In this document: one piece after another, positions 1 through 64,000 of the stretch | How the letters are laid out: the number at the start of each line of letters is the position of its first letter | Position numbering within the stretch: the stretch's first letter is position 1 | NCBI RefSeq assembly: GCF_003018255.1 | Contig: NZ_CP027440.1 | From: Escherichia coli | GTDB lineage: Bacteria; Pseudomonadota; Gammaproteobacteria; Enterobacterales; Enterobacteriaceae | DNA: 64,000 nucleotides | Reading direction: 5' to 3' (one strand) | Notes under the pieces: generated by a model | Told to the model about the DNA's origin: nothing | What the model saw: the letters and a program-made list of their open reading frames with translations, nothing else | The model's database searches: none | Program-made: the position numbers and the translations under genes

Positions 1-289
1 ACGATTCATTAGTGAATTCTTAAACGAGGCATTTTCAAACAATTATCTTACAGATAAAAAAACCACAGTCGCAATTAAGAATCAGAACAATTCACTACAT
101 AACATTAATTACTAAGCATATACACCTCATTATTTTGCCACTATTAAGTTATTAACAGCACAATCGAGTCTTCCCCTCTGGCAAAATCTTATTCTGCAGA
201 CCTTCAAAACGCCGTCCTGGGGGAGTACATTGTTCTAAGCTGACTTCCACGGCAGGGAGTGGCGATAACAGCAAAAAAGGTCAAGATTC

Positions 290-1507
290 ATGTCCCCCAT
301 TGAAAAATCCAGCAAATTAGAGAATGTCTGTTACGACATCCGTGGTCCGGTGCTGAAAGAAGCAAAACGCCTGGAAGAAGAAGGTAACAAGGTACTGAAA
401 CTGAACATCGGCAACCCTGCCCCGTTCGGTTTTGACGCGCCAGATGAAATCCTCGTTGACGTGATTCGCAACCTGCCTACCGCTCAAGGGTATTGCGATT
501 CCAAAGGGCTTTACTCCGCGCGTAAAGCCATCATGCAGCACTACCAGGCTCGTGGCATGCGTGATGTTACCGTGGAAGATATTTACATCGGAAATGGTGT
601 ATCGGAGCTTATCGTTCAGGCAATGCAGGCATTGCTGAACAGCGGCGACGAAATGTTGGTTCCTGCACCTGATTACCCACTATGGACCGCGGCGGTTTCG
701 CTCTCCAGCGGTAAAGCGGTGCATTATCTTTGCGATGAATCCTCTGACTGGTTCCCGGACCTTGATGATATTCGCGCTAAAATTACGCCTCGTACGCGTG
801 GGATCGTTATTATCAACCCAAATAACCCAACCGGCGCGGTATATTCCAAAGAGCTTTTAATGGAGATAGTGGAGATTGCACGTCAGCATAATCTCATTAT
901 CTTCGCCGATGAAATTTATGACAAAATTCTCTACGACGACGCTGAGCATCACTCAATTGCGCCGCTGGCACCTGATCTGCTGACCATTACCTTTAACGGC
1001 CTGTCGAAAACATACCGCGTTGCAGGCTTCCGTCAGGGGTGGATGGTGTTGAACGGGCCGAAAAAACACGCCAAAGGCTACATCGAAGGTCTGGAAATGC
1101 TGGCTTCAATGCGCCTGTGTGCTAACGTTCCTGCGCAACACGCCATTCAGACCGCGCTGGGCGGTTATCAGAGCATCAGTGAATTTATTACCCCTGGCGG
1201 TCGTCTTTATGAGCAGCGTAACCGCGCATGGGAATTGATCAATGATATTCCGGGCGTTTCCTGCGTGAAACCTCGTGGTGCGCTGTACATGTTCCCGAAA
1301 ATCGACGCCAAACGCTTTAATATTCACGACGATCAGAAAATGGTGCTGGATTTCCTGTTGCAGGAAAAAGTTCTGTTGGTGCAAGGGACGGCATTCAACT
1401 GGCCGTGGCCGGATCACTTCCGCATTGTCACGCTACCGCGTGTCGATGATATCGAGCTGTCTTTGAGCAAGTTCGCGCGTTTCCTTTCTGGTTATCATCA
1501 GCTGTAA
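290..1507 (+). CDS. alaA: Glutamate-pyruvate aminotransferase AlaA (PLP-dependent class I aminotransferase)
   Basis: 405-aa ORF; translation recognised as AlaA/YfbQ; K-12 synteny (upstream of yfbR). Confidence 0.93.
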   Translation: MSPIEKSSKLENVCYDIRGPVLKEAKRLEEEGNKVLKLNIGNPAPFGFDAPDEILVDVIRNLPTAQGYCDSKGLYSARKAIMQHYQARGMRDVTVEDIYIGNGVSELIVQAMQALLNSGDEMLVPAPDYPLWTAAVSLSSGKAVHYLCDESSDWFPDLDDIRAKITPRTRGIVIINPNNPTGAVYSKELLMEIVEIARQHNLIIFADEIYDKILYDDAEHHSIAPLAPDLLTITFNGLSKTYRVAGFRQGWMVLNGPKKHAKGYIEGLEMLASMRLCANVPAQHAIQTALGGYQSISEFITPGGRLYEQRNRAWELINDIPGVSCVKPRGALYMFPKIDAKRFNIHDDQKMVLDFLLQEKVLLVQGTAFNWPWPDHFRIVTLPRVDDIELSLSKFARFLSGYHQL

Positions 1508-1590
1508 TCTTAATTTCACTGCCGGAGATTGCATCCGGCAGTGTTATCCCGCCACAATGACCTGATGATGTCATCATACGTAAGGTCACT

Positions 1591-2190
1591 ATGAAACAGA
1601 GCCATTTTTTTGCCCATCTCTCCCGCCTGAAACTCATTAACCGCTGGCCGCTAATGCGCAATGTGCGGACGGAAAATGTGTCCGAACACAGTTTGCAGGT
1701 AGCGATGGTCGCCCATGCGCTGGCAGCTATCAAAAATCGTAAATTTGGCGGTAATGTCAACGCCGAACGTATCGCTTTACTGGCGATGTACCACGATGCC
1801 TCAGAAGTGCTTACCGGCGATCTCCCTACCCCGGTGAAATACTTCAATTCGCAAATCGCTCAGGAATACAAGGCGATTGAAAAAATCGCTCAGCAAAAAC
1901 TGGTCGATATGGTTCCGGAAGAGTTGCGGGATATCTTTGCGCCGTTAATTGACGAGCATGCATATAGTGATGAAGAAAAATCACTGGTGAAACAGGCAGA
2001 TGCACTATGTGCATATCTGAAATGTCTGGAAGAACTCGCGGCGGGAAATAATGAATTCTTGCTGGCAAAAACGCGACTGGAAGCGACGCTTGAAGCGCGC
2101 CGCAGCCAGGAGATGGACTACTTCATGGAAGTCTTTGTTCCCAGCTTCCATCTTTCGCTCGATGAGATTAGCCAGGATTCACCGCTGTAA
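1591..2190 (+). CDS. yfbR: HD-domain 5'-deoxynucleotidase YfbR
   Basis: 199-aa ORF; HD motif context (..[16 protein letters not shown]..); synteny. Confidence 0.9.
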
Positions 2191-2198
2191 GCAGCCGG

Positions 2199-2245
2199 AG
2201 TCTGCGTCGCATCAGGCAATAAGCGCCGGATGCGACATCAGGCTC
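2199..2245. repeat. REP-like palindromic hairpin between convergent yfbR and yfbS
   Basis: gcgtcgcatcaggc ... gccggatgcgacatcaggc inverted repeat read in sequence. Confidence 0.5.
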
Positions 2246-2248
2246 TTG

Positions 2249-4081
2249 TCAAAACGGAAACAGCATCGGGATCATCACCACACAAACCGCCATCACGATA
2301 ATGGTGAACGGTACCCCCAACTTCACAAAGTCACTGAAGCTGTAATTTCCCGGACCTAAAACCAGTGTGTTAACAGGTGAAGAAACCGGCGTCATAAAGG
2401 CGGCGGATGCTGCCATCGCCACGACCATCGCGAATGGGTAAGGCGACACCCCCATCGTTTTAGCAGCAGCCAGCGCAATCGGAGCCATCAACACCGCCGT
2501 CGCGGTATTAGAAATAAATAGCCCAATAACCGCCGACAAGACAAACAAACAACCCAGCATCATATGTGGCCCGTAACCGCCGCCAATGTCCATCAGCCCT
2601 TTCACCGCCAGCGCAACACCTCCCGTTTTCTGTAATGCCACAGCAAACGGCATCATCCCAACGATCAAAATAATGCTCGGCCAGTGTATGGATTTATAGG
2701 CGCTTTCAGCATCGATACAGCGGAATTTCCCCATCAGCAGGCAGGCGATGATAGCGGCAACAGGATTAGGAATTTCATCGGTCAGCATTAACGCCACCAT
2801 TAGCACCAGACAGAAAATGGCATGGGGTGCCTGACTGTGCGCGGGCGATGCTTCACTCACCTCTTCCGGTAAGTTCAGCGCTACGAAGTCGCGGCCCTGT
2901 TTGGCCAGCATACCGATCAGTTTCCAGTTACCCACAACCAGGATGATATCGCCCAGCAGCAGAGGCTCATCCGCCAGCGAACCTTCCAGCGCCACGCCAT
3001 TGCGCTTTAGCCCCACTACATTCAATCCGTAGCGGGTACGAAAACCAATTTCGCGCACCGATTTACCAATAAGTTCTGACTCAGGAATTAATGAAATCTC
3101 TGCCATGCCCACATCAAGGGCCTGGTCAGAAAAATACTCGCCGCGCAGTACCATCGGCTCCAGCAATTGCTCACTACAAAATTGCCGGAGATCGACATCA
3201 GCCGCAGACATATCAATAAGCAAAACGTCACGCGCGCGAAATTCAGAAACCCCATTAACGTTCACGATAACGCGACGAAAACGCCGCCAGCGTTCAACAC
3301 CGATGACGTTAGCACCATAACGTTCACGTAATTTGAGATCGTCCAGTCGTTGACCAATCATTGGCGATCCGGGGCGAATAGCCAGACGTCGCGCACGCCC
3401 GGTCAGTCGATATTCACGGATAAGATCGCGAAAGGTTCGGCGCGTCCAGCCTTCGCGTTGTGGGGTCTGGGTATCCCCTTTCAGCATGAAACGCATCACT
3501 AACATATACAAAATACCCAGCACCAGCACGACCAGGCCAATAGGTGTTACGCTAAAGAAACTGAAGCCGTGATAGCCTTCACGCAGCAATTCACTGTTGA
3601 CTACCAGGTTCGGCGGCGTCGCCACCAGCGTCATCATGCCGCTTATCAGCCCGGCAAAACTTAACGGCATCATCAGACGCGACGGCGACGTTTGCATACG
3701 CATGGCAACGCTTAACACCACGGGAATAAAGATAGCGACAACGCCGGTTGAACTCATAAACGCGCCAAGCCCCGCGACGGTCAGCATCAACAAAACCAAC
3801 ATTTTGATTTCACTGTTGCCCGCCACTTTGACCAGCCATGTCCCCATTACAGTGGCAACACCGGTACGGACCAAACCATCGCCAATAATGAACAAGGCGG
3901 CAATCAGGACAACGTTAGGATCGGAAAAGCCGGAAAATACTTCGGGGACCGTCAGCGTTCCGCTTAATGCAAACGCGACAATAACAAACAAAGCGACCGC
4001 ATCCATACGCACTCTGCCCGTCGCAAACAAGACGATGGCAACGGCCAGTAATGAAAGAACCCAAATCAATTCACCGTTCAC
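2249..4081 (-). CDS. yfbS: Putative transporter YfbS
   Basis: 610-aa ORF, many hydrophobic segments with a central soluble region; recognised as YfbS; synteny. Confidence 0.88.
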
Positions 4082-4123
4082 AACTTATCCTTGTTAATTG
4101 AGGGGGATAACTTGATTCTGCCA

Positions 4124-4148
4124 TAAAAAAGCCCCGACGAGACGGGGC
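4124..4148 (-). terminator. Rho-independent terminator downstream of yfbT
   Basis: GC hairpin gccccgacgagacggggc; on minus strand followed by T-run. Confidence 0.75.
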
Positions 4149-4167
4149 TAAATCATGATCAGGTGTT

Positions 4168-4818
4168 TCACTGAATAATAACATCGCCATTTGGCTGTTT
4201 GGTCACAGTAATTTGCTCCAGACTGTGGAGGACCAAATCGACCTCATTCAGGCGCGGGGTATCTGCCGGAGCGTTAACCGCAATGACATGGCAACCCGCC
4301 GCCAGGCCAGAAAGCACGCCAGCGGGAGCATCTTCCACCACTACACACTCCTGCGGCGCAAGCCCCAGCAGCTGCGCGCCTAGCAGATACGCATCAGGTT
4401 CTGGTTTTCCGCGCTTCACTCGCTCAGCGGTCACAAACACCTCTGGCGCGGGAAGCCCAGCTATTTTATGGCGCGCTCGCGCTACCGGCATGGAGCCAGA
4501 AGTCACAATGGCCCACGGAATACCTGCTTTATTCAAATGATTGAGTAAGGCGATTGCCCCCGGAAGTGCGGTAATACCCTCGGTTTCCGTGGCCTCGATT
4601 TGCTCCAGACGCGTAAACTCGGCGGCAATATCAGCCTCGGATTTGCCCGCCATAAAATGGCGCAAAGAGGTGATCGCCTGTTTACCGTGAATAAAAGCCA
4701 GCACCTCTTCCGGCGCTAACCCATGACGTCTGGCCCAGTTGCTCCACGCCCGTTCTACCGCAGGCAGGGAATCCACCAGCGTTCCATCAAGATCAAACAG
4801 AAAACCTTTGCACCGCAC
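4168..4818 (-). CDS. yfbT: HAD-family sugar-phosphate phosphatase YfbT
   Basis: 216-aa ORF; HAD motif FDLDGTLVDS at N-terminus. Confidence 0.9.
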   Translation of the reverse strand: MRCKGFLFDLDGTLVDSLPAVERAWSNWARRHGLAPEEVLAFIHGKQAITSLRHFMAGKSEADIAAEFTRLEQIEATETEGITALPGAIALLNHLNKAGIPWAIVTSGSMPVARARHKIAGLPAPEVFVTAERVKRGKPEPDAYLLGAQLLGLAPQECVVVEDAPAGVLSGLAAGCHVIAVNAPADTPRLNEVDLVLHSLEQITVTKQPNGDVIIQ

Positions 4819-4828
4819 GCGGGCCTCC

Positions 4829-5386
<558 letters not shown>

Positions 5387-5406
5387 TATGCGTAATCAGG
5401 GGTCAA

Positions 5407-5862
5407 TTACAAATCATCAAGGAAAGTTTTATCCAGTTGTTTGAAGGCGCGCTTAAGCGTGTCAGCTAATGCCTGGTAATCAGGCTTGCCTTCAACGGGT
5501 GCCAACACCTGTCCAGACTCCTGCAATTTACCGCGAACTTCATAAAACCAGTTAAGGATTGCAGGGGGTAATGGCGTTACAGAACGTTTGCCCAGCCACC
5601 ACAATCCCTGCATGGGTAAACTTAAGGCGAACAGCGCAGTGGCAACTGCCGGCCCAAGCTGACCGCCCAGGGCAATCTGCCAGCAGAGAGTAAATACGGC
5701 GATCGGCGGCATAAAACGGATCGCATAACGCGTCATCTTGATAACGCGATTTTCGACAAAGACCGGGGCAAGGCGTTTTTCCAGCGGCCACGTCTTTGAG
5801 TAATGCTGTCCCCGGCGAAACAAGCTAAAAAAATTAACAGAACGATTATCCGGCGTTGACAT
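5407..5862 (-). CDS. yfbV: Inner-membrane protein YfbV
   Basis: 151-aa ORF; divergent from ackA as in K-12. Confidence 0.88.
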
Positions 5863-6199
5863 GCTTCACCTCAACTTCACATATAAAGATTCAAAAATTT
5901 GTGCAAATTCACAACTCAGCGGGACAACGTTCAAAACATTTTGTCTTCCATACCCACTATCAGGTATCCTTTAGCAGCCTGAAGGCCTAAGTAGTACATA
6001 TTCATTGAGTCGTCAAATTCATATACATTATGCCATTGGCTGAAAATTACGCAAAATGGCATAGACTCAAGATATTTCTTCCATCATGCAAAAAAAATTT
6101 GCAGTGCATGATGTTAATCATAAATGTCGGTGTCATCATGCGCTACGCTCTATGGCTCCCTGACGTTTTTTTAGCCACGTATCAATTATAGGTACTTCC

Positions 6200-7402
6200 A
6201 TGTCGAGTAAGTTAGTACTGGTTCTGAACTGCGGTAGTTCTTCACTGAAATTTGCCATCATCGATGCAGTAAATGGTGAAGAGTACCTTTCTGGTTTAGC
6301 CGAATGTTTCCACCTGCCCGAAGCACGTATCAAATGGAAAATGGACGGCAATAAACAGGAAGCGGCTTTAGGTGCAGGCGCCGCTCACAGCGAAGCGCTC
6401 AACTTTATCGTTAATACTATTCTGGCACAAAAACCAGAACTGTCTGCGCAGCTGACTGCTATCGGTCACCGTATCGTACACGGCGGCGAAAAGTATACCA
6501 GCTCCGTAGTGATCGATGAGTCTGTTATTCAGGGTATCAAAGATGCAGCTTCTTTTGCACCGCTGCACAACCCGGCTCACCTGATCGGTATCGAAGAAGC
6601 TCTGAAATCTTTCCCACAGCTGAAAGACAAAAACGTTGCTGTATTTGACACCGCGTTCCACCAGACTATGCCGGAAGAGTCTTACCTCTACGCCCTGCCG
6701 TACAACCTGTACAAAGAGCACGGCATCCGTCGTTACGGCGCGCACGGCACCAGCCACTTCTATGTAACCCAGGAAGCGGCAAAAATGCTGAACAAACCGG
6801 TAGAAGAACTGAACATCATCACCTGCCACCTGGGCAACGGTGGTTCCGTTTCTGCTATCCGCAACGGTAAATGCGTTGACACCTCTATGGGCCTGACCCC
6901 GCTGGAAGGTCTGGTCATGGGTACCCGTTCTGGTGATATCGATCCGGCGATCATCTTCCACCTGCACGACACCCTGGGCATGAGCGTTGACGCAATCAAC
7001 AAACTGCTGACCAAAGAGTCTGGCCTGCTGGGTCTGACCGAAGTGACCAGCGACTGCCGCTATGTTGAAGACAACTACGCGACGAAAGAAGACGCGAAGC
7101 GCGCAATGGACGTTTACTGCCACCGCCTGGCGAAATACATCGGTGCCTACACTGCGCTGATGGATGGTCGTCTGGACGCTGTTGTATTCACCGGTGGTAT
7201 CGGTGAAAATGCCGCGATGGTTCGTGAACTGTCTCTGGGCAAACTGGGCGTGCTGGGCTTTGAAGTTGATCATGAACGCAACCTGGCTGCACGTTTCGGC
7301 AAATCTGGTTTCATCAACAAAGAAGGTACCCGTCCTGCGGTGGTTATCCCAACCAACGAAGAACTGGTTATCGCGCAAGACGCGAGCCGCCTGACAGCCT
7401 GA
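6200..7402 (+). CDS. ackA: Acetate kinase
   Basis: 400-aa ORF; N-terminus [22 protein letters not shown]; followed by pta. Confidence 0.97.
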
Positions 7403-7476
7403 TTTCACACCGCCAGCTCAGCTGGCGGTGCTGTTTTGTAACCCGCCAAATCGGCGGTAACGAAAGAGGATAAACC

Positions 7477-9621
7477 GTGTCCCGTATTATTATGCTGATC
7501 CCTACCGGAACCAGCGTCGGTCTGACCAGCGTCAGCCTTGGCGTGATCCGTGCAATGGAACGCAAAGGCGTTCGTCTGAGCGTTTTCAAACCTATCGCTC
7601 AGCCGCGTACCGGTGGCGATGCGCCCGATCAGACTACGACTATCGTACGTGCGAACTCTTCCACTACGACGGCCGCTGAACCGCTGAAAATGAGCTACGT
7701 TGAAGGTCTGCTTTCCAGCAATCAGAAAGATGTGCTGATGGAAGAGATCGTCGCAAACTACCACGCTAACACCAAAGACGCTGAAGTCGTTCTGGTTGAA
7801 GGTCTGGTCCCGACACGTAAGCACCAGTTTGCCCAGTCTCTGAACTACGAAATCGCTAAAACGCTGAATGCGGAAATCGTCTTCGTTATGTCTCAGGGCA
7901 CTGACACCCCGGAACAGCTGAAAGAGCGTATCGAACTGACCCGCAACAGCTTCGGCGGTGCCAAAAACACCAACATCACCGGCGTTATCGTTAACAAACT
8001 GAATGCACCGGTTGATGAACAGGGCCGTACTCGCCCGGATCTGTCCGAGATTTTCGACGACTCTTCCAAAGCTAAAGTAAACAATGTTGATCCGGCGAAG
8101 CTGCAAGAATCCAGCCCGCTGCCGGTTCTCGGCGCAGTGCCGTGGAGCTTTGACCTGATCGCGACTCGTGCGATCGATATGGCTCGCCACCTGAATGCGA
8201 CCATCATCAACGAAGGCGACATCAATACTCGCCGCGTTAAATCCGTCACTTTCTGCGCACGCAGCATTCCGCACATGCTGGAGCACTTCCGTGCCGGTTC
8301 TCTGCTGGTGACTTCCGCAGACCGTCCTGACGTGCTGGTTGCCGCGTGCCTGGCTGCCATGAACGGCGTAGAAATCGGTGCCCTGCTGCTGACTGGCGGC
8401 TACGAAATGGACGCGCGCATTTCTAAACTGTGCGAACGTGCTTTCGCTACCGGCCTGCCGGTATTTATGGTGAACACCAACACCTGGCAGACTTCTCTGA
8501 GCCTGCAGAGCTTCAACCTGGAAGTTCCGGTTGACGATCACGAGCGTATCGAGAAAGTTCAGGAATACGTTGCTAACTACATCAACGCTGACTGGATCGA
8601 TTCTCTGACGGCCACTTCTGAGCGCAGCCGTCGTCTGTCTCCGCCAGCGTTCCGTTATCAGCTGACTGAACTTGCGCGCAAAGCGGGCAAACGTATCGTT
8701 CTGCCGGAAGGTGACGAACCGCGTACCGTTAAGGCAGCCGCTATCTGTGCTGAACGTGGTATCGCAACTTGCGTACTGCTGGGTAATCCGGCAGAGATCA
8801 ACCGTGTTGCAGCGTCTCAGGGTGTAGAACTGGGTGCAGGCATTGAAATCGTTGATCCAGAAGTGGTTCGCGAAAGCTATGTTGGTCGTCTGGTCGAGCT
8901 GCGTAAGAACAAAGGCATGACCGAAACCGTTGCCCGCGAACAGCTGGAAGATAACGTGGTTCTCGGTACGCTGATGCTGGAACAGGATGAAGTTGATGGT
9001 CTGGTTTCCGGTGCTGTTCACACTACCGCAAACACCATCCGTCCGCCGCTGCAGCTGATCAAAACTGCACCGGGCAGCTCCCTGGTATCTTCCGTGTTCT
9101 TCATGCTGCTGCCGGAACAGGTTTACGTTTACGGTGACTGTGCGATCAACCCGGATCCGACCGCAGAACAGCTGGCAGAAATCGCGATTCAGTCCGCAGA
9201 TTCCGCTGCGGCCTTCGGTATCGAACCGCGCGTTGCTATGCTCTCCTACTCCACCGGGACTTCTGGTGCTGGTAGCGACGTAGAAAAAGTTCGCGAAGCA
9301 ACTCGTCTGGCGCAGGAAAAACGTCCTGACCTGATGATCGACGGTCCGCTGCAGTACGACGCTGCGGTAATGGCTGACGTTGCGAAATCCAAAGCACCGA
9401 ACTCTCCGGTTGCAGGTCGCGCTACCGTGTTCATCTTCCCGGATCTGAACACCGGTAACACCACCTACAAAGCGGTACAGCGTTCTGCTGACCTGATCTC
9501 TATCGGACCGATGCTGCAGGGTATGCGCAAGCCGGTTAACGACCTGTCCCGTGGCGCACTGGTTGACGATATCGTCTACACCATCGCGCTGACTGCGATT
9601 CAGTCTGCACAGCAGCAGTAA
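7477..9621 (+). CDS. pta: Phosphate acetyltransferase
   Basis: 714-aa ORF; recognised Pta; ackA-pta operon. Confidence 0.97.
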
Positions 9622-9661
9622 TCTCGTCATCATCCGCAGCTTTACGCTGCGGATATCTGAA

Positions 9662-9690
9662 CCGGAAATAGTCACTATTTCCGGTTTTTT
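9662..9690 (+). terminator. Rho-independent terminator of ackA-pta
   Basis: hairpin ccggaaatagtcactatttccgg followed by tttttt. Confidence 0.85.
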
Positions 9691-9810
9691 ATTCTCTTAA
9701 TTTGCATTAATCCTTTCTGATTATCTTGCTTAACTGCGCTGCATCAATGAATTGCGCCATCTCAATTTGCATACTTACCACTTTGTTTTGTGCAAGGGAA
9801 TATTTGCGCT

Positions 9811-11331
9811 ATGTCCGCAATCACTGAATCTAAACCAACAAGAAGATGGGCAATGCCCGATACGTTGGTGATTATCTTTTTTGTTGCCATTTTAACCAGC
9901 CTTGCCACCTGGGTAGTTCCGGTGGGCATGTTTGACAGTCAGGAAGTGCAGTATCAGGTTGATGGTCAAACAAAAACACGCAAAGTCGTAGATCCACACT
10001 CATTTCGCATTCTGACTAACGAAGCAGGCGAACCTGAGTATCACCGCGTACAGCTGTTCACGACGGGCGATGAACGCCCGGGTCTGATGAACTTCCCGTT
10101 TGAAGGGTTAACCTCAGGATCGAAATACGGGACAGCCGTTGGCATCATCATGTTTATGCTGGTGATTGGCGGCGCGTTTGGCATTGTGATGCGTACAGGA
10201 ACCATTGATAACGGTATCCTGGCGCTTATTCGCCATACCCGCGGAAATGAAATTCTCTTTATTCCTGCGCTCTTTATTCTGTTTTCACTTGGCGGCGCGG
10301 TATTTGGTATGGGAGAAGAGGCCGTCGCCTTTGCCATTATCATCGCACCGCTAATGGTCCGGCTGGGCTATGACAGTATTACCACCGTCCTGGTGACCTA
10401 TATCGCCACGCAAATCGGTTTTGCCAGTTCGTGGATGAACCCGTTTTGTGTGGTTGTTGCTCAGGGGATTGCCGGCGTTCCGGTGCTTTCTGGCTCCGGG
10501 TTGCGCATCGTGGTGTGGGTTATCGCCACTCTGATTGGCCTGATCTTTACCATGGTGTACGCCTCACGAGTGAAAAAGAATCCTCTTCTGTCACGCGTGC
10601 ATGAGTCCGACCGCTTCTTTCGTGAAAAGCAGGCGGATGTTGAACAACGTCCGTTTACCTTTGGTGACTGGCTGGTATTGATTGTCCTGACCGCCGTAAT
10701 GGTCTGGGTGATTTGGGGCGTGATCGTTAATGCCTGGTTTATTCCAGAAATTGCCAGCCAGTTCTTCACCATGGGTCTGGTGATTGGCATCATCGGCGTT
10801 GTTTTCCGCCTTAACGGCATGACGGTTAATACCATGGCTTCATCCTTTACCGAAGGGGCGCGAATGATGATCGCCCCTGCCCTCCTGGTGGGTTTCGCCA
10901 AAGGGATTTTGCTGCTGGTCGGTAATGGTGAAGCGGGTGATGCCAGCGTGTTAAATACCATCCTCAACAGCATTGCCAATGCCATTAGCGGTCTGGATAA
11001 CGCGGTCGCGGCCTGGTTTATGTTGCTCTTCCAGGCGGTATTTAATTTCTTCGTGACATCTGGTTCTGGTCAGGCGGCGTTAACCATGCCGTTACTGGCA
11101 CCGCTTGGCGATCTGGTCGGTGTAAACCGTCAGGTTACCGTTCTGGCGTTCCAGTTTGGTGATGGCTTCAGCCACATCATTTACCCGACCTCAGCTTCGT
11201 TAATGGCAACGCTCGGTGTTTGCCGGGTGGACTTCCGTAACTGGCTGAAGGTGGGCGCGACACTGCTTGGACTGCTGTTTATTATGTCCAGCGTCGTGGT
11301 GATCGGCGCTCAGTTGATGGGCTACCACTAA
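9811..11331 (+). CDS. yfcC: Putative C4-dicarboxylate-type transporter-family membrane protein YfcC
   Basis: ORF track 513 aa from upstream ATG; likely start MSAITESKP (506 aa). Confidence 0.88.
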   Translation: MSAITESKPTRRWAMPDTLVIIFFVAILTSLATWVVPVGMFDSQEVQYQVDGQTKTRKVVDPHSFRILTNEAGEPEYHRVQLFTTGDERPGLMNFPFEGLTSGSKYGTAVGIIMFMLVIGGAFGIVMRTGTIDNGILALIRHTRGNEILFIPALFILFSLGGAVFGMGEEAVAFAIIIAPLMVRLGYDSITTVLVTYIATQIGFASSWMNPFCVVVAQGIAGVPVLSGSGLRIVVWVIATLIGLIFTMVYASRVKKNPLLSRVHESDRFFREKQADVEQRPFTFGDWLVLIVLTAVMVWVIWGVIVNAWFIPEIASQFFTMGLVIGIIGVVFRLNGMTVNTMASSFTEGARMMIAPALLVGFAKGILLLVGNGEAGDASVLNTILNSIANAISGLDNAVAAWFMLLFQAVFNFFVTSGSGQAALTMPLLAPLGDLVGVNRQVTVLAFQFGDGFSHIIYPTSASLMATLGVCRVDFRNWLKVGATLLGLLFIMSSVVVIGAQLMGYH

Positions 11332-11338
11332 AAATGTT

Positions 11339-11366
11339 AAGAGCCGCAATTGCGGCTCTTTTTTCA
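11339..11366. terminator. Bidirectional terminator between yfcC and yfcD
   Basis: hairpin agagccgcaattgcggctct + tttttt; overlaps yfcD stop codon. Confidence 0.7.
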
Positions 11367-11906
11367 TTCTGCCGTTTCAGTCTCTACGGCTTCATTTTTG
11401 GCATTGCGCTTCATCCACAACGCCAGCGCTTTCAGCGAGTCTGGAGTGAACTCATCGCAGCGTGCGGTGATTTCTTCCGGCGTCAGCCAGCAAACTTCGC
11501 TGACTTCATCTTCCTGTAGGGCGAAGGGACCGTGAGAGACGCAGCTGAACAACGCGCCCCAGACACGGCAATTTTTATCTTCGAAATAGAACTGCCCGTG
11601 CTCGGCAAAGGGGACACCGGCAATGCCCAACTCTTCTTCCGCTTCGCGACGCGCGGATTCCAGCAGTTGCTCATCGGCCTGGACTACACCGCCTGCGGTC
11701 GCATCTAACATGCCGGGTAAAAAGTCTTTTGTCTCGGTACGACGCTGGACCAGAATTTTGCCCATGCCATCATGCACGACGATGTAAGTTGCACGATGAC
11801 GCAGACACTGTGCCCGCATTTGTTCCCGGCTGGCTTGTGCAATGACTTCGTTCTCTTCATTGACAATATCCACCCATTCAGTACTTGCCAAACGACGCTG
11901 TTCCAT
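11364..11906 (-). CDS. yfcD: NUDIX hydrolase YfcD
   Basis: 180-aa ORF; Nudix box-like REAEEELGI. Confidence 0.88.
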
Positions 11907-11963
11907 TATCAGGAAACCTTCTTTTTCTGGCGCTCTTACGGCGCATTTTGAGTTGTGGGTAAA

Positions 11964-12518
11964 TTACGGATTAATCGCGACCTGCGCAATGATACTTTGA
12001 TCATTGAGTGCGATTACACTAAGTACGTCATTATCCAGCATGCCATAACTCGCCGGATTACCGCCTTTAGGAATACTCACCGAGCCGGGGTTGAAGTGGA
12101 AAATCTCCCCCCGCTGTTCTGCCACTGGCAGATGGGTATGACCGTACACCAGCACATCGTTCTGGTTTAAAGCAGGTAGGTTTTCCGGGCCAAACAGATG
12201 ACCATGCGTCAAAAACAGACGTTGTTTTTCCAGTAATACCTGTTGCCACGGCGCGGTTATCGGGAAATGCAAAAGCATTTGATCCACTTCGCTGTCGCAA
12301 TTGCCGCGCACAGCGATAACCTTATGTGCCACTTCATTAAGCCGTTCAGCGACTTTGGCTGGCGCGTAACCCTCCGGTAAAGCATTACGCGGGCCGTGAT
12401 TCAACACGTCGCCAAGGATCACCAGCCACTGGGCACCACTTTGGGCAAACAACTCCAGAACACGTTCCGTCGCCGGTAACGACCCATGAATGTCCGATGC
12501 AAACATCAGTTTCATCAC
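11964..12518 (-). CDS. yfcE: Metallophosphoesterase (phosphodiesterase) YfcE
   Basis: 184-aa ORF; MKLMFASDIHGS and GDVLNHGPRN calcineurin-like motifs. Confidence 0.9.
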   Translation of the reverse strand: MMKLMFASDIHGSLPATERVLELFAQSGAQWLVILGDVLNHGPRNALPEGYAPAKVAERLNEVAHKVIAVRGNCDSEVDQMLLHFPITAPWQQVLLEKQRLFLTHGHLFGPENLPALNQNDVLVYGHTHLPVAEQRGEIFHFNPGSVSIPKGGNPASYGMLDNDVLSVIALNDQSIIAQVAINP

Positions 12519-12521
12519 TCA

Positions 12522-13998
<1,477 letters not shown>

Positions 13999-14054
13999 CA
14001 GAAACAGGTTCTCGTGTATTATTTCATCCTAAGTAAAACAACGGAGAACCTGCA

Positions 14055-14417
14055 ATGGCACAACCTGCCGCTATTATTCGTATAAAGAACCTTCGTTTAC
14101 GTACGTTTATCGGAATTAAGGAAGAAGAAATTAACAACCGTCAGGATATTGTTATCAATGTGACTATCCACTACCCCGCCGATAAAGCGCGCACCAGCGA
14201 AGATATCAACGATGCGCTGAATTATCGCACCGTGACGAAAAACATTATTCAGCATGTAGAGAATAACCGTTTCTCTTTGCTGGAAAAATTAACTCAGGAT
14301 GTGCTCGATATCGCACGTGAACATCACTGGGTGACGTATGCTGAAGTGGAGATCGATAAACTGCACGCGCTGCGCTACGCCGATTCGGTATCCATGACCT
14401 TAAGCTGGCAGCGTTAA
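14055..14417 (+). CDS. folX: Dihydroneopterin triphosphate 2'-epimerase
   Basis: 120-aa ORF; FolB/FolX fold family; synteny. Confidence 0.9.
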
Positions 14418-14437
14418 CCGCCATATCGGGAGGCTGC

Positions 14438-15331
14438 ATGAAGATAGTGATCACCGGAGGGACAGGATTAATTGGTCGCCATTTGATTCCACGTTTGCTG
14501 GAGCTGGGCCATCAAATCACGGTAATGACGCGTAACCCGCAGAAAGCCAGTTCTGTTCTCGGCCCTCGGGTGGCACTATGGCAAGGGCTTGCCGATCAAA
14601 GCAACCTCAACGGCGTTGATGCGGTAATCAACCTGGCCGGAGAACCGATTGCTGATAAACGCTGGACTCACGAGCAAAAAGAGCGTCTCTGCCAAAGCCG
14701 CTGGAATATCACGCAAAAACTGGTCGATTTGATTAATGCCAGCGACACGCCGCCGTCGGTACTCATTTCCGGCTCGGCAACGGGCTATTATGGCGACTTA
14801 GGTGAAGTGGTGGTTACCGAAGAGGAACCGCCGCATAACGAATTTACTCATAAACTCTGCGCCCACTGGGAAGAAATTGCCTGCCGGGCGCAAAGTGACA
14901 AAACGCGAGTGTGCCTGCTGCGTACCGGCGTAGTGCTGGCACCGGATGGCGGTATTCTCGGTAAAATGCTGCCGCCGTTTCGTCTTGGCCTGGGCGGGCC
15001 GATTGGTTCCGGTCGGCAGTATCTGGCCTGGATTCATATTGATGATATGGTCAACGGCATTCTCTGGCTGCTGGATAACGAGCTGCGCGGGCCATTTAAT
15101 ATGGTTTCGCCCTACCCGGTACGCAATGAACAATTTGCCCATGCGCTCGGTCATGCGCTGCATCGCCCGGCTATTTTGCGCGTCCCCGCAACCGCCATTC
15201 GGCTGTTAATGGGCGAATCTTCAGTACTGGTATTAGGTGGACAACGCGCGCTGCCTAAACGGCTGGAAGAAGCGGGTTTTGCGTTTCGTTGGTACGATTT
15301 AGAAGAGGCGCTGGCGGATGTCGTTCGCTGA
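14438..15331 (+). CDS. yfcH: NAD-dependent epimerase/dehydratase-family protein YfcH
   Basis: 297-aa ORF; Rossmann motif ITGGTGLIG. Confidence 0.88.
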
Positions 15332-15378
15332 TGTGGTTTACTGCAAACATCCGCCAGTTAACTCCCGGTGTTACAGGG

Positions 15379-16281
15379 TTAGTGGCTTTGCGCGATAAGA
15401 TCGTCTGGTGAAAGTCGGGTCACCATCATAACTAACTCTCGGTCTAAACCTCTCTCCAGCATCTCCTGAGCAATACGCAGGGCTTCTTCGCGTTTGCCAA
15501 GAATTAATCCATCATTCCGCCCTTCTTCACGTAATCTGTCAGCAATAGTCATCAGTTTCTCCTTTTCTTGTGGTGCGCGTTCCGCTATCTCACCAATAAA
15601 TGCACGGAAACGCTGGGCATCCCCCGTTTGTAATACGTAATTAAACAGGGCTTTTAGCTGTCTGTCATTAGTGTTCCCTGTAACTAGCAGCGAAACAATT
15701 TGGTCGACTAATCCCAACAGATCGCGCTGACGAATATGTTTCTGAATTAACTCCAACAGCGCCATTTTGCGATGTTGCATAATCTCGTCATCCGGCACCA
15801 CGGTAATATCTACCAGCGGAAAAGCCGATGAATAAATTTTGCGGGCTATAGCAGGCTCGGCAAATTCATCAAGCCAGCAAAGTGAATAAGGATAAGGACT
15901 TCTGCAACCATGATAAAACAGCATCGGGATCACCAATGGAAGCTCTTTATAGCCTGCATCAAGATGGTTTTGCATCGCCGCAATGGAATAGCGCATCATG
16001 CGAAAAGCCATTAATTCTTCCGGCTTACTTTGGTGCTCTATCACTACATAAATATAACCCGCTCCCTCCTGCGTTTTCACAGACCACAAGAGGTCGGAAT
16101 AATATTGCCGCAGGTCTTCATCAATAAAACTGTTTGGTTCCAGTTTTAGCGTTGTTAAATCACACAGTTTGCGCAGCGGCGCGGGAAGATGAATATCAAT
16201 AAAATCCCGCGCGGTGTCTGGATGGCGTAAAAAAGATTTAAATACCGCATCATGCGGCGTGGAAGTTGTCGATATTGTCAT
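15379..16281 (-). CDS. rpnB: Recombination-promoting nuclease RpnB (YhgA-like PD-(D/E)XK family)
   Basis: 300-aa ORF; recognised as YfcI/RpnB; synteny between yfcH and hisP. Confidence 0.85.
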
Positions 16282-16477
16282 GGCGTTCCGTCACCCCTCA
16301 AATTTAAGATGACGCGACAATAACCACGATTAATACCCAATGCAGCAGGCAGTTTTTATCTTTGGACAGCGAATTCAGAACTATTTTTAGCGGACTGCAA
16401 CTTTTACATTTCAGCGGAAGCTGACTCGCAAATTCCCCTTGAAAATACTCCGGCAGCGTTAGCCACCGGAGGGGGAA

Positions 16478-17251
16478 TTATTTCAGCGATCCCTTAAGGA
16501 ACTGTTGCAGACGAGGGCTTTGCGGGTTACCAAATAACTGTTCTGGCGCGCCCTCTTCTTCTATTTTCCCCTGATGGAGGAAAATGACGTGAGTAGAAAC
16601 ATGGCGAGCAAAGCCCATTTCGTGAGTCACTACCACCATGGTTTTCCCCTCTTCTGCCAGTTGCTGCATAATACGTAACACTTCGCCTACCAGTTCAGGA
16701 TCGAGCGCCGAGGTAGGTTCATCAAATAGTAAAACTTCCGGTTCCATTGCCAGCGCCCTTGCGATGGAAACACGCTGTTGCTGACCACCGGACAGGTGCA
16801 CCGGGTATTTCCCCTGCGCACGTTCGTCTATCCCGACTTTTGCCAGATATTTCACCGCCCGCTCGCGCGCTTCCTGCTTGCTCAGGCCCAACACCTGAAT
16901 CGGCGCTTCCATGACGTTTTCCAGCACCGTCATATGGCTCCAGAGATTGAAGTGCTGGAATACCATCGTCAGGCGTGTGCGCAATAAGCGCAGCTGATTT
17001 TTATCGGCGACTTTGAGTTGACCGTCTTTATCGCGCACCAGATTGATCGTCTGGCCATTGACCACGATCGATCCTTCGCTCGGTTTTTCGAGGAAGTTAA
17101 TGCAGCGCAGAAAGGTACTTTTCCCCGATCCCGACGATCCGATGATGCTTATGACATCTCCGGCATTCGCTTGCAGTGAGACCCCTTTCAGCACTTCGTG
17201 TTCGCCGTAGCGTTTGTGCAAATCGATAACGTTTAATTTATTCTCGGACAT
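16478..17251 (-). CDS. hisP: Histidine/lysine/arginine/ornithine ABC transporter ATP-binding protein
   Basis: 257-aa ORF; Walker [10 protein letters not shown]; LSGGQQQR signature. Confidence 0.95.
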
Positions 17252-17258
17252 CGTATTC

Positions 17259-17975
17259 TCAGTGCGTTGAAGAAGGTTTCACATGCTGCAACCAGCGTTT
17301 TTCCGCTCTGCGAAAGAGGCTGATCAGGACATAAGAGATGATTAAATAGAGCACCGCGGCAATGCCGAAGGCGGTAAAAGGTTGATACGTGGCGGCGTTA
17401 ATATCGCGGGCAATTTTCAGCAGATCCGGCACCGTGGCCGTAAACGCCAGCGCAGTAGAGTGCAGCATCAGGATCACTTCGTTGCTGTATGCCGGTAACG
17501 CAATACGCAGCGCAGAAGGCAAAATAATGCAGCGATACATTTTAAAGGTCGAGAAGCCATAGGCTCTGGCGGCTTCAATTTCCCCATGCGGCACTGAACG
17601 GATTGCCCCGGCAAAAATCTCGGTAGTGTAAGCGCAGGTGTTAAGCGTCAGCGCCAGCACGGTACAGTTCAGACCACTGCGAAAAAAGGCGTTAAGGAAC
17701 TCGGTTCCCTTAACAATCTCCAGCGTGTACATGCCGGAATAAAACACCAGCAACTGAACATACAGCGGCGTACCGCGAAAAATATAGGTAAATAACCAGA
17801 TTGGAAACTGGATGTATTTATTACTTGAGACGCGACCAATCGCCAGAAACAGCGCCAGAACTCCGCCTATCACTACCGACAAAATCAGCAGCCACAGGGT
17901 GATTGCCACGCCAGTAAAGCGATAACCGTCAGTCCACAGCAGTGGTTTCCAGTATTCATGTAAGATTTCGATCAC
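17259..17975 (-). CDS. hisM: Histidine ABC transporter permease
   Basis: 238-aa ORF; 4-bp overlap with hisQ. Confidence 0.93.
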
Positions 17976-18658
17976 AGGTCAGACCTCTTCACACCCACGG
18001 AGTAGCGGCGCTCAAGGAACAGCAGCACACCATTGGAAACAGTGGTAAAAACCAGGTAAATCACGCCACAGACGATGGCGAAATAGAACGGTTCCCAGGT
18101 ACTTTTGCCTGCCAGCTGAGTGGCTTTGACCACATCTTCCAGGCCGAGTAACGAAACGAGTGCGGTAGATTTGAGGATCACCTGCCAGTTGTTGCCAATG
18201 CCTGGCAGGGCGTAACGCATCATCGCCGGAAACATGATCCGCCGAAACACTTGCCCACGAGTAAAACCGAACGCCGTCGCCGCCTCTATATGTCCTTTCG
18301 GCACTGCCATAAAAGCACCACGGAACGTTTCGGTAAAATAAGCACCGTAGATAAAACCGAGAGTGATAATACCTGCGACCATCGGATCAATATCAATCTG
18401 CCCGACGCCCATCGCCTCCGTCACCGTGTTTAGCGCAATCTGCAAACCGTAGAAAATCAGCAGCATCAACACCAAGTCCGGCACGCCTCGAATCAGCGTG
18501 GTGTACCCTTCGAAAATCAGCCCCGAAAGCCGATTTTGCGAGAGCTTACCGCCAGCGCCAATTAAACCGATAATTACAGCGAGCACTACAGAGCTGATAG
18601 CCAGCTCCAGCGTGACGAGCGCACCCTGTAAAATAACACCTGAAAACCCATACAACAT
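17972..18658 (-). CDS. hisQ: Histidine ABC transporter permease
   Basis: 228-aa ORF. Confidence 0.93.
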   Translation of the reverse strand: MLYGFSGVILQGALVTLELAISSVVLAVIIGLIGAGGKLSQNRLSGLIFEGYTTLIRGVPDLVLMLLIFYGLQIALNTVTEAMGVGQIDIDPMVAGIITLGFIYGAYFTETFRGAFMAVPKGHIEAATAFGFTRGQVFRRIMFPAMMRYALPGIGNNWQVILKSTALVSLLGLEDVVKATQLAGKSTWEPFYFAIVCGVIYLVFTTVSNGVLLFLERRYSVGVKRSDL

Positions 18659-18699
18659 GCTGCCTGTCCTGTCGTGTGTGGTGAATTACCGCCTCTTGT

Positions 18700-18723
18700 C
18701 TCCCTCCGGTTACCCGAAGGGAG
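18700..18723 (-). other. Intercistronic stem-loop between hisJ and hisQ
   Basis: imperfect hairpin ctccctccggttacccgaagggag read in sequence; location matches the classical hisJ-hisQ intergenic REP-type stem-loop. Confidence 0.45.
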
Positions 18724-18747
18724 CGGACCTTCTTTCACCGATGGCGA

Positions 18748-19530
18748 TTAACCACCATAAACATCAAAATCGAAGTACTTTTTCGCTAATTTCTCGTAAG
18801 TACCGTCAGCGCGCATTTCGGCAAAGGCTTTGTTCAGTGCCTCGCGCAGTTCGTTATCTTCTTTACGCAGGCCCATGCCGGTCCCTACGCCAAACAGTTT
18901 TTCATCTTTAACAGACGGACCACCGAATTTGTAATCTTTACCGACGGGTTGTTTGAGGAAACCTTCGCTGGCAGCGACCTCATCCTGGAACGCGGCATCA
19001 ATACGTCCGGCAGTCAGGTCAGAATAAATGTTGTCCTGCCCCTGATAAGAAACGATTTCAATGCCTTTTGGTGCCCAATGTTCGTTACCGAACGTCTCCT
19101 GGGTGGTGCCCTGCAATACGCCTACCCGTTTGCCTTTCAGCGACTCGACTGTCGGCTGAATGTCGGAATTTTTCGCCACCACCAGACGAGAATCGGCAGC
19201 GTACAGTTTGTCGGTGAAGGCAATTTCTTGCTGACGTTTTTCCGTAATGGAAAGCGATGACATGATGGCGTCAATCTTCTTCGCTTTTAAGGACGGGATT
19301 AACGCATCCAGTGGGTTTTCGACAAACGTACATTGCGTATTGATGCGTTTGCACAACTCCTTCGCCAGATCGATATCGAAGCCAACCAGTTCGCCTTGTG
19401 AATTTTTTGATTCAAATGGCGCATAGGTCGGATCGGTACCGATGCGGATGTTTTGCGGAATCGCAGCAAACGCAGCAGTTGCGCTGGAGAAGGCCAGAAC
19501 CAGAGAGAGCGATAGCACCAGTTTTTTCAT
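18748..19530 (-). CDS. hisJ: Histidine-binding periplasmic protein
   Basis: 260-aa ORF with signal peptide; tandem paralog of argT. Confidence 0.95.
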
Positions 19531-19750
19531 AATGTCCTCAACTGACAGTCTTTTTATAGGGAATATTTACAGGTTTGTTACACTTATCGTGCCATAAAAT
19601 TGACCATCAAGGCAAAATATCCCGCCCCGTTAGACGTATTATTTTTCATTAAAAATGCTTAAGTATGCATTTCAATGCACCACGATAGTGCAACAAACCT
19701 GGCGTGCACCATGATGATCATTCCATCAGGTACAGTTTCCCTGCGACGTA

Positions 19751-20533
19751 TCAGTCACCGTAGACATTAAAGTCGAAATACTTTTTCGCCATCTTGTCGT
19801 AGGTACCGTCCTGACGCAGCTCGCCAAGCGCCTTATTAAACGCCGCCGTCAGTTCAGCATCATCTTTACGTAGCCCTACACCGGTACCGTCACCGAAGTA
19901 TTTTTTGTCTTTCACTGATGAGCCAGCAAAAGCGAACTCTTTACCGGCTGGTTGCTTGAGGAATCCTTCACTGGCAGCAACTTCATCTTGTAACGCAGCA
20001 TCCAGACGTCCTGCAGCCAGATCGGAATAAACCAAATCCTGGTTGGCATAGGCCACCACATCCACGCCTTTGCTACGCCAGGTCTCGTTAGCGTATGCTT
20101 CCTGGGTTGATCCCTGCAGCACACCCACATGTTTACCTTTCAGTGAATCCAGCGTTGGCTGAATCGGTGAACCTTTGGCGGCAATCAAACGAGAATCTGC
20201 GGCGTACAACTTGTCGGAGAAAGCAATCTCCTGCTGACGTTTATCGGTAATGGAGAGCGACGAAATAATGGCGTCGATTTTTTTCGCTTTTAGTGAGGGG
20301 ATCAGCGCGTCAAAGTCACTGGCAACCCAGGTACATTTCACCTGCATCCGTTTGCACATCTCGTTACCGAGATCGATATCAAAGCCAACAAAGTCACCTT
20401 TGGCATCTTTCGATGAGAACGGCGCATAGGTGGTATCGGTTCCGATACGTACCGTCTCCGGTAGCGCCGCATAGCTGGAAGCCGCTGCGGAGAGACCGAC
20501 TAACAAAGACAGAGCGAGAATCGACTTCTTCAT
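19751..20533 (-). CDS. argT: Lysine/arginine/ornithine-binding periplasmic protein
   Basis: 260-aa ORF with signal peptide. Confidence 0.95.
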
Positions 20534-20600
20534 ACATAACCCTCAAGTGAAAATGGCTTTTTTATGTTGTGTATTGTGTTGTGTGTTTGCAGGCTCTTTC

Positions 20601-20617
20601 ATGCAGGTCTTATGCCA
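20601..20617 (-). promoter_or_regulatory. Candidate sigma-54 (-24/-12) promoter for argT
   Basis: minus-strand tGGcataagacctGCat: GG and GC separated by 10 nt, ~70 nt upstream of argT start; argT is Ntr-regulated. Confidence 0.45.
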
Positions 20618-20798
20618 TCTTTACGACAACAGTAACATTCAACGTTAAATATGTTAATAAGACGTTGCATTATTGTCCTAAAGTTGAAGATAGCAGGTAT
20701 GGCGGTTGAATCGCAGCGTTTCGATTCATCGAAAGGAACAAAATGTCGAGGATTTGATCGCGGTTGCAAAATTGCCCTGAAACAGGGCAACAATGAGG

Positions 20799-21368
20799 TT
20801 ATGCGCCCTGCCAGCGGGCAAAGAGATCTTCAGGAAGGGTTATCGCAAACTGGTCAAGAACACGATTAACCGTCTGATTTATCACATCATCAAGGGATTG
20901 TGGGCGATGATAAAACGCCGGAACGGGAGGCATAATCACCGCACCGATTTCTGCCGCCTGAGTCATTAAACGCAGATGGCCTAAGTGCAGTGGCGTTTCA
21001 CGCACGCAGAGCACCAACGGGCGACGCTCTTTCAGCACCACATCTGCCGCACGGGTCAGTAAGCCATCAGTATAGCTATGGACAATGCCGGACAGGGTTT
21101 TGATTGAACAGGGTAAAATCACCATCCCCAACGTCTGGAAAGAACCGGAAGAAATGCTGGCAGCAATATCGCGCGCATCGTGTGTCACATCAGCTAACGC
21201 CTGCACTTCGCGCAGGGAAAAATCCGTTTCGAGGGATAAGGTCTGGCGCGCTGCCTGGCTCATTACCAGATGCGTTTCGATATCTGTGACATCGCGCAGA
21301 ACCTGTAATAAACGCACGCCATAAATCGCGCCGCTGGCACCGCTGATGCCTACAATGAGTCGTTTCAT
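20799..21368 (-). CDS. ubiX: Flavin prenyltransferase UbiX
   Basis: 189-aa ORF; MKRLIVGISGASGAIYG. Confidence 0.94.
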   Translation of the reverse strand: MKRLIVGISGASGAIYGVRLLQVLRDVTDIETHLVMSQAARQTLSLETDFSLREVQALADVTHDARDIAASISSGSFQTLGMVILPCSIKTLSGIVHSYTDGLLTRAADVVLKERRPLVLCVRETPLHLGHLRLMTQAAEIGAVIMPPVPAFYHRPQSLDDVINQTVNRVLDQFAITLPEDLFARWQGA

Positions 21369-21462
21369 AAATAGTTGCCCTGTCAGACTTGCAGGCAGAC
21401 TTTGCAGGATTTCGACGGGAGTTGCAAGTCAGGGTGCCAGACCGGCACCCTGAGCGAAGGCA

Positions 21463-22981
21463 TCATCCTTCGTTATGCATTTCGAGATTTTCCACTTCGT
21501 TCTGACGTTGCACTGCTTTGGCGTCGTCATTACGTAAAGTATCGAGGAAATCGAGGTAGCCCTGATCAACGTCTTTGGTGACGTAGACGCCGTTGAATAC
21601 CGAGCATTCAAACTGCTGGATATCCGGGTTTTCAGCGCGAACGGCTTCGATCAGATCGTTCAGATCCTGGAAAATCAACCCGTCAGCACCGATGATCTGG
21701 CGAATTTCATCTACTTCGCGACCGTGAGCGATCAGTTCCGTGGCGCTCGGCATATCGATACCGTAAACGTTCGGGAAGCGAATTTCCGGTGCCGCAGAAG
21801 CGAGGTACACTTTCTTCGCTCCGGCTTCGCGTGCCATCTCGATAATCTGCTCAGAAGTGGTGCCACGGACAATGGAGTCGTCGACCAGCAAGACGTTTTT
21901 ATCGCGGAACTCGGCGCGGTTGGCGTTCAGTTTACGGCGCACGGACTTACGACGCAGCTGCTGGCCCGGCATGATGAAGGTGCGGCCAACATAGCGGTTT
22001 TTAACGAAGCCCTGGCGGTACGGTTTGCCCAGAATACGAGCAATTTCCAGCGCGATATCACACGAGGTTTCCGGAATAGGGATCACCACGTCGATATCCA
22101 GATCTTCCCATTCGCGGGCAATTTTCTCGCCCAGTTTGGTGCCCATATTCACGCGCGCGCTGTAAACGGAAATTTTGTCGATGAACGAGTCCGGGCGGGC
22201 AAAGTATACATACTCAAACAGGCACGGATTGCTGACCGGATTGTCAGCACATTGACGGGTAAACAACTGCCCTTCTTCAGTGATGTAAATCGCTTCGCCC
22301 GGCGCGACGTCACGCAGGAAATCAAAGCCCAGCGTATCGAGCGCAACGCTTTCGGAAGCGACCATATATTCTGTACGGTTCTCGTCAATATCACGTTTTC
22401 CCAGTACCAACGGACGAATACCGTTTGGATCGCGGAAAGCAACCATACCGTGGCCGATGATCATCGCCACACAGGCATACGCGCCGCGGATTAAGCGGTT
22501 TGTAGCAGCGATGGCGGCGAAAATGTTGTCGGCTTCCAGCGGATAGTGGCGGAAGTTGTCCAGTTCGCTGGCAAAGATATTAAGCAGAATTTCCGAGTCG
22601 GAAGTGGTGTTGATGTGGCGGCGTTTTTCTTCAAACAGTTTTTTTACGCAACTCGTGAGCGTTGGTCAGATTGCCGTTGTGGGCAAGCGTAATGCCATAC
22701 GGGGAGTTAACGTAAAACGGCTGCGCTTCAGAGGCGCTGGAGCTGCCAGCCGTAGGGTAACGCACATGACCAATGCCCATATTGCCCTGCAAACGCTGCA
22801 TATGGCGAGCTTCAAATACATCGCTCACCAGCCCGTTCGCTTTACGCAAACGGAAGCAGTTATTGGCATCTATGGTGATGATGCCGGCGGCATCCTGACC
22901 GCGATGCTGAAGCACCGTTAAGGCATCATAAATCGACTGGTTAACCGGCATAACACCGGCGATACCGACAATACCGCACAT
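21463..22981 (-). pseudogene. purF: Amidophosphoribosyltransferase gene purF, disrupted by +1 frameshift in a homopolymer run
   Basis: N-terminal ORF 22631..22981 ends ..[10 protein letters not shown]; the native frame ([19 protein letters not shown]..) resumes one base out of frame and runs to 21463; plus-strand T7 run at 22639-22645. Confidence 0.8.
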
Positions 22982-23017
22982 ACGTCTTTTTCCTCGTTAA
23001 GCCACATCTCAGAGCAC

Positions 23018-23506
23018 TTACGCTCTGGGCAAGAAACTTGACGAGCTTTGCAGATAATCAAAAAACCATCTGATGATAAAACTGAACTGCGGGATCAGCT
23101 GTGATTTGCTCCAGTCTTCGCTTTTCGACACCCCGGTAAAGGAGTCGAGAAAGAAGAGAATGGCGGCAACAATCAACACACCGCGCAACGCACCGAAACA
23201 GACGCCCAGCACCCGATCGGTGCCTGACAACCCCGTTTTCTCTACCAACTGGCCTATCACGAAGTTCACGATAGCACCAACGATCAGGGTAGCGATAAAC
23301 AGTACCGCGATGGCAATCCCATTTCGAACCAGTTCGTCTTCAAAGCCCGTAAACCAGACTGACAGGTAAGTGTAGTAATGACTGGCAACAAAGAAAGCAC
23401 AACCCCATGTCACCAGCGATAACGCTTCACGAACAAAGCCGCGGATCAGGCTAACCAGAGAGGAAAAAGCAATCACCGCGATTATGGCGTAATCAATCCA
23501 GACCAT
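23018..23506 (-). CDS. cvpA: Colicin V production membrane protein CvpA
   Basis: 162-aa ORF; first gene of cvpA-purF-ubiX. Confidence 0.93.
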   Translation of the reverse strand: MVWIDYAIIAVIAFSSLVSLIRGFVREALSLVTWGCAFFVASHYYTYLSVWFTGFEDELVRNGIAIAVLFIATLIVGAIVNFVIGQLVEKTGLSGTDRVLGVCFGALRGVLIVAAILFFLDSFTGVSKSEDWSKSQLIPQFSFIIRWFFDYLQSSSSFLPRA

Positions 23507-23563
23507 ATGTGTCCCACGATTTTACGCCCTGTCATCCTGTTCGGGGCGCATTCTAACAGAAAA

Positions 23564-23579
23564 AGAAAACGTTTGCGTA
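23564..23579. promoter_or_regulatory. PurR operator (PUR box) upstream of cvpA-purF
   Basis: agaaaacgtttgcgta matches the palindromic PurR consensus; ~60 bp upstream of cvpA start. Confidence 0.75.
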
Positions 23580-23662
23580 GGGATTTCCTTCCCGCGCATC
23601 AATAAAAATGGCGCTGAAAAAACATTCAACGCCATCGACTTTTTATGCCTTTGCGGCATCGG

Positions 23663-23755
23663 GCAATGCGTGTCGGATGCGGCGTGAACACCTTATCCGA
23701 CCTACGGTTCTACCCCTGTGTAGGCCTGATAAGACGCGCCAGCGTCGCATCAGGC
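23663..23755. repeat. BIME (pair of inverted REP elements) between cvpA and dedD
   Basis: cggatgcggcgtgaacaccttatccgacctac and gtaggcctgataagacgcgccagcgtcgcatcaggc. Confidence 0.75.
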
Positions 23756-23764
23756 AAGACCGTA

Positions 23765-24415
23765 TTAATTCGGCGTATAGCCCATTACCACGCCACTTAA
23801 GCCAGAAAGTTGCTTCAACTCACCCAGCGATCCTTTCAGCTTATCTTTCGAGGCATCAGGCCCAACCAGAATACGGGTAATTTTACCCTGCACTGGCGTG
23901 GATGGCGACGTATAAACCCGATAACCGGCACCGCGCAGCTTACCGACAATCTCATTCACTTTATCGGCATTTTTCAGCGCGCCCAGTTGCACAACATAGG
24001 CTTTACCCGTTGGCGCTGCTTTTTCTTCCACGACCGGCTTCGACGCAGGTGGTGCTTCAACCTTCGGTTTAGGCGACTCCACCGGTTTCGGCTTCGGTGG
24101 GGCGACCGGTGCAGGTTCCGGTTCAAACTCGGTGTTATTGACTGCAATAGTGGCCGGATCGAGCGACGGTGCTGCGGCATCACCTGCCCGCACCTCTTCC
24201 GCTGCGCCTTCCGGCGGCTGCGTCGGCAGCGCCTGGGTGGCGGCTGGCATCATATCAGGCTCATCGCGATCGCCCGCTTTCGGCACCAGCGGGATAGCCG
24301 CGAACTCATCCTGATAATGTTTTTTCTGCCCGTCCAGCAGCCCTGGAAGTACAATCACCCCCAGCGCCACCAGCACGATCGTGCCCACTAACCGATTCTG
24401 AAACTTACTTGCCAC
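23765..24415 (-). CDS. dedD: Cell-division protein DedD (SPOR domain)
   Basis: ORF track starts at upstream TTG; GTG at 24413-24415 gives VASKFQNRL.. start; overlaps folC 3' end. Confidence 0.85.
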   Translation of the reverse strand: MASKFQNRLVGTIVLVALGVIVLPGLLDGQKKHYQDEFAAIPLVPKAGDRDEPDMMPAATQALPTQPPEGAAEEVRAGDAAAPSLDPATIAVNNTEFEPEPAPVAPPKPKPVESPKPKVEAPPASKPVVEEKAAPTGKAYVVQLGALKNADKVNEIVGKLRGAGYRVYTSPSTPVQGKITRILVGPDASKDKLKGSLGELKQLSGLSGVVMGYTPN

Positions 24416-25673
24416 CGCTTCTCCTCGCGTCAATCACTTCCATGACATGTGCGACCGTGTGGAACGAACCACACACCAGCACGGTATCTTCCGCTTTAGC
24501 GTCCGCCATTGCGGCATCCCATGCCTGCGCCACGCTATCAAATGATTTGCCGTTACCCAAATGCTCAAGCAGTTGTTCTGCCGTGGCACCGCGCGGCCCT
24601 TCCAGTGGCGCACAATACCAGTCATCAACCACGCTTTTCAACCAGGCCAGAGTTCCGGCAATATCTTTATCATGTAGCATACCGATAACCGCCAGCACGC
24701 GCCCGTTTTTCGGTAGCGCTTTCATACGCCCGGTGAGATATTCCGCCGCATGTGGATTATGCGCGACATCAAAAATAACGCGTGGCGACTCGCTCACAAT
24801 CTGGAAACGTCCCGGCAAAATTGCGCTGGCAATCCCGTCGCGAATGGCATTTTCACTGACCTCCAGCCCGCTGGCACGCAGTGCCGCCAGCGCCGTTGCG
24901 GCATTCGGTTGCGGGACAAGCGGCAACGGCAGATTTTTCAGCGTGCCGTGAGCATCGCTAAACGCCCAGTCATGATCGGTGACGGAATAGTTCCACTCAA
25001 CGCCCCGACGTTGTAACAGTGCACTTTTTTCCTGCGCCACATCAGCAATGGTAGAAGGCATTTCCGGCTCACCGACAATTGCCGGTTTTTCGCTGCGGAA
25101 GATGCCTGCTTTCTCGCGACCAATGCTTTCGCGATCTGGCCCCAGCCAGTCGGTATGATCCAGCGCAATGCTGGTTACTACCGCAACATCGGCATCGACA
25201 ATATTGGTTGCGTCCAGACGACCGCCCAGCCCTACTTCCAGAATCACCACGTCAAGTTGTGCCTGTTTGAACAGCCACAACGCCGACAGCGTACCGTACT
25301 CGAAATAGGTCAGGGAAATATCACCGCGTGCCGATTCAATCTCCGCAAAAGAGGCGGTGTGGGCCGATTCCGGCAATTCCTGGCCCTGCACACGTACGCG
25401 CTCGGTATAACGCACCAGATGCGGCGAACTGTAGACGCCCACTTTGTACCCTGCCGCCATCAGAATCGACTCCAGCGTACGGCAAGTGGTGCCTTTGCCA
25501 TTCGTACCCGCAACGGTAAACACAAATGGCGCAGGTTTCAGGACGCCAAGACGCGCCGCGACCTGGCTCACGCGCTCAAGGCCGAGATCGATAGTTTTAC
25601 TGTGCAGGTTTTCCAGATAAGAAAGCCACGAAGCCAGAGGCGACGCGGCTTGAGGAGTGCGTTTGATAATCAT
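24405..25673 (-). CDS. folC: Dihydrofolate synthase / folylpolyglutamate synthase
   Basis: 422-aa ORF; MIIKRTPQAASPLASWLSYLENLH. Confidence 0.95.
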   Translation of the reverse strand: MIIKRTPQAASPLASWLSYLENLHSKTIDLGLERVSQVAARLGVLKPAPFVFTVAGTNGKGTTCRTLESILMAAGYKVGVYSSPHLVRYTERVRVQGQELPESAHTASFAEIESARGDISLTYFEYGTLSALWLFKQAQLDVVILEVGLGGRLDATNIVDADVAVVTSIALDHTDWLGPDRESIGREKAGIFRSEKPAIVGEPEMPSTIADVAQEKSALLQRRGVEWNYSVTDHDWAFSDAHGTLKNLPLPLVPQPNAATALAALRASGLEVSENAIRDGIASAILPGRFQIVSESPRVIFDVAHNPHAAEYLTGRMKALPKNGRVLAVIGMLHDKDIAGTLAWLKSVVDDWYCAPLEGPRGATAEQLLEHLGNGKSFDSVAQAWDAAMADAKAEDTVLVCGSFHTVAHVMEVIDARRSGGK

Positions 25674-25702
25674 GGTATCCGCTGATTCGTTACGGTGAGA
25701 AT

Positions 25703-25732
25703 AGCAAAAGGGCAGAGCCAGTGGCCCTGCCC
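25703..25732 (-). terminator. Putative terminator downstream of accD
   Basis: hairpin gggcagagcc/ggccctgccc followed by T-run on minus strand. Confidence 0.5.
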
Positions 25733-25742
25733 TTATCAGTTA

Positions 25743-26657
25743 TCAGGCCTCAGGTTCCTGATCTGGTACCGGTGGCACCACTACGCCTTCACGCGGCGCT
25801 TCAGGATTCGGCGCTGGCAGATTCATCAACTTCGCCAGAATGCTCGCCAGTTTCAGGCGCATTTCCGGACGACGGACGATCATGTCGATCGCGCCTTTCT
25901 CGATCAGGAATTCACTGCGCTGGAATCCTGGCGGCAGTTTTTCGCGAACGGTCTGTTCGATAACACGCGGACCGGCAAAGCCGATTAACGCTTTCGGTTC
26001 AGCGATGTTGAGATCGCCCAGCATGGCGAAACTTGCAGAAACACCGCCCATGGTAGGGTCGGTCAGCACGGAGATGTACGGCAAGCCGCGCTCCTGCATT
26101 TTTGCCAGCGCCGCAGAGGTTTTCGCCATCTGCATCAGCGACATCAGTGCTTCCTGCATACGTGCGCCACCAGAGGCGGAGAAGCAGATCAGTGGGCAGT
26201 TATCTTCCAGCGCCTGCTCAACGGCACGCACGAAACGTGCACCTACCACAGACCCCATGGAACCGCCCATAAAGGCGAACTCGAATGCCGCAGCGACAAC
26301 TGGCATTCCATACAGGGTGCCTTTCATCACCACCAGCGCATCTTTTTCGCCGGTTTCTTTCTGCGCAGATGCCAGACGGTCTTTATACTTCTTGGAGTCA
26401 CGAAACTTCAGCACATCTTTCGGCTCAAGCTCGCTACCCAGCTCCACAAGGCTTCCTTCATCTAACAGGCTATGCAGGCGATTACGCGCTGTCATACGCA
26501 TGTGATGGTCACACTTCGGACAGACCTCAAGATTACGTTCCAGCTCAGCGCGGTATAAAACCTGACCGCAGCTATCACACTTAGTCCACACCCCTTCAGG
26601 AATGCTCGCCTTGCGGGTGGGAGTAATGTTGCTTTTAATTCGTTCAATCCAGCTCAT
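25743..26657 (-). CDS. accD: Acetyl-CoA carboxylase carboxyltransferase beta subunit
   Basis: ORF track 332 aa; start at [10 protein letters not shown] (304 aa); Zn-finger CDSC..CPKC. Confidence 0.93.
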
Positions 26658-26812
26658 TAGGGACCTTTCTGTCTGAACCTGGTTCGATGCCAGTTTTATC
26701 TTTGGGGACGCATAATGCCATTTTTGCCCCCAACAGACCATGAATGTTGCACATTAAAACATAACAGCCCGAAACTTTGGATAAAAAAGTGGTCGAACCG
26801 CGGAGTTACTTT

Positions 26813-27472
26813 TTATTTTGCGGCGCGTGCCGCAGCGCGTTTGTGGCGAATAAATTCGAAAACACCTGGCAATATTGAAACAAAAATAATGCCAACAATC
26901 ATCAGTTTAAGGTTGCTCTGAATGAAGGGGAGCGTTCCGAAGAAATAACCCGCGTAGGTAAAAATCAGTACCCATAGCAACGCGCCGATGACGTTAAAAG
27001 CGGCGAAATGACGATACGACATGTGGCCCATTCCCGCAACGAACGGCGCGAACGTTCTGACGATCGGCACAAAACGGGCGAGAATAATCGTTTTGCCGCC
27101 ATGTTTCTCATAAAACTGATGAGTCTTATCAAGATAACTGCGACGAAAGATTTTCGAATCCGGATTACTGAACAGTTTGTCACCAAATAACCGTCCAATG
27201 GTGTAGTTCACCGCGTCACCCACAATCGCGGCGATCAGCATCAGCACCACCATCATATGGACGTTGAGATCGTTGGTTTCCAGTGATGCCAACGCACCGG
27301 CAACAAACAGCAATGAATCACCCGGTAAAAACGGCGTTACCACCAGACCGGTTTCACAGAACAAAATTAAGAACAAAATGGCATAAACCCAGACGCCATA
27401 CTCCGCGACCAGTTCTGCCAGATGCACGTCAATGTGCAGGATAAAATCGATGAGGAAATAAATCAGGTCCAT
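26813..27472 (-). CDS. dedA: DedA-family inner membrane protein
   Basis: 219-aa ORF. Confidence 0.92.
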
Positions 27473-27554
27473 ATTAGCCTATGCCTTGTACTCGTCATCT
27501 TTCAGGCTGTAACTACGTTGGCTACAGCCTGAAATGTTCCGAGCATTATTCTTG

Positions 27555-28367
27555 TTAGTCCGCCAGAAATAGCGGGCCCATTGGCGGTTTTGGAAGATCA
27601 TACCGGTCAGGGTAATCCACCGCGACCAGATACAGCCCTTCCGCTTTTGCCGTTGCTGCCGCCAGCGTTCTGTCCTTTGCCGCCAGCAACTCTGCTATCC
27701 AGCTCTCCGGCTGGTTGTGGGCACCGACTTCCATCAGGCTGCCGACAATATTCCTGACCATATGATGTACAAAGGCATTCGCTTTGATATCTACCACCAC
27801 ATAAGGACCGTGACGCGTGACATTAATATGCATAACGTTGCGCCACGGGGTTCGGGACTGGCACTGCACCGCACGGAACGAGGTGAAATCATTCTCGCCC
27901 AGCAAGCATTGCGCAGCCCGATGCATCCGTTCAGCGTCCAGCGGTTCGTAAAAATGGGTTACCCCTTTACTCAGTACCGCCGGGCGCAGCCGATGATTGT
28001 AGATGATGTAGCGATAACGGCGAGCCGTGGCGCTAAATCGGGCATGAAAATCATCAGGTACAGCTTTAACCCAACGCACGGCGATGTCACCAGGTAAATT
28101 CGCATTTACGCCCAACGTCCACGCAGCGTCTTTGCGCTGTGCGGTCGTTTCGAAATGCACAACCTGCCCGGTACCGTGTACACCGGCGTCAGTACGCCCG
28201 GCGCAGAAGACGGTGATGGGTTCGTTCGCCACCTGGGAGAGCGCCTTTTCCAGCTTCTCCTGCACACTGCGGACTTCATTCTGCCGTTGCCAGCCGTAAT
28301 ACCTACTGCCGTCGTACTCAATGCCCAGCGCAATTTTATAAACTGGCGGTTGTTGCTGGTCGGACAT
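27555..28367 (-). CDS. truA: tRNA pseudouridine(38-40) synthase
   Basis: 270-aa ORF; 1-nt overlap with usg. Confidence 0.94.
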
Positions 28368-29380
28368 TAGTACAGATACTCCTGCACCAGTTTCTCGGCG
28401 ATTTTTACTGCCATCAGCGCGCCGCCAAAGCGAACGTTATCGGCCACCGACCAGAACTGAACTTGCTCCGGCATACCGTAGTCATTACGTACGCAGCCAA
28501 CAGAAAGATGCGGCGTACCAGAAGCATCTCCTACCTGAGTCGGGAATTCGTTCTCTTCAGAGAGCACAATATCTTCGCCCTGAGCAAACGCATCACGCGC
28601 TTCTTCTGCCGCCAGCGGACGCAGTGCTTCAAAGTTGACCATCTGGGCATGACCGTAGAATACCGGTGCCTGGACGACGCTTGCCGAAATCATCAGCCCT
28701 TCGTCCTGCAGGATTTTGCGTACTTCGTCAACGATACGACGTTCTTCACGCACGCTACCTTCGCTATCCGGCAGTAACGGCAGCATGTTGAACGCCAGCT
28801 GACGCCCGAAGAAATCTTCTTCGTCAATCGGAATGCCATTGAGTAATTTAGCACTCTGCCCCGCTAACGCATCGACCGCTTTTTTGCCCTGGGCGGAGGC
28901 TGAAATCAGGCTGGTAACGCTGATACGTGATAAACCGCCCTGATCAATTAGCGGTTTCAGTGCCGCCAGCAGCTGGCTGGTCAGACTGTCCGGTACGGCG
29001 ATGACATTCCGGTTGCGGTAATCGGTCAGTACAAACGGGTTTACTTCCGGCACTACCAGCGGTACGTCAGGTTCGAGAGCAAACAATCCGCTGCTGTCGA
29101 TCACCAGACAACCTGAGTTGGTCGCTTCTTCAACCCAGGCAGCGGTAGCTTCTTTGCCTGCGACAAAAAATGCCAGCTGCGCCTGCGTCCAGTCAAATTC
29201 AGCGGCATCCTGCACGGTGATTGTCTTACCACCAAAGCGCAGTTGTTCGCCTGCGCTTTCGTTACGTGCCAGTGCATAAATTTCCCCAACCGGGAACTGA
29301 CGTTCAGCCAGCGTTTCAAGCAGGGCTTCGCCCACAGCGCCAGTTGCGCCCAGGACGGCAATGTTCCAGCCTTCAGACAT
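28367..29380 (-). CDS. usg: USG-1 (aspartate-semialdehyde dehydrogenase homolog)
   Basis: 337-aa ORF; N-terminal Rossmann motif [10 protein letters not shown]. Confidence 0.9.
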
Positions 29381-29445
29381 GGTGGTTTACTCCAGAAATA
29401 GCAAAGCTCCCTGCCAATGTTACAGCAGAGAGCATGAAGAAGAGA

Positions 29446-30582
29446 TTAACGTGCCGGATGATGAACGGCGTTAAAACCCAGTTTACACAGCAATGATGCC
29501 GCACTGGCGTCATCACAAATTACATACAGAGATGACCATTCACGGCGCTCAAGATAGTTTTTGCGCAGTTTATCGAACTCACCCGGTATCCCGGCGACTT
29601 TACGCAGTGGCGCATCATCGCGGCGCACATCATACACCAAATGCACCAGCCTTTTCAGCGTCGGTTGATCGAGCGGACCATGCAGCGTAATGCGACCAAA
29701 CTCTGGCGCGGGCAGTAATGTATCCAGCGCAACGTGTTGTTCATGCCCAATGAATTTGCTATAGGCTTCAAACACTTGCGTAGTACCGCGTGCTTTACCT
29801 TCCAGGGTATAGCCTGCAATATGCGGCGTGCCGATATCCACTTTTGTCAGCAATTCCACATTAAGTTCCGGCTCGCCTTCCCAGACATCCAGCACCACGC
29901 TTAACTTCTGGCCTTCATTCAGGCAGGTCAGCAGCGCGGTATTATCGACGACTGCGCCACGGCAGGCGTTAATCAGAATCGCTCCGGGCTTCAGGCTACG
30001 GATCAGTTTTTCATCCGCCAGATGTCGCGTTTTGTACGGACCATCTTTAAAGAGTGGCGTATGGAAAGTCAGAATATCCGCATGCTGGACTAATTCATCC
30101 AGCGAGCGGAAATCGCCCTCATCCCCACGGTCGGCGCGAGGCGGATCGCAAAGCAAGGTTGTAATCCCTAACGCTTCCAGTCGTGCCTGTAAACGCCGAC
30201 CAACGTTACCAACGCCCACGATCCCCACGGTACGCTCGTGCAGTGAAAATCCATCGCGTTCAGCAAGCATCAGCAGTGAGGAGAAAACATATTCCACTAC
30301 TGCAATCGCATTACAGCCAGGTGCAGCGGAAAAACCAATTCCCGCCTGCTTTAACCATGTGTCATCAACATGGTCTGTCCCCGCGGTGGCAGTGCCAACA
30401 AATTTAATGGGTTTTCCTGCCAGCAAAGATTCATTCACTTTCGTGACCGAACGCACCATCAGCGCATCCGCGTCTGCCAGTTGAGCCACGGGGATGGGAC
30501 GCCCGGGAACCGCGGTCACCTCACCCAAACGGCTAAATAAGTCGCGGGCATAAGGCATATTTTCATCAACAAGGATTTTCAC
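29446..30582 (-). CDS. pdxB: Erythronate-4-phosphate dehydrogenase
   Basis: 378-aa ORF; [12 protein letters not shown]. Confidence 0.94.
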
Positions 30583-30680
30583 GTTTGTGTTACCTGTATG
30601 AGACGAGAGTTAACCGGACAAGTGTGCCATAATCTCGCGGCCAGGCATACTTGCGAAGATTTCAGGTATAAGGATACGTA

Positions 30681-32854
<2,174 letters not shown>

Positions 32855-33013
32855 TTACTCCAGAATGCAGCGCAAGGCGAGGAGTATCCCCGTCTCATCT
32901 CTCTGGTTTCAGGGTTACGGTGCGTTGGCAGGAATTAACGCGTACGTCTTTTCAGAAGGAAATCGACAAAGCGGGAAGTTTGCCTGGTACAGGCGGCGAT
33001 TGTCAATGATGTG

Positions 33014-33036
33014 AAAAAGGGAACCATAGGGTTCCC
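33014..33036 (-). terminator. Rho-independent terminator downstream of fabB
   Basis: hairpin gggaacc-atag-ggttccc; on minus strand followed by ttttt. Confidence 0.7.
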
Positions 33037-33075
33037 TTATTCTTTAGTACCGGAGGCAGCATTGCCGCATATCGT

Positions 33076-33110
33076 CGGATGCGACGCTGACGCGTCCTAT
33101 CCGACCTACT
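33076..33110. repeat. REP element downstream of fabB
   Basis: cggatgcgacgctgacgcgtcctatccgacctac. Confidence 0.7.
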
Positions 33111-33115
33111 CCGAA

Positions 33116-34336
33116 TTAATCTTTCAGCTTGCGCATTACCAGCGTGGCGTTGGTGCCGCCGAAGCCGAAGCTGTTAGACATAACGGTGGTCAGTTCGCGA
33201 TCGGTCGTTTCGGTCACGATGTTCAGACCCGCAGCCTGCTCGTCCAGCTCTTCAATGTTGATGCTCGGGGCGATAAAGCCGTGTTCCAGCATCAGCAGAG
33301 AGTAGATAGCTTCCTGTACGCCAGCAGCGCCCAGAGAGTGACCGGTCATTGCTTTGGTTGCAGAAATCGCCGGGCTCTTATCGCCGAACACTTCACGGAT
33401 AGCAGCCAGCTCTTTCACGTCGCCAACCGGAGTCGAAGTACCGTGGGAGTTCAGGTAGTCGATTGGGGTATCAACACCGTGCATCGCCATCTTCATGCAA
33501 CGCACTGCGCCTTCGCCAGACGGAGCAACCATGTCTGCGCCATCAGACGTTGCGCCGTAGCCAACGATTTCAGCGTAGATATGAGCACCACGTGCCAACG
33601 CGTGTTCCAGTTCTTCGACCACCACCATACCGCCGCCGCCAGCGATAACGAAACCGTCACGGTGAGCGTCATAAGTACGGGAGGCTTTTTCCGGGGTGTC
33701 GTTGTATTTGGTAGACAGCGCACCCATCGCGTCGAATTCACAAGCCATTTCCCAGCACAGCTCTTCGCCGCCACCAGCAAACACGATGTCCTGTTTGCCC
33801 AGTTGGATCTGCTCTACTGCGTTACCGATACAGTGTGCGGAGGTCGCACACGCGGAGCTGATGGAGTAGTTTACACCGTGAATTTTAAACGGCGTGGCGA
33901 GACAGGCAGAAACGCCGGATGCCATCGCTTTGGTGACCACATACGGGCCAACCGCTTTCAGGCCGCGCGGGCCGCGCATTGCGTCAGCGCCGAACACCTG
34001 AAAACGCGGGGAACCGCCGCCGGAACCTGCAATCAGGCCAACGCGCGGGTTATTCTGGTAAGCTTCCGGAGAGAGGCCAGCATCTGCAATTGCCTGCTCC
34101 ATAGAAAGGAATGCATAAATGGATGCGTCGCTCATAAAGCGCACAACTTTGCGGTCAATGAGGCCAGTGGTATCCAGTTTTACGTTGCCCCAGACGTGGC
34201 TACGCATGCCGGAATCCTTCAGCTCCTGAGAGAAAGTGATCCCTGAACGTCCTTCACGCAGAGATGCCAGGACTTCCTGCTGGTTATTACCGATGCTGGA
34301 AACAATGCCCAGGCCAGTAATCACTGCACGTTTCAT
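33116..34336 (-). CDS. fabB: 3-oxoacyl-ACP synthase I
   Basis: 406-aa ORF; recognised FabB. Confidence 0.96.
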
Positions 34337-34383
34337 TCAATACCTCTGTAAGTCGCACATAGAGTAAGTTTCGAATGCACAAT

Positions 34384-34400
34384 AGCGTACACTTGTACGC
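34384..34400. promoter_or_regulatory. FabR operator in fabB promoter
   Basis: palindrome agcgtacacttgtacgc ~50 bp upstream of fabB start; matches the known FabR box. Confidence 0.65.
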
Positions 34401-34401
34401 C

Positions 34402-34417
34402 GAACAAGTCCGATCAG
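34402..34417. promoter_or_regulatory. FadR activator site in fabB promoter
   Basis: minus-strand ctgatcggacttgttc resembles FadR consensus; position adjacent to the FabR box. Confidence 0.6.
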
Positions 34418-34428
34418 CCAATTAATAG

Positions 34429-36501
<2,073 letters not shown>

Positions 36502-36519
36502 TCAGCTCTGGCATTGCTT

Positions 36520-36552
36520 GCCGGATATGGCGTGAACGCCTTATCCGGCACA
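36520..36552. repeat. REP element between convergent mnmC and yfcL
   Basis: gccggatatggcgtgaacgccttatccggcac. Confidence 0.75.
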
Positions 36553-36556
36553 TTAC

Positions 36557-36835
36557 TTACTGCTGTGACGCCTTCTGAAACAGGTTTTCCCACATATCGG
36601 TCACCAGCGCCTGGTCACGCGGCGACAACTCACCGGCACCAATCGCTTTTTCCAGACTCTGGCTAACGGTTGTATGTACCGCCTGGGCGGAGTGGTCATC
36701 ACCACTTTCCAGTTCTGCGATGGCTAATGTCAGGTGGCCACGCAAATACCCACTGGCAAACAACTCATCATCACTGGCATGGTCAACCATACCGTCGATT
36801 AATGCCAGAATGCGTGATTCAAACTCCGCGATCAT
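36557..36835 (-). CDS. yfcL: Uncharacterised protein YfcL
   Basis: 92-aa ORF; synteny. Confidence 0.85.
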
Positions 36836-36868
36836 CTTCTTTCCTCATTGTAAAACGTGGCGCTGGCT

Positions 36869-37417
36869 TCAGTTGAGCGCTTCCGGCCACGGGAACTGTT
36901 CCGCCGTAAGTTCCGGCGTGTGATAATAATTTTGTAGTGCTTTAATGAAGCGTGCCGGACGTTCGGGAATGCCGTTTGCCAGATAATCCATTACCTGCGC
37001 ATGTACCCGCCGTTGAAACACCACGCGGTCCGGTTCGAAATCCCCTTCCAGATTGTCGCAGCTAACATTAAACGGATATCCCGCCGCCACGCAGAACAAC
37101 CAGTCCAGCGCCTGCGGCTTCACTTCAACATCTTCAAACTGGCTTTGCGTCTGGGCATCGCGACCGTCCGGGCAATACCAGTAGCCGAAATCAACCTGCT
37201 CACGGCGCGCTTTTCCGGCAATACACCAGTGCGAAATCTCATGAATTGCGCTGGCATAAAAGCCATGAGCAAAGACGATTCGGTTATACGGTACTTCCGC
37301 ATCAGCAGGAAGATAGATCGGTTCGTCGTCGCCTTTAATCAGACGGGTATTAAATTCATCGGCAAAGCAGCTATTAAAAATCTCAATCAACTGCTCATAG
37401 TGGTGTGTACTGTTCAT
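36869..37417 (-). CDS. epmC: Elongation factor P hydroxylase
   Basis: 182-aa ORF (YfcM); synteny. Confidence 0.88.
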   Translation of the reverse strand: MNSTHHYEQLIEIFNSCFADEFNTRLIKGDDEPIYLPADAEVPYNRIVFAHGFYASAIHEISHWCIAGKARREQVDFGYWYCPDGRDAQTQSQFEDVEVKPQALDWLFCVAAGYPFNVSCDNLEGDFEPDRVVFQRRVHAQVMDYLANGIPERPARFIKALQNYYHTPELTAEQFPWPEALN

Positions 37418-38226
37418 TAGTTCATCCCCAACCAGTGGAGGATCTCCTGTCCGTGGCTATCGTAAAGTAATTTTGCACTCATCACCGCCGAGACGATAAC
37501 GATCATCGGGCGGATCAGCTTTTGTCCTTTGCTCAACACCAGTCTTGAACCCATGCGCGCGCCGAGGAACTGCCCCACCAGCATCACAAAGCCCGTCGCC
37601 CAAATCACTTTGCCGCCGAGAATAAACAGCAGCAGACCGCCAATGTTTGACGTTGCGTTGAGTAATTTGGCGTGAGCCGTGGCTTTGGCGAGGTTGAATC
37701 CGCACAGCGTAACGAAGGCCAGCGCGTAAAACGATCCGGCAGCTGGCCCAAAGAATCCATCGTAAAAACCGACGCAGCCCCCCGCCACCAGCGCAAATGG
37801 CAGTCCATACATCCGGCGCTGGCGATCTTCTTCACCCAGCTTTGGCATCAGCAAGAAATAGAGGCCGATACAAATCACCAGAATGGGCAGAATCTGCCGT
37901 AAGACATCAGCCTGAACATACTGCACCAGTAATGCGCCGCTCATTGAGCCGACAAAGGTCATGGCGATATTGAGTTTCTGATCGCTTAAACTAACCACTT
38001 TGCGGCGAATAAAGTAGATAGTGGCGGAAATAGAGCCGCCGCAGGCTTGCAGTTTATTGGTTGCCAGCGCGTTAGCCGGAGACATCCCCGCCGCCATCAA
38101 TGCCGGAATGGTGAGTAACCCACCGCCACCGGCAATCGAGTCGATAAATCCCGCCAGCATGGCGACAAAAAAGAGAACTCCCAGCAGCAGCGGGGAAACC
38201 ATAAACAGGCTATTAAACGTTTCCAT
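37417..38226 (-). CDS. yfcA: TauE/SafE-family inner membrane protein YfcA
   Basis: 269-aa hydrophobic ORF. Confidence 0.88.
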   Translation of the reverse strand: METFNSLFMVSPLLLGVLFFVAMLAGFIDSIAGGGGLLTIPALMAAGMSPANALATNKLQACGGSISATIYFIRRKVVSLSDQKLNIAMTFVGSMSGALLVQYVQADVLRQILPILVICIGLYFLLMPKLGEEDRQRRMYGLPFALVAGGCVGFYDGFFGPAAGSFYALAFVTLCGFNLAKATAHAKLLNATSNIGGLLLFILGGKVIWATGFVMLVGQFLGARMGSRLVLSKGQKLIRPMIVIVSAVMSAKLLYDSHGQEILHWLGMN

Positions 38227-39050
38227 TAGATCACGTGCTCATCCAGTAGCGCCTGGCAGGAAGGCGGCAACGGAGGCGGTGTCTTCTTCTCAGGCTTTGT
38301 TGTTCCCGGTTTTGGTGGTTCAAACCAGCTTTGCAGTTCTGCCCCGCAACCATCGCCCGGTGGCGGTAAAGGTTGATCTTCACACTCCAGGCTATCGGCA
38401 GGACAACGTAGTCGTACATGCATATGGGCGCGATGCTGGAACCAGGGCCGCACTTTGCGTAACCAGTCGCGATCGGTGCCCGCATCAAGGCAAAGTTGTT
38501 GTTTAATCGCCGGATTAACAAAAATGCGCGTGACGTCTTTGTCCTGCGCGGCGAGTTTAATCAAGCTGAAAATTTCCGGCTTCCACAGCGTCGGGACAAC
38601 GTGTTTACCGTCGCGGGAAACTAAATCTAACGCTTGCGGGCGCAAGAGCTGCGCGGAGGTCCAGCGTGTTTTTGGCAGTTGCAGGAAGATATCGACATCC
38701 AGTCCAGTCTGGTGGCTGGCGTGACCGCCGTTGAAACGACCACCAGCAGGCATCCCCATATCGCCAATCAGCACCGTACCCATACCCAGATTGCTCACCT
38801 GGCGACTCAGACGCTGGATAAACATCACCAGATCCGGGTGTCCGAAATAGCGACGCTGATCGGTACGCATGACCTGATAATGTTCGGACTGTATCGGCAG
38901 CGTGTCAGCACCGACGATACAGCCATTTGAAAAACTGCCTATCGATTGTGCACTACCCGGCACAGGTTGGGTTATTTTTTGCCACGGCGTCGCTGCCAGG
39001 CTGGCGCTACTGGCAAGCAGGGCCAGCAGCACAATCGCAGTTTTGTTCAT
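38226..39050 (-). CDS. mepA: Penicillin-insensitive murein DD-endopeptidase
   Basis: 274-aa ORF with signal peptide. Confidence 0.92.
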
Positions 39051-39052
39051 TT

Positions 39053-40138
39053 TTACCAGCGTGGAATATCAGTCTTCACATCAGCATTTTGCGCCCGTTG
39101 CCGTAACAGGTGATCCATTAAAACGATCGCCAGCATCGCTTCAGCGATCGGCACCGCGCGGATCCCAACACACGGATCGTGACGGCCTTTGGTGATCATC
39201 TCAACTTCTTCGCCAAAGCGGTTAATCGTGCGCCCCGGCACAGTAATGCTTGAGGTCGGTTTCAGCGCCATATGGGCAATGATTTGCTGCCCGCTGCTGA
39301 TACCACCAAGAATGCCGCCCGCATGGTTGCTCTGGAAACCGTCTTTGGTGATTTCGTCACGGTTCTGGCTGCCACGCAGCGCTACCACGTCAAAACCATC
39401 ACCAATTTCCACACCTTTCACCGCGTTAATGCTCATTAGCGCATGGGCGATGTCGGCATCCAGGCGGTCAAAAACCGGCTCGCCAAGTCCGGCGGGTACG
39501 CCACTGGCAACGACGGTGACTTTCGCGCCGATGGAGTCACCCTCTTTTTTCAGCGCGCGCATCAGTTCATCTAACGCGTCGATTTTGTCCGGGTCCGGGC
39601 AGAAAAACGGATTTTGCTCGACCTGCGACCAGTCTTTGATTTCCAGCGGAATATCACCCATCTGGGTCAGGCAGCCGCGAATCTCAATGCCAAATTTCTC
39701 GGCGAGATATTTTTTGGCAATCGCCCCTGCTGCAACGCGCATAGCGGTTTCGCGGGCGGAAGAACGTCCACCGCCGCGATAATCGCGCAGGCCGTATTTT
39801 TGTTCATAGGTGTAATCGGCATGACCTGGACGGAAAACGTCCTTAATCGCACTATAATCCTGAGAACGCTGGTCGGTATTTTCGATCAACAATCCGATGC
39901 TGGTGCCAGTAGTAACACCTTCAAAAACACCGGAGAGAATTTTGACCTGATCCGGCTCGCGGCGCTGGGTGGTATAGCGCGATGTCCCAGGTCGACGACG
40001 ATCAAGGTCATGTTGCAAGTCCGCTTCCGTCAGCGGAATGCCTGGCGGAACACCATCGACGATGCAGCCGAGCGCCAGCCCGTGCGATTCGCCGAAGGTG
40101 GTTACGCGAAAGAGTTGTCCAATTGTGTTTCCAGCCAT
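39053..40138 (-). CDS. aroC: Chorismate synthase
   Basis: 361 aa from [20 protein letters not shown]. Confidence 0.95.
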
Positions 40139-40172
40139 CACGGCTCCGTTATTGTTGTGTTTGCGTGTTTAC

Positions 40173-41105
40173 TTAATCTTTATAAATCGCGAAATGTTCT
40201 CGTGCGGCAATAAGCTGCTCTTTAGTGAGCATAAACACACCATCGCCGCCGTTATCAAACTCCAGCCAGGTGAACGGAACATCCGGATATTGTTCCATAA
40301 GATGTACCATGCTGTTGCCCACTTCACAAATCAGCACGCCATCATCAGCGAGGTAATCTGCCGCGTTACCAAGAATGCGACGCGTCAGTTTCAGGCCGTC
40401 AGTGCCAGATGCCAGACCGAGTTCCGGCTCGTGGCGGTATTCGTTTGGCAGGTCGGACATATCTTCCGCATCGACATACGGCGGGTTGGTGACAATCAGG
40501 TCGTACTGCACTTTCGGCAAATCACGGAACAAGTCGGAACGAATCGGAATGACGTTGTGGATCAAACCGTGTTCTTCGATGTTCTGTTCAGCAACCGCCA
40601 GCGCGTCGGGAGAGATGTCTACCGCGTCGACTTCCGCTTCCGGGAAGGCATAAGCACAGGCAATGGCGATGCAGCCGCTACCGGTACACATATCTAAAAT
40701 GTGCTGCGGTTGCTTGCTGATGAGTCCGGCAAATTTATTGTTGATCAGTTCACCAATCGGCGAGCGCGGCACCAGCACGCGTTCATCGACGTAAAATTCA
40801 TGGCCACAGAACCAGGCTTTATTGGTCAGGTAAGCCACCGGAATGCGTTCGTTGACGCGGCGGATCACGCGCTCAACAATACGGTGTTTTTCGCTGGAAG
40901 TCAGACGCGCGGTGCGCATATCTTCCGGAATATCCAGCGGCAGGTAGAGTGAAGGCAACACCAGTTGCACGGCTTCATCCCACGGGTTATCGGTGCCGTG
41001 GCCGTACCAGATATTCGCCGCGCTGAAGCGGCTCACCGACCAGCGCAACATGTCCTGAATGGTTTGCAGCTCATTTACTGCTTCATCAACGAAAATTTTA
41101 TCCAC
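40173..41105 (-). CDS. prmB: Ribosomal protein uL3 glutamine methyltransferase
   Basis: 310 aa from GTG at 41103-41105 ([13 protein letters not shown]..); NPPY motif; ORF track is over-extended upstream. Confidence 0.9.
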
Positions 41106-41270
41106 GTATTCCTCCAGGGCATGATCGCAATAATTTCGGCGGCTAGTTTGCCATGAAGATGACGATAAATCAGCATTCACGCGCTGTGAGTGAGGAAAAA
41201 TACGTTTAAAACGATCGATTGTGCTACGAGTCAGGTAAACTGTAGGAAAATTAGAAATAGAGACAGTTAA

Positions 41271-41822
41271 ATGAAAAAGAAAACAACACTTAGCGAGGAG
41301 GACCAGGCGCTGTTTCGCCAGTTGATGGCGGGGACTCGCAAGATTAAGCAGGACACGATTGTCCACCGACCGCAGCGTAAAAAAATCAGCGAAGTACCGG
41401 TCAAGCGGTTGATTCAGGAGCAGGCCGATGCCAGCCATTATTTTTCCGATGAGTTTCAGCCATTATTAAATACCGAAGGTCCGGTGAAATATGTTCGCCC
41501 GGATGTCAGCCATTTTGAAGCGAAGAAACTGCGGCGCGGTGATTATTCACCGGAGTTGTTTCTTGATTTGCACGGTCTGACGCAGTTGCAAGCCAAACAG
41601 GAACTGGGGGCGTTGATTGCCGCCTGCCGCCGTGAACATGTGTTTTGTGCCTGCGTGATGCATGGTCACGGGAAGCATATTTTGAAGCAGCAAACGCCGC
41701 TGTGGCTGGCGCAGCATCCACATGTAATGGCATTTCACCAGGCACCAAAAGAGTATGGTGGCGATGCGGCTTTGTTGGTGTTGATTGAAGTGGAAGAGTG
41801 GCTGCCGCCTGAATTGCCCTGA
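41271..41822 (+). CDS. smrB: Smr-domain protein SmrB (ribosome rescue endonuclease)
   Basis: 183-aa ORF (YfcN); divergent from prmB. Confidence 0.88.
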
Positions 41823-41937
41823 ATGCTGGCATCGAATGCTGTAGAGGGAAAGTTCGCCTTAGCCATCATATCATAAAACAGACGCCGGAAATGACGACAG
41901 GGCCAGATGGCCCCGTCGACTTGTGAAAATATCGTCA

Positions 41938-42780
41938 CTACAATTCATTCAGTACATACTGGAATCGGCACGTAGAATCAATCGGTTGTCGGCTACTGGT
42001 GTTCACATTTACCACGATATCATGTAGCTGTTTATCGGTTACCGGATGCCGTGTGGGAGAAACCGTTACCGTTGATTTATCGCAACCGTAGGAGGTAAAG
42101 GTTAACAGTTCCGAGACCACGCGGCAGTATGCACCTCTGCTATCAAAAACGCTGCCATCACAGAGTTTGCCATCTTCCATCAGGTAGGTCGAAAGCGTGG
42201 TGGTGATTGTCGAGCCATTGGATTGCAACTGTAACGCCTTATTGTGGCTGACGTAATTCTCACTCCACGAGATGTCATACGACGCGACAGGGATCGTCGG
42301 ACATACTGTGGCATGGTTCGTTGGCCCAGTATATCTCCCGAATCCGGGTTGATCTGTGATCGTATAAAAAGAAGCGAGCCACGGGCAACCATAACTGTCG
42401 GACTGAACGGTTATCTTAAACGTCTCATATGCACACTGAAATGTCGCCGTATTTATCCCAGGACAATTCGAGCTATCAGCATTACCGTAGTCAGTTAAGA
42501 TCAACACTGGCGCTGGTCCCGACCCCGTCCACGAAATAACGCTGGCTTGCTCGTTCTTCCTTATGGCATCGTTGTACACCCCATAGGCCGCCTCGTTGGG
42601 AGTTAACACCGTGACATACAAACCTCCGGTGTTATGAATAGACATTTTCCCCTTCCCATAATAAATCTTCACACTGTCGAAACTCGCGCTGGTGAGTTTA
42701 TCCCCGGCATAGCTCTTTGGAACGCTCGCACTCATCACCAGCAACACCAGGCTCGCAAAAATCATTGTCCATTTTTTCAT
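41938..42780 (-). CDS. yfcO: Yfc fimbrial operon protein YfcO (likely tip/adhesin-like component)
   Basis: ORF track 295 aa; likely start at MKKWTMIFASLVLLV signal peptide; exact start uncertain. Confidence 0.75.
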   Translation of the reverse strand: MKKWTMIFASLVLLVMSASVPKSYAGDKLTSASFDSVKIYYGKGKMSIHNTGGLYVTVLTPNEAAYGVYNDAIRKNEQASVISWTGSGPAPVLILTDYGNADSSNCPGINTATFQCAYETFKITVQSDSYGCPWLASFYTITDQPGFGRYTGPTNHATVCPTIPVASYDISWSENYVSHNKALQLQSNGSTITTTLSTYLMEDGKLCDGSVFDSRGAYCRVVSELLTFTSYGCDKSTVTVSPTRHPVTDKQLHDIVVNVNTSSRQPIDSTCRFQYVLNEL

Positions 42781-42781
42781 G

Positions 42782-43306
42782 TTAAAAATACTCAAAGGTT
42801 GCCGTCGCCGTAGCGCTGAAATCACCGGACGTCACATCCCGCCCGCCCTTCGCCTGTAGCCAGGCATTAAAATTGAGACTGTTATTGCCCTGGTTTAGCG
42901 GGAACGTGACACCCGTTGTGCTGTTGACTGGCACCGCCGCGCCTGCCGCCGTTTCAATACCAATCCCAGCTCCGGATGCAGAAGATGAGGCGTCAAAGGC
43001 CAGAAATCCGGGCAGTTCGCTATCTTCCGTTCCCGTCAGCGTTACCCTGACGCTAAACAGCGTGGAGCTTTTGCAATCCTTCAATTGAAATACCAACGGT
43101 ACTCGCTCTGACTGCCCGAGGTTCATTAAATCGCTGGCGGCAATGGTGGGAAAGTGCACCTCCGCCAACAGGCTACCGTTGATCACTGGCGTACAGGATT
43201 TACCGAGCAAATTACCGGTAAAGTGCAGGTTGTCGACCGCCGGGGCAGTAACGCTGTACAACAGCATCAGGCTACAGATAAAAACCAACGCACGCTTTTT
43301 CTTCAT
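42782..43306 (-). CDS. yfcP: Fimbrial minor subunit YfcP
   Basis: 174-aa ORF with signal peptide, fimbrial-subunit-like C-terminus. Confidence 0.85.
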   Translation of the reverse strand: MKKKRALVFICSLMLLYSVTAPAVDNLHFTGNLLGKSCTPVINGSLLAEVHFPTIAASDLMNLGQSERVPLVFQLKDCKSSTLFSVRVTLTGTEDSELPGFLAFDASSSASGAGIGIETAAGAAVPVNSTTGVTFPLNQGNNSLNFNAWLQAKGGRDVTSGDFSATATATFEYF

Positions 43307-43773
43307 TGATAATCCACCTGTAACGTGGCCCAGGCTTCAAAGTCTGCCTCAGGCAAATCGACACCGCTCTTTTTGACCGGTACTGCGGTTAACACCGGTA
43401 AGGCCGTTTCATTCACCACCAGTGCCGTATTGAGCTTAAAGCTCTGCCCTGCCTGTTTAAGCCGAATCGCCAGGCCAGAGATATCGGTGCTAACCGCGGC
43501 ATCGTCAAAGTCGCTCTGCGTACCGCTCCAGCTCAATTTCATTTCCATTGATGGGTCGCGAACCGCCGTATCACAGGTAATGGAATACGGCACGGTTTGC
43601 TCATAGTTACTGCCATTAATGTCATCAACAAAAACATCCTGAAAGGTTATTTCAATGGTTTTACCGTTGCTAATAGTGCAGTTAGGTGGCTGCACTAAAT
43701 AGCCGTGAAAAGAGACATTTGAGAGTGCCATCGAGCTAAAGCCCCACAGCATAAGAAGTGAGATCCGTTTCAT
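43303..43773 (-). CDS. yfcQ: Fimbrial minor subunit YfcQ
   Basis: 156-aa ORF; signal peptide. Confidence 0.85.
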   Translation of the reverse strand: MKRISLLMLWGFSSMALSNVSFHGYLVQPPNCTISNGKTIEITFQDVFVDDINGSNYEQTVPYSITCDTAVRDPSMEMKLSWSGTQSDFDDAAVSTDISGLAIRLKQAGQSFKLNTALVVNETALPVLTAVPVKKSGVDLPEADFEAWATLQVDYQ

Positions 43774-44276
43774 TGGTAATCCACCACAATTGTGGCACTG
43801 GCGTTAAATTCCGCTGCCGATAAGGTTGTACCACTCTGTTTCACCGGCACTGCTTCGAGTGCAGGGACGCCCGAGGAAAAATTAAACGGCAACCATGAAC
43901 CAGACGTTAAGTCGAGTGTTGAGTGATCACTACTTTTCTGAACCCGAATACCAAACCCTGAAATACCTGTGCTGATAACTGTTTCACCGTTGATCACAAC
44001 CGTTGTTGCCCGCATCTGTAAACGCAGGTCATCCATTGCCAGGTTGTTACAAACAAGCGAGTAATCAATGGGTTGTTTATAACCTACCCCATCGATCTTA
44101 TTGATGAATACATTACCAAACTCAACCGTCGCACCATTAACCGTGCAAGGAGGAGGGGCATCAACGAGCACTCGTAAACTCAAATTTACTGATTTACTCC
44201 CTGCAACTGCAAAGTCGCTACCAATACAACACATCAGTAACCATGTTCCCGCCCAGACTGAACAAGATCTTTTCAT
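43770..44276 (-). CDS. yfcR: Fimbrial minor subunit YfcR
   Basis: 168-aa ORF; signal peptide. Confidence 0.85.
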   Translation of the reverse strand: MKRSCSVWAGTWLLMCCIGSDFAVAGSKSVNLSLRVLVDAPPPCTVNGATVEFGNVFINKIDGVGYKQPIDYSLVCNNLAMDDLRLQMRATTVVINGETVISTGISGFGIRVQKSSDHSTLDLTSGSWLPFNFSSGVPALEAVPVKQSGTTLSAAEFNASATIVVDYQ

Positions 44277-44292
44277 ACTTACTTCCCCGTCA

Positions 44293-45042
44293 TTAACCTT
44301 TGCGGCTCAGCTCTTCATCAACCTGACAACTGTTGCCGCTACAGGTGAAAAAGAGTGGCATCCGTGCGCCATAGTCGTTGACATAGGTCAGCACCGGCAC
44401 GCTAGCCATCTTCACCTTGAGCGGTGCGGAGGTTTTTGGCGACATCACTATCGGCGAGAAACCGTCTGCCGGATTGCCATTTTTTTGCGCGCTGGCATTA
44501 CTGAAAATGACGTAATACGGAGTAGGGTTATTGACGGTAAATTCCTGACCGTTACGGGTTAAGGTCACTTTATGCTGCCATGGGTTTTGCATGCTAGCTT
44601 TTTCCAGGGCTTTAGGTCGCCAGAAAAGTTTGATGCGTGTCTGCAGCGCAATTTGTAACGTATTGGCTTTGTTCGATTTCGGCGGAATTTCACGCACATT
44701 GAAATAAAATATCGATTCACGATCGGCAGGCAATTTATGGATATCTGGCAATCCCTGAATTTTCACCTGACCATTCATCATTGCATCAATGCGCTGTACG
44801 GGGGGCAATACTGCCAGCGGCGAACTAATCTTGACGCCCTTTTCATCTTCGATCCAGCTTTGTGCCAGATAAGGCTGTTTCGGGTCGTTATTACGCAGCG
44901 TGACGCTGATGGATTTATCGCTTTCATTAAAAATCAGGCGAGTACGATCGGGCGTTACTGACGCCAGAGCAGAAAAACTTACCGTTGCAGCCAGTAACGA
45001 CAGTACCGTTGCCAATGTTTTGACAGAGAGATGTTTAGTCAT
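44293..45042 (-). CDS. yfcS: Periplasmic fimbrial chaperone (PapD-like)
   Basis: 249-aa ORF; signal peptide. Confidence 0.9.
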   Translation of the reverse strand: MTKHLSVKTLATVLSLLAATVSFSALASVTPDRTRLIFNESDKSISVTLRNNDPKQPYLAQSWIEDEKGVKISSPLAVLPPVQRIDAMMNGQVKIQGLPDIHKLPADRESIFYFNVREIPPKSNKANTLQIALQTRIKLFWRPKALEKASMQNPWQHKVTLTRNGQEFTVNNPTPYYVIFSNASAQKNGNPADGFSPIVMSPKTSAPLKVKMASVPVLTYVNDYGARMPLFFTCSGNSCQVDEELSRKG

Positions 45043-45061
45043 GGATCATTCCTTAATCACG

Positions 45062-47701
45062 TTATTGGTTCGATGAAACAGACATCGGCGGTTCCATTGG
45101 TGTCACCTGTTGTGTCTGCTCCTGAATTACAGGTTGAATATCATGCGTTATGACGGGAGCACTTCCCCCTTTTTGCTGGCATGGCAACAACAAGCCATTG
45201 AACAGGTCATTCGGTAACGGATCTGGCAGGCTGATATCGCAGTGAGATTCTCCCTCCCAGAAAACGGTCATATGTTCACCCGGCTTAACGCCTGCAAGAT
45301 AAACATTACCTTCGTCATCAACCAGCCCAACTTGTTGTTGATTATCGTTTTTCACTTCCGCCCCAAATGGCGGATGGCTGCCATCCTGCAAGCGCAGCAC
45401 TACCATCGCCTTCTCACCGCTGATCACCGCAAATTTACGGTAGCCAATAGCGCCTTCCGTCAGCGTTGCCTGGACCACCGATTGGGTAGCTTCGGCGTTT
45501 TCCGGTAGTTTGTTCAAATCGATATAAGCCTGGTTACGGTAGTAATCATTAACATCTGCCACCACCGCTTTCCCGAACATGTTGGTATAAACGGCGGAAC
45601 CATTACCTTCGACCGGCACATTAGCAACGCCATCGGCGTCGATTAGCAGACGTGTGCCTCCCATATTTTGCGTACGATGCAACGCCCCGCCGTGAGCAGT
45701 CAGTGTTACACCGCCCTGTAAGGAGACCCCCGCAGATGTGTATTGCCCCTCATGGTAGTTTGCACTCAGGTCAACTTTTGCCAGCGTACCGTCATGACTG
45801 TAATAACCATCAAGACTGGTGTGATTTTCACTGGTTCCGGCGCTCAACGTATAGTGGCTAGCGTCATCGATGCGGTGATACAAACTCGCCTGGCTGCTGT
45901 CGGCACCACTGCCATAATTGCCGTTGTAACTGATGGTGCTGTTGTCACCCCATGGCAAACTCAAGGACAGATAAACACCTTTGTCGGCACTTTTATCATA
46001 TTCGTAGCGATAACCGGTGAGAGAAACGCTCAGGTTGCGAAGACTTCCTAAATTGAAATAATGAGAAAGCATCATGTTGTAGTTGGTCTGATCCTCGCGA
46101 TCCCAATAGGTATGGTGAGAATAATTGAGATAGACCGAAACGCGCGCATCCCTAAAGTTCTGGTTGTAAGTGACCGTGTACATTTCCTTGTCGTTACCCG
46201 TGCGCGCACGGTCGGTGTCGTTCGCATCCAGATACTCACTCATGGTCATGTAGTTTTTTTCAGAGAAGCGATATCCGGCAAACGTCACCCGACTGTTGAG
46301 TTCATCGAAATCTTTGGCATAGCTGACGCGATAAGAGTTGCCGTCCAGCGTTTTGTTGCCATACACGCTGTTATCGTCGAGTTGAACACGAGAGTGAGTG
46401 ACATCAAACGCTAGCGCTCCGAACAGCGCGAGGTCACGACCGAGGCCTAACGCTGCCGACTGGTAGTTTTCATCGGCCAATGCCCCGCCGTAGAGCGACC
46501 AGCCATTCGCAATCCCCCATGACGCCTCACCGCCCGAGAAGAAGCTGCCTGCAACCTGATGGTCCCAGTTTTGTGGACGCCCCATTGTCACTTTGTAACG
46601 CACCTGACCGGGGCGGGTCAGAAACGGCATGGACGCCGTGCTGACGTCATATTCCTGTACCTGACCGTTTTGTTCTTCAATGCGGACATGCAGCGTGCCA
46701 GATACGGAATCGCCAATATCCTGAATGCGGAATGGACCTGCGGGCACCTGGGTTTCGTAAATGACACGGCCCATTTGGGTTACGGTCACTTTAGCGGTAG
46801 TGTGTGCAACGCCGGAAATATCGGGTGCGTAGCCGCGCATGTTTGGCGGTAACATTTGATCATCGGTACTGATGCTGCCGCCAATGTAACTGAAGCCATC
46901 AAAAATATCGGAGTTGAGATAATCTTCACCCAGCGAAAGTTTGGCTTTTAATGACGGCAAGGCGCGCCAGGCGTAGTAACGGCTCCACTCCCAGTTTTTT
47001 TGCGTACCGCTATCATCAGTGTCGCCGTCATCGTTACTGCGGGTATGTTGGTAATCGCTCTGCCAGTCGGCTCGTAAGCGCCACGGCCCCACGTTAACGC
47101 CGACCGTACCATTACCGCTGATGTCGTTAGTGTCATCCCCCCCATTTTCATGTCGGGTTTGTGCGTTGATACTGTAATCGGCAATAAGCCCAGGAATCCC
47201 CTCATCCCAACGCGAAGGTGGGTCCCAGTCATCGTCAGTGTATTCGAGATATGCCTGTGGCACAGAAACTAAGAGCGCAGATTGACTTAAATCGCCCTTA
47301 ATTTCCATACCTCCTATTTGGTCAGTTTTCAGACATTGTCCATCATGACCCCATTGCAAACTCTTCGCAAAATCATCTTTGAAGCCAAACTGGGCTATCA
47401 GTTCAGGTGGTAAGCAGGCATATGATTTATTCGGATCGTTTTCAGCTACATACCAATAGATATCGTATTCATCAGGTAATGGGTGATTATTTACATGAAC
47501 ACGTAAATTGTATTTCCCTGGTTCAACATACCCTTTTTGAGAAAAACGCCCCAGATCAATTTTGGTATTTCCTTTTAACTCCAGAAATCGAGCATCAAAT
47601 TGAATGGTATCATCTGCCAGTACATTAAAAGGACTCCCGGAAATTGCCAGAGCAATCCACCATGAAAGCCCCCGTAAACGAAGAAAAGAATGTTCAGGCA
47701 T
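45062..47701 (-). CDS. yfcU: Outer-membrane fimbrial usher, intact
   Basis: 879-aa uninterrupted ORF; FimD/PapC-like usher; interrupted in K-12. Confidence 0.9.
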   Translation of the reverse strand: MPEHSFLRLRGLSWWIALAISGSPFNVLADDTIQFDARFLELKGNTKIDLGRFSQKGYVEPGKYNLRVHVNNHPLPDEYDIYWYVAENDPNKSYACLPPELIAQFGFKDDFAKSLQWGHDGQCLKTDQIGGMEIKGDLSQSALLVSVPQAYLEYTDDDWDPPSRWDEGIPGLIADYSINAQTRHENGGDDTNDISGNGTVGVNVGPWRLRADWQSDYQHTRSNDDGDTDDSGTQKNWEWSRYYAWRALPSLKAKLSLGEDYLNSDIFDGFSYIGGSISTDDQMLPPNMRGYAPDISGVAHTTAKVTVTQMGRVIYETQVPAGPFRIQDIGDSVSGTLHVRIEEQNGQVQEYDVSTASMPFLTRPGQVRYKVTMGRPQNWDHQVAGSFFSGGEASWGIANGWSLYGGALADENYQSAALGLGRDLALFGALAFDVTHSRVQLDDNSVYGNKTLDGNSYRVSYAKDFDELNSRVTFAGYRFSEKNYMTMSEYLDANDTDRARTGNDKEMYTVTYNQNFRDARVSVYLNYSHHTYWDREDQTNYNMMLSHYFNLGSLRNLSVSLTGYRYEYDKSADKGVYLSLSLPWGDNSTISYNGNYGSGADSSQASLYHRIDDASHYTLSAGTSENHTSLDGYYSHDGTLAKVDLSANYHEGQYTSAGVSLQGGVTLTAHGGALHRTQNMGGTRLLIDADGVANVPVEGNGSAVYTNMFGKAVVADVNDYYRNQAYIDLNKLPENAEATQSVVQATLTEGAIGYRKFAVISGEKAMVVLRLQDGSHPPFGAEVKNDNQQQVGLVDDEGNVYLAGVKPGEHMTVFWEGESHCDISLPDPLPNDLFNGLLLPCQQKGGSAPVITHDIQPVIQEQTQQVTPMEPPMSVSSNQ

Positions 47702-47786
47702 CTACGTATCCATCCATGATTATTATAATTTAGTTATCTTTTATTTATAAACCCCATAACATTGCAGTTATGGGGGAACAGCATAA

Positions 47787-48353
47787 TTAGAGATATGTAA
47801 TCTGGAACGTCGTTAGCGTTTCAAACGGCGCTGGGGTTGGTGTTACCGCTGCAGTTTCACCTACTAACCAGGCTTTAAAGTTCAACGTTTGTTTCTGTTT
47901 GCCTTTTCCTGTTGAACTGTCCATCGCGATGTCCTGATCGATGCCTGCCCCCAGGTCATAACCAGTACCACGTTGGTCGCCAATCACCAGACTTACATTT
48001 GGAATTTCAGTTCCATTATCCATGTTAGACAGGGAATAGTTTTTTGAGTTGCCGGAGTACGGATTACCAGTGAATGTCGTGGTCATTGTCGTTTCAGTAT
48101 TGAAATTACAATCCTGTAAACGAATCTGGAAATCTTTAGGTGTGGTAGTCTTGCCACCGGTTAAAGAACCTGTACCAATGCTGCCCATATCCACTTCCAG
48201 TTTATGATCGTCAGGAACAATCGAGCACGGAGAGTCTTCAATTGTGCCGTAAAATCTCACTGTACCGTTGTTACCTGCGGCAACGACTGATGCTGAAGTC
48301 AGCGCCCCCATGAGCATTGCCGTGGCAACTGCTGCTTTTACAAACTTACTCAT
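47787..48353 (-). CDS. yfcV: Fimbrial major subunit YfcV
   Basis: 188-aa ORF; signal peptide; C-terminal ..TFQITYL donor-strand motif. Confidence 0.88.
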   Translation of the reverse strand: MSKFVKAAVATAMLMGALTSASVVAAGNNGTVRFYGTIEDSPCSIVPDDHKLEVDMGSIGTGSLTGGKTTTPKDFQIRLQDCNFNTETTMTTTFTGNPYSGNSKNYSLSNMDNGTEIPNVSLVIGDQRGTGYDLGAGIDQDIAMDSSTGKGKQKQTLNFKAWLVGETAAVTPTPAPFETLTTFQITYL

Positions 48354-48960
48354 TATTTGTCCTTAAATCATAAATAATTAGAATATAAGCCAACTGAAAT
48401 ATTGACGCAGAGCTTCTTCAATTTTTACAGCGACTTTTAACCAGCCAATGAACAGATTTTCAGCTCCTGAAAAAACAGGTTCCTTGATATAATATTCTTT
48501 GGCGTGCCGAACATATTGATATTTTAATATGACTGACGCAATTTAGATTTTCTAACATTCAAAGTTAGAAATGCTTAATTAATAGGCAGGAATAATAATT
48601 ACTGAAATTTTTCATCTCAATCATGAAGAATAAGTTCAAAAAAACGGCAAATGCAAAAACCCAGTGAATAAATTAAAGTCAAAAACAATCACATGGCAAT
48701 GACTATCTTGTGATATTAATTTCGCAACGATATAATATTAAAACACTATAATTAATATAAAATCAAGACCCAATTATATTTTTCACTTTAGTCATTATTT
48801 ACCTAAAAATGCTTCCAGAAAAATAATTTATGAATAAAAGTAAATTCTCTTTCAATATGTAAATTTTTACAAATAAAAGCGTCATGCCGTATAAAATAAA
48901 GACCATTCGATCACAAGCGGATCATTGTTAGTACAATAAGATTGAATAAATTCAACATTG
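48354..48960 (-). promoter_or_regulatory. AT-rich upstream regulatory region of the yfc fimbrial operon
   Basis: ~600 bp strongly AT-rich non-coding sequence 5' of yfcV; typical of nucleoid-protein-silenced fimbrial promoters. Confidence 0.5.
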
Positions 48961-48961
48961 C

Positions 48962-49000
48962 CAGAAAAAATAAAGGCCCGATAGCTTACGCCAGCGGGCC
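48962..49000 (-). terminator. Rho-independent terminator downstream of sixA
   Basis: hairpin ggcccg..cgggcc followed on minus strand by tttattttttc. Confidence 0.7.
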
Positions 49001-49013
49001 TTGTGCATGCGTA

Positions 49014-49499
49014 TTAAATCGCCTTTGCCATCTTCAAATTACATGGGCTCATCTGCCAGTTAAATGTGCCGTTTCCGCTTTCATCAAGCGTTACGCTGGC
49101 AATGGCCGAGGTGGTAAACATAGGCGGCGTTTCGCCCGGACATAACTCAGCAACCAGATACCCGACTAAGGGTAAGTGGGAGATCACCAGTACCGAAGCA
49201 ACACCTTCATTGGTCAACGCCTGCAAATAGGCACTGACCAGACCAACATCGCCGCAGGGCGTTAACTCCGGCAGAACTTCTGCACTGGAAGGCAGGTTCA
49301 GACAATCCCCTACTTCTTCAAGTGTTTGCTCGGCTCGCAGGAACGGGCTCACCAGAACGCGTTCGATTTCCACTTTTTGACCTTTCAGCCAGTTCGCCAT
49401 CAGGCGAGATTCGTCACAACCGTTAGTGGTCAGAGGACGAACCGAATCACTGGCGGCATCGAGGGCTGCGTCGCCGTGACGCATGATAAAAACTTGCAT
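49014..49499 (-). CDS. sixA: Phosphohistidine phosphatase SixA
   Basis: 161-aa ORF; MQVFIMRHGDA (RHG motif). Confidence 0.94.
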   Translation of the reverse strand: MQVFIMRHGDAALDAASDSVRPLTTNGCDESRLMANWLKGQKVEIERVLVSPFLRAEQTLEEVGDCLNLPSSAEVLPELTPCGDVGLVSAYLQALTNEGVASVLVISHLPLVGYLVAELCPGETPPMFTTSAIASVTLDESGNGTFNWQMSPCNLKMAKAI

Positions 49500-49701
49500 A
49501 TTGCACCGCTTTTGTTAACCAGATTCGCCCGTTTTCTTTCATCTGAAACCAGAGAAAGAAAACGGTGGCCGGCATTGTGCCTTATCCATTCACCGAATGA
49601 AACGCTGTTTTTTACCTCAATGGCGTAAGTATAGTCAATATGCGTTTACATTTTGAGCAACACTCCGCCATTCAGCGCGGATTCATATAGCTTTGACCTT
49701 C

Positions 49702-51846
49702 TTATTGCAGGTCAGTTGCAGTTGTTTTCCAAAAACTTTCCCCACGCTTGCTCATCTCGACTAAACGCTCGCAAGGGGTAAAACGGGAACCATACTGCGT
49801 GGCCAGTCGTTGCATTATTGCAACCACTTCACCCGCACCGAGAGAATCGATGTAGCGGAACGGACCACCGAGAAATGGCGGAAAACCAATGCCAAATACC
49901 GCGCCAATATCTCCGTCACGCACGCTACGGATAACCTGCTCGTCCAGACAACGTACTGCTTCATTCAGCATCAACATCACACACCGTTCAGCTACCTGCG
50001 GTGCGGAGAGTCGCCCCTGCCCTTGTGTGCCAATGAGCGGGTAAATGGCGGGATCGACCTGTTTTTTGCTTTTACGCCCTTTCTGACCATAAAGATAGAA
50101 ACCCCGGCCATTTTTTCTGCCTTTGCGATCGTCGTTCAAAATTGAAGAAACAACATTTGCAGGCGCGCTAAAACGTTCTCCATAAGCGGCTTCCAGTACA
50201 GGAATAATTTTAGTCCCGGTGTCGATTCCTACCTCATCCAAAAGTTGGATTGGGCCTACCGGAAAACCAAATTTCACCAGCGCGGTATCAATGTGCTCTA
50301 CCCGTTCACCTTCGGTCAACATGCGGATAGCTTCATTAATGTAAGGCGCTAAGATGCGATTGACGTAAAACCCGGCTTTGTCACGCACGACAATTGGCGT
50401 TTTGCCCTGTTTTTTCGCCAGTTTTACTGTGGTGGCGATGGTTTGCGCCGATGTACCGGCATGGGGAATAATTTCTACCAACGGCATTTTTTCCACCGGA
50501 CTGAAGAAATGCAGGCCAATAACTTGCTCAGGTCGCGCGGCGTGAGCGGCGATATCGCCAATCGGTAAAGATGACGTGTTCGAAGCAAAGATGGTATGAG
50601 CGGCGCAATTTTGCTCAACTTCCGCCACCATTTGTTGTTTTAATTCGAGATTTTCAAACACCGCTTCAATAATCAGATCGCGATGGGCAAAGCCGCAATA
50701 GTCCGTCGTTCCGGAGATTAATGCCAGCTGTCTGTCACGTTCGCTGGCTTTGAGATGACGACGGCGAACTTTGCCCTCCAGCTGATCCCAACTGTACTTC
50801 AGCGCATGATTTATGCCCTGCGGGTTGATATCTTTAATTCTGACCGGAAGCCCCGCTTTACAAGCAGTGACATAAGCAATACCGCCGCCCATCAAGCCAC
50901 CACCTAAAATTCCCACGCTGTTTAATGGCGCAGGCGGCGCATCACTGCCAGGATCTTTCTTCACGTCCGTACTGGCAAAAAAGATACTACGCAGCGCCTG
51001 CGATTGCGGCGTCATCACCAGTTCGCCAAAAGCACGGGCTTCAGCGTCATAGCCGCCACTGGTGCCCTGCGCTAATCCCGTTTCGACAACCTCCAGGATG
51101 CGTTCTGTCGCCGGATAGTTACCTTGAGTTTTGTGTTCTGTTTTCTTACCGACCATTTTGAACAGCAGCGCACGACCTAACGGCCCCGCCAGAATACGCT
51201 CGCGTACAGGTAGAGGGCGTGAAGATGGGCGATCCTGCTTTGCCAGCTCAACAGCGGCTTCCAGTAAAATGGATTGCGGAACGACGTCATCCACCAGCCC
51301 CAGCTTTAATGCCTGTTTCGCCCGAAGTTGTTTTCCAGTGAGGATCATCTCCAATGCTGTGCTGACACCTATCAGGCGCGGTAAACGCTGGGTGCCGCCT
51401 GAACCGGGTAATAATCCAAGTTGTACTTCAGGCAAACCGAGCACCGTTTTAGGATCGTCAGTACACATGCGACCGTGGCACGCCAGCGCCAACTCCAGCC
51501 CACCGCCCAGGCAAGCGCCATGAATAGCCGCGATAACCGGAACGGGCAAAGCATGAATCTCCGCCATCAACTGTTGGCCCTGCCGCGCCAGTGCTTCCGC
51601 TTCTTGCGCCGTTTTGCAGTTGGCGATCATGTTGATGTCTGCGCCAGCAATGAAGTTGTCTGGTTTCGCGGAGATAAACACCACGCCGCGCAACTCTTTG
51701 TTTTCACGGAGTTGCTTAATAATGGCGCGCACCTGCGAGGCAAACTCCGCCTTCAGGGTATTCATTTTCTCACCCGGTACGTCGATGGTGATAACAGCAA
51801 TGTTGTCCAGACGGACATTAAGGGTAAACGCTGATGCCATTTCCAT
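49702..51846 (-). CDS. fadJ: Anaerobic fatty-acid oxidation multifunctional enzyme (enoyl-CoA hydratase / 3-hydroxyacyl-CoA dehydrogenase)
   Basis: 714-aa ORF. Confidence 0.95.
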
Positions 51847-53156
51847 TATTCCGCCTCCACAACCATTGCCGCGCCAAGCCCACCCGCAGCACAGGCGGTC
51901 ACTAAACCAAATCCACCGCCGCGACGGCGAAGTTCATGCAATGTCTGGGTAATCATCCGCGCGCCGGTCGCCGCGAAGGGATGCCCGTAAGCAATCGAAC
52001 CGCCAAGCACGTTAAATTTGCTATCGTCCATTTCGCCAGTGGCATGTGCACGCCCCAGTACATCACGAGCAAAACGTTCGCTACCCAGCAACTGAATATT
52101 CGCCAGTGTCTGAGCTGCAAAGGCTTCGTGCATATCGAGCAATGTCAGATCGCTCATTGTCAAACCGGCACGTTCCAGCGCCAGCGGCGTTGACCAGGCC
52201 GGACCGAGCAACATGTCCTGCCAGACATCTATCGCAGTAAATGCGTAACTGCGCAGATACCCCAGCGGTACCAGCCCTAATTCTTTCGCCCGCGATTCGG
52301 TCATCAGGATCACCGCCGCTGCGCCATCGGTCAGCGGCGTACTGTTTGCTGCCGTTACCGTCCCGTGTTTACGATCAAACGCCGGACGCAACTTTGCGTA
52401 ATCAGCAAGCGAGGAATTACCGCGAATATTGTTGTCTTCGGCAAGCGGTTGTTTATAAGGAGGGATAAAGGCAGTCATCACCTCTTCTTTGAGTTTACCG
52501 TCTGACCACGCCTGAGCGGCTCGCTGATGCGAACGGTGCGCTAATGCATCTTGCTGTTCGCGAGTAATACCGTAGGTTTTCGCCATTTGTTCAGCGGTGT
52601 CGCCCATCCGCAAGCCAGTAGAGTATTCCGCCACTGCCGGAGGCACCGGCATTAAGTCGCGCAAACGCAGGCGAGAGAAGAGTTTCAGGCGCTGGCTCAT
52701 GGTTCGAGCTTTGTTGACATCAACCAGCACGCGCGCCAGTTTTTTACTGACGCCAATTGGCAATACGGAAGAGGAATCGGCCCCACCGGCAATCCCCGCG
52801 CGAATAGTTCCCGCCATCAGGCTTTCTGCGACGTTTGCAATCGCCTGGAAACTGGTAGCGCAAGCGCGGCTGACGCTGTAAGCATCGGTATGCACATTCA
52901 TTCCGGTACCGAGAACAATTTCACGCGCAATGTTGGGGGCTTCAGGCATTTGTACGACCTGACCAAAAACCAGTTGTTCAATCACTTCGGCGGGGATCTC
53001 GCTGCGTGCCAGCAGTTCGCCTACCACCATCTTCCCCAAATCAACAGCAGGAATGCCATGAAAAGCCGTCGCCTGGCGGGCAAAAGGCGTACGTAAACCG
53101 CTAACAATGGCGATACGATCGCCCTGGCGGGTAACCAGCGGTAAAACCTGACCCAT
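51846..53156 (-). CDS. fadI: 3-ketoacyl-CoA thiolase (anaerobic)
   Basis: 436-aa ORF; stop overlaps fadJ start. Confidence 0.95.
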
Positions 53157-53183
53157 AACACTCCCCTGTAAAATAATAAATAA

Positions 53184-53200
53184 AGTGGTCTGACCTGATC
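53184..53200. promoter_or_regulatory. Putative FadR operator in fadIJ promoter
   Basis: agtggtctgacctgatc resembles FadR consensus (..TGGTCnGACcTGtt); ~30-45 bp upstream of fadI start. Confidence 0.55.
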
Positions 53201-53336
53201 ATAGTCTTAACCATTTTTTTACATTTAGCCAAGTGGAGAAAAGGGAAAGTGGGAGCTATGACACAGAGAGAAAAGTAGAAGAGAAAAGAAAACGCCCCTG
53301 CCAGCAACTGACAGGGGCGTATGTACCCGAGAGGAA

Positions 53337-53621
53337 TTAACGCAGACCCAGCTGGAAGATCAGCATTTCAGCTTCGCAGGCAAAAGTGAAATCGATATCC
53401 AGGCGCACACCGTCAGACTCTTCAGTGAAAGTCGGGGTGATTTTGCACGGTTCGGATTCCACGCTACGGGCTTTTTCAGTCAGCGCCGCCAGCGTTTGTT
53501 CTGCTTCTGCGCGGTTTGCAAACACACGGCTGTAAGACGCGGTGCAGTCGGAGTTGTCCATAATGGTGCCAACATCCATACAGCAGCAAACCGGGGTTTC
53601 ATCAGCACTACATTTACTCAT
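53337..53621 (-). CDS. yfcZ: Small protein YfcZ (UPF0381)
   Basis: 94 aa from MSKCSADETPVCCC; ORF track starts at an upstream ATG. Confidence 0.85.
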   Translation of the reverse strand: MSKCSADETPVCCCMDVGTIMDNSDCTASYSRVFANRAEAEQTLAALTEKARSVESEPCKITPTFTEESDGVRLDIDFTFACEAEMLIFQLGLR

Positions 53622-53866
53622 CGTTGATTTCCTCTGTATGTGCACCCAAGGTGCCAGATAAACGTTGTGGATATTTTACGCTTCCGGAAAGTGCTGCTCC
53701 AGTTGTTAATTCTGCAAAATCGGATAAGTGACCGAAATCACACTTAAAAATGATCTAAAACAAAATTCACCCGAATCCATGAGTGCGCCACCTCCCAATT
53801 TTGCCAGCTGGATCGCGTTTCTTAGATCATATCTGAAAAAAGATAGAAACATACTTGCAACATTCC

Positions 53867-53907
53867 AGCTGGTCCGACCTATACTCTCGCCACTGGTCTG
53901 ATTTCTA
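53867..53907. promoter_or_regulatory. Two FadR operators in fadL promoter
   Basis: agctggtccgacctata and cactggtctgatttcta, ~85-125 bp upstream of fadL start. Confidence 0.7.
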
Positions 53908-53992
53908 AGATGTACCTCAGACCCTACACTTCGCGCTCCTGTTACAGCACGTAACATAGTTTGTATAAAAATAAATCATTGAGGTTATGGTC

Positions 53993-55333
53993 ATGAGCCA
54001 GAAAACCCTGTTTACAAAGTCTGCTCTCGCAGTCGCAGTGGCACTTATCTCCACCCAGGCCTGGTCGGCAGGCTTTCAGTTAAACGAATTTTCTTCCTCT
54101 GGCCTGGGCCGGGCTTATTCAGGGGAAGGTGCAATTGCCGATGATGCAGGTAACGTTAGCCGTAACCCCGCATTGATTACCATGTTTGACCGCCCGACAT
54201 TTTCTGCGGGTGCGGTTTATATTGATCCGGATGTAAATATCAGCGGAACGTCTCCGTCTGGTCGTAGCCTGAAAGCCGATAACATCGCGCCTACGGCATG
54301 GGTTCCGAACATGCACTTTGTTGCACCGATTAACGACCAATTTGGTTGGGGGGCTTCAATTACCTCTAACTATGGTCTGGCGACAGAGTTTAACGATACT
54401 TATGCAGGCGGTTCTGTCGGTGGTACCACCGACCTCGAAACCATGAACCTGAACTTAAGCGGTGCATATCGCTTAAATAATGCATGGAGCTTTGGTCTTG
54501 GTTTCAACGCCGTCTACGCTCGCGCGAAAATTGAACGTTTCGCAGGCGATCTGGGGCAACTGGTGGCTGGTCAGATTAGGCAATCTCCTGCTTGGCTGAC
54601 TCCTCAGGGGCAAGCATTAGCAGCTACCGCCAACGGCATCGACAGTAATACCAAAATCGCTCACCTGAACGGTAACCAGTGGGGCTTTGGCTGGAACGCC
54701 GGTATCCTGTATGAACTGGATAAAAACAACCGCTACGCATTGACCTACCGCTCTGAAGTGAAAATTGACTTCAAGGGTAACTACAGCAGCGATCTTAACC
54801 CGGCTTTTAATAACTACGGTTTGCCAATTCCTACCGCGACAGGTGGCGCAACGCAGTCGGGTTATCTGACGCTGAACCTGCCTGAAATGTGGGAAGTGTC
54901 GGGTTATAACCGTGTTGATCCGCAGTGGGCAATTCACTATAGCCTGGCTTACACCAGCTGGAGTCAGTTCCAGCAGCTGAAAGCGACCTCAACGAGTGGC
55001 GACACGCTGTTCCAGAAACATGAAGGCTTTAAAGATGCTTACCGCATCGCGTTGGGAACCACTTATTACTACGATGATAACTGGACCTTCCGTACCGGTA
55101 TCGCCTTTGATGACAGCCCAGTTCCGGCACAGAATCGTTCTATCTCCATTCCGGACCAGGACCGTTTCTGGCTGAGTGCAGGTACGACTTACGCATTTAA
55201 TAAAGATGCTTCAGTCGATGTTGGTGTTTCTTATATGCACGGTCAGAGCGTGAAAATTAACGAAGGCCCATACCAGTTCGAGTCTGAAGGTAAAGCCTGG
55301 CTGTTCGGTACTAACTTTAACTACGCGTTCTGA
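53993..55333 (+). CDS. fadL: Long-chain fatty acid outer-membrane transporter
   Basis: 446 aa from [18 protein letters not shown]; C-terminal ..NFNYAF. Confidence 0.95.
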
Positions 55334-55351
55334 TAACGCGTTCGCTTAATA

Positions 55352-55386
55352 AGAAAAAAGGTGAGTTTTGCGACTCACCTTTTTTG
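55352..55386. terminator. Bidirectional rho-independent terminator between fadL and mlaA
   Basis: aaaaaa-ggtgagttttgcgactcacc-tttttt. Confidence 0.85.
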
Positions 55387-55394
55387 TTTGTTTC

Positions 55395-56150
55395 TTATTC
55401 AGAATCGATATCTTTTAAATCATCCTGAATCGCTTGCGCGTTCGGATTTTCCTGCGGTTTGAGTTCGCCGCCATTAGCGATGAAATCATGACGCTGGAAG
55501 TACGCTTCGCGCACCATAATATAAGGATCGGACGACTGACGCAGCAGACCATCGGAATCCAACAACTGCGCACGAGTTTCTATCCCTTCAAGCGTCCATT
55601 TACCCACAGACATCGGCCAGGTCAGCCAGGAAAGAACCGGGTAAAGACCATCCGCCATATCACCACCGTCATCACGCAGCGTGAAGCTACCGTAGAACGG
55701 TAACTGAACGTATGGCCCATAACCCACACCATAATGACCAAGCGTACTACCGAAGCGGTGAGGTTCAGTCCGTTGCAGTTTCGGGTTCGCCATCCCTGCA
55801 ACATCAATAAAGCCGCCCATCCCCAAAATGGTGTTCAGGAAAAAGCGGGTAAAGTGGACCATCCCCTGATAAGGGTCGCCCTGCAAGAAGTAGTTAACCA
55901 TCACCGCAGGTTCTTCAAGGTTGCCAGTAAAGTTGCTCAAACCGTTACGCGCCGGTTGCGGAACATAATCACGCCAGGCGACAGCGACCGGTCGAACAAT
56001 ATACGGGTCTAATACATTGAAATTGAAGTTGTACATGGTGCGGTTGAACCCTTCTAGCGGGTCAGAACGCCCTTGCTGATCTGTACCGGAACTCGCACAC
56101 CCCACCAGAAGCGTAGTTCCCAGAGCAAGCGCCGACAGGCGAAGCTTCAT
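55395..56150 (-). CDS. mlaA: Outer-membrane lipoprotein MlaA (VacJ)
   Basis: 251-aa ORF; lipobox LLVGCASS. Confidence 0.93.
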   Translation of the reverse strand: MKLRLSALALGTTLLVGCASSGTDQQGRSDPLEGFNRTMYNFNFNVLDPYIVRPVAVAWRDYVPQPARNGLSNFTGNLEEPAVMVNYFLQGDPYQGMVHFTRFFLNTILGMGGFIDVAGMANPKLQRTEPHRFGSTLGHYGVGYGPYVQLPFYGSFTLRDDGGDMADGLYPVLSWLTWPMSVGKWTLEGIETRAQLLDSDGLLRQSSDPYIMVREAYFQRHDFIANGGELKPQENPNAQAIQDDLKDIDSE

Positions 56151-56443
56151 AAATGTCTCCCTGTTTTTTTATGGCTTATGCAGTTTGCCATCCATGACGG
56201 AACGATACCGTATCCGCCTGTTTAGGTGTGGGCGATTGTAACAGCACGTCAACTGATGTCCAGACGCCCTGATTTGCTGATTTGATCATAGCCTGGTAAT
56301 CGCCGCCCTGTAGGCTACTTGATTCTATAGAAACAGAAAAAGGCAAACGCAGCCTTTTCTACATTTTCAGAGTAACTCCCGCCAGTTGCGAGCAAAAAAG
56401 CCGCTACGCTTTAGCTATACGTGCTAATTCAAGAGAAGAGACC

Positions 56444-57376
56444 ATGGACAACGACAAAATTGATCAACACAGCGACGAAATTGAAGTTGAGAGCGAAGAA
56501 AAAGAGCGCGGCAAAACAATAGAAATAGATGAAGATCGACTCCCCTCCCGGGCGATGGCAATTCATGAGCATATCCGCCAGGATGGTGAAAAAGAGCTGG
56601 AACGCGACGCAATGGCACTACTGTGGTCAGCCATTGCGGCGGGTCTGTCGATGGGCGCTTCGCTACTGGCAAAAGGGATATTTCATGTCGAACTGGAAGG
56701 CGTGCCGGGCAGCTTCTTGCTGGAGAATCTCGGTTATACCTTTGGTTTTATTATCGTCATTATGGCCCGCCAGCAATTATTTACCGAAAACACCGTGACT
56801 GCGGTACTACCCGTCATGCAAAAACCGACAATGAGCAACGTTGGCTTACTTATGCGGTTATGGGGCGTCGTGCTGCTGGGTAATATTCTCGGGACAGGTA
56901 TTGCGGCGTGGGCATTTGAATATATGCCAATCTTCAATGAAGAAACTCGCGATGCATTTGTCAAAATCGGCATGGATGTGATGAAGAACACCCCCAGCGA
57001 GATGTTTGCCAACGCGATCATTTCCGGCTGGCTGATCGCCACTATGGTTTGGATGTTTCCTGCAGCGGGTGCGGCAAAGATTGTGGTGATTATATTGATG
57101 ACCTGGCTTATTGCCCTGGGTGACACCACTCACATCGTTGTCGGTTCTGTTGAAATCCTCTATCTGGTGTTTAACGGTACGCTGCACTGGAGCGATTTCA
57201 TCTGGCCCTTCGCACTACCTACTTTAGCGGGGAACATCTGCGGCGGCACCTTTATCTTCGCGTTAATGAGTCATGCACAGATCCGTAACGACATGAGCAA
57301 CAAGCGCAAAGCAGAAGCACGCCAAAAAGCAGAACGTGCGGAAAACATTAAGAAAAATGATAAAAACCCGGCATAA
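56444..57376 (+). CDS. yfdC: Formate/nitrite transporter-family inner membrane protein YfdC
   Basis: 310-aa ORF; synteny immediately upstream of argW. Confidence 0.88.
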   Translation: MDNDKIDQHSDEIEVESEEKERGKTIEIDEDRLPSRAMAIHEHIRQDGEKELERDAMALLWSAIAAGLSMGASLLAKGIFHVELEGVPGSFLLENLGYTFGFIIVIMARQQLFTENTVTAVLPVMQKPTMSNVGLLMRLWGVVLLGNILGTGIAAWAFEYMPIFNEETRDAFVKIGMDVMKNTPSEMFANAIISGWLIATMVWMFPAAGAAKIVVIILMTWLIALGDTTHIVVGSVEILYLVFNGTLHWSDFIWPFALPTLAGNICGGTFIFALMSHAQIRNDMSNKRKAEARQKAERAENIKKNDKNPA

Positions 57377-57451
57377 ATGGCGAGGGTTTAAGCAATCGAG
57401 CGGCAGCGTACTTACCCCGCAGTCCATTAGCGGGTATACTCATGCCGCATT

Positions 57452-57526
57452 GTCCTCTTAGTTAAATGGATATAACGAGCCCCTCCTAAGGGCTAATTGC
57501 AGGTTCGATTCCTGCAGGGGACACCA
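57452..57526 (+). tRNA. argW: tRNA-Arg (anticodon CCU)
   Basis: 75-nt sequence read directly, matches argW as recalled; anticodon loop cuCCUaa; ends ..ACACCA. Confidence 0.95.
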
Positions 57527-57646
57527 GATACCCTTCAAACCAAATCTACCTTCACCCCGTAAAAGATGGGTTTGGCAGCACACTTGCCCTATATCTACTC
57601 ATTTTTACTGCAACAGGTTGAAATCTCAGCACTGTCAGAAAGCGCT

Positions 57647-57888
57647 GATGACTAAACAGCCCTGGGCCGGGCGATGTAACCATCATACAGAATCCTGATA
57701 GCGAAATATGGCGTGACTCGATACTTCACTCTGCAATGCATTCCTTGATGAATTCGCAGGCCCGTGATACACGGGACACGTGGCTGAATGACGACAATGT
57801 CCTGGAAATCAGCGAACCGCGTATCCGGAGTACATTTGAGCGACTGTACCAGAACATGAATGAGGCGTTTGGATTAGGTGATTATTAG
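57647..57888 (+). other. Orphan reading-frame fragment of unknown origin
   Basis: open frame of ~79 codons ending ..NDDNVLEISEPRIRSTFERLYQNMNEAFGLGDY*; no convincing start or RBS identified. Confidence 0.3.
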
Positions 57889-57967
57889 CAGGGGTAAGCA
57901 TTTTTGTATTATTATTTTCCGGTTGAGGGATATGGAGATATCGACAACAACCGGAAAAAGTTTACGT

Positions 57968-59215
57968 CTATATTGCTGAAGGTACAGGCGTTTCCATAAC
58001 TATTTGCTCGCGTTTTTTACTCAGGAAGAAAATGCCAAATAGCAACATCAGGCAGACAATACCCGAAATTGCGAAGAAAACTGTCTGGTAGCCTGCGTGG
58101 TCAAAGAGTATCCCAGTCGGCGTTGAAAGCAGCACAATCCCAAGCGAACTGGCAATTTGAAAACCAATCAGAAAGATCGTCGACGACAGGCGCTTATCAA
58201 AGTTTGCCACGCTGTATTTGAAGACGGATATGACACAAAGTGGAACCTCAATGGCATGTAACAGCTTCACTAATGAAATAATCCAGGGGTTAACGAACAG
58301 CGCGCAGGAAAGGATACGCAACGCCATAATCACAACACCGATAAGTAATGCATTTTTTGGCCCTACCCGATTCACAAAGAAAGGAATAATCGCCATGCAC
58401 AGCGCTTCGAGTACCACCTGGAATGAGTTGAGATAACCATACAGGCGCGTTCCTACATCGTGTGATTCGAATAAACCTGCATAAAAGACAGGAAAGAGTT
58501 GTTGATCAAAAATGTTATAGAAAGACCACGTCCCCACAATAAATATGACAAAAACCCAGAAGTTTCGATCCTTGAAAACTGCGATAAAATCCTCTTTTTT
58601 TACCCCTCCCGCATCCGCCGCTATGCACTGGTGATCCTTATCTTTAAAACGCATGTTGATCATCATAAATACAGCGCCAAATAGCGAGACCAACCAGAAG
58701 TTGATATGGGGACTGATACTAAAAAATATACCAGCAAAGAACGCGCCAATAGCATAGCCAAAAGATCCCCAGGCGCGCGCTGTTCCATATTCGAAATGAA
58801 AATTTCGCGCCATTTTTTCGGTGAAGCTGTCAAGCAAACCGCATCCCGCCAGATACCCCAGGCCAAAAAAGAGCGCCCCCAGAATTAGACCTACAGAAAA
58901 ATTGCTTTGCAGTAACGGTTCATAAACGTAAATCATAAACGGTCCGGTCAAGACCAGAATGAAACTCATACACCAGATGAGCGGTTTCTTCAGACCGAGT
59001 TTATCCTGAACGATGCCGTAGAACATCATAAATAGAATGCTGGTAAACTGGTTGACCGAATAAAGTGTACCTAATTCCGTCCCTGTTAATCCTAGATGTC
59101 CTTTCAGCCAAATAGCGTATAACGACCACCACAGCGACCAGGAAATAAAAAAGAGAAATGAGTAACTGGATGCAAAACGATAGTACGCATTTCTGAATGG
59201 AATATTCAGTGCCAT
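57968..59215 (-). CDS. cscB: Sucrose:H+ symporter (MFS)
   Basis: 415-aa ORF; MALNIPFRNAYYRFASSYSFLFF.. recognised as CscB. Confidence 0.93.
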   Translation of the reverse strand: MALNIPFRNAYYRFASSYSFLFFISWSLWWSLYAIWLKGHLGLTGTELGTLYSVNQFTSILFMMFYGIVQDKLGLKKPLIWCMSFILVLTGPFMIYVYEPLLQSNFSVGLILGALFFGLGYLAGCGLLDSFTEKMARNFHFEYGTARAWGSFGYAIGAFFAGIFFSISPHINFWLVSLFGAVFMMINMRFKDKDHQCIAADAGGVKKEDFIAVFKDRNFWVFVIFIVGTWSFYNIFDQQLFPVFYAGLFESHDVGTRLYGYLNSFQVVLEALCMAIIPFFVNRVGPKNALLIGVVIMALRILSCALFVNPWIISLVKLLHAIEVPLCVISVFKYSVANFDKRLSSTIFLIGFQIASSLGIVLLSTPTGILFDHAGYQTVFFAISGIVCLMLLFGIFFLSKKREQIVMETPVPSAI

Positions 59216-59286
59216 AATTACCTGCCTGTCGTTAAAAAATTCATGTCCTATTTAGAGATAAGAGCGGCCTCGCCGTTTACTTCTCA

Positions 59287-60201
59287 CTATTCCAGTTCTT
59301 GTCGACATGGCAGCGCTGTCATCGCCCCTTTCGCCGTTACTGCAAGCGCTCCGCAACGTTGAGCGAGATCGATAATTCGTCGCATTTCTCTTTCATCTGT
59401 AGATAATCCCGTAGAGGACAGACCTGTGAGTAACCCGGCAACGAACGCATCTCCCGCCCCCGTGCTATCGACACAATTCACAGACATTCCAGCAAAATGG
59501 TGAACTTGTCCTCGATAACAGACCACCACCCCTTCTGCACCTTTAGTCACCAACAGCATGGCGATCTCATACTCTTTTGCCAGGGCGCATATATCCCAAT
59601 CGTTCTGTGTTTTTCCACTGATAAGTCGCCATTCTTCTTCCGAGAGCTTGACGACATCCGCCAGTTGTAGCGCCTGCCGCAAACACAAGCGGAGCAAATG
59701 CTCGTCTTGCCATAGATCTTCACGAATATTGGGATCGAAGCTGACAAAACCTCCGGCATGCCGGATCGCCGTCATCGCAGTAAATGCGCTGGTACGCGAA
59801 GGCTCGGCAGACAACGCAATTGAACAGAGATGTAACCATTCGCCATGTCGCCAGCAGGGCAAGTCTGTCGTCTCTAAAAAAAGATCGGCACTGGGGCGGA
59901 CCATAAACGTAAATGAACGTTCTCCTTGATCGTTCAGATCGACAAGCACCGTGGATGTCCGGTGCCATTCATCTTGCTTCAGATACGTGATATCGACACC
60001 CTCAGTTAGCAGCGTTCTTTGCATTAACGCACCAAAAGGATCATCACCGACCCGACCTATAAACCCACTTGTTCCGCCTAATCTGGCGATTCCCACCGCA
60101 ACGTTAGCTGGCGCGCCGCCAGGACAAGGTAGTAGCCGCCCGTCTGATTCTGGCAAGAGATCTACGACCGCATCCCCTAAAACCCATACTTTGGCTGACA
60201 T
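59287..60201 (-). CDS. cscK: Fructokinase (PfkB family)
   Basis: 304-aa ORF; ribokinase-family motifs (..DSTGAGDAF..). Confidence 0.9.
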   Translation of the reverse strand: MSAKVWVLGDAVVDLLPESDGRLLPCPGGAPANVAVGIARLGGTSGFIGRVGDDPFGALMQRTLLTEGVDITYLKQDEWHRTSTVLVDLNDQGERSFTFMVRPSADLFLETTDLPCWRHGEWLHLCSIALSAEPSRTSAFTAMTAIRHAGGFVSFDPNIREDLWQDEHLLRLCLRQALQLADVVKLSEEEWRLISGKTQNDWDICALAKEYEIAMLLVTKGAEGVVVCYRGQVHHFAGMSVNCVDSTGAGDAFVAGLLTGLSSTGLSTDEREMRRIIDLAQRCGALAVTAKGAMTALPCRQELE

Positions 60202-60306
60202 TTTTTTCCCTTAAATTCATCTGACTTACGCATAGTGATAAACCTCTTTTTCGCAAAATCGTCATGGATTTACTAAAACATGCATATTCGATCACAAAAC
60301 GTCATA

Positions 60307-60318
60307 GTTAACGTTAAC
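60307..60318. promoter_or_regulatory. Putative CscR operator 1 (perfect 12-bp palindrome)
   Basis: gttaacgttaac in the cscK-cscA divergent intergenic region. Confidence 0.5.
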
Positions 60319-60370
60319 ATTTGTGATATTCATCGCATTTATGAAAGTAAGGGACTTTATTTTTATAAAA

Positions 60371-60382
60371 GTTAACGTTAAC
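60371..60382. promoter_or_regulatory. Putative CscR operator 2 (same 12-bp palindrome)
   Basis: second exact copy of gttaacgttaac, 64 bp from the first, ~35 bp upstream of cscA start. Confidence 0.5.
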
Positions 60383-60416
60383 AATTCACCCAATTTGCTT
60401 AACCAGGATGATAAAA

Positions 60417-61850
60417 ATGACGCAATCTCGATTACATGCGGCGCAAAACGCACTAGCAAAACTTCACGAGCGCCGAGGTAACACTTTCTATCCCCATTTT
60501 CACCTCGCGCCTCCCGCCGGGTGGATGAACGATCCAAACGGCCTAATCTGGTTTAACGATCGTTATCACGCGTTTTATCAACATCACCCGATGAGCGAAC
60601 ACTGGGGGCCAATGCACTGGGGACATGCCACCAGCGACGATATGATCCACTGGCAGCATGAGCCTATTGCGCTAGCGCCAGGAGACGAGAATGACAAAGA
60701 CGGGTGTTTTTCAGGTAGTGCTGTCGATGACAATGGTGTCCTCTCACTTATCTACACCGGACACGTCTGGCTCGATGGTGCAGGTAATGACGATGCAATT
60801 CGCGAAGTACAATGTCTGGCTACCAGTCGGGATGGTATTCATTTCGAGAAACAGGGTGTGATCCTCACTCCACCAGAAGGCATCATGCACTTCCGCGATC
60901 CTAAAGTGTGGCGTGAAGCCGACACATGGTGGATGGTAGTCGGGGCGAAAGATCCAGGCAACACGGGGCAGATCCTGCTTTATCGCGGCAGTTCATTGCG
61001 TGAATGGACTTTCGATCGCGTACTGGCCCACGCTGATGCGGGTGAAAGCTATATGTGGGAATGTCCGGACTTTTTCAGCCTTGGCGATCAGCATTATCTG
61101 ATGTTTTCCCCGCAGGGAATGAATGCCGAGGGATACAGTTACCGAAATCGCTTTCAAAGTGGCGTAATACCCGGAATGTGGTCGCCAGGACGACTTTTTG
61201 CACAATCCGGGCATTTTACTGAACTTGATAGCGGGCATGACTTTTATGCACCACAAAGCTTTTTAGCGAAGGATGGTCGGCGTATTGTTATCGGCTGGAT
61301 GGATATGTGGGAATCGCCAATGCCCTCAAAACGTGAAGGCTGGGCAGGCTGCATGACGCTGGCGCGCGAGCTATCAGAGAGCAATGGCAAACTTCTACAA
61401 CGCCCGGTACACGAAGCTGAGTCGTTACGCCAGCAGCATCAATCTATCTCTCCCCGCACAATCAGCAATAAATATGTTTTGCAGGAAAACGCGCAAGCAG
61501 TTGAGATTCAGCTGCAGTGGGCGTTGAAGAACAGTGATGCCGAACATTACGGATTACAGCTCGGCACTGGAATGCGGCTGTATATTGATAACCAATCTGA
61601 GCGACTTGTTTTGTGGCGGTATTACCCACACGAGAATTTAGATGGCTACCGTAGTATTCCCCTCCCGCAGGGTGACATGCTCGCCCTAAGGATATTTATC
61701 GATACATCATCCGTGGAAGTATTTATTAACGACGGGGAGGCGGTGATGAGTAGCCGAATATATCCGCAGCCAGAAGAACGGGAACTGTCGCTCTATGCCT
61801 CCCACGGAGTGGCTGTGCTGCAACATGGAGCACTCTGGCAACTGGGTTAA
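60417..61850 (+). CDS. cscA: Sucrose-6-phosphate hydrolase / invertase (GH32)
   Basis: 477 aa from MTQSRLHAAQN..; GH32 N-terminal motif WMNDPNG. Confidence 0.93.
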   Translation: MTQSRLHAAQNALAKLHERRGNTFYPHFHLAPPAGWMNDPNGLIWFNDRYHAFYQHHPMSEHWGPMHWGHATSDDMIHWQHEPIALAPGDENDKDGCFSGSAVDDNGVLSLIYTGHVWLDGAGNDDAIREVQCLATSRDGIHFEKQGVILTPPEGIMHFRDPKVWREADTWWMVVGAKDPGNTGQILLYRGSSLREWTFDRVLAHADAGESYMWECPDFFSLGDQHYLMFSPQGMNAEGYSYRNRFQSGVIPGMWSPGRLFAQSGHFTELDSGHDFYAPQSFLAKDGRRIVIGWMDMWESPMPSKREGWAGCMTLARELSESNGKLLQRPVHEAESLRQQHQSISPRTISNKYVLQENAQAVEIQLQWALKNSDAEHYGLQLGTGMRLYIDNQSERLVLWRYYPHENLDGYRSIPLPQGDMLALRIFIDTSSVEVFINDGEAVMSSRIYPQPEERELSLYASHGVAVLQHGALWQLG

Positions 61851-61857
61851 CATAATA

Positions 61858-62853
61858 TCAGGTGGAACAACGGATCAACAGCGGGCAAGGGATCCGCGTC
61901 ACTCTTCCCCCTTCACGATCTTCAATAATATGCAATGCAGCTTCCCGCCCGATAATGTCATGTGGAAGCTGAATTGTGGTCAGCGGCGGTAAAAACAGAT
62001 GCCCGACGCCAACCAGATTATCAAAGCCCATTACGGCGACATCCTGCGGGATACGTACCCCCTTCGCCAGGAGAACCTGATAAGCGACAAAGGCTGCGCG
62101 ATCGTTACCACATATCAGAACATCAAAATCTGGTTTGCCCGATTTGAAGTGGTCATTGAGTAAACTTGCGAGATCGGTGTAGTGATCATCACCTGTTGCC
62201 ATGTGAAATTGTTTCACCTCAGCCAGATCTCGTCCAGCATCACGCCAGGCCTGCTCAAATCCCTGCCGACGATACCCTGTTGCCAACGCACTTTCCGGTA
62301 GCCAGAAGCATAACGGTTGACGATAGCCCGCCGCGAGCAAATGCTGTGTTGATTCATATTGTGCAGTGTAATCATCAGGGATATAACTGGGTAACGCTGG
62401 GTCATCCGCCACACAGTTCGCCAATACAATATTTTCACCATACAGAGACTCAGGCAGCGAGATATGTCGCAGCCCCATTGTAGTATAGATAATGCCATCC
62501 GGACGGTGGGCAAGCAGCTGACGTGCCGCGCGGGCAGCGTCATCTTCAGAAAAAATATTGATTAAAAAACTATTCCAGCCAAACTCGCTGGCGGTTTGCT
62601 CAATGGCAAGCAGAATATCAACAGAGAAAGGAGTGGTGGCCGTGTCCTGCGCCAGCACGGCGAGAGTCGACGGCTTACGTCCTTGAGCGCGCATCTTACG
62701 GGCGGAAAGATCAGGAACATAATTCAGGGTCTGGATTGCCTGCAATACGCGGTCACGCGTTGCAGGACGCACAGATTCTGCATTATGCATCACCCGGGAG
62801 ACTGTCATCATCGACACTCCCGCCAGGCGTGCGACATCCTTTAATGAAGCCAT
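61858..62853 (-). CDS. cscR: LacI-family sucrose operon repressor
   Basis: 332 aa from MASLKDVARLAGVSMMTVSRV (HTH); ORF track over-extended upstream to 63051. Confidence 0.9.
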   Translation of the reverse strand: MASLKDVARLAGVSMMTVSRVMHNAESVRPATRDRVLQAIQTLNYVPDLSARKMRAQGRKPSTLAVLAQDTATTPFSVDILLAIEQTASEFGWNSFLINIFSEDDAARAARQLLAHRPDGIIYTTMGLRHISLPESLYGENIVLANCVADDPALPSYIPDDYTAQYESTQHLLAAGYRQPLCFWLPESALATGYRRQGFEQAWRDAGRDLAEVKQFHMATGDDHYTDLASLLNDHFKSGKPDFDVLICGNDRAAFVAYQVLLAKGVRIPQDVAVMGFDNLVGVGHLFLPPLTTIQLPHDIIGREAALHIIEDREGGRVTRIPCPLLIRCST

Positions 62854-63095
62854 ACCCAAGCCGTTTGCCGTAAAACGGGCACTGTAGCAGAAACAGACGT
62901 CACTGGCGAGATCCAACGATATTCTCAACGCCCTATCACCCGACACGGCAATACAATAAAAAATAACAATAATTCCCGGACAATTGTACCCAATTCCGCC
63001 TCTGTTCTCGCCAACGAGTAACCATGTAGGCAAGTAGGTAAAACATGCCAACTGGCATCGCCAACCTGGAGAAGAAAATATAAATATGGATCATT

Positions 63096-63314
63096 GTGCT
63101 GCCGCTGTATCCCGACATCAGTCCGGAAATTATTGCGATTGCTATCGGTTCAGGTGCGATTGGCTGCACGATCGTTACGGACTCGCTTTTCTGGCTGGTG
63201 AAGCAATATTGCGGCGCTACGCTCAATGAAACATTTAAATACTATACGACAGCGACATTTATCGCTTCAGTCGTCGCTCTGGCGGGCACATTCCTGCTGT
63301 CATTTATCATCTAA
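63096..63314 (+). pseudogene. dsdX: 3' remnant of D-serine transporter gene dsdX (last ~72 codons)
   Basis: translation ..[71 protein letters not shown] matches DsdX C-terminus; no N-terminal part upstream. Confidence 0.85.
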
Positions 63315-63331
63315 GCGCAAAGAGACGTACT

Positions 63332-64000
63332 ATGGAAAACGCTAAAATGAACTCGCTCATCGCCCAGTATCCGTTGGTAAAGGATCTGGTTGCTCTTAAA
63401 GAAACCACCTGGTTTAATCCTGGCACGACCTCATTGGCTGAAGGTTTACCTTATGTTGGCCTGACCGAACAGGATGTTCAGGACGCCCATGCGCGCTTAT
63501 CCCGTTTTGCACCCTATCTGGCAAAAGCATTTCCTGAAACTGCTGCTACTGGGGGGATTATTGAATCAGAACTGGTTGCCATTCCGGCTATGCAAAAACG
63601 GCTGGAAAAGGAATATCAACAACCGATCAGCGGGCAACTGCTACTGAAAAAAGATAGCCATTTGCCCATTTCCGGCTCCATAAAAGCACGCGGCGGGATT
63701 TATGAAGTCCTGGCACATGCAGAAAAACTGGCTCTGGAAGCGGGGTTGCTGACGCTTGAAGATGACTACAGCAAACTGCTTTCTCCGGAGTTTAAACAGT
63801 TCTTTAGTCAATACAGCATTGCTGTGGGCTCAACCGGAAATCTGGGGTTATCAATCGGCATTATGAGCGCCCGCATTGGCTTTAAGGTGACAGTACATAT
63901 GTCTGCTGATGCCCGGGCATGGAAAAAAGCGAAACTGCGCAGCCATGGCGTTACGGTCGTGGAATATGAGCAAGATTATGGTGTTGCAGTCGAGGAAGGA
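63332..64000 (+). CDS. dsdA: D-serine dehydratase (5' partial; continues past window end)
   Basis: [31 protein letters not shown]..; PLP-lysine region ..SGSIKARGG. Confidence 0.95.

Follow-up and report, generated by a model that had tools for sequence, protein, structure and literature searches.

The window, a 64,000-nucleotide stretch of Escherichia coli DNA (contig NZ_CP027440.1), carried the rpnB gene on the minus strand at 15379..16281. Based on its open reading frame and its RefSeq identity, the gene encoded RpnB-L, the full-length RpnB of 300 amino acids, a PD-(D/E)XK nuclease toxin. The DNA of the gene was 100% identical to the rpnB annotated by RefSeq in several E. coli chromosomes. 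As in K-12, the gene was flanked by yfcH, folX and yfcG at one end and by hisP, hisM and hisQ at the opposite end. The protein was 98% identical to the K-12 RpnB, which consists of 296 aa, and the substitutions V74A and L118I were located in the nuclease part.

Residues 8-209 (15655..16260, minus strand) formed the Transposase_31/YhgA-like nuclease domain (Pfam PF04754, E=2.2e-91), covering positions 1-202 of the 203 in the profile. The protein also scored 189 bits for NCBIfam TIGR01784, whose cutoff is 52. A PADLOC search gave no model matching either RpnB-L or the small protein RpnB-S described below. The residues D11, D63, E82, Q84, R94 and D165, which were mutated in RpnA by Kingston et al. 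and found to matter (PMC5350276), were all retained in the RpnB of the window. Since these nuclease residues were kept, the toxin half of RpnB is probably active.

Directly after hisP and upstream of rpnB, a hairpin resembling a terminator was located at 16448..16471 (minus strand); 7 of its 10 pairs were G-C, and a T-rich run came after it. The hairpin suggests that transcription of rpnB-L begins at a promoter of its own instead of reading through from the his transport operon. The sole RNA gene detected in the window was a tRNA-Arg with the anticodon CCT at 57452..57526 (plus strand); tRNA genes such as tRNA-Arg are frequent integration sites of genomic islands.

Internal start of rpnB and its product

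The initial annotation had pointed to a ribosome-binding site and an in-frame start inside the 3' end of rpnB, and every detail of that description was found in the sequence. On the minus strand, the codons of K240 and E241 spelled the Shine-Dalgarno hexamer AAGGAG at 15564..15559, which is the same in K-12. It was followed by a 6-nt spacer AAACTG (15558..15553) and by an ATG at 15552..15550, which was M244 of RpnB-L in frame 0. Translation from this codon to the shared stop codon at 15381..15379 gave a protein of 57 aa, RpnB-S, encoded at 15379..15552 and identical to the C-terminal tail of RpnB-L, exactly as had been quoted before. The internal start and its ribosome-binding site thus lay where the nuclease domain gives way to the C-terminal tail.

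The frequency of the motif was compared with chance. A single AAGGAG-N4-9-ATG was seen on both strands of the window, when a first-order Markov model predicted 2.37 +/- 1.59, so the number was not beyond chance expectation. Hence, the case for the internal start was based on conservation and on published experiments. The RNA around the start (135 nt) folded less stably than 195 of 200 shuffled sequences (z=+1.77), and such weak structure would fit an initiation region that is open at the rpnB-S start.

RpnB-S has been described in K-12 as an antitoxin produced from within rpnB by Zhong et al. 2023 (PNAS 120:e2307382120; PMC10400941). An alignment count showed that, over the stretch beginning 56 nt before the ATG and ending with codon 10 of RpnB-S, the window was the same as K-12 at every base except for a synonymous change in codon 2 (ACT vs ACC). 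What was published for K-12 thus applies directly to the initiation signal of the window. Further, residue 29 of the K-12 RpnB counted from M244 was an aspartate, in agreement with the D29 of the published RpnB-S numbering. As this numbering fits only a start at M244, the published start of RpnB-S is the ATG at 15552..15550. In the RefSeq records of E. coli, rpnB was listed alone, with no CDS for rpnB-S. The K-12 RefSeq annotation carried mcrB-S as a CDS of its own inside mcrB, the five experimentally detected RpnS proteins were not annotated there, and ypaA, which encodes RpnE-Ss, was flagged as a pseudogene.

The region upstream of the internal start was searched for promoters. A standard scan of the minus strand over 15565-15900 gave no site, and the best promoter-like match of a relaxed scan was ATGACA-N17-TTTAAT at gene positions 614-642. 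It consisted of a candidate -35 hexamer ATGACA at 15668..15663 and a candidate -10 hexamer TTTAAT at 15645..15640, both on the minus strand. The standard scan did not return this match because position 2 of the -10 hexamer was a non-canonical T. Transcription from the candidate promoter was predicted to start near 15633, resulting in a leader of ~80 nt. The match occurred at the same position and with the same sequence in rpnB, rpnA and rpnE, and was near-identical in rpnD. As both hexamers lay in conserved codons (N-D-R and L-F-N, respectively), conservation could not separate a promoter from a constraint on the protein. By dRNA-seq, a transcription start has been detected within every rpn gene (PMC10400941), and ATGACA-N17-TTTAAT may be the internal promoter of the short rpnB-S transcript to which those data point.

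The RpnB-S of the window was 42% identical to RpnA-S (E=2e-10), and the 49-aa RpnA-S of the structure 7th0 aligned over its whole length with RpnB residues 244-299. An AlphaFold2 model built on an alignment of eight S proteins had helices at residues 3-33, 38-45 and 49-56 and a mean pLDDT of 81.8. The best Foldseek match of this model in the PDB was 7th0, with a probability of 1.00, a TM value of 0.74 and 42% identity. All subsequent matches had E>1 and were weak, to small DNA-binding helical domains. RpnB-S is accordingly predicted by the model to be a small domain of three helices, the first of them long, as in the RpnA-S of 7th0. A Pfam search with the 57-aa protein gave no match.

Designed pentatricopeptide-repeat proteins were the top PDB sequence matches to RpnB residues 257-289 (15415..15513, minus strand), with E values down to 8.5e-15. 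These matches were rejected as an artefact: in the best of them, u83142, each single stretch had E of at least 31, and the score was the sum of ten near-identical repeats. The match reflects a resemblance of helical hairpins and not homology.

Conservation of the start and variation of the tail

The five K-12 paralogs were compared over the run located 6-7 nt before the equivalent methionine. The run was AAGGAG in rpnB, rpnE and rpnA, AGGGAG in rpnD and GGGAGGGGAG in rpnC. The free-standing ypaA (RpnE-Ss) carried AAGGAG-N6-ATG, and a Shine-Dalgarno sequence with a GGAG core was common to all five paralogs and ypaA.

Rpn genes were present on 4,844 plasmid records. Eight plasmid homologues of 28-55% identity were compared, from Pantoea, Salmonella, Klebsiella, Serratia, the Yersinia pestis pMT plasmid, Arsenophonus, Providencia and a Rickettsia endosymbiont. 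All eight had a start codon at the aligned column and a purine-rich, Shine-Dalgarno-like run 5-9 nt upstream, so that the start codon was found at this column in 14 of 14 members of the Rpn family. The residues encoded over the run differed among the homologues (KE, RE, GE, GD, ED, EG and QE), and in the Providencia homologue the column was occupied by GTG, encoding valine, with AGGAGG before it. The start was thus kept without methionine and the Shine-Dalgarno sequence without the same residues; therefore, this pattern points to selection that would act on initiation rather than on the encoded amino acids.

Within E. coli, the Shine-Dalgarno sequence, the spacer and the ATG were identical in eight sampled alleles. 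An exact 34-mer comprising these three elements was recovered from 4,463 of 5,426 complete genomes, of which ~4,740 had a largely intact rpnB. In E. coli as a whole, an essentially fixed initiation signal is followed by a mosaic tail.

The RpnB-S of the window was longer than that of K-12 (57 vs 53 aa). The difference was located in a hypervariable region of helix 1 that is made up of four-residue units (S residues 11-21; 15490..15522, minus strand) and differed from the K-12 REEG-AMQG-KH by a 12-nt indel and substitutions. K-12 S residues 12-14 (AMQ) were replaced by RNDGLIL in the window, so this stretch was 12 nt longer and contained three xxxG units instead of the two in K-12 (REEG-AMQG). 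The substitutions H17R and D29E (K-12 RpnB-S numbering) were also present. In the published description of the family, insertions of four-residue units begin 8-20 residues beyond the methionine at which translation starts (PMC10400941), and the variable stretch in the window, which started 11 residues after the methionine, fell within this range. The plasmid homologues varied by several units at this position too. A 116-nt query across the variable region was matched over its full length by 1,226 of 5,426 genomes (~23%), with an identity of at least 99% in 360 genomes, and in most other genomes the match ended where the variable stretch begins. Two tail classes were distinguished at the four-residue-unit region in the E. 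coli sample.

A second variable block was found in helices 2-3 at 15415..15456 (minus strand), RpnB residues ~276-289, where the sample contained two forms. One was shared by the window and K-12, and the other, LEKGFDHEVILTL, was found in O157:H7 and CU37RT-2. The form of this block was independent of the form taken by the four-residue units in helix 1, which makes the tail a mosaic produced by recombination. Tail variation of this kind has already been described for the family.

The gene itself was lost from a part of the species. About 680 of 5,425 complete E. coli genomes matched the rpnB region only at its yfcH end, and ~13% of complete genomes were without rpnB. Relative to E. coli Nissle, rpnB formed an insert at 15358..16371 in window coordinates. 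In strain EcN_Sk, the gap between hisP and yfcH was 159 nt (locus L020, 2368-2526) and held a 30-nt remnant of mid-rpnB corresponding to 15837..15808 of the window. The remnant indicates that in this lineage rpnB was deleted, leaving a scar, and was not simply never acquired. In ECNB21-M121 (locus L011, 854-930), IS903B cut rpnB after residue 8 of RpnB-S, and the toxin and the antitoxin each lost their tail. In strain 2020N21-246, rpnB was split by IS1A.

RpnB-S as an antitoxin encoded within its toxin gene

The initial annotation had further read the internal start as the origin of an antitoxin-like inhibitor of full-length RpnB, which is the published model for the K-12 protein (PMC10400941). 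It had named ribosome profiling, immunoblotting of a C-terminally tagged product and a toxicity assay with the internal start mutated as ways of verifying this, and in K-12 all three have given positive results. Profiling with initiation-trapping by Onc112/retapamulin yields a signal inside K-12 rpnB (Fig. 2C of PMC10400941), and RpnB-S is visible on immunoblots after chromosomal SPA tagging (Fig. 2G of the same paper). When the internal ribosome-binding site and start are mutated, rpnB inhibits growth more strongly than the wild-type gene (PMC10400941). Detection of the small product, or disappearance of its tagged band on mutation of the Shine-Dalgarno sequence and ATG, has been reported for rpnA on the chromosome and for rpnB on plasmid constructs. 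Further, RpnB-dependent SOS induction is lowered by RpnB-S and not by RpnA-S, an effect that disappears when D29 is replaced by a stop codon (PMC10400941). RpnA-S forms a complex with RpnA-L and blocks the cleavage of DNA in vitro (PMC10400941). In RpnA-S and RpnC, the dimer is held through the long helix, and the number of its four-residue units sets the pairing between S and L (PMC10400941).

It was therefore considered very likely that the site in the window is where translation of rpnB-S begins inside rpnB, and that the open reading frame is a toxin-antitoxin pair of the RpnL-RpnS gene-within-gene family. We propose that ribosomes would begin at the ATG at 15552..15550 by means of the AAGGAG located 6 nt upstream, probably mostly on a shorter transcript that starts inside rpnB. 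The product would be the 57-aa protein, the same as the C-terminal tail of RpnB-L, with a predicted fold of one long and two short helices like that of RpnA-S. According to the published family model, S pairs through its long helix with the same domain of L, thereby blocking the DNA-damaging nuclease activity. By extension, the 57-aa S would bind the domain of its own L that is identical to it, and the nuclease would stay off until some trigger releases it. The four-residue-unit stretch of helix 1 would tune which S binds which L. By analogy with the K-12 protein, we infer that the 57-aa allele behaves as the K-12 RpnB-S.

One alternative was that RpnB-S is made but that its main role is not that of an antitoxin, the protein being instead a stoichiometric subunit or specificity factor, as is Cas11d in cas10d, or a helix-turn-helix-like regulator. 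HHpred relates RpnS proteins to helix-turn-helix motifs, the L:S ratios vary widely, which suggests regulation, housekeeping roles are possible, and chromosomal RpnB is without a demonstrated phage-defence phenotype (PMC10400941). The weak Foldseek matches to small DNA-binding helical domains agree with a regulator, but none of them was significant. Against this alternative, overexpressed RpnB-S specifically lowers the RpnB-dependent SOS response, the removal of S raises toxicity, and RpnA-S, which forms a complex with RpnA-L, blocks the cleavage of DNA in vitro (PMC10400941). A main role other than that of an antitoxin was thus judged very unlikely. That the hexamer is a side effect of Lys-Glu codons that precede a methionine, causing at most a pause in elongation and no initiation, would agree with its chance-level frequency, its position wholly within coding sequence and the lack of a separate product in RefSeq, but it is scarcely credible given that experiments on the identical sequence in K-12 show initiation and a small protein (PMC10400941) and that the Shine-Dalgarno-like run and the start were kept in 14 family members despite changed residues, including the replacement of methionine by GTG-encoded valine.

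The preferred reading, an antitoxin started inside the toxin gene, was compared with related systems. The closest one is the RpnB-S/RpnB-L pair of K-12 MG1655, which shares with the window the gene, the hisP-yfcH locus, the Shine-Dalgarno sequence, the spacer and the ATG at codon 244, and differs in its 53-aa S with one four-residue unit fewer than the 57-aa S of the window. RpnA-S (7th0) has the equivalent M244 start, AAGGAG upstream of it and a fold matching that predicted for RpnB-S. It differs in its length of 49 aa and in the absence of inserted four-residue units from helix 1 (K-12), and it does not cross-protect against RpnB-L (PMC10400941). The plasmid-borne RpnP2-LS and other plasmid Rpn proteins also combine a nuclease domain, an internal Shine-Dalgarno-like run with a start, and a tail with four-residue units, but they are ~50-55% identical and contain many more repeat units (GIEK/GIQL and similar). 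YpaA/RpnE-Ss resembles RpnB-S in its AAGGAG-N6-ATG and in its beginning, MTIAERLRQEG, whereas it is encoded by a separate open reading frame downstream of rpnE and not within the toxin gene. Outside the family, Cas11d in cas10d (cited in PMC10400941) and mcrB-S in mcrB (annotated in K-12) are likewise separate C-terminal proteins produced from an in-frame internal start. Both are unrelated to RpnB-S, and Cas11d is a required subunit and not an inhibitor.

Possible specificity classes and significance

The one extra unit relative to K-12 could alter the specificity of S/L pairing, as judged by analogy with the RpnC repeat experiment (PMC10400941). It was tentatively proposed, as a possibility that we regard as somewhat doubtful, that the 57-aa and 53-aa types may be distinct specificity classes without cross-neutralisation, and that the mosaic tail together with recurrent gene loss may reflect ongoing diversifying selection. 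If this is true, the result obtained with the engineered RpnC carrying one additional repeat would extend to natural RpnB alleles. Phage defence has been demonstrated only for the plasmid homologue RpnP2 and not for chromosomal RpnB (PMC10400941); a role of RpnB in phage defence may be inferred by analogy with RpnP2.

The internal start of rpnB-S, correct as read here, was already published for the same gene in 2023. The increment provided by the present analysis is descriptive only and consists of the longer tail allele in the window, the near-fixed initiation signal, the mosaic tail and the loss of the gene from ~13% of genomes. rpnB-S, still left unannotated by standard pipelines, is a genuine second coding feature, and it was located correctly by reading the sequence alone. 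An antitoxin encoded in frame inside its toxin gene forces the co-evolution of both.

Follow-up and report, generated by a model that had tools for sequence, protein, structure and literature searches.

Background

The argT-hisJQMP locus of enterobacteria has been studied for a long time and is known in detail, and it serves as an example of gene duplication followed by specialisation, in which two binding proteins feed a single ABC translocator. The lysine/arginine/ornithine-binding protein ArgT takes lysine, arginine and ornithine as ligands and HisJ takes histidine and, weakly, arginine; the substrate ranges overlap, arginine being bound by both. The two proteins share about 70% of their residues, and each associates with HisQMP2, docking on HisQM and stimulating the ATPase HisP (PMC6640053). 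The two genes differ in their reported transcription. For argT, expression depends on sigma-54 and NtrC. Transcription of hisJQMP starts at a sigma-70 promoter, described in exponentially growing cells, and is controlled by ArgR, which occupies two boxes in the control region of hisJ (PMC6640053). Binding of the RpoN holoenzyme has been located between ubiX and argT (PMC8743547). The same logic is found in artPIQM-artJ of E. coli, where two paralogous family-3 arginine-binding proteins that differ in specificity, ArtJ and ArtI, share one membrane complex (PMC6640053). A literature search on the argT/hisJ duplication returned nothing directly relevant.

The pair is described here as it occurs in a 64-kb stretch of E. 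coli DNA, called the window hereafter, and is compared with its counterparts in other E. coli genomes and in other Enterobacteriaceae.

Gene content and identity of the locus

The listing of open reading frames between 16500 and 24000 places hisJ and argT on the minus strand as two intact genes of 260 codons, separated by a gap of 220 bp (Table 1). The hisJ product matched the NCBIfam HisJ equivalog NF011965 over residues 1-260 with 599.4 bits (cut-off 459), and reached 434.7 bits against the ArgT model NF011586, under the cut-off of 440. The argT product matched NF011586 over residues 1-260 with 582.8 bits (cut-off 440), and reached 423.8 bits against the HisJ model, under the cut-off of 459. 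Each protein clears its own model only and scores higher with it than with that of the sister protein. The Pfam domain PF00497 (SBP_bac_3) was found in both at 143.6 and 140.9 bits (cut-off 26.4). The closest solved structures were those of the histidine-binding protein for HisJ (1hpb/1hsl, E = 5.8e-155) and those of the LAO protein for ArgT (1laf/2lao/1lst, E about 2e-147). Downstream of hisJ and in the same orientation follow hisQ, hisM and hisP, whose products carry BPD_transp_1, BPD_transp_1 and ABC_tran domains, that is, two permeases and one ATPase. The RefSeq annotation of the best-matching E. coli (200164, 99.3% identical in the region) gives ubiX-argT-hisJ-hisQ-hisM-hisP with the same order and lengths.

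Table 1. Positions of genes and candidate control elements of the argT-hisJQMP region in the window
Feature	Position	Strand	Basis and remarks
hisP, ATP-binding subunit	16478..17251	-	ORF; Pfam ABC_tran; annotated hisP in E. coli 200164
hisM, permease subunit	17259..17975	-	ORF; Pfam BPD_transp_1; annotated hisM in E. coli 200164
hisQ, permease subunit of the shared transporter	17972..18658	-	ORF; Pfam BPD_transp_1; annotated hisQ in E. coli 200164
Hairpin in the hisJ-hisQ spacer, 10 bp, GUAA loop	18700..18723	-	Spacer fold z = -3.5; no U-tract after the hairpin
hisJ, histidine-binding periplasmic protein, 260-aa precursor	18748..19530	-	ORF; NF011965; SBP_bac_3; PDB 1hpb/1hsl; distal copy, first gene of hisJQMP
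hisJ signal-peptide codons 1-22	19465..19530	-	Solved mature chains begin at precursor residue 23
Promoter block upstream of hisJ, TGGCACGATAAGTGTA	19579..19594	-	Match to a sigma-54 -24/-12-like pattern, 2 mismatches
Candidate ArgR operator	19633..19671	-	Two 18-bp ARG-box-like sequences (19654-19671, 19633-19650), 14/18 consensus each, canonical 3-bp spacing
Putative NtrC-type palindrome, TGCACTATCGTGGTGCA	19676..19692	-	Fits TGCACYNNNNNGGTGCA without mismatch; the one such site in the 64 kb
argT, lysine/arginine/ornithine-binding periplasmic protein (LAO), 260-aa precursor	19751..20533	-	ORF; NF011586; SBP_bac_3; PDB 1laf/2lao/1lst; proximal, upstream copy
argT signal-peptide codons 1-22	20468..20533	-	Solved mature LAO chains begin at precursor residue 23
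argT sigma-54 promoter, -24/-12 elements TGGCATAAGACCTGCA	20602..20617	-	Pattern match
ubiX intrinsic terminator, 9-bp GC-rich stem then UUUU	20767..20791	-	Fold -15.5 kcal/mol, z = -3.2; hairpin conserved across genera

The locus is, with a probability of about 97%, the classical enterobacterial argT-hisJQMP. The original prediction had named the two genes hisJ and argT, described them as tandem paralogs encoding two 260-aa proteins and called the arrangement a known feature of this locus. The names agree with the equivalogs, the structure matches and the RefSeq annotation; the open reading frames and a BLASTP comparison of the products bear out the tandem pair with its limits, and the annotation and the literature confirm that the arrangement was known (PMC6640053).

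When 5,426 complete E. coli genomes were searched with the 5-kb stretch from 16400 to 21400, 5,425 matched; identity is 99.3% in the best case and 95-99% in most. None of the 5,426 genomes holds an identical copy of the region, the best match over the two genes being 99.7%, and the DNA may come from an E. coli or Shigella lineage that has been sampled less. Two places on plasmids match the 5-kb region at 60-80% identity. In an Rfam scan of the whole window, none of the RNA families fell within the locus or close to it; the sole match at the gathering threshold is a tRNA at 57452-57523 (+).

The neighbouring purF gene (21463-22981, minus strand) has 1,519 nt in the window and 1,518 nt in E. coli 200164. 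An extra A at gene position 337 (A7 versus A6, in a homopolymer at about 22639-22645) causes a frameshift that leaves two ORFs, of 116 and 335 aa, in place of the full gene. It is the only indel in the 11 kb aligned to E. coli 200164, alongside 75 substitutions. Either purF is a real pseudogene, which would make the strain auxotrophic for purines, or the extra A is a sequencing error in the homopolymer.

Divergence of the two proteins

BLASTP aligned HisJ and ArgT without gaps, with 174 of 259 residues identical (67%), 84% positives and E = 5e-133, a similarity well above chance expectation. The ungapped nucleotide alignment of the genes contains 539 identical positions out of 783 (68.8%), and identity by codon position is 76%, 86% and 45%, a pattern that points to old, selectively constrained paralogs. 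The long stretches of identical residues noted originally are present only to a modest degree, since the longest identical peptide blocks measure 15 aa and 14 aa. At the DNA level both blocks are broken by synonymous differences. The blocks reflect constraints shared by the two proteins, imposed by the fold, by the binding of the ligand alpha-amino and carboxylate groups and by docking on HisQM, and not a recent exchange.

The signal peptides had been predicted to be near-identical. They were defined as residues 1-22 in both proteins because the crystallised mature chains begin at precursor residue 23. Within them 10 of 22 amino acids (45%) and 36 of 66 nucleotides are identical, versus 164 of 238 amino acids (69%) in the mature proteins, so that the signal peptides, far from being near-identical, are the least conserved part of the pair.

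Leu52 and Thr120 in HisJ and Phe52 and Ser120 in LAO are ligand contacts in the structures 1HSL and 1LST. The window proteins carry L52/T120 in HisJ and F52/S120 in ArgT (mature numbering). The contacts common to HisJ and LAO, presumably D11, Y14, S69, S70, S72, R77, L117, T121, Q122 and D161, are identical in both window proteins. When 82 HisJ and 79 ArgT sequences were compared, the two clades differed at 20 alignment columns in the residue to which each is fixed (95% or more), including those of mature positions 52 (L/F) and 120 (T/S). The pocket residues of the window proteins, as read from these alignments, would fit the specificities of HisJ and LAO, respectively.

An old tandem duplication of a gene for a family-3 solute-binding protein has given rise to two specialised receptors, ArgT (LAO) and HisJ. 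Each has a signal peptide of 22 residues for export and binds its ligands in the periplasm, and both deliver them to a common membrane translocator, HisQMP2, whose genes lie directly downstream; the ligand affinities and the sharing of the translocator are carried over from the literature. The copies have diverged in two ways, at ligand-contact residues (mature positions 52 and 120) and in their regulation.

Control regions of argT and hisJ

The intrinsic terminator of ubiX would isolate argT from upstream transcription. Sigma-54 promoters were recognised by the GG-N10-GC motif (TGGCAC-N5-TTGCW), suitably placed upstream of the gene and conserved, and such a motif is found before argT. Each of the 16 aligned genera carries its TGGCA and TGCA elements unchanged. 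The gene has a conserved sigma-54 promoter of its own, in agreement with the dependence on sigma-54/NtrC and the RpoN binding known from the literature.

The 220-bp spacer between argT and hisJ contains several conserved elements. One is the TGGCACGATAA block, within which ATGGCACGATAA is kept in 14 of the 16 genera aligned. The -24 element of this block, TGGCAC, is present and conserved, and the -12 element reads GT and not GC. The -12 GC is also missing in six of the aligned genera, and it is present in Citrobacter, Salmonella, Kluyvera, Kosakonia and others. As to the exact role of the block, we infer that it may overlap the sigma-70 promoter reported for hisJ. A generic sigma-70 consensus scan of the region gave no match on the minus strand, and the reported promoter was not placed by it. 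Farther from hisJ, weak ARG-box matches suggest a candidate ArgR operator, and a block of the form TGCATA-TTAAGC...ATGCAAAA is conserved across the genera aligned. The putative NtrC site, of the pattern TGCACYN5GGTGCA, lies about 80 bp upstream of the TGGCAC block, and its GGTGCA half-site is conserved across the aligned genera. With the NtrC-type palindrome, the ARG-box-like sites and the promoter block, hisJ would have a control region of its own in the spacer, NtrC binding there being predicted and ArgR binding taken from the literature.

It could be argued that argT and hisJQMP form one operon transcribed from the argT promoter only, the spacer being an untranslated linker. The transcription unit is indeed listed as 'argT-hisJQMP' (PMC8743547). 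Furthermore, no convincing intrinsic terminator was found after argT in the window genome, where the spacer holds only a weak 5-bp stem and its fold is not significantly different from that of shuffles (z = -1.3), so that read-through from argT into hisJQMP is plausible and is regarded as possible. However, a single operon with one promoter is improbable, for the spacer contains blocks that are conserved in 16 genera (the ARG-box-like region, the TGGCAC block and the GGTGCA half-sites) as well as the one NtrC-type palindrome of the window that is free of mismatches, clear hairpin terminators follow argT in several other genera, and a separate, ArgR-regulated promoter of hisJ has been reported (PMC6640053).

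Separate control of hisJ, possibly supplemented by read-through, is the preferred reading, and it leaves room for a more speculative and rather doubtful proposal concerning Escherichia. In this lineage the hisJ promoter might descend from a sigma-54 promoter whose -12 GC has disappeared, the -24 TGGCAC and the NtrC palindrome being retained; nitrogen control of hisJQMP would then be exerted through read-through from the argT sigma-54 promoter, together with the sigma-70/ArgR promoter. If this were true, the control of one of the two paralogs would have been rewired in this lineage alone.

At the 3' side of hisJ, the hairpin of the hisJ-hisQ spacer has a counterpart in every genus examined, either a GC-rich hairpin or a REP-like element at the same position. 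By analogy with the REP element of the Salmonella spacer, it is probably a structure that protects the mRNA 3' end or attenuates expression, raising the expression ratio of hisJ to hisQMP.

Recombination between the paralogs

It had been proposed that homologous recombination might act on the pair. If the genes actively recombined or converted each other, homogenised stretches, hybrid genes or deletions should be seen, and the arrangement of hisJ and argT as same-strand direct repeats with a period of 1,003 bp and 69% nucleotide identity would lend itself to such events. The minimal efficient processing segment for RecA-dependent recombination in E. coli is a perfectly matched stretch of roughly 20-30 bp. 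Pairwise nucleotide alignment of the two genes gave a longest perfectly identical tract of 11 nt, occurring four times (gene positions 103, 154, 292 and 745). The pair falls short of the RecA minimum and is therefore a poor substrate for homologous recombination. In addition, when codon columns were shuffled, the longest tract averaged 16 ± 3.4 nt, and a maximum of 11 nt or less had a probability of 0.05. The observed tract lies at the low edge of this distribution; hence there is no excess of long identical tracts.

The genomes give the same picture. Among 5,426 complete E. coli genomes searched, 5,425 match the 1,786-bp two-gene unit, each of them over at least 80% of its length, and no collapsed or hybrid argT/hisJ allele was found among these 5,425. 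The unit has no match in one of the 5,426 genomes and is found at two places in one genome. Across 79 genomes, the median identity of HisJ and ArgT proteins is 69.2% within a genome and 69.2% between genomes, and the nucleotide identity of argT and hisJ is 70.0% within versus 69.4% between genomes; the equality of the within-genome and between-genome values implies that the copies have not been converted by each other. Longest tracts of 29-49 nt do occur in a few other genomes, the maximum within a genome being the 49 nt of Enterobacter asburiae (L044), and could be taken as traces of conversion. Nevertheless, long identical tracts are equally frequent between and within genomes, and since up to 50 nt are shared by genes of different genomes, the 49-nt tract is not evidence of conversion. 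Gene conversion and concerted evolution were thus ruled out by the equal identities, the equal tract frequencies and the codon-column shuffling.

It is accordingly very improbable that argT and hisJ constitute an active recombination or conversion pair. The two genes are too diverged for ready recombination. It would be wrong to mark the pair as a recombination hotspot or to call its signal peptides near-identical.

Age of the duplication and conservation of both copies

The locus was surveyed in one genome per species, which gave 80 loci, all from Enterobacteriaceae and belonging to about 30 genera, including Salmonella, Citrobacter, Klebsiella, Enterobacter, Kluyvera, Buttiauxella, Cedecea and Mangrovibacter. 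Two loci with a missing upstream flank (L040 and L042) were left out, and 78 of the 80 were informative. In all 78, argT lies directly upstream of hisJ, with hisQ next, and ubiX was detected upstream in all of them except L034 and L060.

In Leclercia adecarboxylata NCTC13032 (L016, counted among the 78) argT seemed at first to be missing, but the gene is present and frameshifted. Between positions 3108 and 6556 of this locus, the coding sequences of ubiX, argT and hisQ are all interrupted by changes of reading frame. The frameshifts are most likely indel errors of the assembly and not gene loss.

Comparison of the 82 HisJ and 79 ArgT sequences showed identities of at least 78% among HisJ orthologs and at least 76% among ArgT orthologs, and of at most 74.6% for every HisJ-ArgT pair. 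The lowest ortholog identities are higher than the highest paralog identity, and synonymous sites are saturated, as is characteristic of out-paralogs. For hisJ and argT of the window, the Nei-Gojobori method gave pS = 0.69 (dS about 1.85, saturated) and dN = 0.23, with dN/dS about 0.12. The saturation of synonymous sites, the higher identity of orthologs than of paralogs and the conserved gene order show that the duplication predates the radiation of the sampled Enterobacteriaceae, the copies having evolved independently under purifying selection. The duplication had been called ancient from the outset, and this description holds.

The orthologs of E. coli and Salmonella differ in their degree of conservation. 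Between the window genome and Salmonella (L013/L014), dN is 0.012 for hisJ versus 0.043 for argT, and dS is similar and saturated; HisJ is markedly more conserved than ArgT in this comparison.

That one copy is redundant or decaying to a pseudogene, as the overlap in substrate range with arginine bound by both (PMC6640053) might suggest, can practically be dismissed, given that neither gene is truncated, that both proteins have an intact signal peptide and all the ligand-contact residues named above, that the dN/dS of the pair and the low E. coli-Salmonella dN of each gene indicate constraint, and that both copies are kept in the 78 informative loci and in 5,425 E. coli genomes, with intact frames in every locus but that of Leclercia, whose frameshifts look like assembly errors.

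Comparison with known systems

The locus of the window closely resembles its described counterparts. It has the same gene order, ubiX-argT-hisJ-hisQ-hisM-hisP, as argT-hisJQMP of E. coli K-12 and Salmonella Typhimurium, and the same lengths of 260, 260, 228, 238 and 257 aa for the five transport proteins. The sequence of the argT sigma-54 promoter is conserved between the window and the known locus. No functional difference was found between the window locus and those of E. coli K-12 and Salmonella Typhimurium. The region is 97-99.7% identical in DNA to that of E. coli genomes. The spacer between hisJ and hisQ does differ. A REP element is present in the hisJ-hisQ spacer of Salmonella, and in the loci surveyed Salmonella (L013) and Citrobacter (L009) carry long REP-like palindromic elements (GCCTGATGGCGCT...ATCAGGCCTAC) at this place, whereas the window spacer (18659-18747) has, like most other genera, a single short hairpin. 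The 67% identity measured here between HisJ and ArgT matches the value of about 70% given in the literature (PMC6640053).

The resemblance to the second E. coli system is one of design. The window proteins match the ArtJ/ArtI models with E = 1e-52 to 3e-56, but at about 178-191 bits versus cut-offs of 510-522, which assigns them to a different orthologous group. Moreover, artI and artJ, unlike argT and hisJ, do not lie next to each other in tandem, and they are regulated differently.

Follow-up and report, generated by a model that had tools for sequence, protein, structure and literature searches.

The spacer between ubiX and argT carries the known nitrogen-regulated sigma-54 promoter argTp itself, not merely an argTp-like sequence. 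In a 64,000-nt stretch of Escherichia coli DNA (the window), the element almost certainly serves as the sigma-54 (RpoN) promoter of argT and is activated by NtrC under nitrogen limitation. Sigma-54 RNA polymerase would occupy its -24 GG and -12 GC elements at 20618..20602 as a closed complex. Low glutamine or nitrogen limitation would then yield phosphorylated NtrC, which would contact the polymerase by DNA looping and drive ATP-dependent promoter opening. Transcription from about 20591 would produce an mRNA with a 58-nt C/A-rich leader, which is also regulated by the small RNA GcvB. The promoter is already known in the literature and in databases for both E. coli and Salmonella and nothing about it is new, so it carries little weight as a discovery. 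Its interest is that a genuine sigma-54 promoter could be recognised from raw sequence by a first-stage reader. The features that make up the locus are as follows.

20602..20618, minus strand: sigma-54 core promoter argTp, ATGGCATAAGACCTGCA, assigned from sequence, PWM, published ChIP identity and conservation
20591, minus strand: predicted +1, placed by the convention of Bonocora et al., in which the start follows the motif centre (here 20610) by 19 bp; this leaves 58 nt to the gene
20534..20590, minus strand: argT 5' UTR, assigned from sequence and largely conserved in three genera
19751..20533, minus strand: argT coding sequence, 260 aa, lysine/arginine/ornithine periplasmic binding protein, assigned from the ORF list and the RefSeq annotation of near-identical E. 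coli and of K-12
20640..20771, minus strand: conserved upstream region, about -50 to -180, assigned from a 28-sequence alignment and lying within an active 198-bp fragment
20772..20790, minus strand: perfect 8-3-8 palindrome TTGCCCTG-TTT-CAGGGCAA, then TTTTG, assigned from sequence; in full TTGCCCTGTTTCAGGGCAA
19676..19692, minus strand: best NtrC box of the window, TGCACTATCGTGGTGCA, in the argT-hisJ spacer, with one mismatch to TGCACC-N4-TGGTGCA and a perfect GCAnnAnnnTnnTGC core
19595..19579, minus strand: sigma-54-like element before hisJ, ATGGCACGATAAGTGTA, PWM score 12.9 bits

The surrounding genes identify the locus. Gene order around argTp is folC-dedD-cvpA-purF-ubiX-argT-hisJ-hisQ-hisM-hisP, as in Escherichia coli, and the 701 bases around the site (20300-21000) were matched in 5,425 of 5,426 complete E. 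coli genomes, where the flanking genes are annotated as ubiX and argT. Only four of the 5,425 genomes are at least 99% identical over this interval and most fall at 95-99%, which marks the lineage as uncommon within E. coli. From -30 through the argT start codon the window and K-12 MG1655 do not differ; the K-12 motif lies at NC_000913.3 2427875..2427859. Across the spacer region 13 of 309 positions differ between the two, every one upstream of -30; these differences concentrate at about 20716-20727 and 20793-20797. The E. coli variants that we inspected differ at -31, -6, -5 and -2, and the 17-mer itself is invariant.

Every sigma-54 promoter feature testable from sequence is present in the core element. 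The minus strand at 20617..20601 reads TGGCATAAGACCTGCAT, which parses as TGGCAT-AAGAC-CTGCAT. Its GG lies at 20616-20615 (-24 element) and its GC at 20604-20603 (-12 element), bearing out the preliminary description, which had reported minus-strand GG and GC doublets at canonical spacing. The doublets are set one helical turn apart, as in the consensus TGGCAC-N5-TTGCW for sigma-54. Both hexamers agree with it at five of six positions, and the site is no more than a middling match: the sixth base of TGGCAC is T for C, and CTGCA replaces TTGCA. The looser pattern TGGCAY-N5-YTGCW is matched exactly. The element shares its strand with argT and sits at leader distance from that gene, within the 265 nt that separate ubiX from argT. 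The ORF list places argT at 19751..20533 on the minus strand with its ATG at 20533, and the GC therefore stands 70 nt upstream of the ATG, as the same description had estimated.

Sequence by itself is not decisive for argTp. The bare GG-N10-GC pattern occurs 637 times in the window against 616 +/- 25 expected from shuffles, which is chance level, and we discarded this count as uninformative evidence. The pattern TGGCAY-N5-YTGCW is seen twice where 0.5 occurrences are expected. For a finer measure we took the sigma-54 ChIP-seq motifs of Bonocora et al. 2015 that are intergenic and sense-oriented, left argT out, and built a PWM from the remaining 41. argTp scores 14.6 bits and so resembles the experimentally bound sites, exceeding 10 of the 41 training sites (range 9.1-21.7, median 16.1). 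It ranks third over both strands of the window, with two sites scoring higher. A 64-kb random sequence from a first-order Markov model should contain about 1.5 sites of at least 14.6 bits, and it is because equally good sites arise by chance at this rate that the motif cannot decide the matter unaided. By arithmetic from the same expectation, the probability that a chance site this good falls in the right orientation within the 265-nt spacer is about 0.003. Context, conservation and published binding data settle the reality of argTp.

Three further strong PWM matches were seen in the window. One is TTGGCGCGTTCTTTGCT at 58733-58749 on the minus strand (16.3 bits). Another, TTGGCATTATTTTTGTT at 26879-26895 on the minus strand (15.9 bits), falls at the dedA 3' end, about 200 nt upstream of accD, and CTGGCACCTGATCTGCT at 965-981 on the plus strand (13.3 bits) lies inside alaA in sense orientation, both placements by colinearity with K-12. 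None of the three appears in the high-stringency E. coli sigma-54 ChIP-seq list, and they are therefore probably chance or weak intragenic sites.

The motif is conserved among related genomes, at the level of E. coli variants, species and genera alike. A search for the exact 18-mer turned up 27 species-representative genomes, all of them Escherichia, Salmonella or Citrobacter. In an alignment of 28 sequences the motif and several upstream blocks are fixed, while the 20 nt directly upstream and the ubiX 3' end vary; the 27-species set was conditioned on the exact 18-mer and is by itself no proof of motif conservation. We therefore turned to the unconditioned table S5 of Bonocora et al. (PMC4591121). 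There a PSSM score of at least 9.4 is recorded at the homologous position in 14 genera, reaching out to Serratia and Yersinia, and the motif is absent in Sodalis, Xenorhabdus, Photorhabdus, Proteus, Providencia, Vibrio and Pseudomonas.

Published experiments concern the identical sequence and thus cover those sigma-54 features that depend on experiment; sigma-54 binding, rpoN dependence, NtrC control and promoter activity are all taken from these papers. In MG1655, sigma-54 ChIP-seq peak OS22 contains the motif ATGGCATAAGACCTGCA upstream of b2310 argT, with a FAT (fold-above-threshold) of 12 and a predicted start 58 nt before argT (Bonocora et al. 2015, PMC4591121). Its PSSM score of 9.46 lies in the lower third among bound sites, and its EcoCyc status in 2015 was "predicted", not confirmed. 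In Salmonella, the STM2355 argT site TGGCATAAGACCTGCATG, the same 18-mer, was positive by ChIP-chip, and argT showed a wild-type/delta-rpoN ratio of 3.5 with a constitutive activator (Samuels et al. 2013, PMC3844500). Citing Ames and Nikaido 1985, that study places argT among four operons whose sigma-54 dependence had already been shown by experiment, with NtrC as the activator. In vitro, RpoN holoenzyme gave a gSELEX peak in the ubiX-argT spacer of 61% without NtrC and 55% with NtrC (Shimada et al. 2021, PMC8743547).

Evidence for the activator and for promoter output comes from further studies. NtrC ChIP-seq in nitrogen-starved cells lists argT with a weak 5.4-fold signal, a peak that the authors added by eye after their peak caller had missed argT (Brown et al. 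2014, PMC4066584). A cloned "argTp" fragment gave the highest GFP signal among the sigma-54 promoters screened by Ma et al. 2020 (PMC7045595), who did not report the rpoN or NtrC dependence of the construct. The primers of that study delimit 20789..20592, a 198-bp fragment that spans -198 to -1 if +1 is 20591. At review level, argT is stated to have a sigma-54 promoter activated by NtrC; argT goes unmentioned in Zhao 2010. The preliminary description had proposed a sigma-54 promoter of argT under nitrogen (NtrC) control. The first part is upheld by the identity of the 17/18-mer with the published ChIP sites of E. coli and Salmonella, and the second is supported by the place of argT in the known sigma-54/NtrC operon class of Salmonella and by the weak NtrC ChIP-seq signal. 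Beyond its native setting, argTp is now also used in metabolic engineering.

Two readings would deny the motif all or most of its role in argT expression, and both are improbable. That it is a functionless chance resemblance is scarcely credible. The chance frequency of GG-N10-GC and the expected number of equally high PWM scores per window speak for such a resemblance, but published ChIP and conservation data contradict it: the site is bound in vivo and in vitro (ChIP-seq, ChIP-chip and gSELEX), is identical in three genera amid variable flanks and conserved in 14, and stands at the correct position and orientation before a nitrogen-regulated gene. A subtler reading, in which the motif binds sigma-54 holoenzyme and contributes little while most argT mRNA stems from cvpA-purF-ubiX read-through or from an unrecognised sigma-70 promoter, is slightly more plausible and still very improbable. 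In its favour, the T run behind the ubiX hairpin is short and the hairpin does not pass a standard terminator scan, and many of the sites that sigma-54 binds in E. coli do not act as productive promoters (PMC4591121). In the rich medium LB, RIL-seq also recovered abundant argT-GcvB chimeras, a hint that argT mRNA is present under those conditions. Against this reading, a scan of 20400-20900 found no sigma-70-like promoter in the ubiX-argT spacer, and an overlapping sigma-70 promoter at argTp is therefore unsupported. The 3.5-fold rpoN dependence of Salmonella argT (PMC3844500), the strength of the isolated argTp fragment (PMC7045595) and the conservation of the motif across 14 genera likewise argue for a productive sigma-54 promoter.

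Transcription from argTp is predicted to begin at 20591, about 2427849 in K-12 NC_000913.3. Counted from this start, the GC has its C at -12 and the GG occupies -25/-24, and a start about 12 nt past the GC agrees with the conventions of the cited papers; we infer the exact point from them. The cloned fragment of Ma et al. 2020 ends at 20592, adjoining the predicted +1. Within the 5' UTR, a Shine-Dalgarno sequence TGAGGG lies at about 20545..20540 and a C/A-rich tract, CAAACACACAACACAATACACAACA, at about 20589..20565 on the minus strand. In E. albertii a 12-nt deletion falls within this tract.

The leader also brings a second layer of regulation. In Salmonella, argT has been verified as a GcvB target recognised via the R1 seed, and the conserved interaction has also been detected in E. 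coli; the leader thus adds post-transcriptional control. The C/A tract would suit the G/U-rich R1 region and is presumably the pairing site.

Upstream of the core, the spacer holds a conserved region and a palindrome whose roles are less sharply defined. The region at 20640..20771 contains the conserved blocks GAAACGCTGCG.TTCA.CC; ACCTGCTATCTTCAA; and CAGGACAATA.TGCAACGT.TTATTAACA.ATTTAACGT. It presumably houses activator or architectural sites, a role that is presumed because no NtrC or IHF consensus was found within it. At 20640-20667 on the minus strand, an inverted repeat CAACGT-N16-ACGTTG surrounds an AT-rich core (TCTTATTAACATATTTA), with its centre at about -62 of argTp; the repeat falls within a block conserved across three genera.

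The palindrome TTGCCCTGTTTCAGGGCAA begins 8 nt past the ubiX stop codon, with its centre at about -190. Folding prediction gives a hairpin of 9 bp, made of the eight palindrome pairs and one flanking G-U pair, and the palindrome hardly varies across Escherichia, Salmonella and Citrobacter. The ubiX 3' end and the 20-35 nt from the stop codon to the palindrome vary, with an indel. The 5' end of the cloned argTp fragment falls at the palindrome. In the terminator scan of 20400-20900 the hairpin misses the T-run rule because it is followed by only 4 T. The palindrome is probably the terminator of cvpA-purF-ubiX. It possibly doubles as a weak NtrC-like, activator or other protein-binding site: as TGCCCTGTTTCAGGGCA at -190 it has the NtrC-like outline TGC-N11-GCA, but 5 of 13 positions mismatch the NtrC consensus.

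The position of the NtrC enhancer is less certain than the promoter. No match to the NtrC box TGCACC-N4-TGGTGCA with up to three mismatches occurs in 20534-20798, and no match to the core GCAnnAnnnTnnTGC with up to one mismatch occurs in the ubiX-argT spacer. An IHF consensus scan of the K-12 locus likewise found no site in this spacer. The lack of a recognisable upstream NtrC box makes us less sure where the enhancer lies; it does not weaken the case for the promoter. The best box of the window, TGCACTATCGTGGTGCA, is conserved and lies about 0.9 kb downstream of argTp, inside the strong 23.7-fold 'hisJQMP' NtrC ChIP-seq peak at 2424941-2425021 (Brown et al. 2014, PMC4066584). A second inverted repeat, TG(T/C)ACC...GGTGCA, is found just upstream of this box.

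A second sigma-54-like element lies near this box. It stands 49 nt before the hisJ ATG (TGGCACGATAAGTGTA, 19594..19579), and the NtrC box sits at about -116. Its -12 element is the canonical CTGCA in Citrobacter, CCGCA in Salmonella and GTGTA in Escherichia. hisJ is absent from the tables and the supplement text available from the E. coli sigma-54 ChIP-seq study (PMC4591121), and hisJQMP is described as controlled by sigma-70 and ArgR during exponential growth.

These positions make a shared downstream enhancer conceivable. argTp would then lack an enhancer of its own, NtrC bound at 19692..19676 would loop back from downstream and also serve the sigma-54-like hisJ promoter, and the palindrome would be a terminator only. 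NtrC enhancers act from a distance and from either side, as at glnAp2. The box at 19676-19692 is the only good one in the window, the ubiX-argT spacer holds no NtrC-like site at up to three mismatches, and the ChIP-seq signal is 23.7-fold at the argT-hisJ box against 5.4-fold (by eye) at argT. We nevertheless consider this arrangement unlikely. The fragment 20789..20592, which excludes the downstream box, gave the strongest GFP signal, though Ma et al. did not report whether the construct depends on rpoN and NtrC. Strong conservation of the 200 nt upstream also points to local sites. The title of a 1988 paper by Schmitz implies the discovery of local sites essential for nitrogen regulation, which would also count against a shared downstream enhancer. 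Which NtrC site acts as the enhancer of argTp is our inference, and the place where NtrC binds would sharpen the regulatory picture of a classic nitrogen-scavenging operon and of a promoter used in engineering. Were the downstream arrangement true, it would offer a natural case of one enhancer for two tandem sigma-54 promoters, one of them served from downstream.

Comparison with characterised promoters places argTp among its relatives. argTp of E. coli K-12 (b2310) and argTr of Salmonella Typhimurium (STM2355) are the same element as that in the window, with identical 17/18-mer, 5' UTR and gene context, and the K-12 core shows no difference from the window. glnAp2, the textbook NtrC-activated sigma-54 promoter, shares with argTp the -24 GG and -12 GC core, sigma-54 ChIP-seq binding and NtrC activation under nitrogen limitation. 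At glnAp2, strong consensus NtrC boxes lie at about -110 and -140 and the NtrC ChIP signal reaches 71-fold, whereas the argTp spacer has no recognisable NtrC box and its NtrC ChIP signal is 5.4-fold. The hisJ (dhuA) upstream region resembles argTp in carrying a sigma-54-like element and in belonging to the same Ntr regulon; it differs in its consensus NtrC box at about -116 and in an Escherichia -12 element that reads GT, not GC.

Follow-up and report, generated by a model that had tools for sequence, protein, structure and literature searches.

A one-base homopolymer expansion interrupts purF in an Escherichia coli assembly: probable consensus error or recent null allele

Single-base length changes in homopolymer runs have been described both as errors of assembly and as events in living cells. 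Among the errors that remain in long-read assemblies, homopolymer indels predominate (PMC12007338), and with PacBio CLR or Nanopore data a one-base change in an A/T run can split a perfectly conserved gene. Real indels likewise favor homonucleotide runs, more often with greater run length (PMC3812077), and slipped-strand null alleles, in which a gain of one base in such a run turns the gene off, are reversible in principle. In Campylobacter jejuni, purF/apt is reported to vary at high frequency (PMC4611032), a case in which purF varies in another enteric bacterium. Frame may also be restored at the ribosome, as in the programmed +1 shift at the shifty stop CUU-UGA of E. coli prfB. Programmed frameshifts are conserved among homologues.

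The purF gene considered here can be set beside each of these. As written it is a frameshift pseudogene, its TGA lying two codons past an A-run that is one base longer than in intact genes. The extra A is probably a miscall of homopolymer length that went uncorrected when a long-read-based consensus was assembled; if so, purF of the strain would be normal and no phenotype would follow. We infer that the sequence comes from a long-read assembly whose reads would show six A. Core-region searches, one of them with 25 kb of core genes, each matched 5,425 of 5,426 genomes, which suggests that the genome never matched is the source and hence a complete, long-read-based assembly.

The interrupted purF locus

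The whole purF locus lies on the minus strand at 21463..22981 of the window, the full 64,000-base stretch analyzed. It measures 1,519 nt, leaving a remainder of 1 on division by three, and minus the extra A it is the purF of the nearest genome, strain JNE112863 (NZ_AP045072.1). The site of the one-base insertion is an A7 homopolymer at 22639..22645 (minus strand), in Lys codons 113-114, where intact genes carry A6. The coding strand reads CGT AAA AAA ACT GTT TGA, and the plus strand has T7 at the same coordinates, which confirms the seven A given in the preliminary description.

The 5′ fragment as written (22631..22981, minus strand) extends from an ATG at 22981 through 116 codons to a TGA at 22631-22633 and ends ...HELRKKTV, as had been read before; it comprises the first 114 native residues, from the glutaminase domain and including its N-terminal Cys nucleophile, followed by Thr-Val. 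The 3′ part (21463..22638, minus strand) holds native residues 115-505 one base out of the start-codon frame and runs to the normal stop at 21463-21465. Translation in the next frame agrees with the earlier statement that the rest of PurF continues out of frame to 21463, and removal of one A in silico yields a continuous 505-aa protein. Directly upstream on the same minus strand, cvpA (23018..23506) is intact and separated from purF by a 36-nt gap. Downstream, ubiX (20799..21368, minus strand), also intact and a candidate target of polarity, lies 94 nt past the normal purF stop. Were the allele real, the stretch between the early TGA and ubiX (21369..22630, minus strand) would be transcribed yet left untranslated; its computed length of 1,262 nt bears out the approximately 1.2 kb first estimated.

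Family membership was assessed with NCBIfam TIGR01134, the purF equivalog model, whose cutoff of 350 bits refers to the whole-protein score of a single polypeptide. The repaired 505-aa protein scores 542.5 bits, above this cutoff. Both fragments fall below it: the 116-aa product scores 153.4 bits over profile positions 1-113 of 432, and the longest downstream open reading frame with a start of its own (GTG at 22470, 335 aa) scores 340.2 bits over positions 164-431, leaving positions 114-163 in neither. Because the repaired protein passes and both fragments fail, the locus is the purF gene but is not intact as written. The repaired protein also matches E. coli PurF crystal-structure sequences (1ECB, 8W7D) over residues 2-505. 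The Cys immediately after the initiator Met, which is the nucleophile of the Ntn-type glutaminase domain, is present (the reading frame opens MCGIVG...). The glutaminase and phosphoribosyltransferase domains are not joined in one chain, the stop after residue 116 falling inside the glutaminase domain.

The extra A aside, a comparison of 1,750 nt in cvpA and purF finds 0 mismatches to intact NZ_AP045072.1, and thus no secondary decay; the insertion is a discrete event, to which no chance statistic is applicable. A length change limited to a homopolymer, in a gene otherwise undiverged and near-universally intact, has the form of an assembly error. The rival reading takes the extra A to be genuine: strand slippage during replication would very recently have lengthened A6 to A7, inactivating purF and making the strain a purine auxotroph, possibly a leaky one. 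We hold this only tentatively, as a serious but lesser possibility: the known preference of indels for homonucleotide runs speaks for it, and the lack of any further decay in purF speaks against it.

Homopolymer runs and other differences across the window

The window is colinear with NZ_AP045072.1 across all 64,000 bases at 99.56% identity, with 279 substitutions and three single-base indels between them. Among the 62 reference genes mapped, 61 are intact and purF is the sole broken one. There are 80 homopolymer runs of at least 6 bases, A9 and A8 included, and the 79 outside purF all agree with natural haplotypes. Further homopolymer errors were looked for throughout the 64 kb and none was detectable, and in this the sequence differs from the known cases of long-read homopolymer error. 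The intact genes and natural runs argue for a real allele and weigh against a miscall.

The two other indels relative to the nearest genome, at 48965 and 53289, are both intergenic. The A-run downstream of sixA (48965-48970) is one base shorter in the window, at A6, than the A7 of the nearest genome and of ten relatives. This site was considered as a second private homopolymer error and rejected, since 86 nt of the window here recur at 100% identity in 70 RefSeq genomes, inside a SNP-dense recombinant tract, which marks the site as a natural haplotype. At 53289, no gap appears when the window is aligned to relatives with its own FadI allele. The FadI and ArgT alleles of the window are both common, and no locus retrieved through them is identical to it.

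Almost all of the 279 substitutions fall in two tracts, at 16.7-20.3 kb (16700-20300) and 48.6-56 kb (48580-56200), which span hisP-hisM-hisQ-argT and sixA-fadJ-fadI-fadL-mlaA. In fadI, 78 of 1,311 nt differ from the nearest genome, and the whole of 28-44 kb holds one difference. From the sequence, this clustering looks like a recombination mosaic. At the far end of the window, a tRNA-Arg(CCU) gene at 57452-57526 is followed by the sucrose genes cscB, cscK, cscA, and cscR (57968-62853). In five related loci (L015, L017, L018, L023, and L024) the alignment to the window ends exactly at 57526, and what follows is an integrase with phage genes, which are P22-like in four of the loci; this tRNA gene is therefore a variable integration site.

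The seven-A allele in public genomes

The valid search for the allele used an 87-nt query across the A-run against complete RefSeq E. coli genomes, 5,425 of which matched. A shorter, 45-nt megablast query (22620-22664) had given a false "no match," probably through low-complexity masking, and short queries that span a homopolymer are unreliable in a search of this type. The seven-A allele, at 100% identity over the 87 nt, is present in 2 of the 5,425 genomes, and each of the 58 genomes listed after them matches over 86 bases and so has six A. The run also has six A in the GTDB E. coli representative (ATCC 11775), and purF is in frame at 505 aa in all ten relatives retrieved through their ArgT allele. 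The comparison of run length with reference purF that had been suggested at the outset accordingly shows a run exactly one base shorter both in the nearest genome and in the 58 six-A RefSeq genomes listed. Such near-universal integrity of purF across E. coli counts against a real null allele.

The two RefSeq carriers are NZ_CP024228.1 (O25:NM 2014EL-1343-2) and NZ_LR134237.1 (NCTC9022; L014/L036), and in both PGAP annotates purF as "frameshifted." The purF allele is in that sense already known as an annotated pseudogene: these genomes share with the window the same A6-to-A7 change and the same 116-aa stub. They differ from it in carrying other purF haplotypes (20-34 mismatches over 1,750 nt; 97-98% identity over approximately 20 kb), so the events are independent rather than inherited from a common ancestor. 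In NCTC9022, dedD is frameshifted as well (record positions 1654765-1655428), approximately 1 kb upstream of purF. Per 50 kb, NZ_CP024228.1 has one frameshifted gene, purF alone, and NZ_LR134237.1 has two. For 2014EL-1343-2, whose assembly we take to be PacBio-only, a literature search for the sequencing platform found nothing useful. The NCTC3000 genomes rely on PacBio data alone, with HGAP3 for assembly and Quiver for polishing (PMC10272881). An artifact is favored both because one of the other complete-genome carriers is an NCTC assembly of this PacBio-only kind, in which another gene close to purF is frameshifted, and because the density in the window, one indel per 64 kb, is about that of the two RefSeq carriers.

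An exact-sequence look-up found the 116-aa stub on 21 public contigs. Ten carriers were inspected; they are 97-98% identical to the window, so that none is the same strain, and represent at least six purF haplotypes, which implies independent events. Half of the ten are visibly error-ridden long-read assemblies: in L005, L007, L008, and L009 genes are broken all along the locus, and in L004 several are. In L004, L007, and L009 the next A5 run (GAAGAAAAACG), 11 nt downstream and equivalent to approximately 22620-22628 of the window, carries one surplus A as well, a sign of systematic overcalling of A-runs. The occurrence of the same allele in noisy assemblies, together with overcalling of the adjacent run in three of them, is a further likeness to known long-read homopolymer errors.

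The remaining evidence from these carriers is of a different kind. Three short-contig assemblies with clean neighborhoods (L010, L011, and L012) carry the same allele on three different haplotypes; they argue for a real allele and against an artifact, and they make it probable that A6-to-A7 changes genuinely arise, at low frequency. The idea that L003, a complete genome, and L012, a Logan contig, represent one clone sequenced on two platforms was rejected on the strength of 5 dispersed SNPs in 11 kb. They are therefore independent strains, a point that also sits on the side of a real allele.

Recurrence was calibrated against simulated +1 alleles at other A6/T6 runs in conserved genes of the window, the truncated products being looked up in the same way. 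The aroC A6 control (gene 39053-40138) is found on 20 contigs, 1 of them longer than 1 Mb; the usg A6 control (gene 28367-29380) on 11, none longer than 1 Mb; the usg T6 control, in the same gene, on 21, with 2 longer than 1 Mb; and the hisM T6 control (gene 17259-17975) on 4, none longer than 1 Mb. At the purF run itself, the −1 allele (A5) occurs on 6 contigs and the +1 allele (A7) on 21, 7 of them longer than 1 Mb. Since the controls range from 4 to 21, the 21 occurrences at purF represent background for such runs. For the same reason, a special hotspot at purF was rejected, as was selection for its loss, and recurrence no higher than at control runs such as aroC gives a real allele no help. 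What sets the +1 carriers apart is their enrichment on megabase contigs (7/21 versus 1/20, 0/11, 2/21, and 0/4), a post hoc comparison of small numbers that suggests a context-specific long-read overcall at the purF run; over-representation in long-read assemblies likewise counts against a real allele. More broadly, core E. coli genes show up in public data with homopolymer frameshift alleles at a low but steady level.

Taken together, the evidence leans somewhat toward an artifact over a genuinely purF-null strain. The preliminary description was right about the anatomy and right to name a sequencing or assembly error as the main alternative; its preference for the purF-null reading is not supported in view of the rarity of the allele, the absence of secondary decay, the noisy long-read carriers, and a recurrence equal to that of the controls.

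Possible decoding, switching, and consequences for the cell

If the extra A were real, translation would end after 116 aa, and because the break falls inside the glutaminase domain neither fragment could make phosphoribosylamine. There is no well-placed restart in the PurF frame before codon 171, which together with the position of the stop would make the allele null or nearly so. Salmonella without PurF requires exogenous purine, and thiamine synthesis uses the same intermediate (PMC3485032); a real allele fits that precedent, and the strain would be expected to require purines and, conditionally, thiamine, since the two pathways share the PurF step.

Complete loss is less certain. A +1 slip of tRNA-Lys on AAA-AAA-A would re-pair perfectly and give the native 505-aa sequence, and a +1 slip of tRNA-Val at GUU-UGA would give 505 aa with Leu115-Phe116 replaced by Thr-Val; that both ribosomal routes lead to a 505-aa product is compatible with a real, leaky allele. 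Frameshifts in runs of 3-8 nt can be bypassed in part (PMC3812077). Rescue at the RNA level would require a one-base deletion, which is disfavored in E. coli, where transcriptional slippage at A/T runs produces mostly insertions and homopolymer runs account for the start of <1% of transcription deletions (PMC5574713). That tells against rescue of a real allele by this route, and any leak would be small and mainly ribosome dependent. The purine auxotrophy first predicted is accordingly retained in softened form, as auxotrophy or a leaky bradytrophy, given that a +1 slip at either position restores the frame. Under selection, the A7 allele should revert readily to A6.

Two features downstream are what a real allele with effects on ubiX might show. 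The first approximately 160 nt after the premature stop are C-rich and G-poor (26-29 C versus 12-15 G per 80 nt), and the purF-ubiX gap contains no consensus promoter; counts from promoter and terminator scans around purF and ubiX are at chance level. Judged from base composition and the lack of a consensus promoter, putative polarity on ubiX through Rho-dependent termination in the 1.26 kb of untranslated RNA is plausible.

The same slippery positions raise the question of design. That the seven-A arrangement is a functional device, either a programmed +1 frameshift regulating PurF output or a contingency tract reversibly switching off purine synthesis in subpopulations, is barely credible. 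A7 followed two codons on by GUU-UGA does offer two positions at which slippage restores the frame, the second of the same form as the prfB shifty stop. Unlike that of prfB, the purF arrangement is not conserved, being found in just 2 of 5,425 complete E. coli genomes, and reading of the sequence upstream of the site reveals no Shine-Dalgarno-like stimulator. The presence of the allele on several haplotypes and the variation of purF in C. jejuni lend the contingency version some appeal; against it, recurrence equals that of the control runs (21 contigs versus 4-21), and the sequence carries no sign of on/off switching within a population. The purF tract of 6-7 nt is, moreover, short for a contingency locus. 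With neither conservation nor excess recurrence, a functional device is largely refuted, and bypass at GUU-UGA is at best adventitious and low-level. A related proposal treats the A6 tract as a mutational switch, in which recurrent real A6-to-A7 changes would generate slow-growing, purine-auxotrophic bet-hedgers that are sustained by a trickle of PurF from +1 slippage and revert easily, a parallel to the purF/apt variation of C. jejuni; this too is very unlikely.

Neither of the two main outcomes raises a new biological question, each being an ordinary event of a known kind. If the extra A is an artifact, the lesson is one of quality control, in that one unpolished homopolymer can yield a false call of "auxotrophy." If it is real, the isolate would lack the start of de novo purine synthesis and would rely on salvaged purines and, conditionally, on thiamine, which would affect growth in purine-poor niches, metabolic modeling, and strain handling, with easy reversion to the intact gene.

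What the first reader, a model, noticed from the sequence alone, without database searches (positions are those of the whole stretch)
34384..34417. Adjacent FabR and FadR sites in the fabB promoter
The palindrome agcgtacacttgtacgc (FabR box) is followed two bases later by a FadR-like site. This is the expected dual control of unsaturated fatty-acid synthesis and serves mainly as a check that regulatory architecture is conserved here.
Basis: established knowledge. Interest (0 to 1): 0.15.

Follow-up and report, generated by a model that had tools for sequence, protein, structure and literature searches.

The report
Known FadR and FabR sites, fabB promoter
This is the well-known control region of the E. 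coli fabB gene, where an activator (FadR) and a repressor (FabR) bind side by side to set the level of unsaturated fatty acid synthesis; it is base-for-base the same as in strain K-12 and is ordinary.

Summary
The window is E. coli. fabB lies at 33116-34336 (-) and mnmC starts at 34495 (+). In between, the + strand reads AGCGTACACTTGTACGC (34384-34400), then cg, then AACAAGTCCGATCAGCC (34403-19).

Three small corrections:
- The perfect inverted repeat is 7+2+7 bases at 34385-34400. The published FabR palindrome is 18 bp, 34384-34401.
- The full 17-bp FadR site ends at 34419, two bases beyond the finding's end.
- In the direction of fabB transcription, FadR is upstream (about -46 to -30, over the -35) and FabR is downstream (about -28 to -11, abutting the -10).

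From 34420 to the ATG the sequence is identical to K-12 MG1655. It also matches the published fabB gel-shift probes except at 34421, outside both sites. The 47-bp core is 100% identical in 5395 of 5425 complete E. coli genomes. Both sites, two bases apart, occur upstream of fabB in 73 of 80 Enterobacterales species, at about 93% column conservation against about 57% in the flanks. A chance origin is excluded.

Mechanism, from the literature: FadR activates and is released by long-chain acyl-CoA; FabR represses when loaded with unsaturated acyl-ACP.

Already known. Interest is low.

The parts
33116..34336 (-). fabB coding sequence (beta-ketoacyl-ACP synthase I, 406 aa), the regulated gene
   Evidence: ORF list. 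RefSeq annotation of a 100%-identical genome: fabB, WP_000817178.1.
34337..34373 (-). fabB 5' untranslated leader. The transcription start is at about 34373 (plus or minus 1).
   Evidence: [quoted passage not shown] I transferred it to the window because the sequence is identical. The paper's numbering was checked against its CpxR box coordinates.
34379..34384 (-). -10 hexamer TATTGT (4 of 6 matches to TATAAT). Its first base is the last base of the 18-bp FabR site.
   Evidence: Position relative to the published start (inference). Across 73 Enterobacterales species this hexamer reads TATTGT, TAAAGT, TAGAGT or TATCTT. That is TAnnnT, with the diagnostic positions kept and the inner ones free.
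34384..34401 (.). FabR operator. The 18-bp palindrome is GGCGTACAAGTGTACGCT on the - strand. The perfect 7+2+7 inverted repeat is 34385-34400. It spans about -28 to -11.
   Evidence: Marked as the predicted FabR palindrome in the fabB_ec probe (PMC4537474). Mean column conservation is 94% in 80 species.
34402..34407 (-). -35-like hexamer TTGTTC (3 of 6 matches), 17 bp upstream of the -10. It is mostly formed by the promoter-proximal half of the FadR site.
   Evidence: Inference from spacing. A strict sigma-70 consensus scan finds no promoter here, which fits a weak, activator-dependent promoter. TTGTTC is kept even in the genera that lack the rest of the FadR site.
34403..34419 (-). FadR site, 17 bp, GGCTGATCGGACTTGTT on the - strand, at about -46 to -30.
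   Evidence: One mismatch to the FadR core consensus. It lies within the probes shifted by FadR. The core CTGATCGGACTTGTT is identical in 67 of 73 species. Column conservation is 93%.
34434..34448 (-). Position of the published CpxR box of the K-12 fabB promoter. It reads GTCAGgctgcGCAAA here, against GTAAGgctgcGCAAA in K-12. It is a neighbour of the finding, not part of it.
   Evidence: PMC7083825 Table 1 and footprint at -119 to -94. Alignments.
34495..36501 (+). mnmC, the divergently transcribed neighbour (GTG start).
   Evidence: RefSeq annotation of identical DNA and of K-12. Sequence.

Best explanation
This is the canonical E. coli fabB promoter with its two adjacent operators.

FadR is a GntR-family dimer. 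It binds the 17-bp site at 34403-34419, which overlaps the weak -35, and activates transcription. Long-chain acyl-CoA made from imported fatty acids releases FadR, and activation is lost.

FabR is a TetR-family dimer. It binds the 18-bp palindrome at 34384-34401, which fills the spacer between -35 and -10 and touches the -10. It represses, presumably by excluding RNA polymerase. Repression is strengthened by unsaturated acyl-ACP or acyl-CoA and relieved by saturated acyl-ACP. FabB output therefore follows the saturated-to-unsaturated balance of the acyl pool.

Shown here: the sequence, its position, its identity to K-12 and to the published binding probes, and strong purifying selection on both sites and on their spacing.

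Taken from the literature: protein binding, ligand effects and the transcription start.

Inferred: the -35 and -10 assignments and repression by steric occlusion.
For: - Location and identity: fabB and mnmC annotation on 100%-identical DNA. Base-for-base identity with MG1655 from 34420 to the ATG.
- Match to the fabB probes that FadR shifts and on which the FabR palindrome is marked (PMC4259882; PMC4537474).
- Published start 37 bp upstream of the ATG (PMC7083825). [quoted passage not shown]
- Not chance.
- Selection within E. coli: the 47-bp core is 100% identical in 5395 of 5425 genomes. The whole 158-bp spacer is at least 99% identical in only 79.
- Selection across Enterobacterales: 73 of 80 species carry both sites with the same 2-nt gap. 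Column conservation is 93-94% in the sites, against 56-58% in the leader and the upstream flank.
- Half-site changes G to T and C to A sometimes occur symmetrically (GCTTACA..TGTAAGC), which keeps the dyad.
- The fabA promoter of K-12 carries the same 36-bp module, 32 of 36 bases identical.
- fabR is present in 5424 and fadR in 5422 of 5426 E. coli genomes.
- Positive control: the same FadR scan recovers the known fadL sites and a site just upstream of fadI in this window.
- Ligand logic: PMC11525553 and PMC3896788.
Against: Nothing in the data contradicts it. The limits are these:
- No binding or expression experiment can be done here.
- The primary footprint papers were not readable. Exact footprint borders are therefore taken from probe markings and from text about fabA.
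- The -10 sits only 5 nt from the stated start, so the start may be off by 1.
- The literature disagrees on whether FabR needs an unsaturated thioester to bind or is only helped by it. PMC4804515 summarises Feng & Cronan 2011 on this point.
Confidence: 0.95

Rival explanations
1. The palindrome acts as a nucleic-acid structure (a cruciform, or an RNA hairpin or terminator) rather than as a protein-binding site.
For: It is a perfect 7-nt-arm inverted repeat.
Against: - The loop would be only 2 nt. The single-strand DNA fold uses 6 pairs at -5.2 or -5.3 kcal/mol, with z-scores of -1.4 and -1.0 against shuffles, which is not significant.
- No terminator-like site was found.
- It lies upstream of the fabB start at about 34373. 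It also lies upstream of the likely mnmC promoter, so it should not be transcribed into either mRNA.
- Across species, each base of the arms is conserved in itself. Compensatory, structure-preserving changes are not the general pattern. The 2 central bases are free. This is what a dimeric protein operator looks like.
Confidence: 0.01
2. Only one of the two sites works here. The FadR-like sequence is kept merely because it supplies the -35, and fabB in this strain is in practice regulated by FabR alone.
For: - FabR is reported as the dominant regulator of fabB, and FadR of fabA (PMC3896788; PMC11525553).
- Three genomes (two Rosenbergiella, one Schmidhempelia) keep TTGTTC and the FabR palindrome but lack the distal FadR half.
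- Vibrio and Shewanella fabB lack a FadR site (PMC4537474).
Against: - The distal half CTGATCGG, which has no role in the -35, is as conserved as the proximal half: at least 90% per column, with the whole core identical in 67 of 73 species.
- FadR shifts the probe carrying this site.
- fabB-lacZ falls 2 to 2.5-fold in a fadR mutant (PMC4259882).
Confidence: 0.04
3. Chance resemblance: a random palindrome next to a random FadR-like word.
For: Inverted repeats with 7-nt arms are common in the window: 4 to 7 per spacer length.
Against: - The expected number of such adjacent pairs is about 1e-8 per window.
- The sites are invariant in about 99.4% of 5425 E. coli genomes.
- They are present in 73 of 80 species.
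- They are identical to experimentally used operators.
Confidence: 0.001

Closest known systems
E. coli K-12 fabB promoter (FadR activator site plus FabR operator; Campbell & Cronan 2001, Zhang et al. 2002, Feng & Cronan 2011)
   Same: The sequence is identical from 2 nt upstream of the FadR site to the ATG. The genes, orientation and distances are the same. It matches the published probes.
   Different: Nothing differs within the sites. One base 2 nt upstream of the FadR site differs (34421, T here, A in K-12). So do positions further upstream, at 34446 and in the 34457-34479 region.
E. coli fabA promoter (the paralogous FadR-FabR module)
   Same: The order and abutment are the same. The FadR core CTGATCGGACTTGTT is identical, followed by C, then the FabR palindrome, then a -10 that starts TAT. 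32 of 36 bases are identical.
   Different: - The fabA palindrome is imperfect (GCGTACACGTGTTAGC).
- The module sits 9 nt closer to the ATG (72 against 81 nt).
- fabA has additional start sites.
- FadR is reported to dominate at fabA, and FabR at fabB.
DesT/FabR sites upstream of Pseudomonas fabAB, and the fabB promoters of Vibrio and Shewanella
   Same: The same TetR-family repressor type and a related palindrome control unsaturated fatty acid genes.
   Different: In P. aeruginosa the repressor site lies upstream of a different activator site, and there is no FadR. V. cholerae and Shewanella fabB lack the FadR site. In my sample, the non-enterobacterial Alkalimonas has only a FabR-like palindrome.

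Membership tests
FabR (TetR-family) operator of unsaturated fatty acid genes | An 18-bp palindrome of the type AGCGTACAnnTGTACGCT | tested here: met
   Perfect 7+2+7 repeat at 34385-34400. It equals the palindrome marked in the published fabB probe. At up to 3 mismatches the only hits in 64 kb are this site on its two strands, against 0.05 expected.
FabR (TetR-family) operator of unsaturated fatty acid genes | It lies in the core promoter of fabA or fabB, next to or overlapping the -10 | tested here: met
   It lies 48-65 nt upstream of the fabB ATG. With the published start it spans about -28 to -11, and its last base is the first base of TATTGT. The -10 assignment is an inference supported by the TAnnnT pattern.
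FabR (TetR-family) operator of unsaturated fatty acid genes | Bound by FabR, with binding modulated by unsaturated acyl thioesters | not testable with these tools
   Literature only: ChIP of FabR at Salmonella fabB, plus a summary of the E. coli work (PMC4804515), and the ligand model (PMC11525553).
FabR (TetR-family) operator of unsaturated fatty acid genes | Conserved upstream of fabB orthologues (phylogenetic footprint) | tested here: met
   78 of 80 genomes have the palindrome with 2 mismatches or fewer. Column conservation is 94%, against about 57% in the flanks.
FabR (TetR-family) operator of unsaturated fatty acid genes | The cognate regulator gene is present in the genome | tested here: inconclusive
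   fabR is not in the window. It is present in 5424 of 5426 complete E. coli genomes, so it is almost certainly in the source genome, but this was not shown directly.
FadR (GntR-family) site, activating class | A 17-bp site matching the core CTGGTCNGAYNTGTT | tested here: met
   CTGATCGGACTTGTT has 1 mismatch and is the best hit in the window. The same scan recovers the known fadL sites and a site just upstream of fadI.
FadR (GntR-family) site, activating class | Centred near -40, overlapping the -35 (activation) rather than downstream of it (repression) | tested here: met
   It spans about -46 to -30 using the published start. This is the same geometry as stated for fabA. It depends on a transcription start transferred from the literature.
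FadR (GntR-family) site, activating class | Bound by FadR and released by long-chain acyl-CoA, with lower expression in a fadR mutant | not testable with these tools
   Literature: gel shift of the probe carrying this site, and a 2 to 2.5-fold drop of fabB-lacZ in a fadR mutant (PMC4259882; PMC4537474).
FadR (GntR-family) site, activating class | The cognate regulator gene is present in the genome | tested here: inconclusive
   fadR is not in the window. It is present in 5422 of 5426 E. coli genomes.

The most novel reading that the evidence does not exclude
FadR and FabR may be functionally coupled at this promoter rather than merely independent neighbours. Coupling could be by direct contact, or by FabR blocking the FadR-polymerase contact. 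The hint is that the abutment of the two operators is almost invariant: a 2-nt gap between FadR core and FabR repeat in 73 of 80 Enterobacterales species, and the same in fabA. My data do not exclude this. They are also fully explained by promoter geometry. The FadR half-site supplies the -35, the FabR site fills the 17-bp spacer, and the -10 follows at once, so any insertion or deletion would break the promoter.
Probability: 0.1. Interest if true: 0.3.

Novelty: already known. Interest (0 to 1): 0.05.

Why it matters
It matters only as a control. It shows that the window is ordinary E. coli chromosome and that the first-stage reader can recognise a textbook dual-regulator promoter from raw sequence at the right coordinates. 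The biology is well established: FabB level sets the unsaturated fatty acid content and hence membrane fluidity, with FadR sensing imported fatty acids and FabR sensing the acyl-ACP pool. The cross-species tally made here (73 of 80 species with both sites at a fixed spacing) is a tidy confirmation, not a discovery.

Tried and rejected
- Primary papers. I tried to open Campbell & Cronan 2001 (PMC99677), Feng & Cronan 2011 (PMC4072462), Zhu et al. 2009 (PMC2787350), McCue et al. 2001 (PMC30389), My et al. 2015 (PMC4420907) and Feng & Cronan 2009 (PMC2785586). None is held. I used open-access papers that reproduce the probes, site markings and start site instead. One literature search failed on syntax.
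- Promoter scan. The sigma-70 and terminator consensus scan found nothing in 34250-34600. I read this as a weak, activator-dependent promoter, not as absence of a promoter.
- Hairpin or cruciform reading. Rejected, because fold z-scores are -1.4 and -1.0.
- Second inverted repeat (34391-34399 / 34401-34409) straddling the two sites. Judged incidental, because it depends on the two central bases of the FabR repeat, which vary freely between species.
- Direct repeat ATAGAGTAAGTTTCG / ATAGAGAAATTTGCG (D1). Judged chance, because one copy is not conserved.
- FabR-like word at 10046-10061, with 2 mismatches. It lies inside a 513-aa ORF, and about 0.2 such words are expected by chance.
- Rfam scan of the whole window. 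It found only one tRNA and nothing in the fabB-mnmC spacer.

Full report
**What is in the sequence**

The + strand reads ...caat AGCGTACACTTGTACGC cg AACAAGTCCGATCAGCC aatt... The FadR-like word is at 34403-34419.

The perfect inverted repeat is GCGTACA-CT-TGTACGC at 34385-34400, with 7-nt arms and a 2-nt spacer. On the - strand, which is the fabB strand, the stretch reads GGCTGATCGGACTTGTT-C-GGCGTACAAGTGTACGCT-ATTGTG.

The finding's coordinates (34384-34417) cover the FabR word and the 15-bp FadR core. The conventional 17-bp FadR site runs two bases further, to 34419.

**Where it is**

A 406-aa ORF at 33116-34336 on the - strand ends its upstream side 48 nt from the palindrome. The 351 bases around the site are 100% identical to several complete E. 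coli chromosomes, where RefSeq annotates fabB (beta-ketoacyl-ACP synthase I) and the divergent gene mnmC. All but one of 5426 E. coli genomes carry the region. The window is therefore E. coli, and the sites lie in the fabB-mnmC spacer, upstream of fabB.

**Is it more than chance?**

An inverted repeat with 7-nt arms is not rare. The window holds 4 to 7 for each spacer length from 0 to 4. The specific sequence is rare.

- The FadR core consensus CTGGTCNGAYNTGTT has its best match in the window here, with 1 mismatch.
- Under an independent-base model, the expected number of exact FabR repeats with a FadR core (1 mismatch or fewer) within a few bases is about 1e-8 per window.
- As a positive control, the same FadR scan recovers two sites upstream of fadL (53869 and 53893). 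These match the published fadL-FadR1 and fadL-FadR2 probes. It also recovers one site 29-43 nt upstream of the fadI ATG.

**Comparison with the characterised promoter**

Aligned with K-12 MG1655, every base from 34420 down to the ATG is identical. That covers both sites, the core promoter and the leader.

Two open-access papers from the Feng laboratory list the 56-bp fabB gel-shift probe TCTATTAAATGGCTGATCGGACTTGTTCGGCGTACAAGTGTACGCTATTGTGCATTC.

- It equals window 34429..34374 except for one base at 34421, outside both sites.
- E. coli FadR shifts this probe.
- fabB-lacZ falls 2 to 2.5-fold in a fadR mutant (PMC4259882; PMC4537474).
- In PMC4537474 the italic marks delimit GGCGTACAAGTGTACGCT as the FabR palindrome, which is 34401..34384.

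[quoted passage not shown] I checked its numbering against its own CpxR box coordinates. That places the start at about 34373.

From that start, the positions are:

- FadR site: about -46 to -30.
- FabR site: about -28 to -11.
- -35-like hexamer TTGTTC (34407..34402): lies inside the FadR site.
- -10 hexamer TATTGT (34384..34379): begins with the last base of the FabR site. The spacer between -35 and -10 is 17 bp.

The hexamer assignments are my inference. A strict consensus scan finds no promoter, as expected for a weak promoter that needs an activator. For the sister promoter fabA, PMC3462791 states that FabR binds over the -10 region and FadR over the -40 region. I could not open the primary footprint papers.

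**Conservation within E. coli**

The 47-bp core (34374-34420) is 100% identical in 5395 of 5425 genomes. The whole 158-bp spacer is at least 99% identical to the window in only 79 genomes, and 90-95% identical in 5318. Variation therefore falls outside the operators. An alignment of six E. coli alleles, E. albertii and Salmonella shows the same thing.

**Conservation across species**

I searched one genome per species with the FabB protein and took the best 80 loci. They run from Escherichia to Morganella, plus an Alkalimonas genome.

| Pattern upstream of fabB | Genomes |
|---|---|
| FadR core (2 mismatches or fewer) and FabR repeat (2 mismatches or fewer) with exactly 2 nt between them | 73 |
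| Both sites, 3-nt gap (Edwardsiella) | 2 |
| FabR repeat and TTGTTC kept, distal FadR half lacking (two Rosenbergiella, one Schmidhempelia) | 3 |
| Neither site recognisable (the endosymbiont Gullanella) | 1 |
| FabR-like repeat only (Alkalimonas) | 1 |

Further details:

- Identity to the window per column averages 0.93 in the FadR site, 0.94 in the FabR repeat, 0.71 from the -10 to the start, 0.56 in the leader and 0.58 upstream.
- The two central bases of the FabR repeat vary freely (AG, AC, TC, GG).
- Position 3 of each arm varies G/T, sometimes symmetrically (GCTTACA..TGTAAGC).
- The hexamer after the repeat is always TAnnnT, which supports its role as the -10.

This pattern fits two dimeric protein operators packed into a promoter.

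**Paralogue and regulators**

The K-12 fabA promoter carries the same module, CTGATCGGACTTGTT-C-AGCGTACACGTGTTAGCT-AT. It is identical to fabB at 32 of 36 positions. fabR and fadR are not in the window. They are present in 5424 and 5422 of 5426 E. coli genomes respectively.

**Mechanism**

The literature gives the following:

- FadR activates fabB and fabA and is released from DNA by long-chain acyl-CoA.
- FabR represses both genes. [quoted passage not shown]
- FabR dominates at fabB, and FadR dominates at fabA.

The geometry found here fits this. The activator sits over the -35. The repressor occupies the spacer and the edge of the -10, where it would exclude RNA polymerase. That last step is inferred, not shown.

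**Rivals**

- A structural role for the palindrome is unlikely. The loop would be 2 nt, fold z-scores are -1.4 and -1.0, and the repeat lies upstream of the start, so it should not be transcribed.
- A FadR-like word kept only as a -35 does not explain the equal conservation of its distal half or the published binding and genetics.
- Chance is excluded.

**Verdict**

This is the already known fabB regulatory region, unchanged from K-12. Interest is very low. Its value is as a sanity check.

Noticed in passing
window 34434-34448 (- strand): The published CpxR box of the K-12 fabB promoter is GTAAGgctgcGCAAA, at -112 to -98 from the ATG (PMC7083825). Here it reads GTCAGgctgcGCAAA, an A-to-C change at 34446 in the first half-site. 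Other E. coli (Ecol_656, Ec_U18) share the C. E. albertii has GCCAG and Salmonella GCCTG. Across 80 Enterobacterales only GCAAATTT (34438..34431) is at least 90% conserved. That block could equally be part of the divergent mnmC promoter.
   Followed up: partly
window 34457-34483: A cluster of differences from K-12 (9 of about 23 positions) lies in an otherwise near-identical spacer. It creates a perfect direct repeat CGTCAGAC at 34464-34471 and 34476-34483. The cluster sits between a likely mnmC -10 (TAAGAT, 34458-34463) and the mnmC GTG at 34495. The whole spacer allele is at least 99% matched in only 79 of 5425 E. coli genomes. Some of its bases agree with Salmonella. The cause is undetermined: it could be an old allele, recombination or a template switch.
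   Followed up: partly
window 53869-53883, 53893-53907 and 53185-53199: The FadR consensus scan finds three other FadR-type sites. Two are upstream of fadL (ORF 53987-55333) and match the published fadL-FadR1 and fadL-FadR2 probes. One is 29-43 nt upstream of the fadI ATG (fadI 51846-53156, fadJ 49702-51846, both on the - strand). The window therefore holds at least three FadR-regulated promoters.
   Followed up: partly
window 10046-10061: GCGTACAGCTGTTCAC has 2 mismatches to the FabR inverted repeat. It lies about 255 nt inside a 513-aa ORF (9790-11331, + strand). About 0.2 such matches are expected by chance, so it is probably meaningless.
   Followed up: partly
window 34391-34399 / 34401-34409: A second inverted repeat, ACTTGTACG / CGAACAAGT (8 of 9 complementary), straddles the FabR-FadR boundary. 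It relies on the central AG of the FabR repeat, which varies between species, so it is probably incidental.
   Followed up: yes
L045, L056 (Rosenbergiella), L073 (Candidatus Schmidhempelia), L076 (Candidatus Gullanella), L069 and L071 (Edwardsiella), about 60-110 nt upstream of fabB: These lineages depart from the standard module. Rosenbergiella and Schmidhempelia keep the FabR repeat and TTGTTC but lack the distal FadR half-site. The endosymbiont Gullanella has no recognisable FabR repeat and only a degenerate FadR-like word. Edwardsiella has both sites with a 3-nt gap and TGCC in place of TGTT. I did not check whether fadR or fabR are missing from those genomes.
   Followed up: no
window 57452-57523 (+): A tRNA gene is the only Rfam family match in the 64-kb window (63.4 bits).
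   Followed up: no
window 34364-34370 and 34488-34494: The word AACTTAC occurs in the 5' leader of both divergent genes: fabB on the - strand and mnmC on the + strand, just before its GTG. Together they form a 7-nt inverted repeat 117 nt apart. This is probably chance.
   Followed up: no

Follow-up and report, generated by a model that had tools for sequence, protein, structure and literature searches.

The window, a 64,000-nucleotide stretch of Escherichia coli DNA, contains seven open yfc reading frames, all on the minus strand and in the order yfcV-U-S-R-Q-P-O (Table 1). The operon is flanked by smrB and sixA, and the order sixA-fadJ-fadI is that of the K-12 position; both the location between smrB and sixA-fadJ-fadI and the gene order are those of the Yfc type. 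The components of a chaperone-usher system were found, namely an usher with the domains PF13954, PF00577 (Usher, E = 8e-188) and PF13953, a two-domain PapD-like chaperone (PF00345 and PF02753) and four PF00419 proteins with signal-peptide features. These pilins possess Cys pairs and C-termini of the form ...TYL, VDYQ or FEYF. The N-termini of all seven products carry 2-4 K/R residues, a hydrophobic 10-mer and small-x-small sites, a signal-peptide call that is a crude heuristic (mean Kyte-Doolittle value of the 10-mer 1.7-3.0). The first-pass annotation had described yfcV to yfcO as uninterrupted and all equipped with signal peptides, and these observations agree with it. Since each structural gene is open and export-competent in appearance, assembly is unblocked at the sequence level. 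No regulator gene was found within the yfc locus.

Table 1. Features of the yfc locus, with positions in the window.
Feature	Position	Strand	Evidence
yfcV, major pilin, 188 aa	47787-48353	-	PF00419, E = 1.4e-17
yfcU, outer-membrane usher, 879 aa	45062-47701	-	PapC_N + Usher + PapC_C
yfcS, periplasmic chaperone, 249 aa	44293-45042	-	PapD_N E = 2.6e-37; PapD_C E = 4.7e-11
yfcR, minor pilin, 168 aa	43770-44276	-	PF00419
yfcQ, minor pilin, 156 aa	43303-43773	-	PF00419
yfcP, minor pilin, 174 aa	42782-43306	-	PF00419
yfcO, DUF2544 protein, 280 aa	41938-42780	-	PF11245, E = 3.6e-76
yfcV-sixA intergenic region, presumed promoter/regulatory	48354-49013	-	AT-rich
Hairpin between yfcV and yfcU	47752-47775	-	Fold
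Codon 577 TAT (Tyr), homologous to K-12 amber	45971-45973	-	Alignment with K-12 yfcU
Mosaic breakpoint, yfcS/yfcR junction	44200-44400		Sliding-window identity

The PGAP model of yfcR in strain 104 is 182 aa long and starts 42 nt farther upstream; the window counterpart of this 42-nt extension contains a TGA. The 168-aa form is equipped with a signal peptide of its own and with a GGGGAAG Shine-Dalgarno sequence, fits the lengths of its homologues (163-170 aa) and is the form called by PGAP in JNE23-011, and yfcR was therefore counted as intact. The yfcR of the closest relative, DETEC-S792, carries a nonsense codon, so decay does occur within this lineage.

The usher gene starts with ATG and its checked translation contains no internal stop, which confirms the earlier call of a single ORF. 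The interruption of the K-12 usher had likewise been stated correctly, as MG1655 yfcU is annotated in RefSeq as a pseudogene (b4661) and has one in-frame TAG. Alignment of the two genes, as had been suggested, places this TAG at K-12 codon 579, where the window has TAT (Tyr577). A 40-mer search detected the K-12 amber in 363 of 5,426 complete genomes and, among the matches listed, the carriers are all K-12 laboratory derivatives. A natural strain differing from K-12 by one base has Tyr and an intact yfcU CDS. Moreover, the usher CDS is unbroken in all seven non-K-12 reference loci examined (CFT073, O157, MSB1_1A, H9, strain 104, APEC E14033 and JNE23-011). Because the amber is confined to K-12 derivatives among the listed matches, an intact yfcU is the rule in E. 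coli, and the K-12 amber looks, from these comparisons, like a peculiarity of the laboratory line. With seven intact reference ushers, intactness is not a distinguishing property of the strain, contrary to what the first-pass annotation implied. Nor is it new: published surveys already say so, with yfc being core-associated and intact in Wurpel 2013 (PMC3559732). Ushers disrupted by IS1 exist in other strains. The step from an interrupted usher to a cryptic operon survives in its premise only, as "cryptic" in the literature means not expressed in the laboratory; PMC3559732 describes yfc as "functional but cryptic". Forced expression of K-12 yfc raised adherence (Korea 2010, as related by citing papers).

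Under the scheme of Wurpel 2013, the Yfc type is set by usher phylogeny together with locus position. The window usher matched NF011812 with 1783.6 bits (cut-off 972), the next usher model reached 1104, under its own cut-off, and identity to five other yfcU alleles was 77-95% aa; it thus groups with YfcU/StfC on the NF011812 score and pairwise identities, used in place of a tree. Best NCBIfam matches across the operon follow Salmonella enterica Stf (stfACDEFGH) in the same order, being StfA for YfcV (under its cut-off), NF011812 for the usher, StfD for YfcS, and StfE, StfF and StfG for YfcR, YfcQ and YfcP. However, the cut-off is passed for the usher subfamily alone; the remaining matches stay under their equivalog cut-offs. 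Salmonella Stf occupies a different chromosomal site from yfc. Among solved structures the best relative of the usher is PapC, aligned over residues 34-842 with 727 bits, as compared with 268 bits for FimD, which is consistent with membership of the P-pilus-like (pi) class. Even so, the window usher has a C-terminal tail of about 37 aa without a PapC counterpart, the subunit set and adhesin differ from those of the P pilus, and no resemblance of YfcO to PapG was detected.

At least five allele families of the yfc operon exist, with DNA identities of 65-90% between them, and they have diverged as far as different genera (dS saturated). High nucleotide diversity of yfc genes, and trees discordant with MLST, have been reported previously (PMC4850163). 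K-12 yfcOPQRSUV (b2332-b2339) shares its site, order, gene count and domains with the window operon. However, the two are far from near-identical: DNA identity is about 75% in S-U-V, the remainder and the upstream region are unalignable, and protein identity ranges from 44 to 83% (81% for YfcU, 83% for YfcS, 67% for YfcV and 44-56% for YfcR, Q, P and O). The uropathogenic strain CFT073 has the same locus, architecture and intact usher, but represents a third allele family (77% aa for YfcU, 71% aa and 70.9% nt for yfcV, 46% aa for YfcO).

The two halves of the window operon have different nearest relatives. The promoter region and yfcV-U-S are closest to the MSB1_1A-type allele, present in 556 complete genomes, at 93-95% aa (93% for both YfcV and YfcS), with a divergent patch (76-88% nt) from the 3′ part of yfcV through the 5′ end of yfcU. 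In contrast, yfcR-O of that type is merely 46-57% identical to the window at the protein level. Here the nearest relative is the O157:H7/B1-type allele, with 69-83% aa (83% for YfcQ, which is only 48-53% identical to the remaining alleles, and 76% for YfcP) and 82-86% nt across 1,352 genomes. The V, U and S products of this type resemble those of K-12 (85-90% aa identity, against 67-80% to the window). In a sliding window, identity to MSB1_1A drops from 90% to 56% at about position 44300, while O157-type identity climbs to 68-80%. By sequence comparison the window operon is a rare mosaic in which the assembly module (promoter, V, U, S) and the tip module (R, Q, P, O) belong to different, deeply divergent families. 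Of 5,426 complete genomes, 77 share the combination, O78:H4 poultry strains among them; each module, searched at ≥99% identity, occurs in an equal number of genomes (77), and poultry and O78:H4 isolates abound in the lineage.

Across all seven yfc genes dN/dS was 0.05-0.14, indicating purifying selection and long-term maintenance. The synonymous divergence involved is considerable: relative to the MSB1_1A type dS is 0.38-0.45, for the tip genes it exceeds 1 when the O157 type is the reference, and for the usher it is about 2.3 in comparison with K-12 and CFT073. In the flanking sixA and fadJ it is 0.05-0.06, far below the divergence of the yfc alleles. A broader proposal, which we regard as rather unlikely, is that the yfc site is a long-lived balanced polymorphism in which a receptor-binding tip cassette (yfcR-O) is swapped independently of the assembly cassette.

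YfcO, which PGAP names a "StfH/YfcO family fimbrial adhesin", consists of a hypervariable N-terminal region of about 160 aa and a conserved C-terminal region of about 120 aa with 8 Cys, a pattern that fits a two-domain tip adhesin (FimH/PapG-like). Among 5,426 complete genomes the window-type N-terminal domain is absent outside the 77-genome lineage, and such a lineage-specific domain might direct these strains to hosts or tissues of their own. A domain search of YfcO gave no match to PF00419, phmmer against PDB sequences returned no solved relative, and hhalign against 24 Yfc pilins detected no pilin-domain similarity (probability 3.9%). An AF2 model built on a 6-sequence alignment had a mean pLDDT of 58.6, with residues 162-280 below 50, and a Foldseek search of this poor model against the PDB retrieved nothing significant, just generic Ig-like hits at TM values under 0.3. 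The idea that structure could demonstrate YfcO to be a two-domain adhesin was therefore dropped, and at annotation level YfcO is a putative adhesin.

The 660-bp yfcV-sixA intergenic region has a GC content of 28-31%, compared with about 50% in its flanks. It is 94-99% identical in nucleotide sequence to the MSB1_1A-type allele, and no alignment to K-12 was obtained. In a scan for promoters and terminators, whose counts equalled chance, promoter-like hexamers (e.g. 48620..48592) numbered 14 against 12.4 expected, and no promoter is claimed. The region may be subject to H-NS silencing and is probably silent in the laboratory. A fimS-like invertible promoter was rejected: there is no recombinase gene nearby, and the one imperfect 17-nt inverted repeat (48363-48379 / 48822-48838, 82% complementary, enclosing 442 bp) is unremarkable because such matches are expected at ~30% GC. 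Between yfcV and yfcU a U/A-rich tract comes after a 9-bp hairpin (CCCCAUAAC/GUUAUGGGG). The 101-nt segment containing the hairpin folds with z = -1.2, which is only suggestive of a possible attenuator. By analogy with other chaperone-usher operons, the hairpin may help to set the pilin-to-usher ratio.

Taken together, these data argue that the window carries a complete and selectively maintained Yfc operon, the counterpart of Stf and a member of the pi class, at its usual smrB-sixA site (probability roughly 0.8), and we infer that it can express and assemble Yfc filaments. Transcription would proceed from the intergenic region upstream of yfcV. From what is known of the family, all seven products would be exported by Sec, and YfcS would cap each pilin by donor-strand complementation. 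YfcU, predicted to be a PapC-like 24-strand barrel with a plug and N-terminal and C-terminal domains, would then polymerise the tip (YfcR, Q and P, perhaps with YfcO at its end) followed by the YfcV rod through donor-strand exchange. That the two modules are compatible with each other is assumed from the persistence of their combination.

The operon could instead be a silent relic whose reading frames are intact but which is never expressed in nature, so that intactness has no phenotype. The upstream region is very AT-rich, a composition characteristic of fimbrial or horizontally acquired DNA under silencing, the locus has no regulator gene, and yfc is labelled "cryptic" in the literature. Moreover, DETEC-S792, a close relative, tolerates the nonsense codon in yfcR, and ushers elsewhere are disrupted by IS1. 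However, a dN/dS of 0.05-0.14 over dS values from 0.4 to saturation requires long-term selection on the proteins, and yfcV transcripts have been reported as differentially expressed in STEC. We therefore consider a relic unlikely.

Very unlikely is a dysfunctional hybrid, in which the usher and chaperone of one allele family fail to handle the tip subunits of another, leaving just a YfcV rod or no assembly at all. The window tip module is indeed only 46-57% identical (aa) to the usual tip module of the MSB1_1A type. Yet the O157/B1-type tip family is paired with a K-12-like assembly module in O157 and, by counts, in many other genomes, and since this tip occurs with different assembly modules, broad module compatibility is suggested. 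In addition, 77 genomes have the combination fixed, at ≥99% identity, and purifying selection acts on the genes of the mosaic. Lastly, the pseudogene status of K-12 yfcU might suggest that most E. coli have a defective operon and that the usher was exceptionally restored in this one strain. This reading is already refuted by the amber, found in 363 genomes of which those listed are all K-12 laboratory derivatives, together with the Tyr of the natural strain one base from K-12; seven non-K-12 reference ushers are intact as well, in agreement with Wurpel 2013 (PMC3559732).

An intact Yfc operon is the state of almost every natural E. coli. With at least five allele families at 65-90% DNA identity, K-12 is a poor reference for the locus, and "yfc" stands for different antigens or adhesins from one strain to the next. 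The consequences extend to typing, where the widely used yfcV urovirulence marker, which derives from CFT073, picks up the CFT073-type allele only. Published primers for this marker had no match in the window within 3 mismatches; among the loci checked they match those of CFT073 and H9 only. The identity threshold of VirulenceFinder is 85% (PMC7512150). As the primer sites are absent and yfcV identity is under this threshold, the window strain would type as yfcV-negative although its Yfc operon is complete. The modularity of the mosaic hints at a shuffling of receptor specificity between lineages, a modest lead for work on host tropism in poultry-associated E. coli.

The window usher DNA is 100% identical to the genes encoding WP_001114071.1 in strain 104 and others. 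Over 14.6 kb of the fadJ region the window and strain 104 differ by 396 mismatches, and the best 24-kb match to the window among complete genomes is 99.6% identical.

The usher gene yfcU begins with ATG and lies second in a compact cluster of minus-strand genes, flanked as in K-12. The ORF list confirmed the claim of the first-pass annotation that it is a single 879-codon ORF, and its translation contains no internal stop; the other six genes, likewise claimed to be uninterrupted, were also open. The usher scored 1783.6 bits against the NCBIfam usher subfamily NF011812 (cut-off 972). Its best solved relative was PapC (727 bits over residues 34-842), with FimD far behind (268 bits), which fits a P-pilus-like (pi-class) system. 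Each non-usher component had its best NCBIfam match in its Salmonella Stf counterpart, and gene order is identical; these scores fell below the equivalog cut-offs. A heuristic check found basic residues, a hydrophobic core and small-x-small sites at all seven N-termini, in agreement with the signal peptides previously assigned, and a Cys pair and aromatic C-terminal motifs in the pilins. In every testable feature the locus is a Yfc-type chaperone-usher operon.

Coordinates of the yfc operon, its flanks and the sucrose-utilisation (csc) cluster in the window
Feature	Position	Strand	Length	Evidence or remark
yfcV	47787-48353	-	188 aa	Pfam Fimbrial domain
yfcU (usher)	45062-47701	-	879 aa	Pfam PapC_N, Usher (E = 8e-188), PapC_C
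yfcS (chaperone)	44293-45042	-	249 aa	Pfam PapD_N and PapD_C
yfcR	43770-44276	-	168 aa	Pfam Fimbrial domain
yfcQ	43303-43773	-	156 aa	Pfam Fimbrial domain
yfcP	42782-43306	-	174 aa	Pfam Fimbrial domain
yfcO	41938-42780	-	280 aa	Pfam DUF2544
smrB (flank)	41271-41822	+		ORF/synteny comparison
sixA-fadJ-fadI (other flank)	from 49014	-		ORF/synteny comparison
tRNA-Arg(CCU)	57452-57526			Followed by the csc cluster
MFS transporter (csc)	57968-59215	-
kinase (csc)	59287-60201	-
cscA	60408-61850	+
LacI-type regulator (csc)	from 61858	-

The K-12 usher had been described as interrupted, and the lesion was located. In MG1655, yfcU is annotated as a pseudogene (b4661) whose translation has one in-frame stop, a TAG at codon 579 (record position 2453265-2453267); its counterpart in the window is TAT (Tyr577, 45971-45973). 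A 40-mer with the TAG at its centre, in which the mutation falls inside every 28-mer seed, matched 363 of 5,426 complete genomes, and the matches listed were all K-12 derivatives, including MG1655, W3110, BW25113, DH1, DH10B, HB101 and MC4100. Moreover, the yfcU of a dog isolate, one base from that of K-12, has Tyr at the amber position and is annotated as an intact CDS. Therefore, the K-12 lesion is a single nonsense mutation, one that appears restricted to the laboratory lineage. The usher CDS was intact in the other loci inspected (strain 104, MSB1_1A, H9, O157:H7 strain 8368, CFT073, APEC E14033 and JNE23-011), and natural disruptions, such as IS1 insertions, are sporadic.

Wurpel 2013 (PMC3559732) described Yfc as core-associated and yfc as the sole cluster intact in every genome of its set; as this set included MG1655, the amber codon was evidently left uncounted. 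Papers citing Korea 2010 report that forced expression of K-12 yfc raised adherence. This reported gain, like the intact scoring, is in tension with an amber at usher codon 579; it might be explained by read-through, by an usher that works in two pieces or by an effect independent of the usher. The step from interrupted to cryptic in the first-pass annotation does not match published usage, since in Wurpel 2013 and the citing papers 'cryptic' denotes a lack of expression and not a broken usher. An intact yfc is the default state and is already known, and it is reasonable to see no obstacle to fimbrial assembly in the window's sequence. What remains of interest is a rare mosaic allele with a lineage-specific YfcO N-terminal domain.

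A point overlooked in the first-pass annotation is that the operon is not the K-12 allele. Its flanks are 95.5-96.7% identical to K-12; within it, only yfcS-U-V (75% nt) and a section of yfcP (68%) can be aligned with K-12, the upstream region cannot, and the ushers are 81% identical as proteins. Searches of the 5,426 complete genomes with three different ushers found the K-12 type (at least 90% to K-12) in 3,095, the CFT073 type (at least 95% to CFT073) in 1,224, the MSB1_1A type (90-95% to the window) in 556, the O157 type (about 83% to K-12) in 428 and the window type (at least 99% to the window) in 77. The last included O78:H4 APEC isolates, which we take to be ST117 / phylogroup G, and many further poultry isolates. 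The closest 24-kb match in this genome set was 99.6% identical.

Amino acid identities of YfcV, U and S were 93, 95 and 93% to the MSB1_1A type and 67, 79 and 80% to the O157 type; those of YfcR, Q, P and O were 54, 51, 57 and 46%, and 77, 83, 76 and 69%, respectively. A 200-nt sliding window located the change of allele type near 44300, where yfcS meets yfcR. From sixA to about codon 60 of yfcV the sequence was 94-99% identical to MSB1_1A, and the 3′ part of yfcV with the 5′ end of yfcU formed a more divergent patch (76-88%). The tip module (yfcR-Q-P-O) reached at least 99% identity in 77 genomes, equal to the usher count; elsewhere its identity was just 80-90%, in 1,352 genomes, O104:H4 and many others among them. 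Such modularity recurs between K-12 and O157 (V, U and S 85-90% aa, R-O 42-55%) and between CFT073 and H9 (V and U 98-99%, YfcO 51%). Ren 2016 (PMC4850163) reported yfc genes to be highly diverse and discordant with MLST, so the general phenomenon is known, even if the present chimera is undescribed so far.

Nei-Gojobori estimates gave dS of 0.38-0.45 for V, U and S against MSB1_1A, 1.1-2.1 for R-O against O157 and about 2.3 for the usher against K-12 or CFT073; for sixA and fadJ in the same strains it was 0.05-0.06. Across all yfc genes dN/dS was 0.05-0.14. The alleles are thus either very old or imported and have been kept by purifying selection, which speaks against yfc being a decaying cryptic locus. 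In YfcO, the N-terminal 160 codons (pN 0.28, pS saturated) and C-terminal 120 codons (dN/dS 0.08) agree with the variable-N, conserved-C pattern in the alignment.

Strain 104, despite its identical usher, differs from the window at 49700-53200 (fadJ-fadI), with 396 mismatches over 14.6 kb that gather beyond about position 10250 of its locus, from the fadJ region onward; this pattern points to a possible recombination boundary close outside the operon. In H9 (locus 1-1810), an AAA-family ATPase gene and a hypothetical gene adjoin yfcO in the place taken elsewhere by smrB, and may be an inserted two-gene cassette.

The PGAP model of yfcR in strain 104 has 182 aa, starting 42 nt upstream of the window's 168-aa form; a TGA interrupts this extension in the window. 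The shorter form has the length of its homologues, its own signal peptide and a GGGGAAG ribosome-binding site, and is the form annotated by PGAP in JNE23-011, on which grounds we consider the window yfcR intact. The PGAP discrepancy among genomes arises from a C/T difference from strain 104 at 44305-44318 (3′ end of yfcS), through which the extension MKSR... is cut short as MKS-stop; read in the overlapping yfcS frame, the window has CTG (Leu) at this codon. In DETEC-S792, the closest relative, yfcR (locus 20336-20842) is marked as a pseudogene and has a Gln-to-stop change close to the 3′ end, at a codon that is a CAG-type Gln in the window; single tip genes thus do decay within the lineage.

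By analogy with the family, Sec would export all Yfc products, YfcS would cap the subunits and the PapC-like usher would direct ordered donor-strand exchange, tip subunits preceding the YfcV rod. Position, size, conservation pattern and PGAP family name point to YfcO as the putative adhesin; structural support for this role was sought and none obtained. The 660 bp upstream of yfcV have 28-31% GC, compatible with H-NS-type silencing, and a promoter scan of this region gave matches at no more than chance level. A statistically undistinctive 9-bp hairpin between yfcV and yfcU (47752-47775) could be a candidate attenuator.

Published yfcV urovirulence primers matched only the CFT073 and H9 loci, with no match in the window, K-12, MSB1_1A or O157 alleles. 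The window yfcV is 70.9% identical (nt) to that of CFT073, below the VirulenceFinder 85% rule that excludes 'cryptic' yfcV variants (PMC7512150), and is not the CFT073-type marker. A strain with a fully intact window-type operon would therefore score yfcV-negative. Elsewhere in the window (57452-62853), tRNA-Arg(CCU) is followed by the csc cluster, whereas in CFT073 this site carries the UpaE/ipuAB island and then dsdCXA. The closest relative has a 5′-truncated dsdX directly after the csc cluster, and then dsdA.

Follow-up and report, generated by a model that had tools for sequence, protein, structure and literature searches.

The AT-rich sixA–yfcV spacer of Escherichia coli, a probable H-NS-silenced control region of the cryptic yfc fimbrial operon

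The sixA–yfcV spacer and its neighbourhood

In the 64-kb stretch of E. coli DNA analysed here (referred to as the window throughout), a 660-bp spacer at positions 48354-49013 lies between sixA (49014..49499) and yfcV (47787..48353), the latter encoding the major fimbrial subunit and representing the first gene of the yfc operon. Both flanking genes are located on the minus strand, with sixA as the upstream gene. Gene calls were carried over from strain 104, a chicken isolate whose identity to the window is 99.5% overall and 100% within the spacer. The original prediction had delimited a 660-bp region upstream of yfcV, and its limits coincide exactly with the ends of yfcV and sixA; it had also described this region as the longest non-coding stretch of the window, in agreement with the transferred gene calls, according to which the spacer is the longest intergenic gap in the 64 kb and the fadL-yfcZ gap (371 bp) is the runner-up.

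The base composition of the spacer sets it apart from its surroundings. Its GC content is 29.4%, versus 51.0% for the 64-kb window, and the GC minimum for a segment of 660 bp falls at 48316-48975 (28.2%)—confirming the spacer as the most AT-rich part of the window, as had been proposed. The second-lowest 660-bp segment (47262-47921, 39.5%) adjoins this minimum on the left, where it runs over the end of the usher gene into yfcV; elsewhere in the 64 kb, the lowest value is 41.5%. Moreover, TpA steps occur at a frequency of 0.10 in the spacer versus 0.044 in the window, and 20 A/T tracts of four or more nucleotides are present. Both in its AT content and in its TpA steps and A/T tracts, the spacer thus has the composition used to recognize H-NS-silenced regulatory DNA.

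The statement that the region holds only ORFs of 10-14 codons had to be corrected, as five mechanically called ORFs of 23-35 aa lie wholly within the spacer on the minus strand. None of these small ORFs is kept in position or sequence across the allele classes described below and, since no ORF is conserved between classes, the designation of the spacer as non-coding holds.

Two further features of the neighbourhood were recorded. The usher gene of the yfc operon (45062-47701, minus strand) is intact and encodes 879 aa; the corresponding K-12 gene, yfcU, carries a pseudogene annotation. At the right end of the window (~57450-64000), the annotation of strain 104 places a truncated dsdX and a sucrose-utilisation set, made up of cscA, a LacI-family regulator, a kinase and an MFS transporter, beside a tRNA-Arg gene, at a site that is occupied in CFT073 by the ipuA/ipuB invertases and the UpaE adhesin.

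We also counted promoter-like and H-NS-like motifs in the spacer. By a simple consensus rule (promoter islands, in comparison, are defined by the PlatProm algorithm), seven sigma70-like matches were found on the two strands together. Their density of 10.6 per kb, versus 0.73 per kb across the window, is the highest in the window and 14 times its average. Composition-matched shuffles of the spacer give 4.0 ± 1.9 promoter-like sites, which places the observed seven ~1.6 standard deviations above the expectation. The high-affinity nucleation motif of H-NS is tCGATAAATT, or TCGATATATT at the proU site. Six matches to this 10-mer occur in the spacer, versus 7.8 ± 2.9 expected from composition; there is hence no enrichment of the motif in the spacer count, in which the best match has two mismatches and none has fewer. 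Both the motif counts and the density of promoter-like sites follow from AT-richness, and neither is therefore independent evidence for silencing.

Anatomy of the spacer along the minus strand

Read along the minus strand, the spacer begins with the intrinsic terminator of sixA (48963..49002), formed by a hairpin (49002..48973) followed by UUUAUUUUUU. In RNA folding, the hairpin reaches -21.3 kcal/mol (z = -2.7), and the same element was recovered as inverted repeat I10. The rightmost ~50 bp of the spacer belong to this terminator and not to the yfc control region. Next, from ~48960 to ~48780, comes a distal zone of ~180 bp of AT-rich DNA that is unalignable between alleles, and of which ~100 bp are missing in the B2 allele.

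A sigma70 promoter for yfcV is predicted at 48745..48773 on the minus strand, ~390 nt upstream of the ATG, with TTGGGT (48773..48768) and TATAGT (48750..48745) separated by a 17-nt spacer. Its position in this allele was assigned by alignment to the K-12 promoter TTGAAA-17-TATAGT, which lies 384 nt upstream of the K-12 yfcV ATG (10031-10059 of the K-12 record, L003) and aligns with 48745-48773 of the window; the K-12 hexamers were themselves picked by sequence near a low-resolution SELEX peak and not by transcription-start mapping. The -35 element TTGGGT of this allele is weaker than the TTGAAA of K-12, and the E-type and B2 alleles do not retain the -10 element.

Just downstream of the predicted promoter sits a near-invariant block, AATATTATATCG in the minus-strand reading (48728..48742), conserved in all six aligned allele classes; the invariant AATATTATAT (48742..48728) is kept in all alleles aligned. 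Within this block, the minus strand reads TATTAT at 48737..48732, and the plus strand reads TATAAT at 48731-48736. The block also resembles the H-NS site of proU at 8/10 positions, and the best H-NS motif candidate of the spacer, ACGATATAAT at 48727-48736, falls within it. The plus-strand TATAAT is accompanied by TTGTGA at 48708-48713, 17 bp upstream, for a promoter-like score of 10/12. Together with the minus-strand promoter, this arrangement means that promoter-like elements of the two strands face and overlap each other.

The same plus-strand element (TTGTGA-17-TATAAT, 48708-48736) is the candidate start, directed towards sixA, of an independent gene hidden in the spacer, be it for a small protein or for a small or antisense RNA. 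Most aligned allele classes retain the -10 TATAAT (B2 has TTTAAT), TTGnnA occurs 17-18 bp upstream of it in the three alleles inspected, and ORFs of up to 35 aa are available. However, no ORF is conserved between allele classes, the alleles cannot be aligned beyond the plus-strand promoter, and no terminator is present on that strand. Nothing is annotated in this position in K-12 or in the other records compared, and no Rfam match rises above its gathering score: the scan of 47000-50000 against Rfam 15 at E <= 1 gave a single match, BjrC68 (E = 0.14; 18.7 bits versus a gathering score of 39), which lies on the sixA terminator and reflects that hairpin only. Dense promoter-like sites on both strands are, in addition, the expected signature of a promoter island (PMC3661553). 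We consequently regard an independent gene in the spacer as very unlikely.

Between 48728 and 48392, identity between alleles is moderate and several conserved blocks stand out. One of these, ATTAATTAA..TCTA..AG.A..TAAATTG (48536..48583, minus strand), comprises in this allele the palindrome TTCTAAC-N7-GTTAGAA at 48550-48570 (repeat I1). Conserved block F is followed by TATAAA in the K-12, O157/E. whittamii-like, B2 and Pseudocitrobacter alleles, and by TTAAAA in the present allele and in the 06-00048/E69-type allele. Operator half-sites or promoter elements are equally plausible readings of the conserved blocks. A likeness of conserved block E to an RcsAB box was dropped from consideration since it is inconsistent across alleles.

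A conserved inverted repeat (48441..48506, minus strand) is found ~90-150 nt upstream of the yfcV start codon, with the arms CACGCCAAAGAATA (48506..48493) and TGTTCATTGGCTGG (48454..48441) enclosing a variable inner hairpin. The repeat is a candidate for a 5'-UTR stem-loop or for a pair of operators. In most other alleles, the inner hairpin contains one GATC (-103 to -115 relative to the ATG); this GATC is missing in the present allele (GGAGC) and in B2. The spacer ends in a near-invariant leader and translation start region (48354..48392, minus strand), with the Shine-Dalgarno sequence AAGGA at 48364..48360 and the ATG at 48353..48351. These 39 nt are ~100% conserved over all allele classes, as opposed to 51-69% identity in the rest of the spacer, and are near-invariant in Pseudocitrobacter vendiensis too.

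These elements bring up another explanation, namely that the spacer acts as a long structured 5' UTR in which the inverted repeat 48506..48441 would fold into a stem-loop and the 39-nt leader would serve as a binding site for a regulator or a small RNA. Such control of yfcV after transcription could add to silencing by H-NS. A leader of ~385 nt would indeed result from the predicted promoter, the 39-nt leader is kept even in Pseudocitrobacter, and the same outer helix appears in the minimum free energy folds computed separately for six alleles that elsewhere share 51-69% identity. RNAalifold also places this helix in its consensus structures, both for 4 and for 11 sequences, the repeat is present in Pseudocitrobacter as well, and two variable paired positions change from A-U to G-U, a substitution tolerated in sense-strand RNA only. 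Several results count against a structured leader, though. The fold z-scores range from -0.6 to -2.1, and 18/200 shuffles of the present allele fold equally well; the 39-nt leader itself is predicted to be unstructured (z = +0.85). No pair displays a two-sided compensatory change; paired positions carry four substitutions, two of which leave a wobble pair and two of which abolish pairing. Furthermore, some alleles show an equally good or better fold on the antisense strand, Rfam yields no match for the element, and our literature search found no relevant report linking yfcV to Hfq or to a small RNA. The inverted repeat may also not be transcribed. On balance, a regulatory 5' UTR appears rather improbable as the explanation for this spacer.

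Allelic diversity of the yfc locus

To place the spacer in a population context, we searched 5426 complete E. coli genomes. The present allele, at an identity of at least 95%, was found in 634/5426, including APEC O78:H4 strains and EAEC 042 (96.5% identity). The K-12-type query found matches in 3531 genomes; in 3073 of these the match spanned 80% or more of the query, and ~400 (O157 and related) gave partial matches only. The CFT073/B2-type spacer was found in 1227. Together, the three query alleles account for 5392/5426 complete genomes, a figure in which the K-12 query includes the partial O157-type matches. Counted with further species representatives, there are at least six spacer allele classes, which are 51-69% identical in pairwise comparison; as judged without a control alignment, this would be little above the level expected of unrelated AT-rich sequences. 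Despite such divergence, all four spacer alleles measured have a GC content of 26-32%, which suggests that base composition is maintained across alleles, either by selection or by mutational bias. The conservation of composition, short blocks and layout, but not of sequence, fits a composition-dependent binder such as H-NS.

The divergence extends beyond the spacer. Compared with K-12, the yfc operon and the spacer form a hyperdivergent block (~41822-49017) whose edges are sharp, on the left towards smrB and on the right at the stop codon of sixA. Identity to K-12 amounts to 96.7% from 49018 rightwards and, on the smrB side, to 95% left of ~41822. Between these limits it drops to 68-75% in the yfc genes, and the spacer cannot be aligned by blastn. 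At the protein level, YfcV is 67% and SixA 100% identical to K-12. This pattern is also in line with the report that regulatory spacers bound by H-NS evolve faster (PMC4720273), but the divergence observed here is far above that described there, and is probably the product of an ancient allele replacement of the whole yfc locus.

Additional observations concern the distribution of individual alleles. Over the 175 nt that precede yfcV, O157:H7 and O145 (L018/L019) are identical to each other and to Escherichia sp. E1V33 (L010), and E. whittamii (L009) is nearly so; this identity suggests that the allele crosses species boundaries, through either old polymorphism or recombination. In Pseudocitrobacter vendiensis (L012), where 167 nt could be compared, a 25-mer at the yfcV start and conserved blocks up to ~160 nt upstream were recognized. 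A 2.2-kb contig of a metagenome-assembled genome assigned to Collinsella sp. (L011, JAIJJM010000567.1) is 97% identical to the present spacer allele, most likely as a result of E. coli contamination of the bin. Finally, E. coli LR-24 (H71, NZ_AP027494.1, 2451849-2453304) carries an IS1 inside a K-12-type spacer.

The genome survey also bears on the possibility of a phase-variation switch in the spacer, either an invertible segment of the fimS type or a Dam/Lrp-dependent element of the pap type. Phase-variation switches are common upstream of fimbrial operons, and the spacer contains both the imperfect inverted repeats I2 (48363-48379 / 48822-48838, 442 nt apart and 82% complementary) and two GATC sites (48909 and 48920). 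Yet these repeats are low-complexity AT sequence, are not conserved, and have one arm in the unalignable distal part. The GATC pair, located in the distal zone, is separated by 11 bp versus ~102 bp in the pap type, is likewise not conserved and is absent from the B2 allele. Within the 64 kb, neither a tyrosine recombinase nor a papI/papB-like gene is annotated. Phase-variable invertible segments are normally found in both orientations across assemblies. Here, 633/634 genomes with the present allele match it at full length in one collinear piece, the K-12-type and B2-type alleles are nearly all full-length too (the one multi-piece match inspected is an IS1 insertion), and no inverted form exists among the genomes matched. 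This single orientation across genomes effectively refutes an invertible switch, and a switch of any of these types is extremely unlikely; the earlier remark that no inverted-repeat switch boundaries are apparent is in keeping with the imperfect repeats, the missing recombinase and the collinearity of 633/634 genomes. In the type 1 fimbrial system, 9-bp inverted repeats mark both ends of fimS, which is inverted by the adjacent recombinases FimB and FimE. The yfc spacer is similar to fimS in that both are AT-rich and precede a fimbrial major-subunit gene, and fimS (fimE/fimA) is likewise listed as H-NS-bound (PMC3661553); it differs from fimS in that it comes with no recombinase, no conserved bounding repeats and, across 634 genomes, no inverted form—observations on which the invertible switch was largely rejected.

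The K-12 counterpart and silencing by H-NS

Since the flanking genes and the conserved blocks are shared with K-12, the spacer is orthologous by position to the K-12 sixA–yfcV spacer, for which published data exist. The latter was listed by Panyukov and Ozoline (2013) as promoter island 2453647_489 yfcV(-)/sixA(-), one of 78 (PMC3661553, Table 1), and is marked there as H-NS-bound (column H = 'K') according to the ChIP-seq data of Kahramanoglou for MG1655 and the ChIP-chip data of Oshima for W3110. We mapped this island to the proximal ~466 bp of the K-12 spacer, which align with the window from 48354 to ~48780; the mapping is our own coordinate conversion and assumes an offset of 1977 bp between genome versions. 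After this conversion, the sigma70-holoenzyme 'constitutive promoter' TTGAAA-17-TATAGT, assigned to yfcV by genomic SELEX and flagged HNS (Shimada 2014, PMC3946193), falls inside the coordinates of the island. An RpoS (sigmaS)-holoenzyme SELEX peak was reported in the same K-12 spacer (Shimada 2017, PMC5493296), and the K-12 spacer binds both sigma70 and sigmaS RNA polymerase in vitro (PMC3946193, PMC5493296). A peak reported for CsiR by ChIP in this spacer (PMC5217608) was set aside, as it involved an overproduced factor and a 1.9-fold effect.

The spacer analysed here and the K-12 island resemble each other in several respects. They lie between the same two genes, have similar lengths (660 bp here and 680 bp in K-12) and GC contents (29.4% here and 31.9% in K-12), and share conserved blocks that include the TATAGT -10 element and the ribosome-binding region. 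They differ in sequence, at 54-60% identity, in the -35 element (TTGGGT here, TTGAAA in K-12) and in the usher gene, intact here and a pseudogene in K-12. H-NS and RNA polymerase binding were measured on the K-12 allele only, and we infer the occupancy of the present allele by both from this counterpart.

The yfc locus is not alone in this organization. Many chaperone-usher fimbriae of commensal E. coli are described as cryptic and H-NS-repressed in the survey of Wurpel 2013 (PMC3559732), citing Korea 2010; the same account presents the products of the yad, yeh and yfc genes as functional but cryptic organelles, and other cryptic chaperone-usher operons thus share this description with yfc. 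H-NS-bound promoter islands also precede the fimbrial major-subunit genes at yadN/folK, folD/sfmA, ybgD/gltA, yehD/yehE, ssuE/elfA and agaI/yraH (PMC3661553), although these are separate loci with sequences unrelated to that of the yfc spacer. By analogy, the spacer would represent an already known kind of element, i.e., the H-NS-bound, AT-rich 'promoter island' of a cryptic fimbrial operon.

We therefore consider it highly probable, by analogy with K-12, that the cryptic yfc chaperone-usher operon is controlled in cis by this spacer and that H-NS keeps the spacer silent. The original prediction had named silencing by nucleoid proteins as the most likely role of the region; this interpretation matches the published K-12 counterpart and draws its support from the listing of that counterpart among the H-NS-bound promoter islands in Table 1 of PMC3661553. 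In the arrangement that we propose, the sixA terminator would be followed by ~180 bp of unconserved AT-rich DNA, a promoter zone ~390 bp upstream of yfcV and a leader/operator zone of ~380 bp, the latter being AT-rich, with a few conserved blocks, and ending in the invariant ribosome-binding region. With its 70% AT, its TpA steps and its A/T tracts, this DNA would offer a platform for the nucleation of H-NS and its spreading over the promoter. RNA polymerase would still bind, while productive transcription would stay low—the behaviour of a 'promoter island'. Expression of yfc would then require counter-silencing. Two inductions have been published: overproduction of TosR, a regulator of the PapB family, induces yfcV in CFT073 (log2 FC 5.2; PMC5956150), and so does overproduction of BolA in E. 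coli (PMC4337573).

A more speculative extension, to which we give a low probability, is that the surviving blocks (the inverted repeat 48506..48441, AATATTATAT and the 39-nt leader) form a previously undescribed yfc control module that operates on top of H-NS silencing. This putative module may be common to at least six allele classes and to Pseudocitrobacter, and may take the form of, e.g., a 5'-UTR stem-loop or paired operators.

For the most part, the present analysis means little beyond confirmation, as the region conforms to what control DNA upstream of cryptic fimbrial genes should look like. The yfcV gene widely serves as a marker for uropathogenic E. coli. The control region of this marker comes in at least six deeply diverged alleles, all of those measured being AT-rich, in which a few short blocks have been kept. 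These conserved blocks offer concrete targets for mutation in the search for what turns the yfc fimbriae on.

Follow-up and report, generated by a model that had tools for sequence, protein, structure and literature searches.

Results

The fadL-mlaA junction of the window

In the 64-kb stretch of Escherichia coli DNA analysed here (the whole of which is henceforth referred to as the window), fadL and mlaA lie convergently, tail to tail (stops at 55333 and 55395), across a spacer that, read directly from the sequence, is exactly 61 bp long (Table 1). The predicted fadL product matches the Pfam family Toluene_X (E=1.5e-168) and the mlaA product the MlaA family (E=2.7e-65). In near-identical complete genomes the two open reading frames are annotated as fadL and mlaA, and the mlaA product is WP_000776768.1 in the annotation of relatives and of O157:H7. 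An earlier note on this DNA had claimed that just 61 bp separate the two genes and that yfdF is absent here, and both statements hold: searches of the whole 64-kb window by tblastn with YfdF and by blastn with the K-12 block that carries yfdF gave no significant match. That yfdF is missing through a collapsed or misjoined assembly, or through an error of reading, is exceedingly improbable, since we found no point in favour of such an artefact and 1,128 complete genomes, CFT073 and several near-identical strains among them, have this 61-bp junction, which recurs in other species too.

Table 1. Coordinates in the window of the genes and features at the fadL-mlaA junction
Feature	Position	Strand	Description
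fadL open reading frame	53987..55333	+	448 codons; from the open reading frame list
fadL from the start annotated in relatives	53993..55333	+	446 aa; long-chain fatty acid outer-membrane channel; K-12-type allele
fadL-mlaA spacer	55334..55394		61 bp; colinear with the spacers of other Escherichia species and of B2 E. coli
Unoccupied insertion site	55346..55353		TTAATAAG; replaced elsewhere by the yfdF/icaT block of about 1.55 kb (K-12) or about 1.73 kb (O157:H7)
Candidate bidirectional intrinsic terminator	55354..55385		A6, 7-bp stem GGTGAGT/ACTCACC, 6-nt loop, T6
Hairpin parts	A6 55354-55359; GGTGAGT 55360-55366; loop 55367-55372; ACTCACC 55373-55379; T6 55380-55385		
mlaA (vacJ)	55395..56150	-	251 aa; outer-membrane phospholipid-transport lipoprotein; from the open reading frame list

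A putative terminator shared by the two genes

The spacer reads TAACGCGTTCGCTTAATAAG-AAAAAA-GGTGAGT-TTTGCG-ACTCACC-TTTTTT-GTTTGTTTC, and a terminator consensus scan found one terminator-like site in it, a hairpin that lies between the convergent 3' ends, 20 nt past the fadL stop codon and 9 nt past the mlaA stop codon. This simple scan reported the site on the plus strand only, because it counted the A and T runs as stem; read directly from the sequence, the minus strand carries the 7-bp stem followed by TTTTTTCT. Folding of the spacer gave -19.7 kcal/mol for the plus strand and -17.5 kcal/mol for the minus strand (z about -3.8 and -4.0). The 7-bp stem with its four G-C pairs forms the core of this fold, and none of 200 shuffled spacers folded as well. 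When 42 Enterobacteriaceae spacers were aligned, the 7-bp stem was paired in 100% of cells, with compensatory changes on both sides at four of the seven pairs, and the stem variants GGTGAGT, GGTGAGC, GGGTGAAC, GGTGCGC and GGCGAAC each came with the matching 3' arm. The stem covariation score was 0.204 compared with 0.102 in shuffles (0 of 500 reached the observed score), and pairing fell to 43-67% in a control in which the partners were slid. The A-run and T-run around the stem were nearly invariant in this alignment, and the sequence of the spacer outside the hairpin was not conserved across Enterobacteriaceae. The hairpin, judged by its sequence and conservation, is most likely a bidirectional intrinsic terminator common to the two convergent genes: whichever strand is read, a G+C stem precedes a U-tract, and both transcripts would most likely end at the hairpin. 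This agrees with the description of the spacer in the earlier note as occupied by one bidirectional terminator, with anatomy and conservation observed and termination itself predicted. A permissive Rfam scan for a small RNA in the spacer returned only sub-threshold matches, the highest-scoring plausible one being STnc390, with 19.7 bits where the gathering score is 50; no STnc390-type match at the gathering threshold was found at the orthologous loci of Salmonella, E. albertii and Citrobacter, and we treat the match as a chance likeness to the terminator shape.

The K-12 locus and the yfdF block

K-12 MG1655 (NC_000913.3) shares with the window the flanking genes and their order (fadI, yfcZ, fadL, mlaA, yfdC, argW) and the terminator hairpin beside mlaA. 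It differs in that yfdF (b2345) lies between fadL (b2344) and mlaA (b2346), as the earlier note had stated, and the distance between the latter two is 1605 bp. Aligned by blastn, the window and K-12 are 97.4% identical as far as 55345 and 98.3% identical from 55347 onward, with about 1.55 kb extra in K-12 in between. Base by base, a 1552-bp block of K-12 (3660-5211 of the K-12 locus, L001) replaces the 8 bp TTAATAAG of the window. The block is 29-40% GC (about 35% overall) compared with about 50% in the flanks, and brings a hairpin of its own that adjoins the fadL stop, the old hairpin remaining beside mlaA. YfdF of K-12 is 352 aa long, and no Pfam family was found for it. The left and right junctions of the block are identical in K-12 and O157:H7, though the blocks themselves are only 93% identical, which points to a single insertion event. 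A search of the K-12 block for the signature of a mobile element found no terminal inverted repeats and no convincing target-site duplication; near both ends there were no more than 10-11-mers at chance level and a loose GGATAA motif. Among E. coli the block is 90-100% identical and far more divergent than its flanks (L001 3660-5211 compared with L087 2501-4230), with a length difference of about 185 bp in O157/D-type strains, a divergence in keeping with the way icaT, as yfdF is now called, has been described in print: a decaying 'fossil' gene.

Under its new name yfdF has been described as a horizontally acquired, low-GC gene inserted beside fadL, with an MxiE box and a product secreted through the type III apparatus of Shigella (PMC9241512). 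H-NS keeps the gene silent in Shigella as well as in derivatives of E. coli K-12 (PMC9769918), and according to published work it is expressed only when the Shigella activators MxiE/IpgC are present. The MxiE-box pattern GTATCGTTTTTTTANAG, with up to 3 mismatches allowed, had no match in the K-12 locus or the window, and the nearest MxiE-like site found by eye in K-12 (TGAGCGTTTTTTGATAG, L001 3940-3956) has 4 mismatches, so the MxiE box is cited here from the published papers alone. A role of yfdF in phage infection, for which there is a TraDIS hit with one phage (bioRxiv 10.1101/2025.12.01.691526), was set aside, as knockout did not confirm it. There is no known consequence for E. coli without yfdF, and nothing is functionally missing.

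Distribution of the two arrangements and lineage of the window

The published survey found icaT in the strains of phylogroups A, B1, D and E that it tested, scored IAI39 and SMS-3-5 as icaT-positive (Table S1 of that paper), and found the gene absent from five B2 strains and apparently also from E. marmotae and E. fergusonii (PMC9241512). The presence or absence of yfdF (icaT) is hence an already published polymorphism and an ordinary strain difference. Among 5,426 complete E. coli genomes, the adjacent junction seen in the window is present in 1,128 (21%), and the yfdF block, scored as the K-12 block at 90-100% identity, in 4,299 (79%), the two classes being complementary. The arrangement can thus be used as a lineage marker, which is what the earlier note had proposed: presence or absence is easily scored as 61 bp or about 1.6 kb between fadL and mlaA, and separates yfdF/icaT-positive E. 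coli from lineages that keep the ancestral junction. About 750 of the genomes with an empty site, THO-003 and CFT073 being of this kind, align with the window only from inside fadL, at about 89.5% identity, and the remaining 378 or so have a K-12-type fadL like that of the window.

The fadL of the window has 96-99% nucleotide identity to that of K-12, O157 and the O78:H4 APEC genome but 76% to that of CFT073 and THO-003, and its product is 98.9% identical in amino-acid sequence to K-12 FadL and 77% to the B2 type, the differences and indels of the CFT073/THO-003-type FadL being clustered between residues 80 and 440. CFT073 (phylogroup B2, which represents the published icaT-negative state) shares with the window the 61-bp spacer, with one base different, and the lack of yfdF, whereas its fadL is the deeply divergent one and its MlaA is another protein variant. 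The B2-type alleles of fadL and mlaA that CFT073 carries were not found in the window, which, as far as its sequence tells, is not B2-like and has K-12/O157-type alleles on both sides of the junction. Two deep classes of fadL allele are seen in Escherichia more widely (compared at window 53993-55333, L086 3358-4698 and L088 18266-19606). The window, K-12, O157 and the O78:H4 APEC genome have one type, which at 91-95% is also that of E. albertii, E. whittamii, Salmonella and C. amalonaticus; the second, with 77% amino-acid identity and loop-like indels, is that of CFT073 and THO-003 (about 750 genomes) and occurs in cryptic Escherichia clades too. Two such classes are what diversifying selection, or an exchange of alleles, at a phage-receptor porin might produce.

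No single complete genome matched the window over its whole length. Segment by segment, the closest to the locus were JNE112863, 200164, DETEC-S792 and the O78:H4 APEC genome E12049 (98.6-100%), and identity to K-12 and O157 was 96-98%, depending on the segment. JNE112863 is 100% identical over 20001-45000 and 99.3% over 36-64 kb, with 2-8% divergence in parts of 48.5-53.5 kb; for strain 200164 the stretch of 100% identity is limited to 54.3-56.4 kb, and DETEC-S792 is 99.8% identical over 50000-57500. E12049 has the same fadL, 61 bp, mlaA, yfdC, argW, csc genes and truncated dsdX as the window, with 98.8-99.9% identity across fadL, mlaA, yfdC and csc, but its fadI/fadJ segment is only 97-98.7% identical and it is not the same strain. 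The phylogroup of the window would be taken solely from its likeness to this genome, whose own phylogroup comes from the serotype literature, in which O78:H4 is reported as ST117, phylogroup G (PMC11067769).

The ancestral junction and a proposed history of the insertion

A search for MlaA in one genome per species of Enterobacteriaceae gave 80 loci, 79 of them with both genes on the locus, and wherever the locus extended far enough, fadL and mlaA converged. In 72 of the 79 species representatives the spacer measured 41-76 bp; E. albertii, two cryptic Escherichia clades and K. pneumoniae have spacers of exactly 61 bp. YfdF had no match in any of the 80 loci. Other Enterobacteriaceae (E. albertii, Salmonella, Citrobacter, Klebsiella and Enterobacter) thus share with the window the convergent genes at this short distance and the one hairpin of A-run, stem-loop and T-run, and differ from it in the stem sequence, by compensatory changes, and in the spacer outside the hairpin. 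E. albertii, E. whittamii and Escherichia sp. MOD1-EC7003 have spacers colinear with that of the window and with the same layout of TTAATAAG, A6 and hairpin; CFT073, whose spacer differs by 1 nt, shows this layout too. Since the outgroup spacers are this short and hold no yfdF, the window spacer is colinear with them, the block junctions are identical in K-12 and O157:H7 and the hairpin stem is conserved with compensatory changes, we consider it very probable, from these sequence comparisons, that the window has the ancestral, never-occupied fadL-mlaA junction, that one insertion of about 1.55 kb took place in other lineages, and that the hairpin is a terminator shared by both genes. A single horizontal insertion of the AT-rich block, between the fadL stop and the hairpin, would have occurred in the ancestor of most non-B2 E. 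coli and brought in yfdF/icaT, a promoter belonging to it and, by the fadL stop, a new hairpin; the lineage of the window, phylogroup B2 and genomes like the O78:H4 APEC one would never have received it.

Alternatively, yfdF might once have been present in the lineage of the window and have disappeared, through a deletion or through homologous recombination in which a yfdF-negative strain donated an empty-site allele. The locus is mosaic, and the pattern of complete identity to the nearest genomes over 20-45 kb beside 2-8% divergence over 48.5-53.5 kb indicates frequent recombination here; the presence of icaT in IAI39 and SMS-3-5 also makes a single gain awkward. However, the spacer contains exactly the ancestral 8 bp, TTAATAAG, colinear with the outgroups and CFT073, and nothing of the block is left in the window. 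These 8 bp would not be regenerated by a spontaneous deletion; allele replacement alone could bring them back, and the sequence in the window would then still be the ancestral allele. Secondary loss therefore seems to us rather unlikely.

The history of the block in E. coli as a whole is less simple than the ancestral state of the junction. We take IAI39 and SMS-3-5 to belong to phylogroup F, and phylogroup F branches outside B2+G. A single gain is complicated by these two icaT-positive strains, and a block 'inserted once after B2 left' misfits the tree unless homologous recombination also transferred it or B2+G had it replaced; the reason for the complication is likely to be recombination at this visibly mosaic locus. 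Absence of yfdF/icaT reaches beyond B2, to the 378 or so genomes with K-12-type fadL that include the window and the O78:H4 APEC genome. We give about an even chance to the reading of this absence by which the block arrived in E. coli at a later time than proposed, or was carried from one phylogroup to another through homologous recombination in its flanks, with the fadL-mlaA spacer as a repeated landing spot. The published history of icaT is slightly refined by these results, which involve no new mechanism or gene, and the finding matters little on its own.

Unrelated inserts were seen in the fadL-mlaA spacer of two other genera. The spacer is 2377 bp long in Trabulsiella odontotermitis (L043 5754-8136), with an orphan Hcp (T6SS_HCP, E=3.6e-23) and an unknown open reading frame, and 2356 bp in Superficieibacter electus (L069 5754-8115), with a UbiD-family decarboxylase and a MarR regulator. 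The spacer between these convergent genes seems to be a recurrent landing spot for unrelated inserts.

Mosaic tract and accessory genes near the junction

The tract 48500-53500 (fadJ, fadI) is mosaic: JNE112863 and 200164, which are 100% identical elsewhere, show up to 42 mismatches per 500 bp in it, and DETEC-S792 is 99.7-99.8% identical within it. The tract looks like a local recombination import. The earlier note had listed an intact yfcU and a csc island as further markers that set this strain apart from K-12, and features of both kinds are present. A yfc-type chaperone-usher fimbrial operon is intact at 41938-48353, with an usher open reading frame of 879 aa at 45062-47701, and shares no more than about 73% identity with its counterpart at this position in CFT073. 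Past argW (about 57450-63400), as read from the annotation of near-identical genomes, there is a short DUF4942 fragment, then the csc sucrose genes (an MFS transporter, a kinase, cscA and a LacI-type regulator) and an N-terminally truncated dsdX beside dsdA; in their place K-12 carries prophage CPS-53 at argW, and upaE/ipuAB and an intact dsdCXA are found in CFT073.
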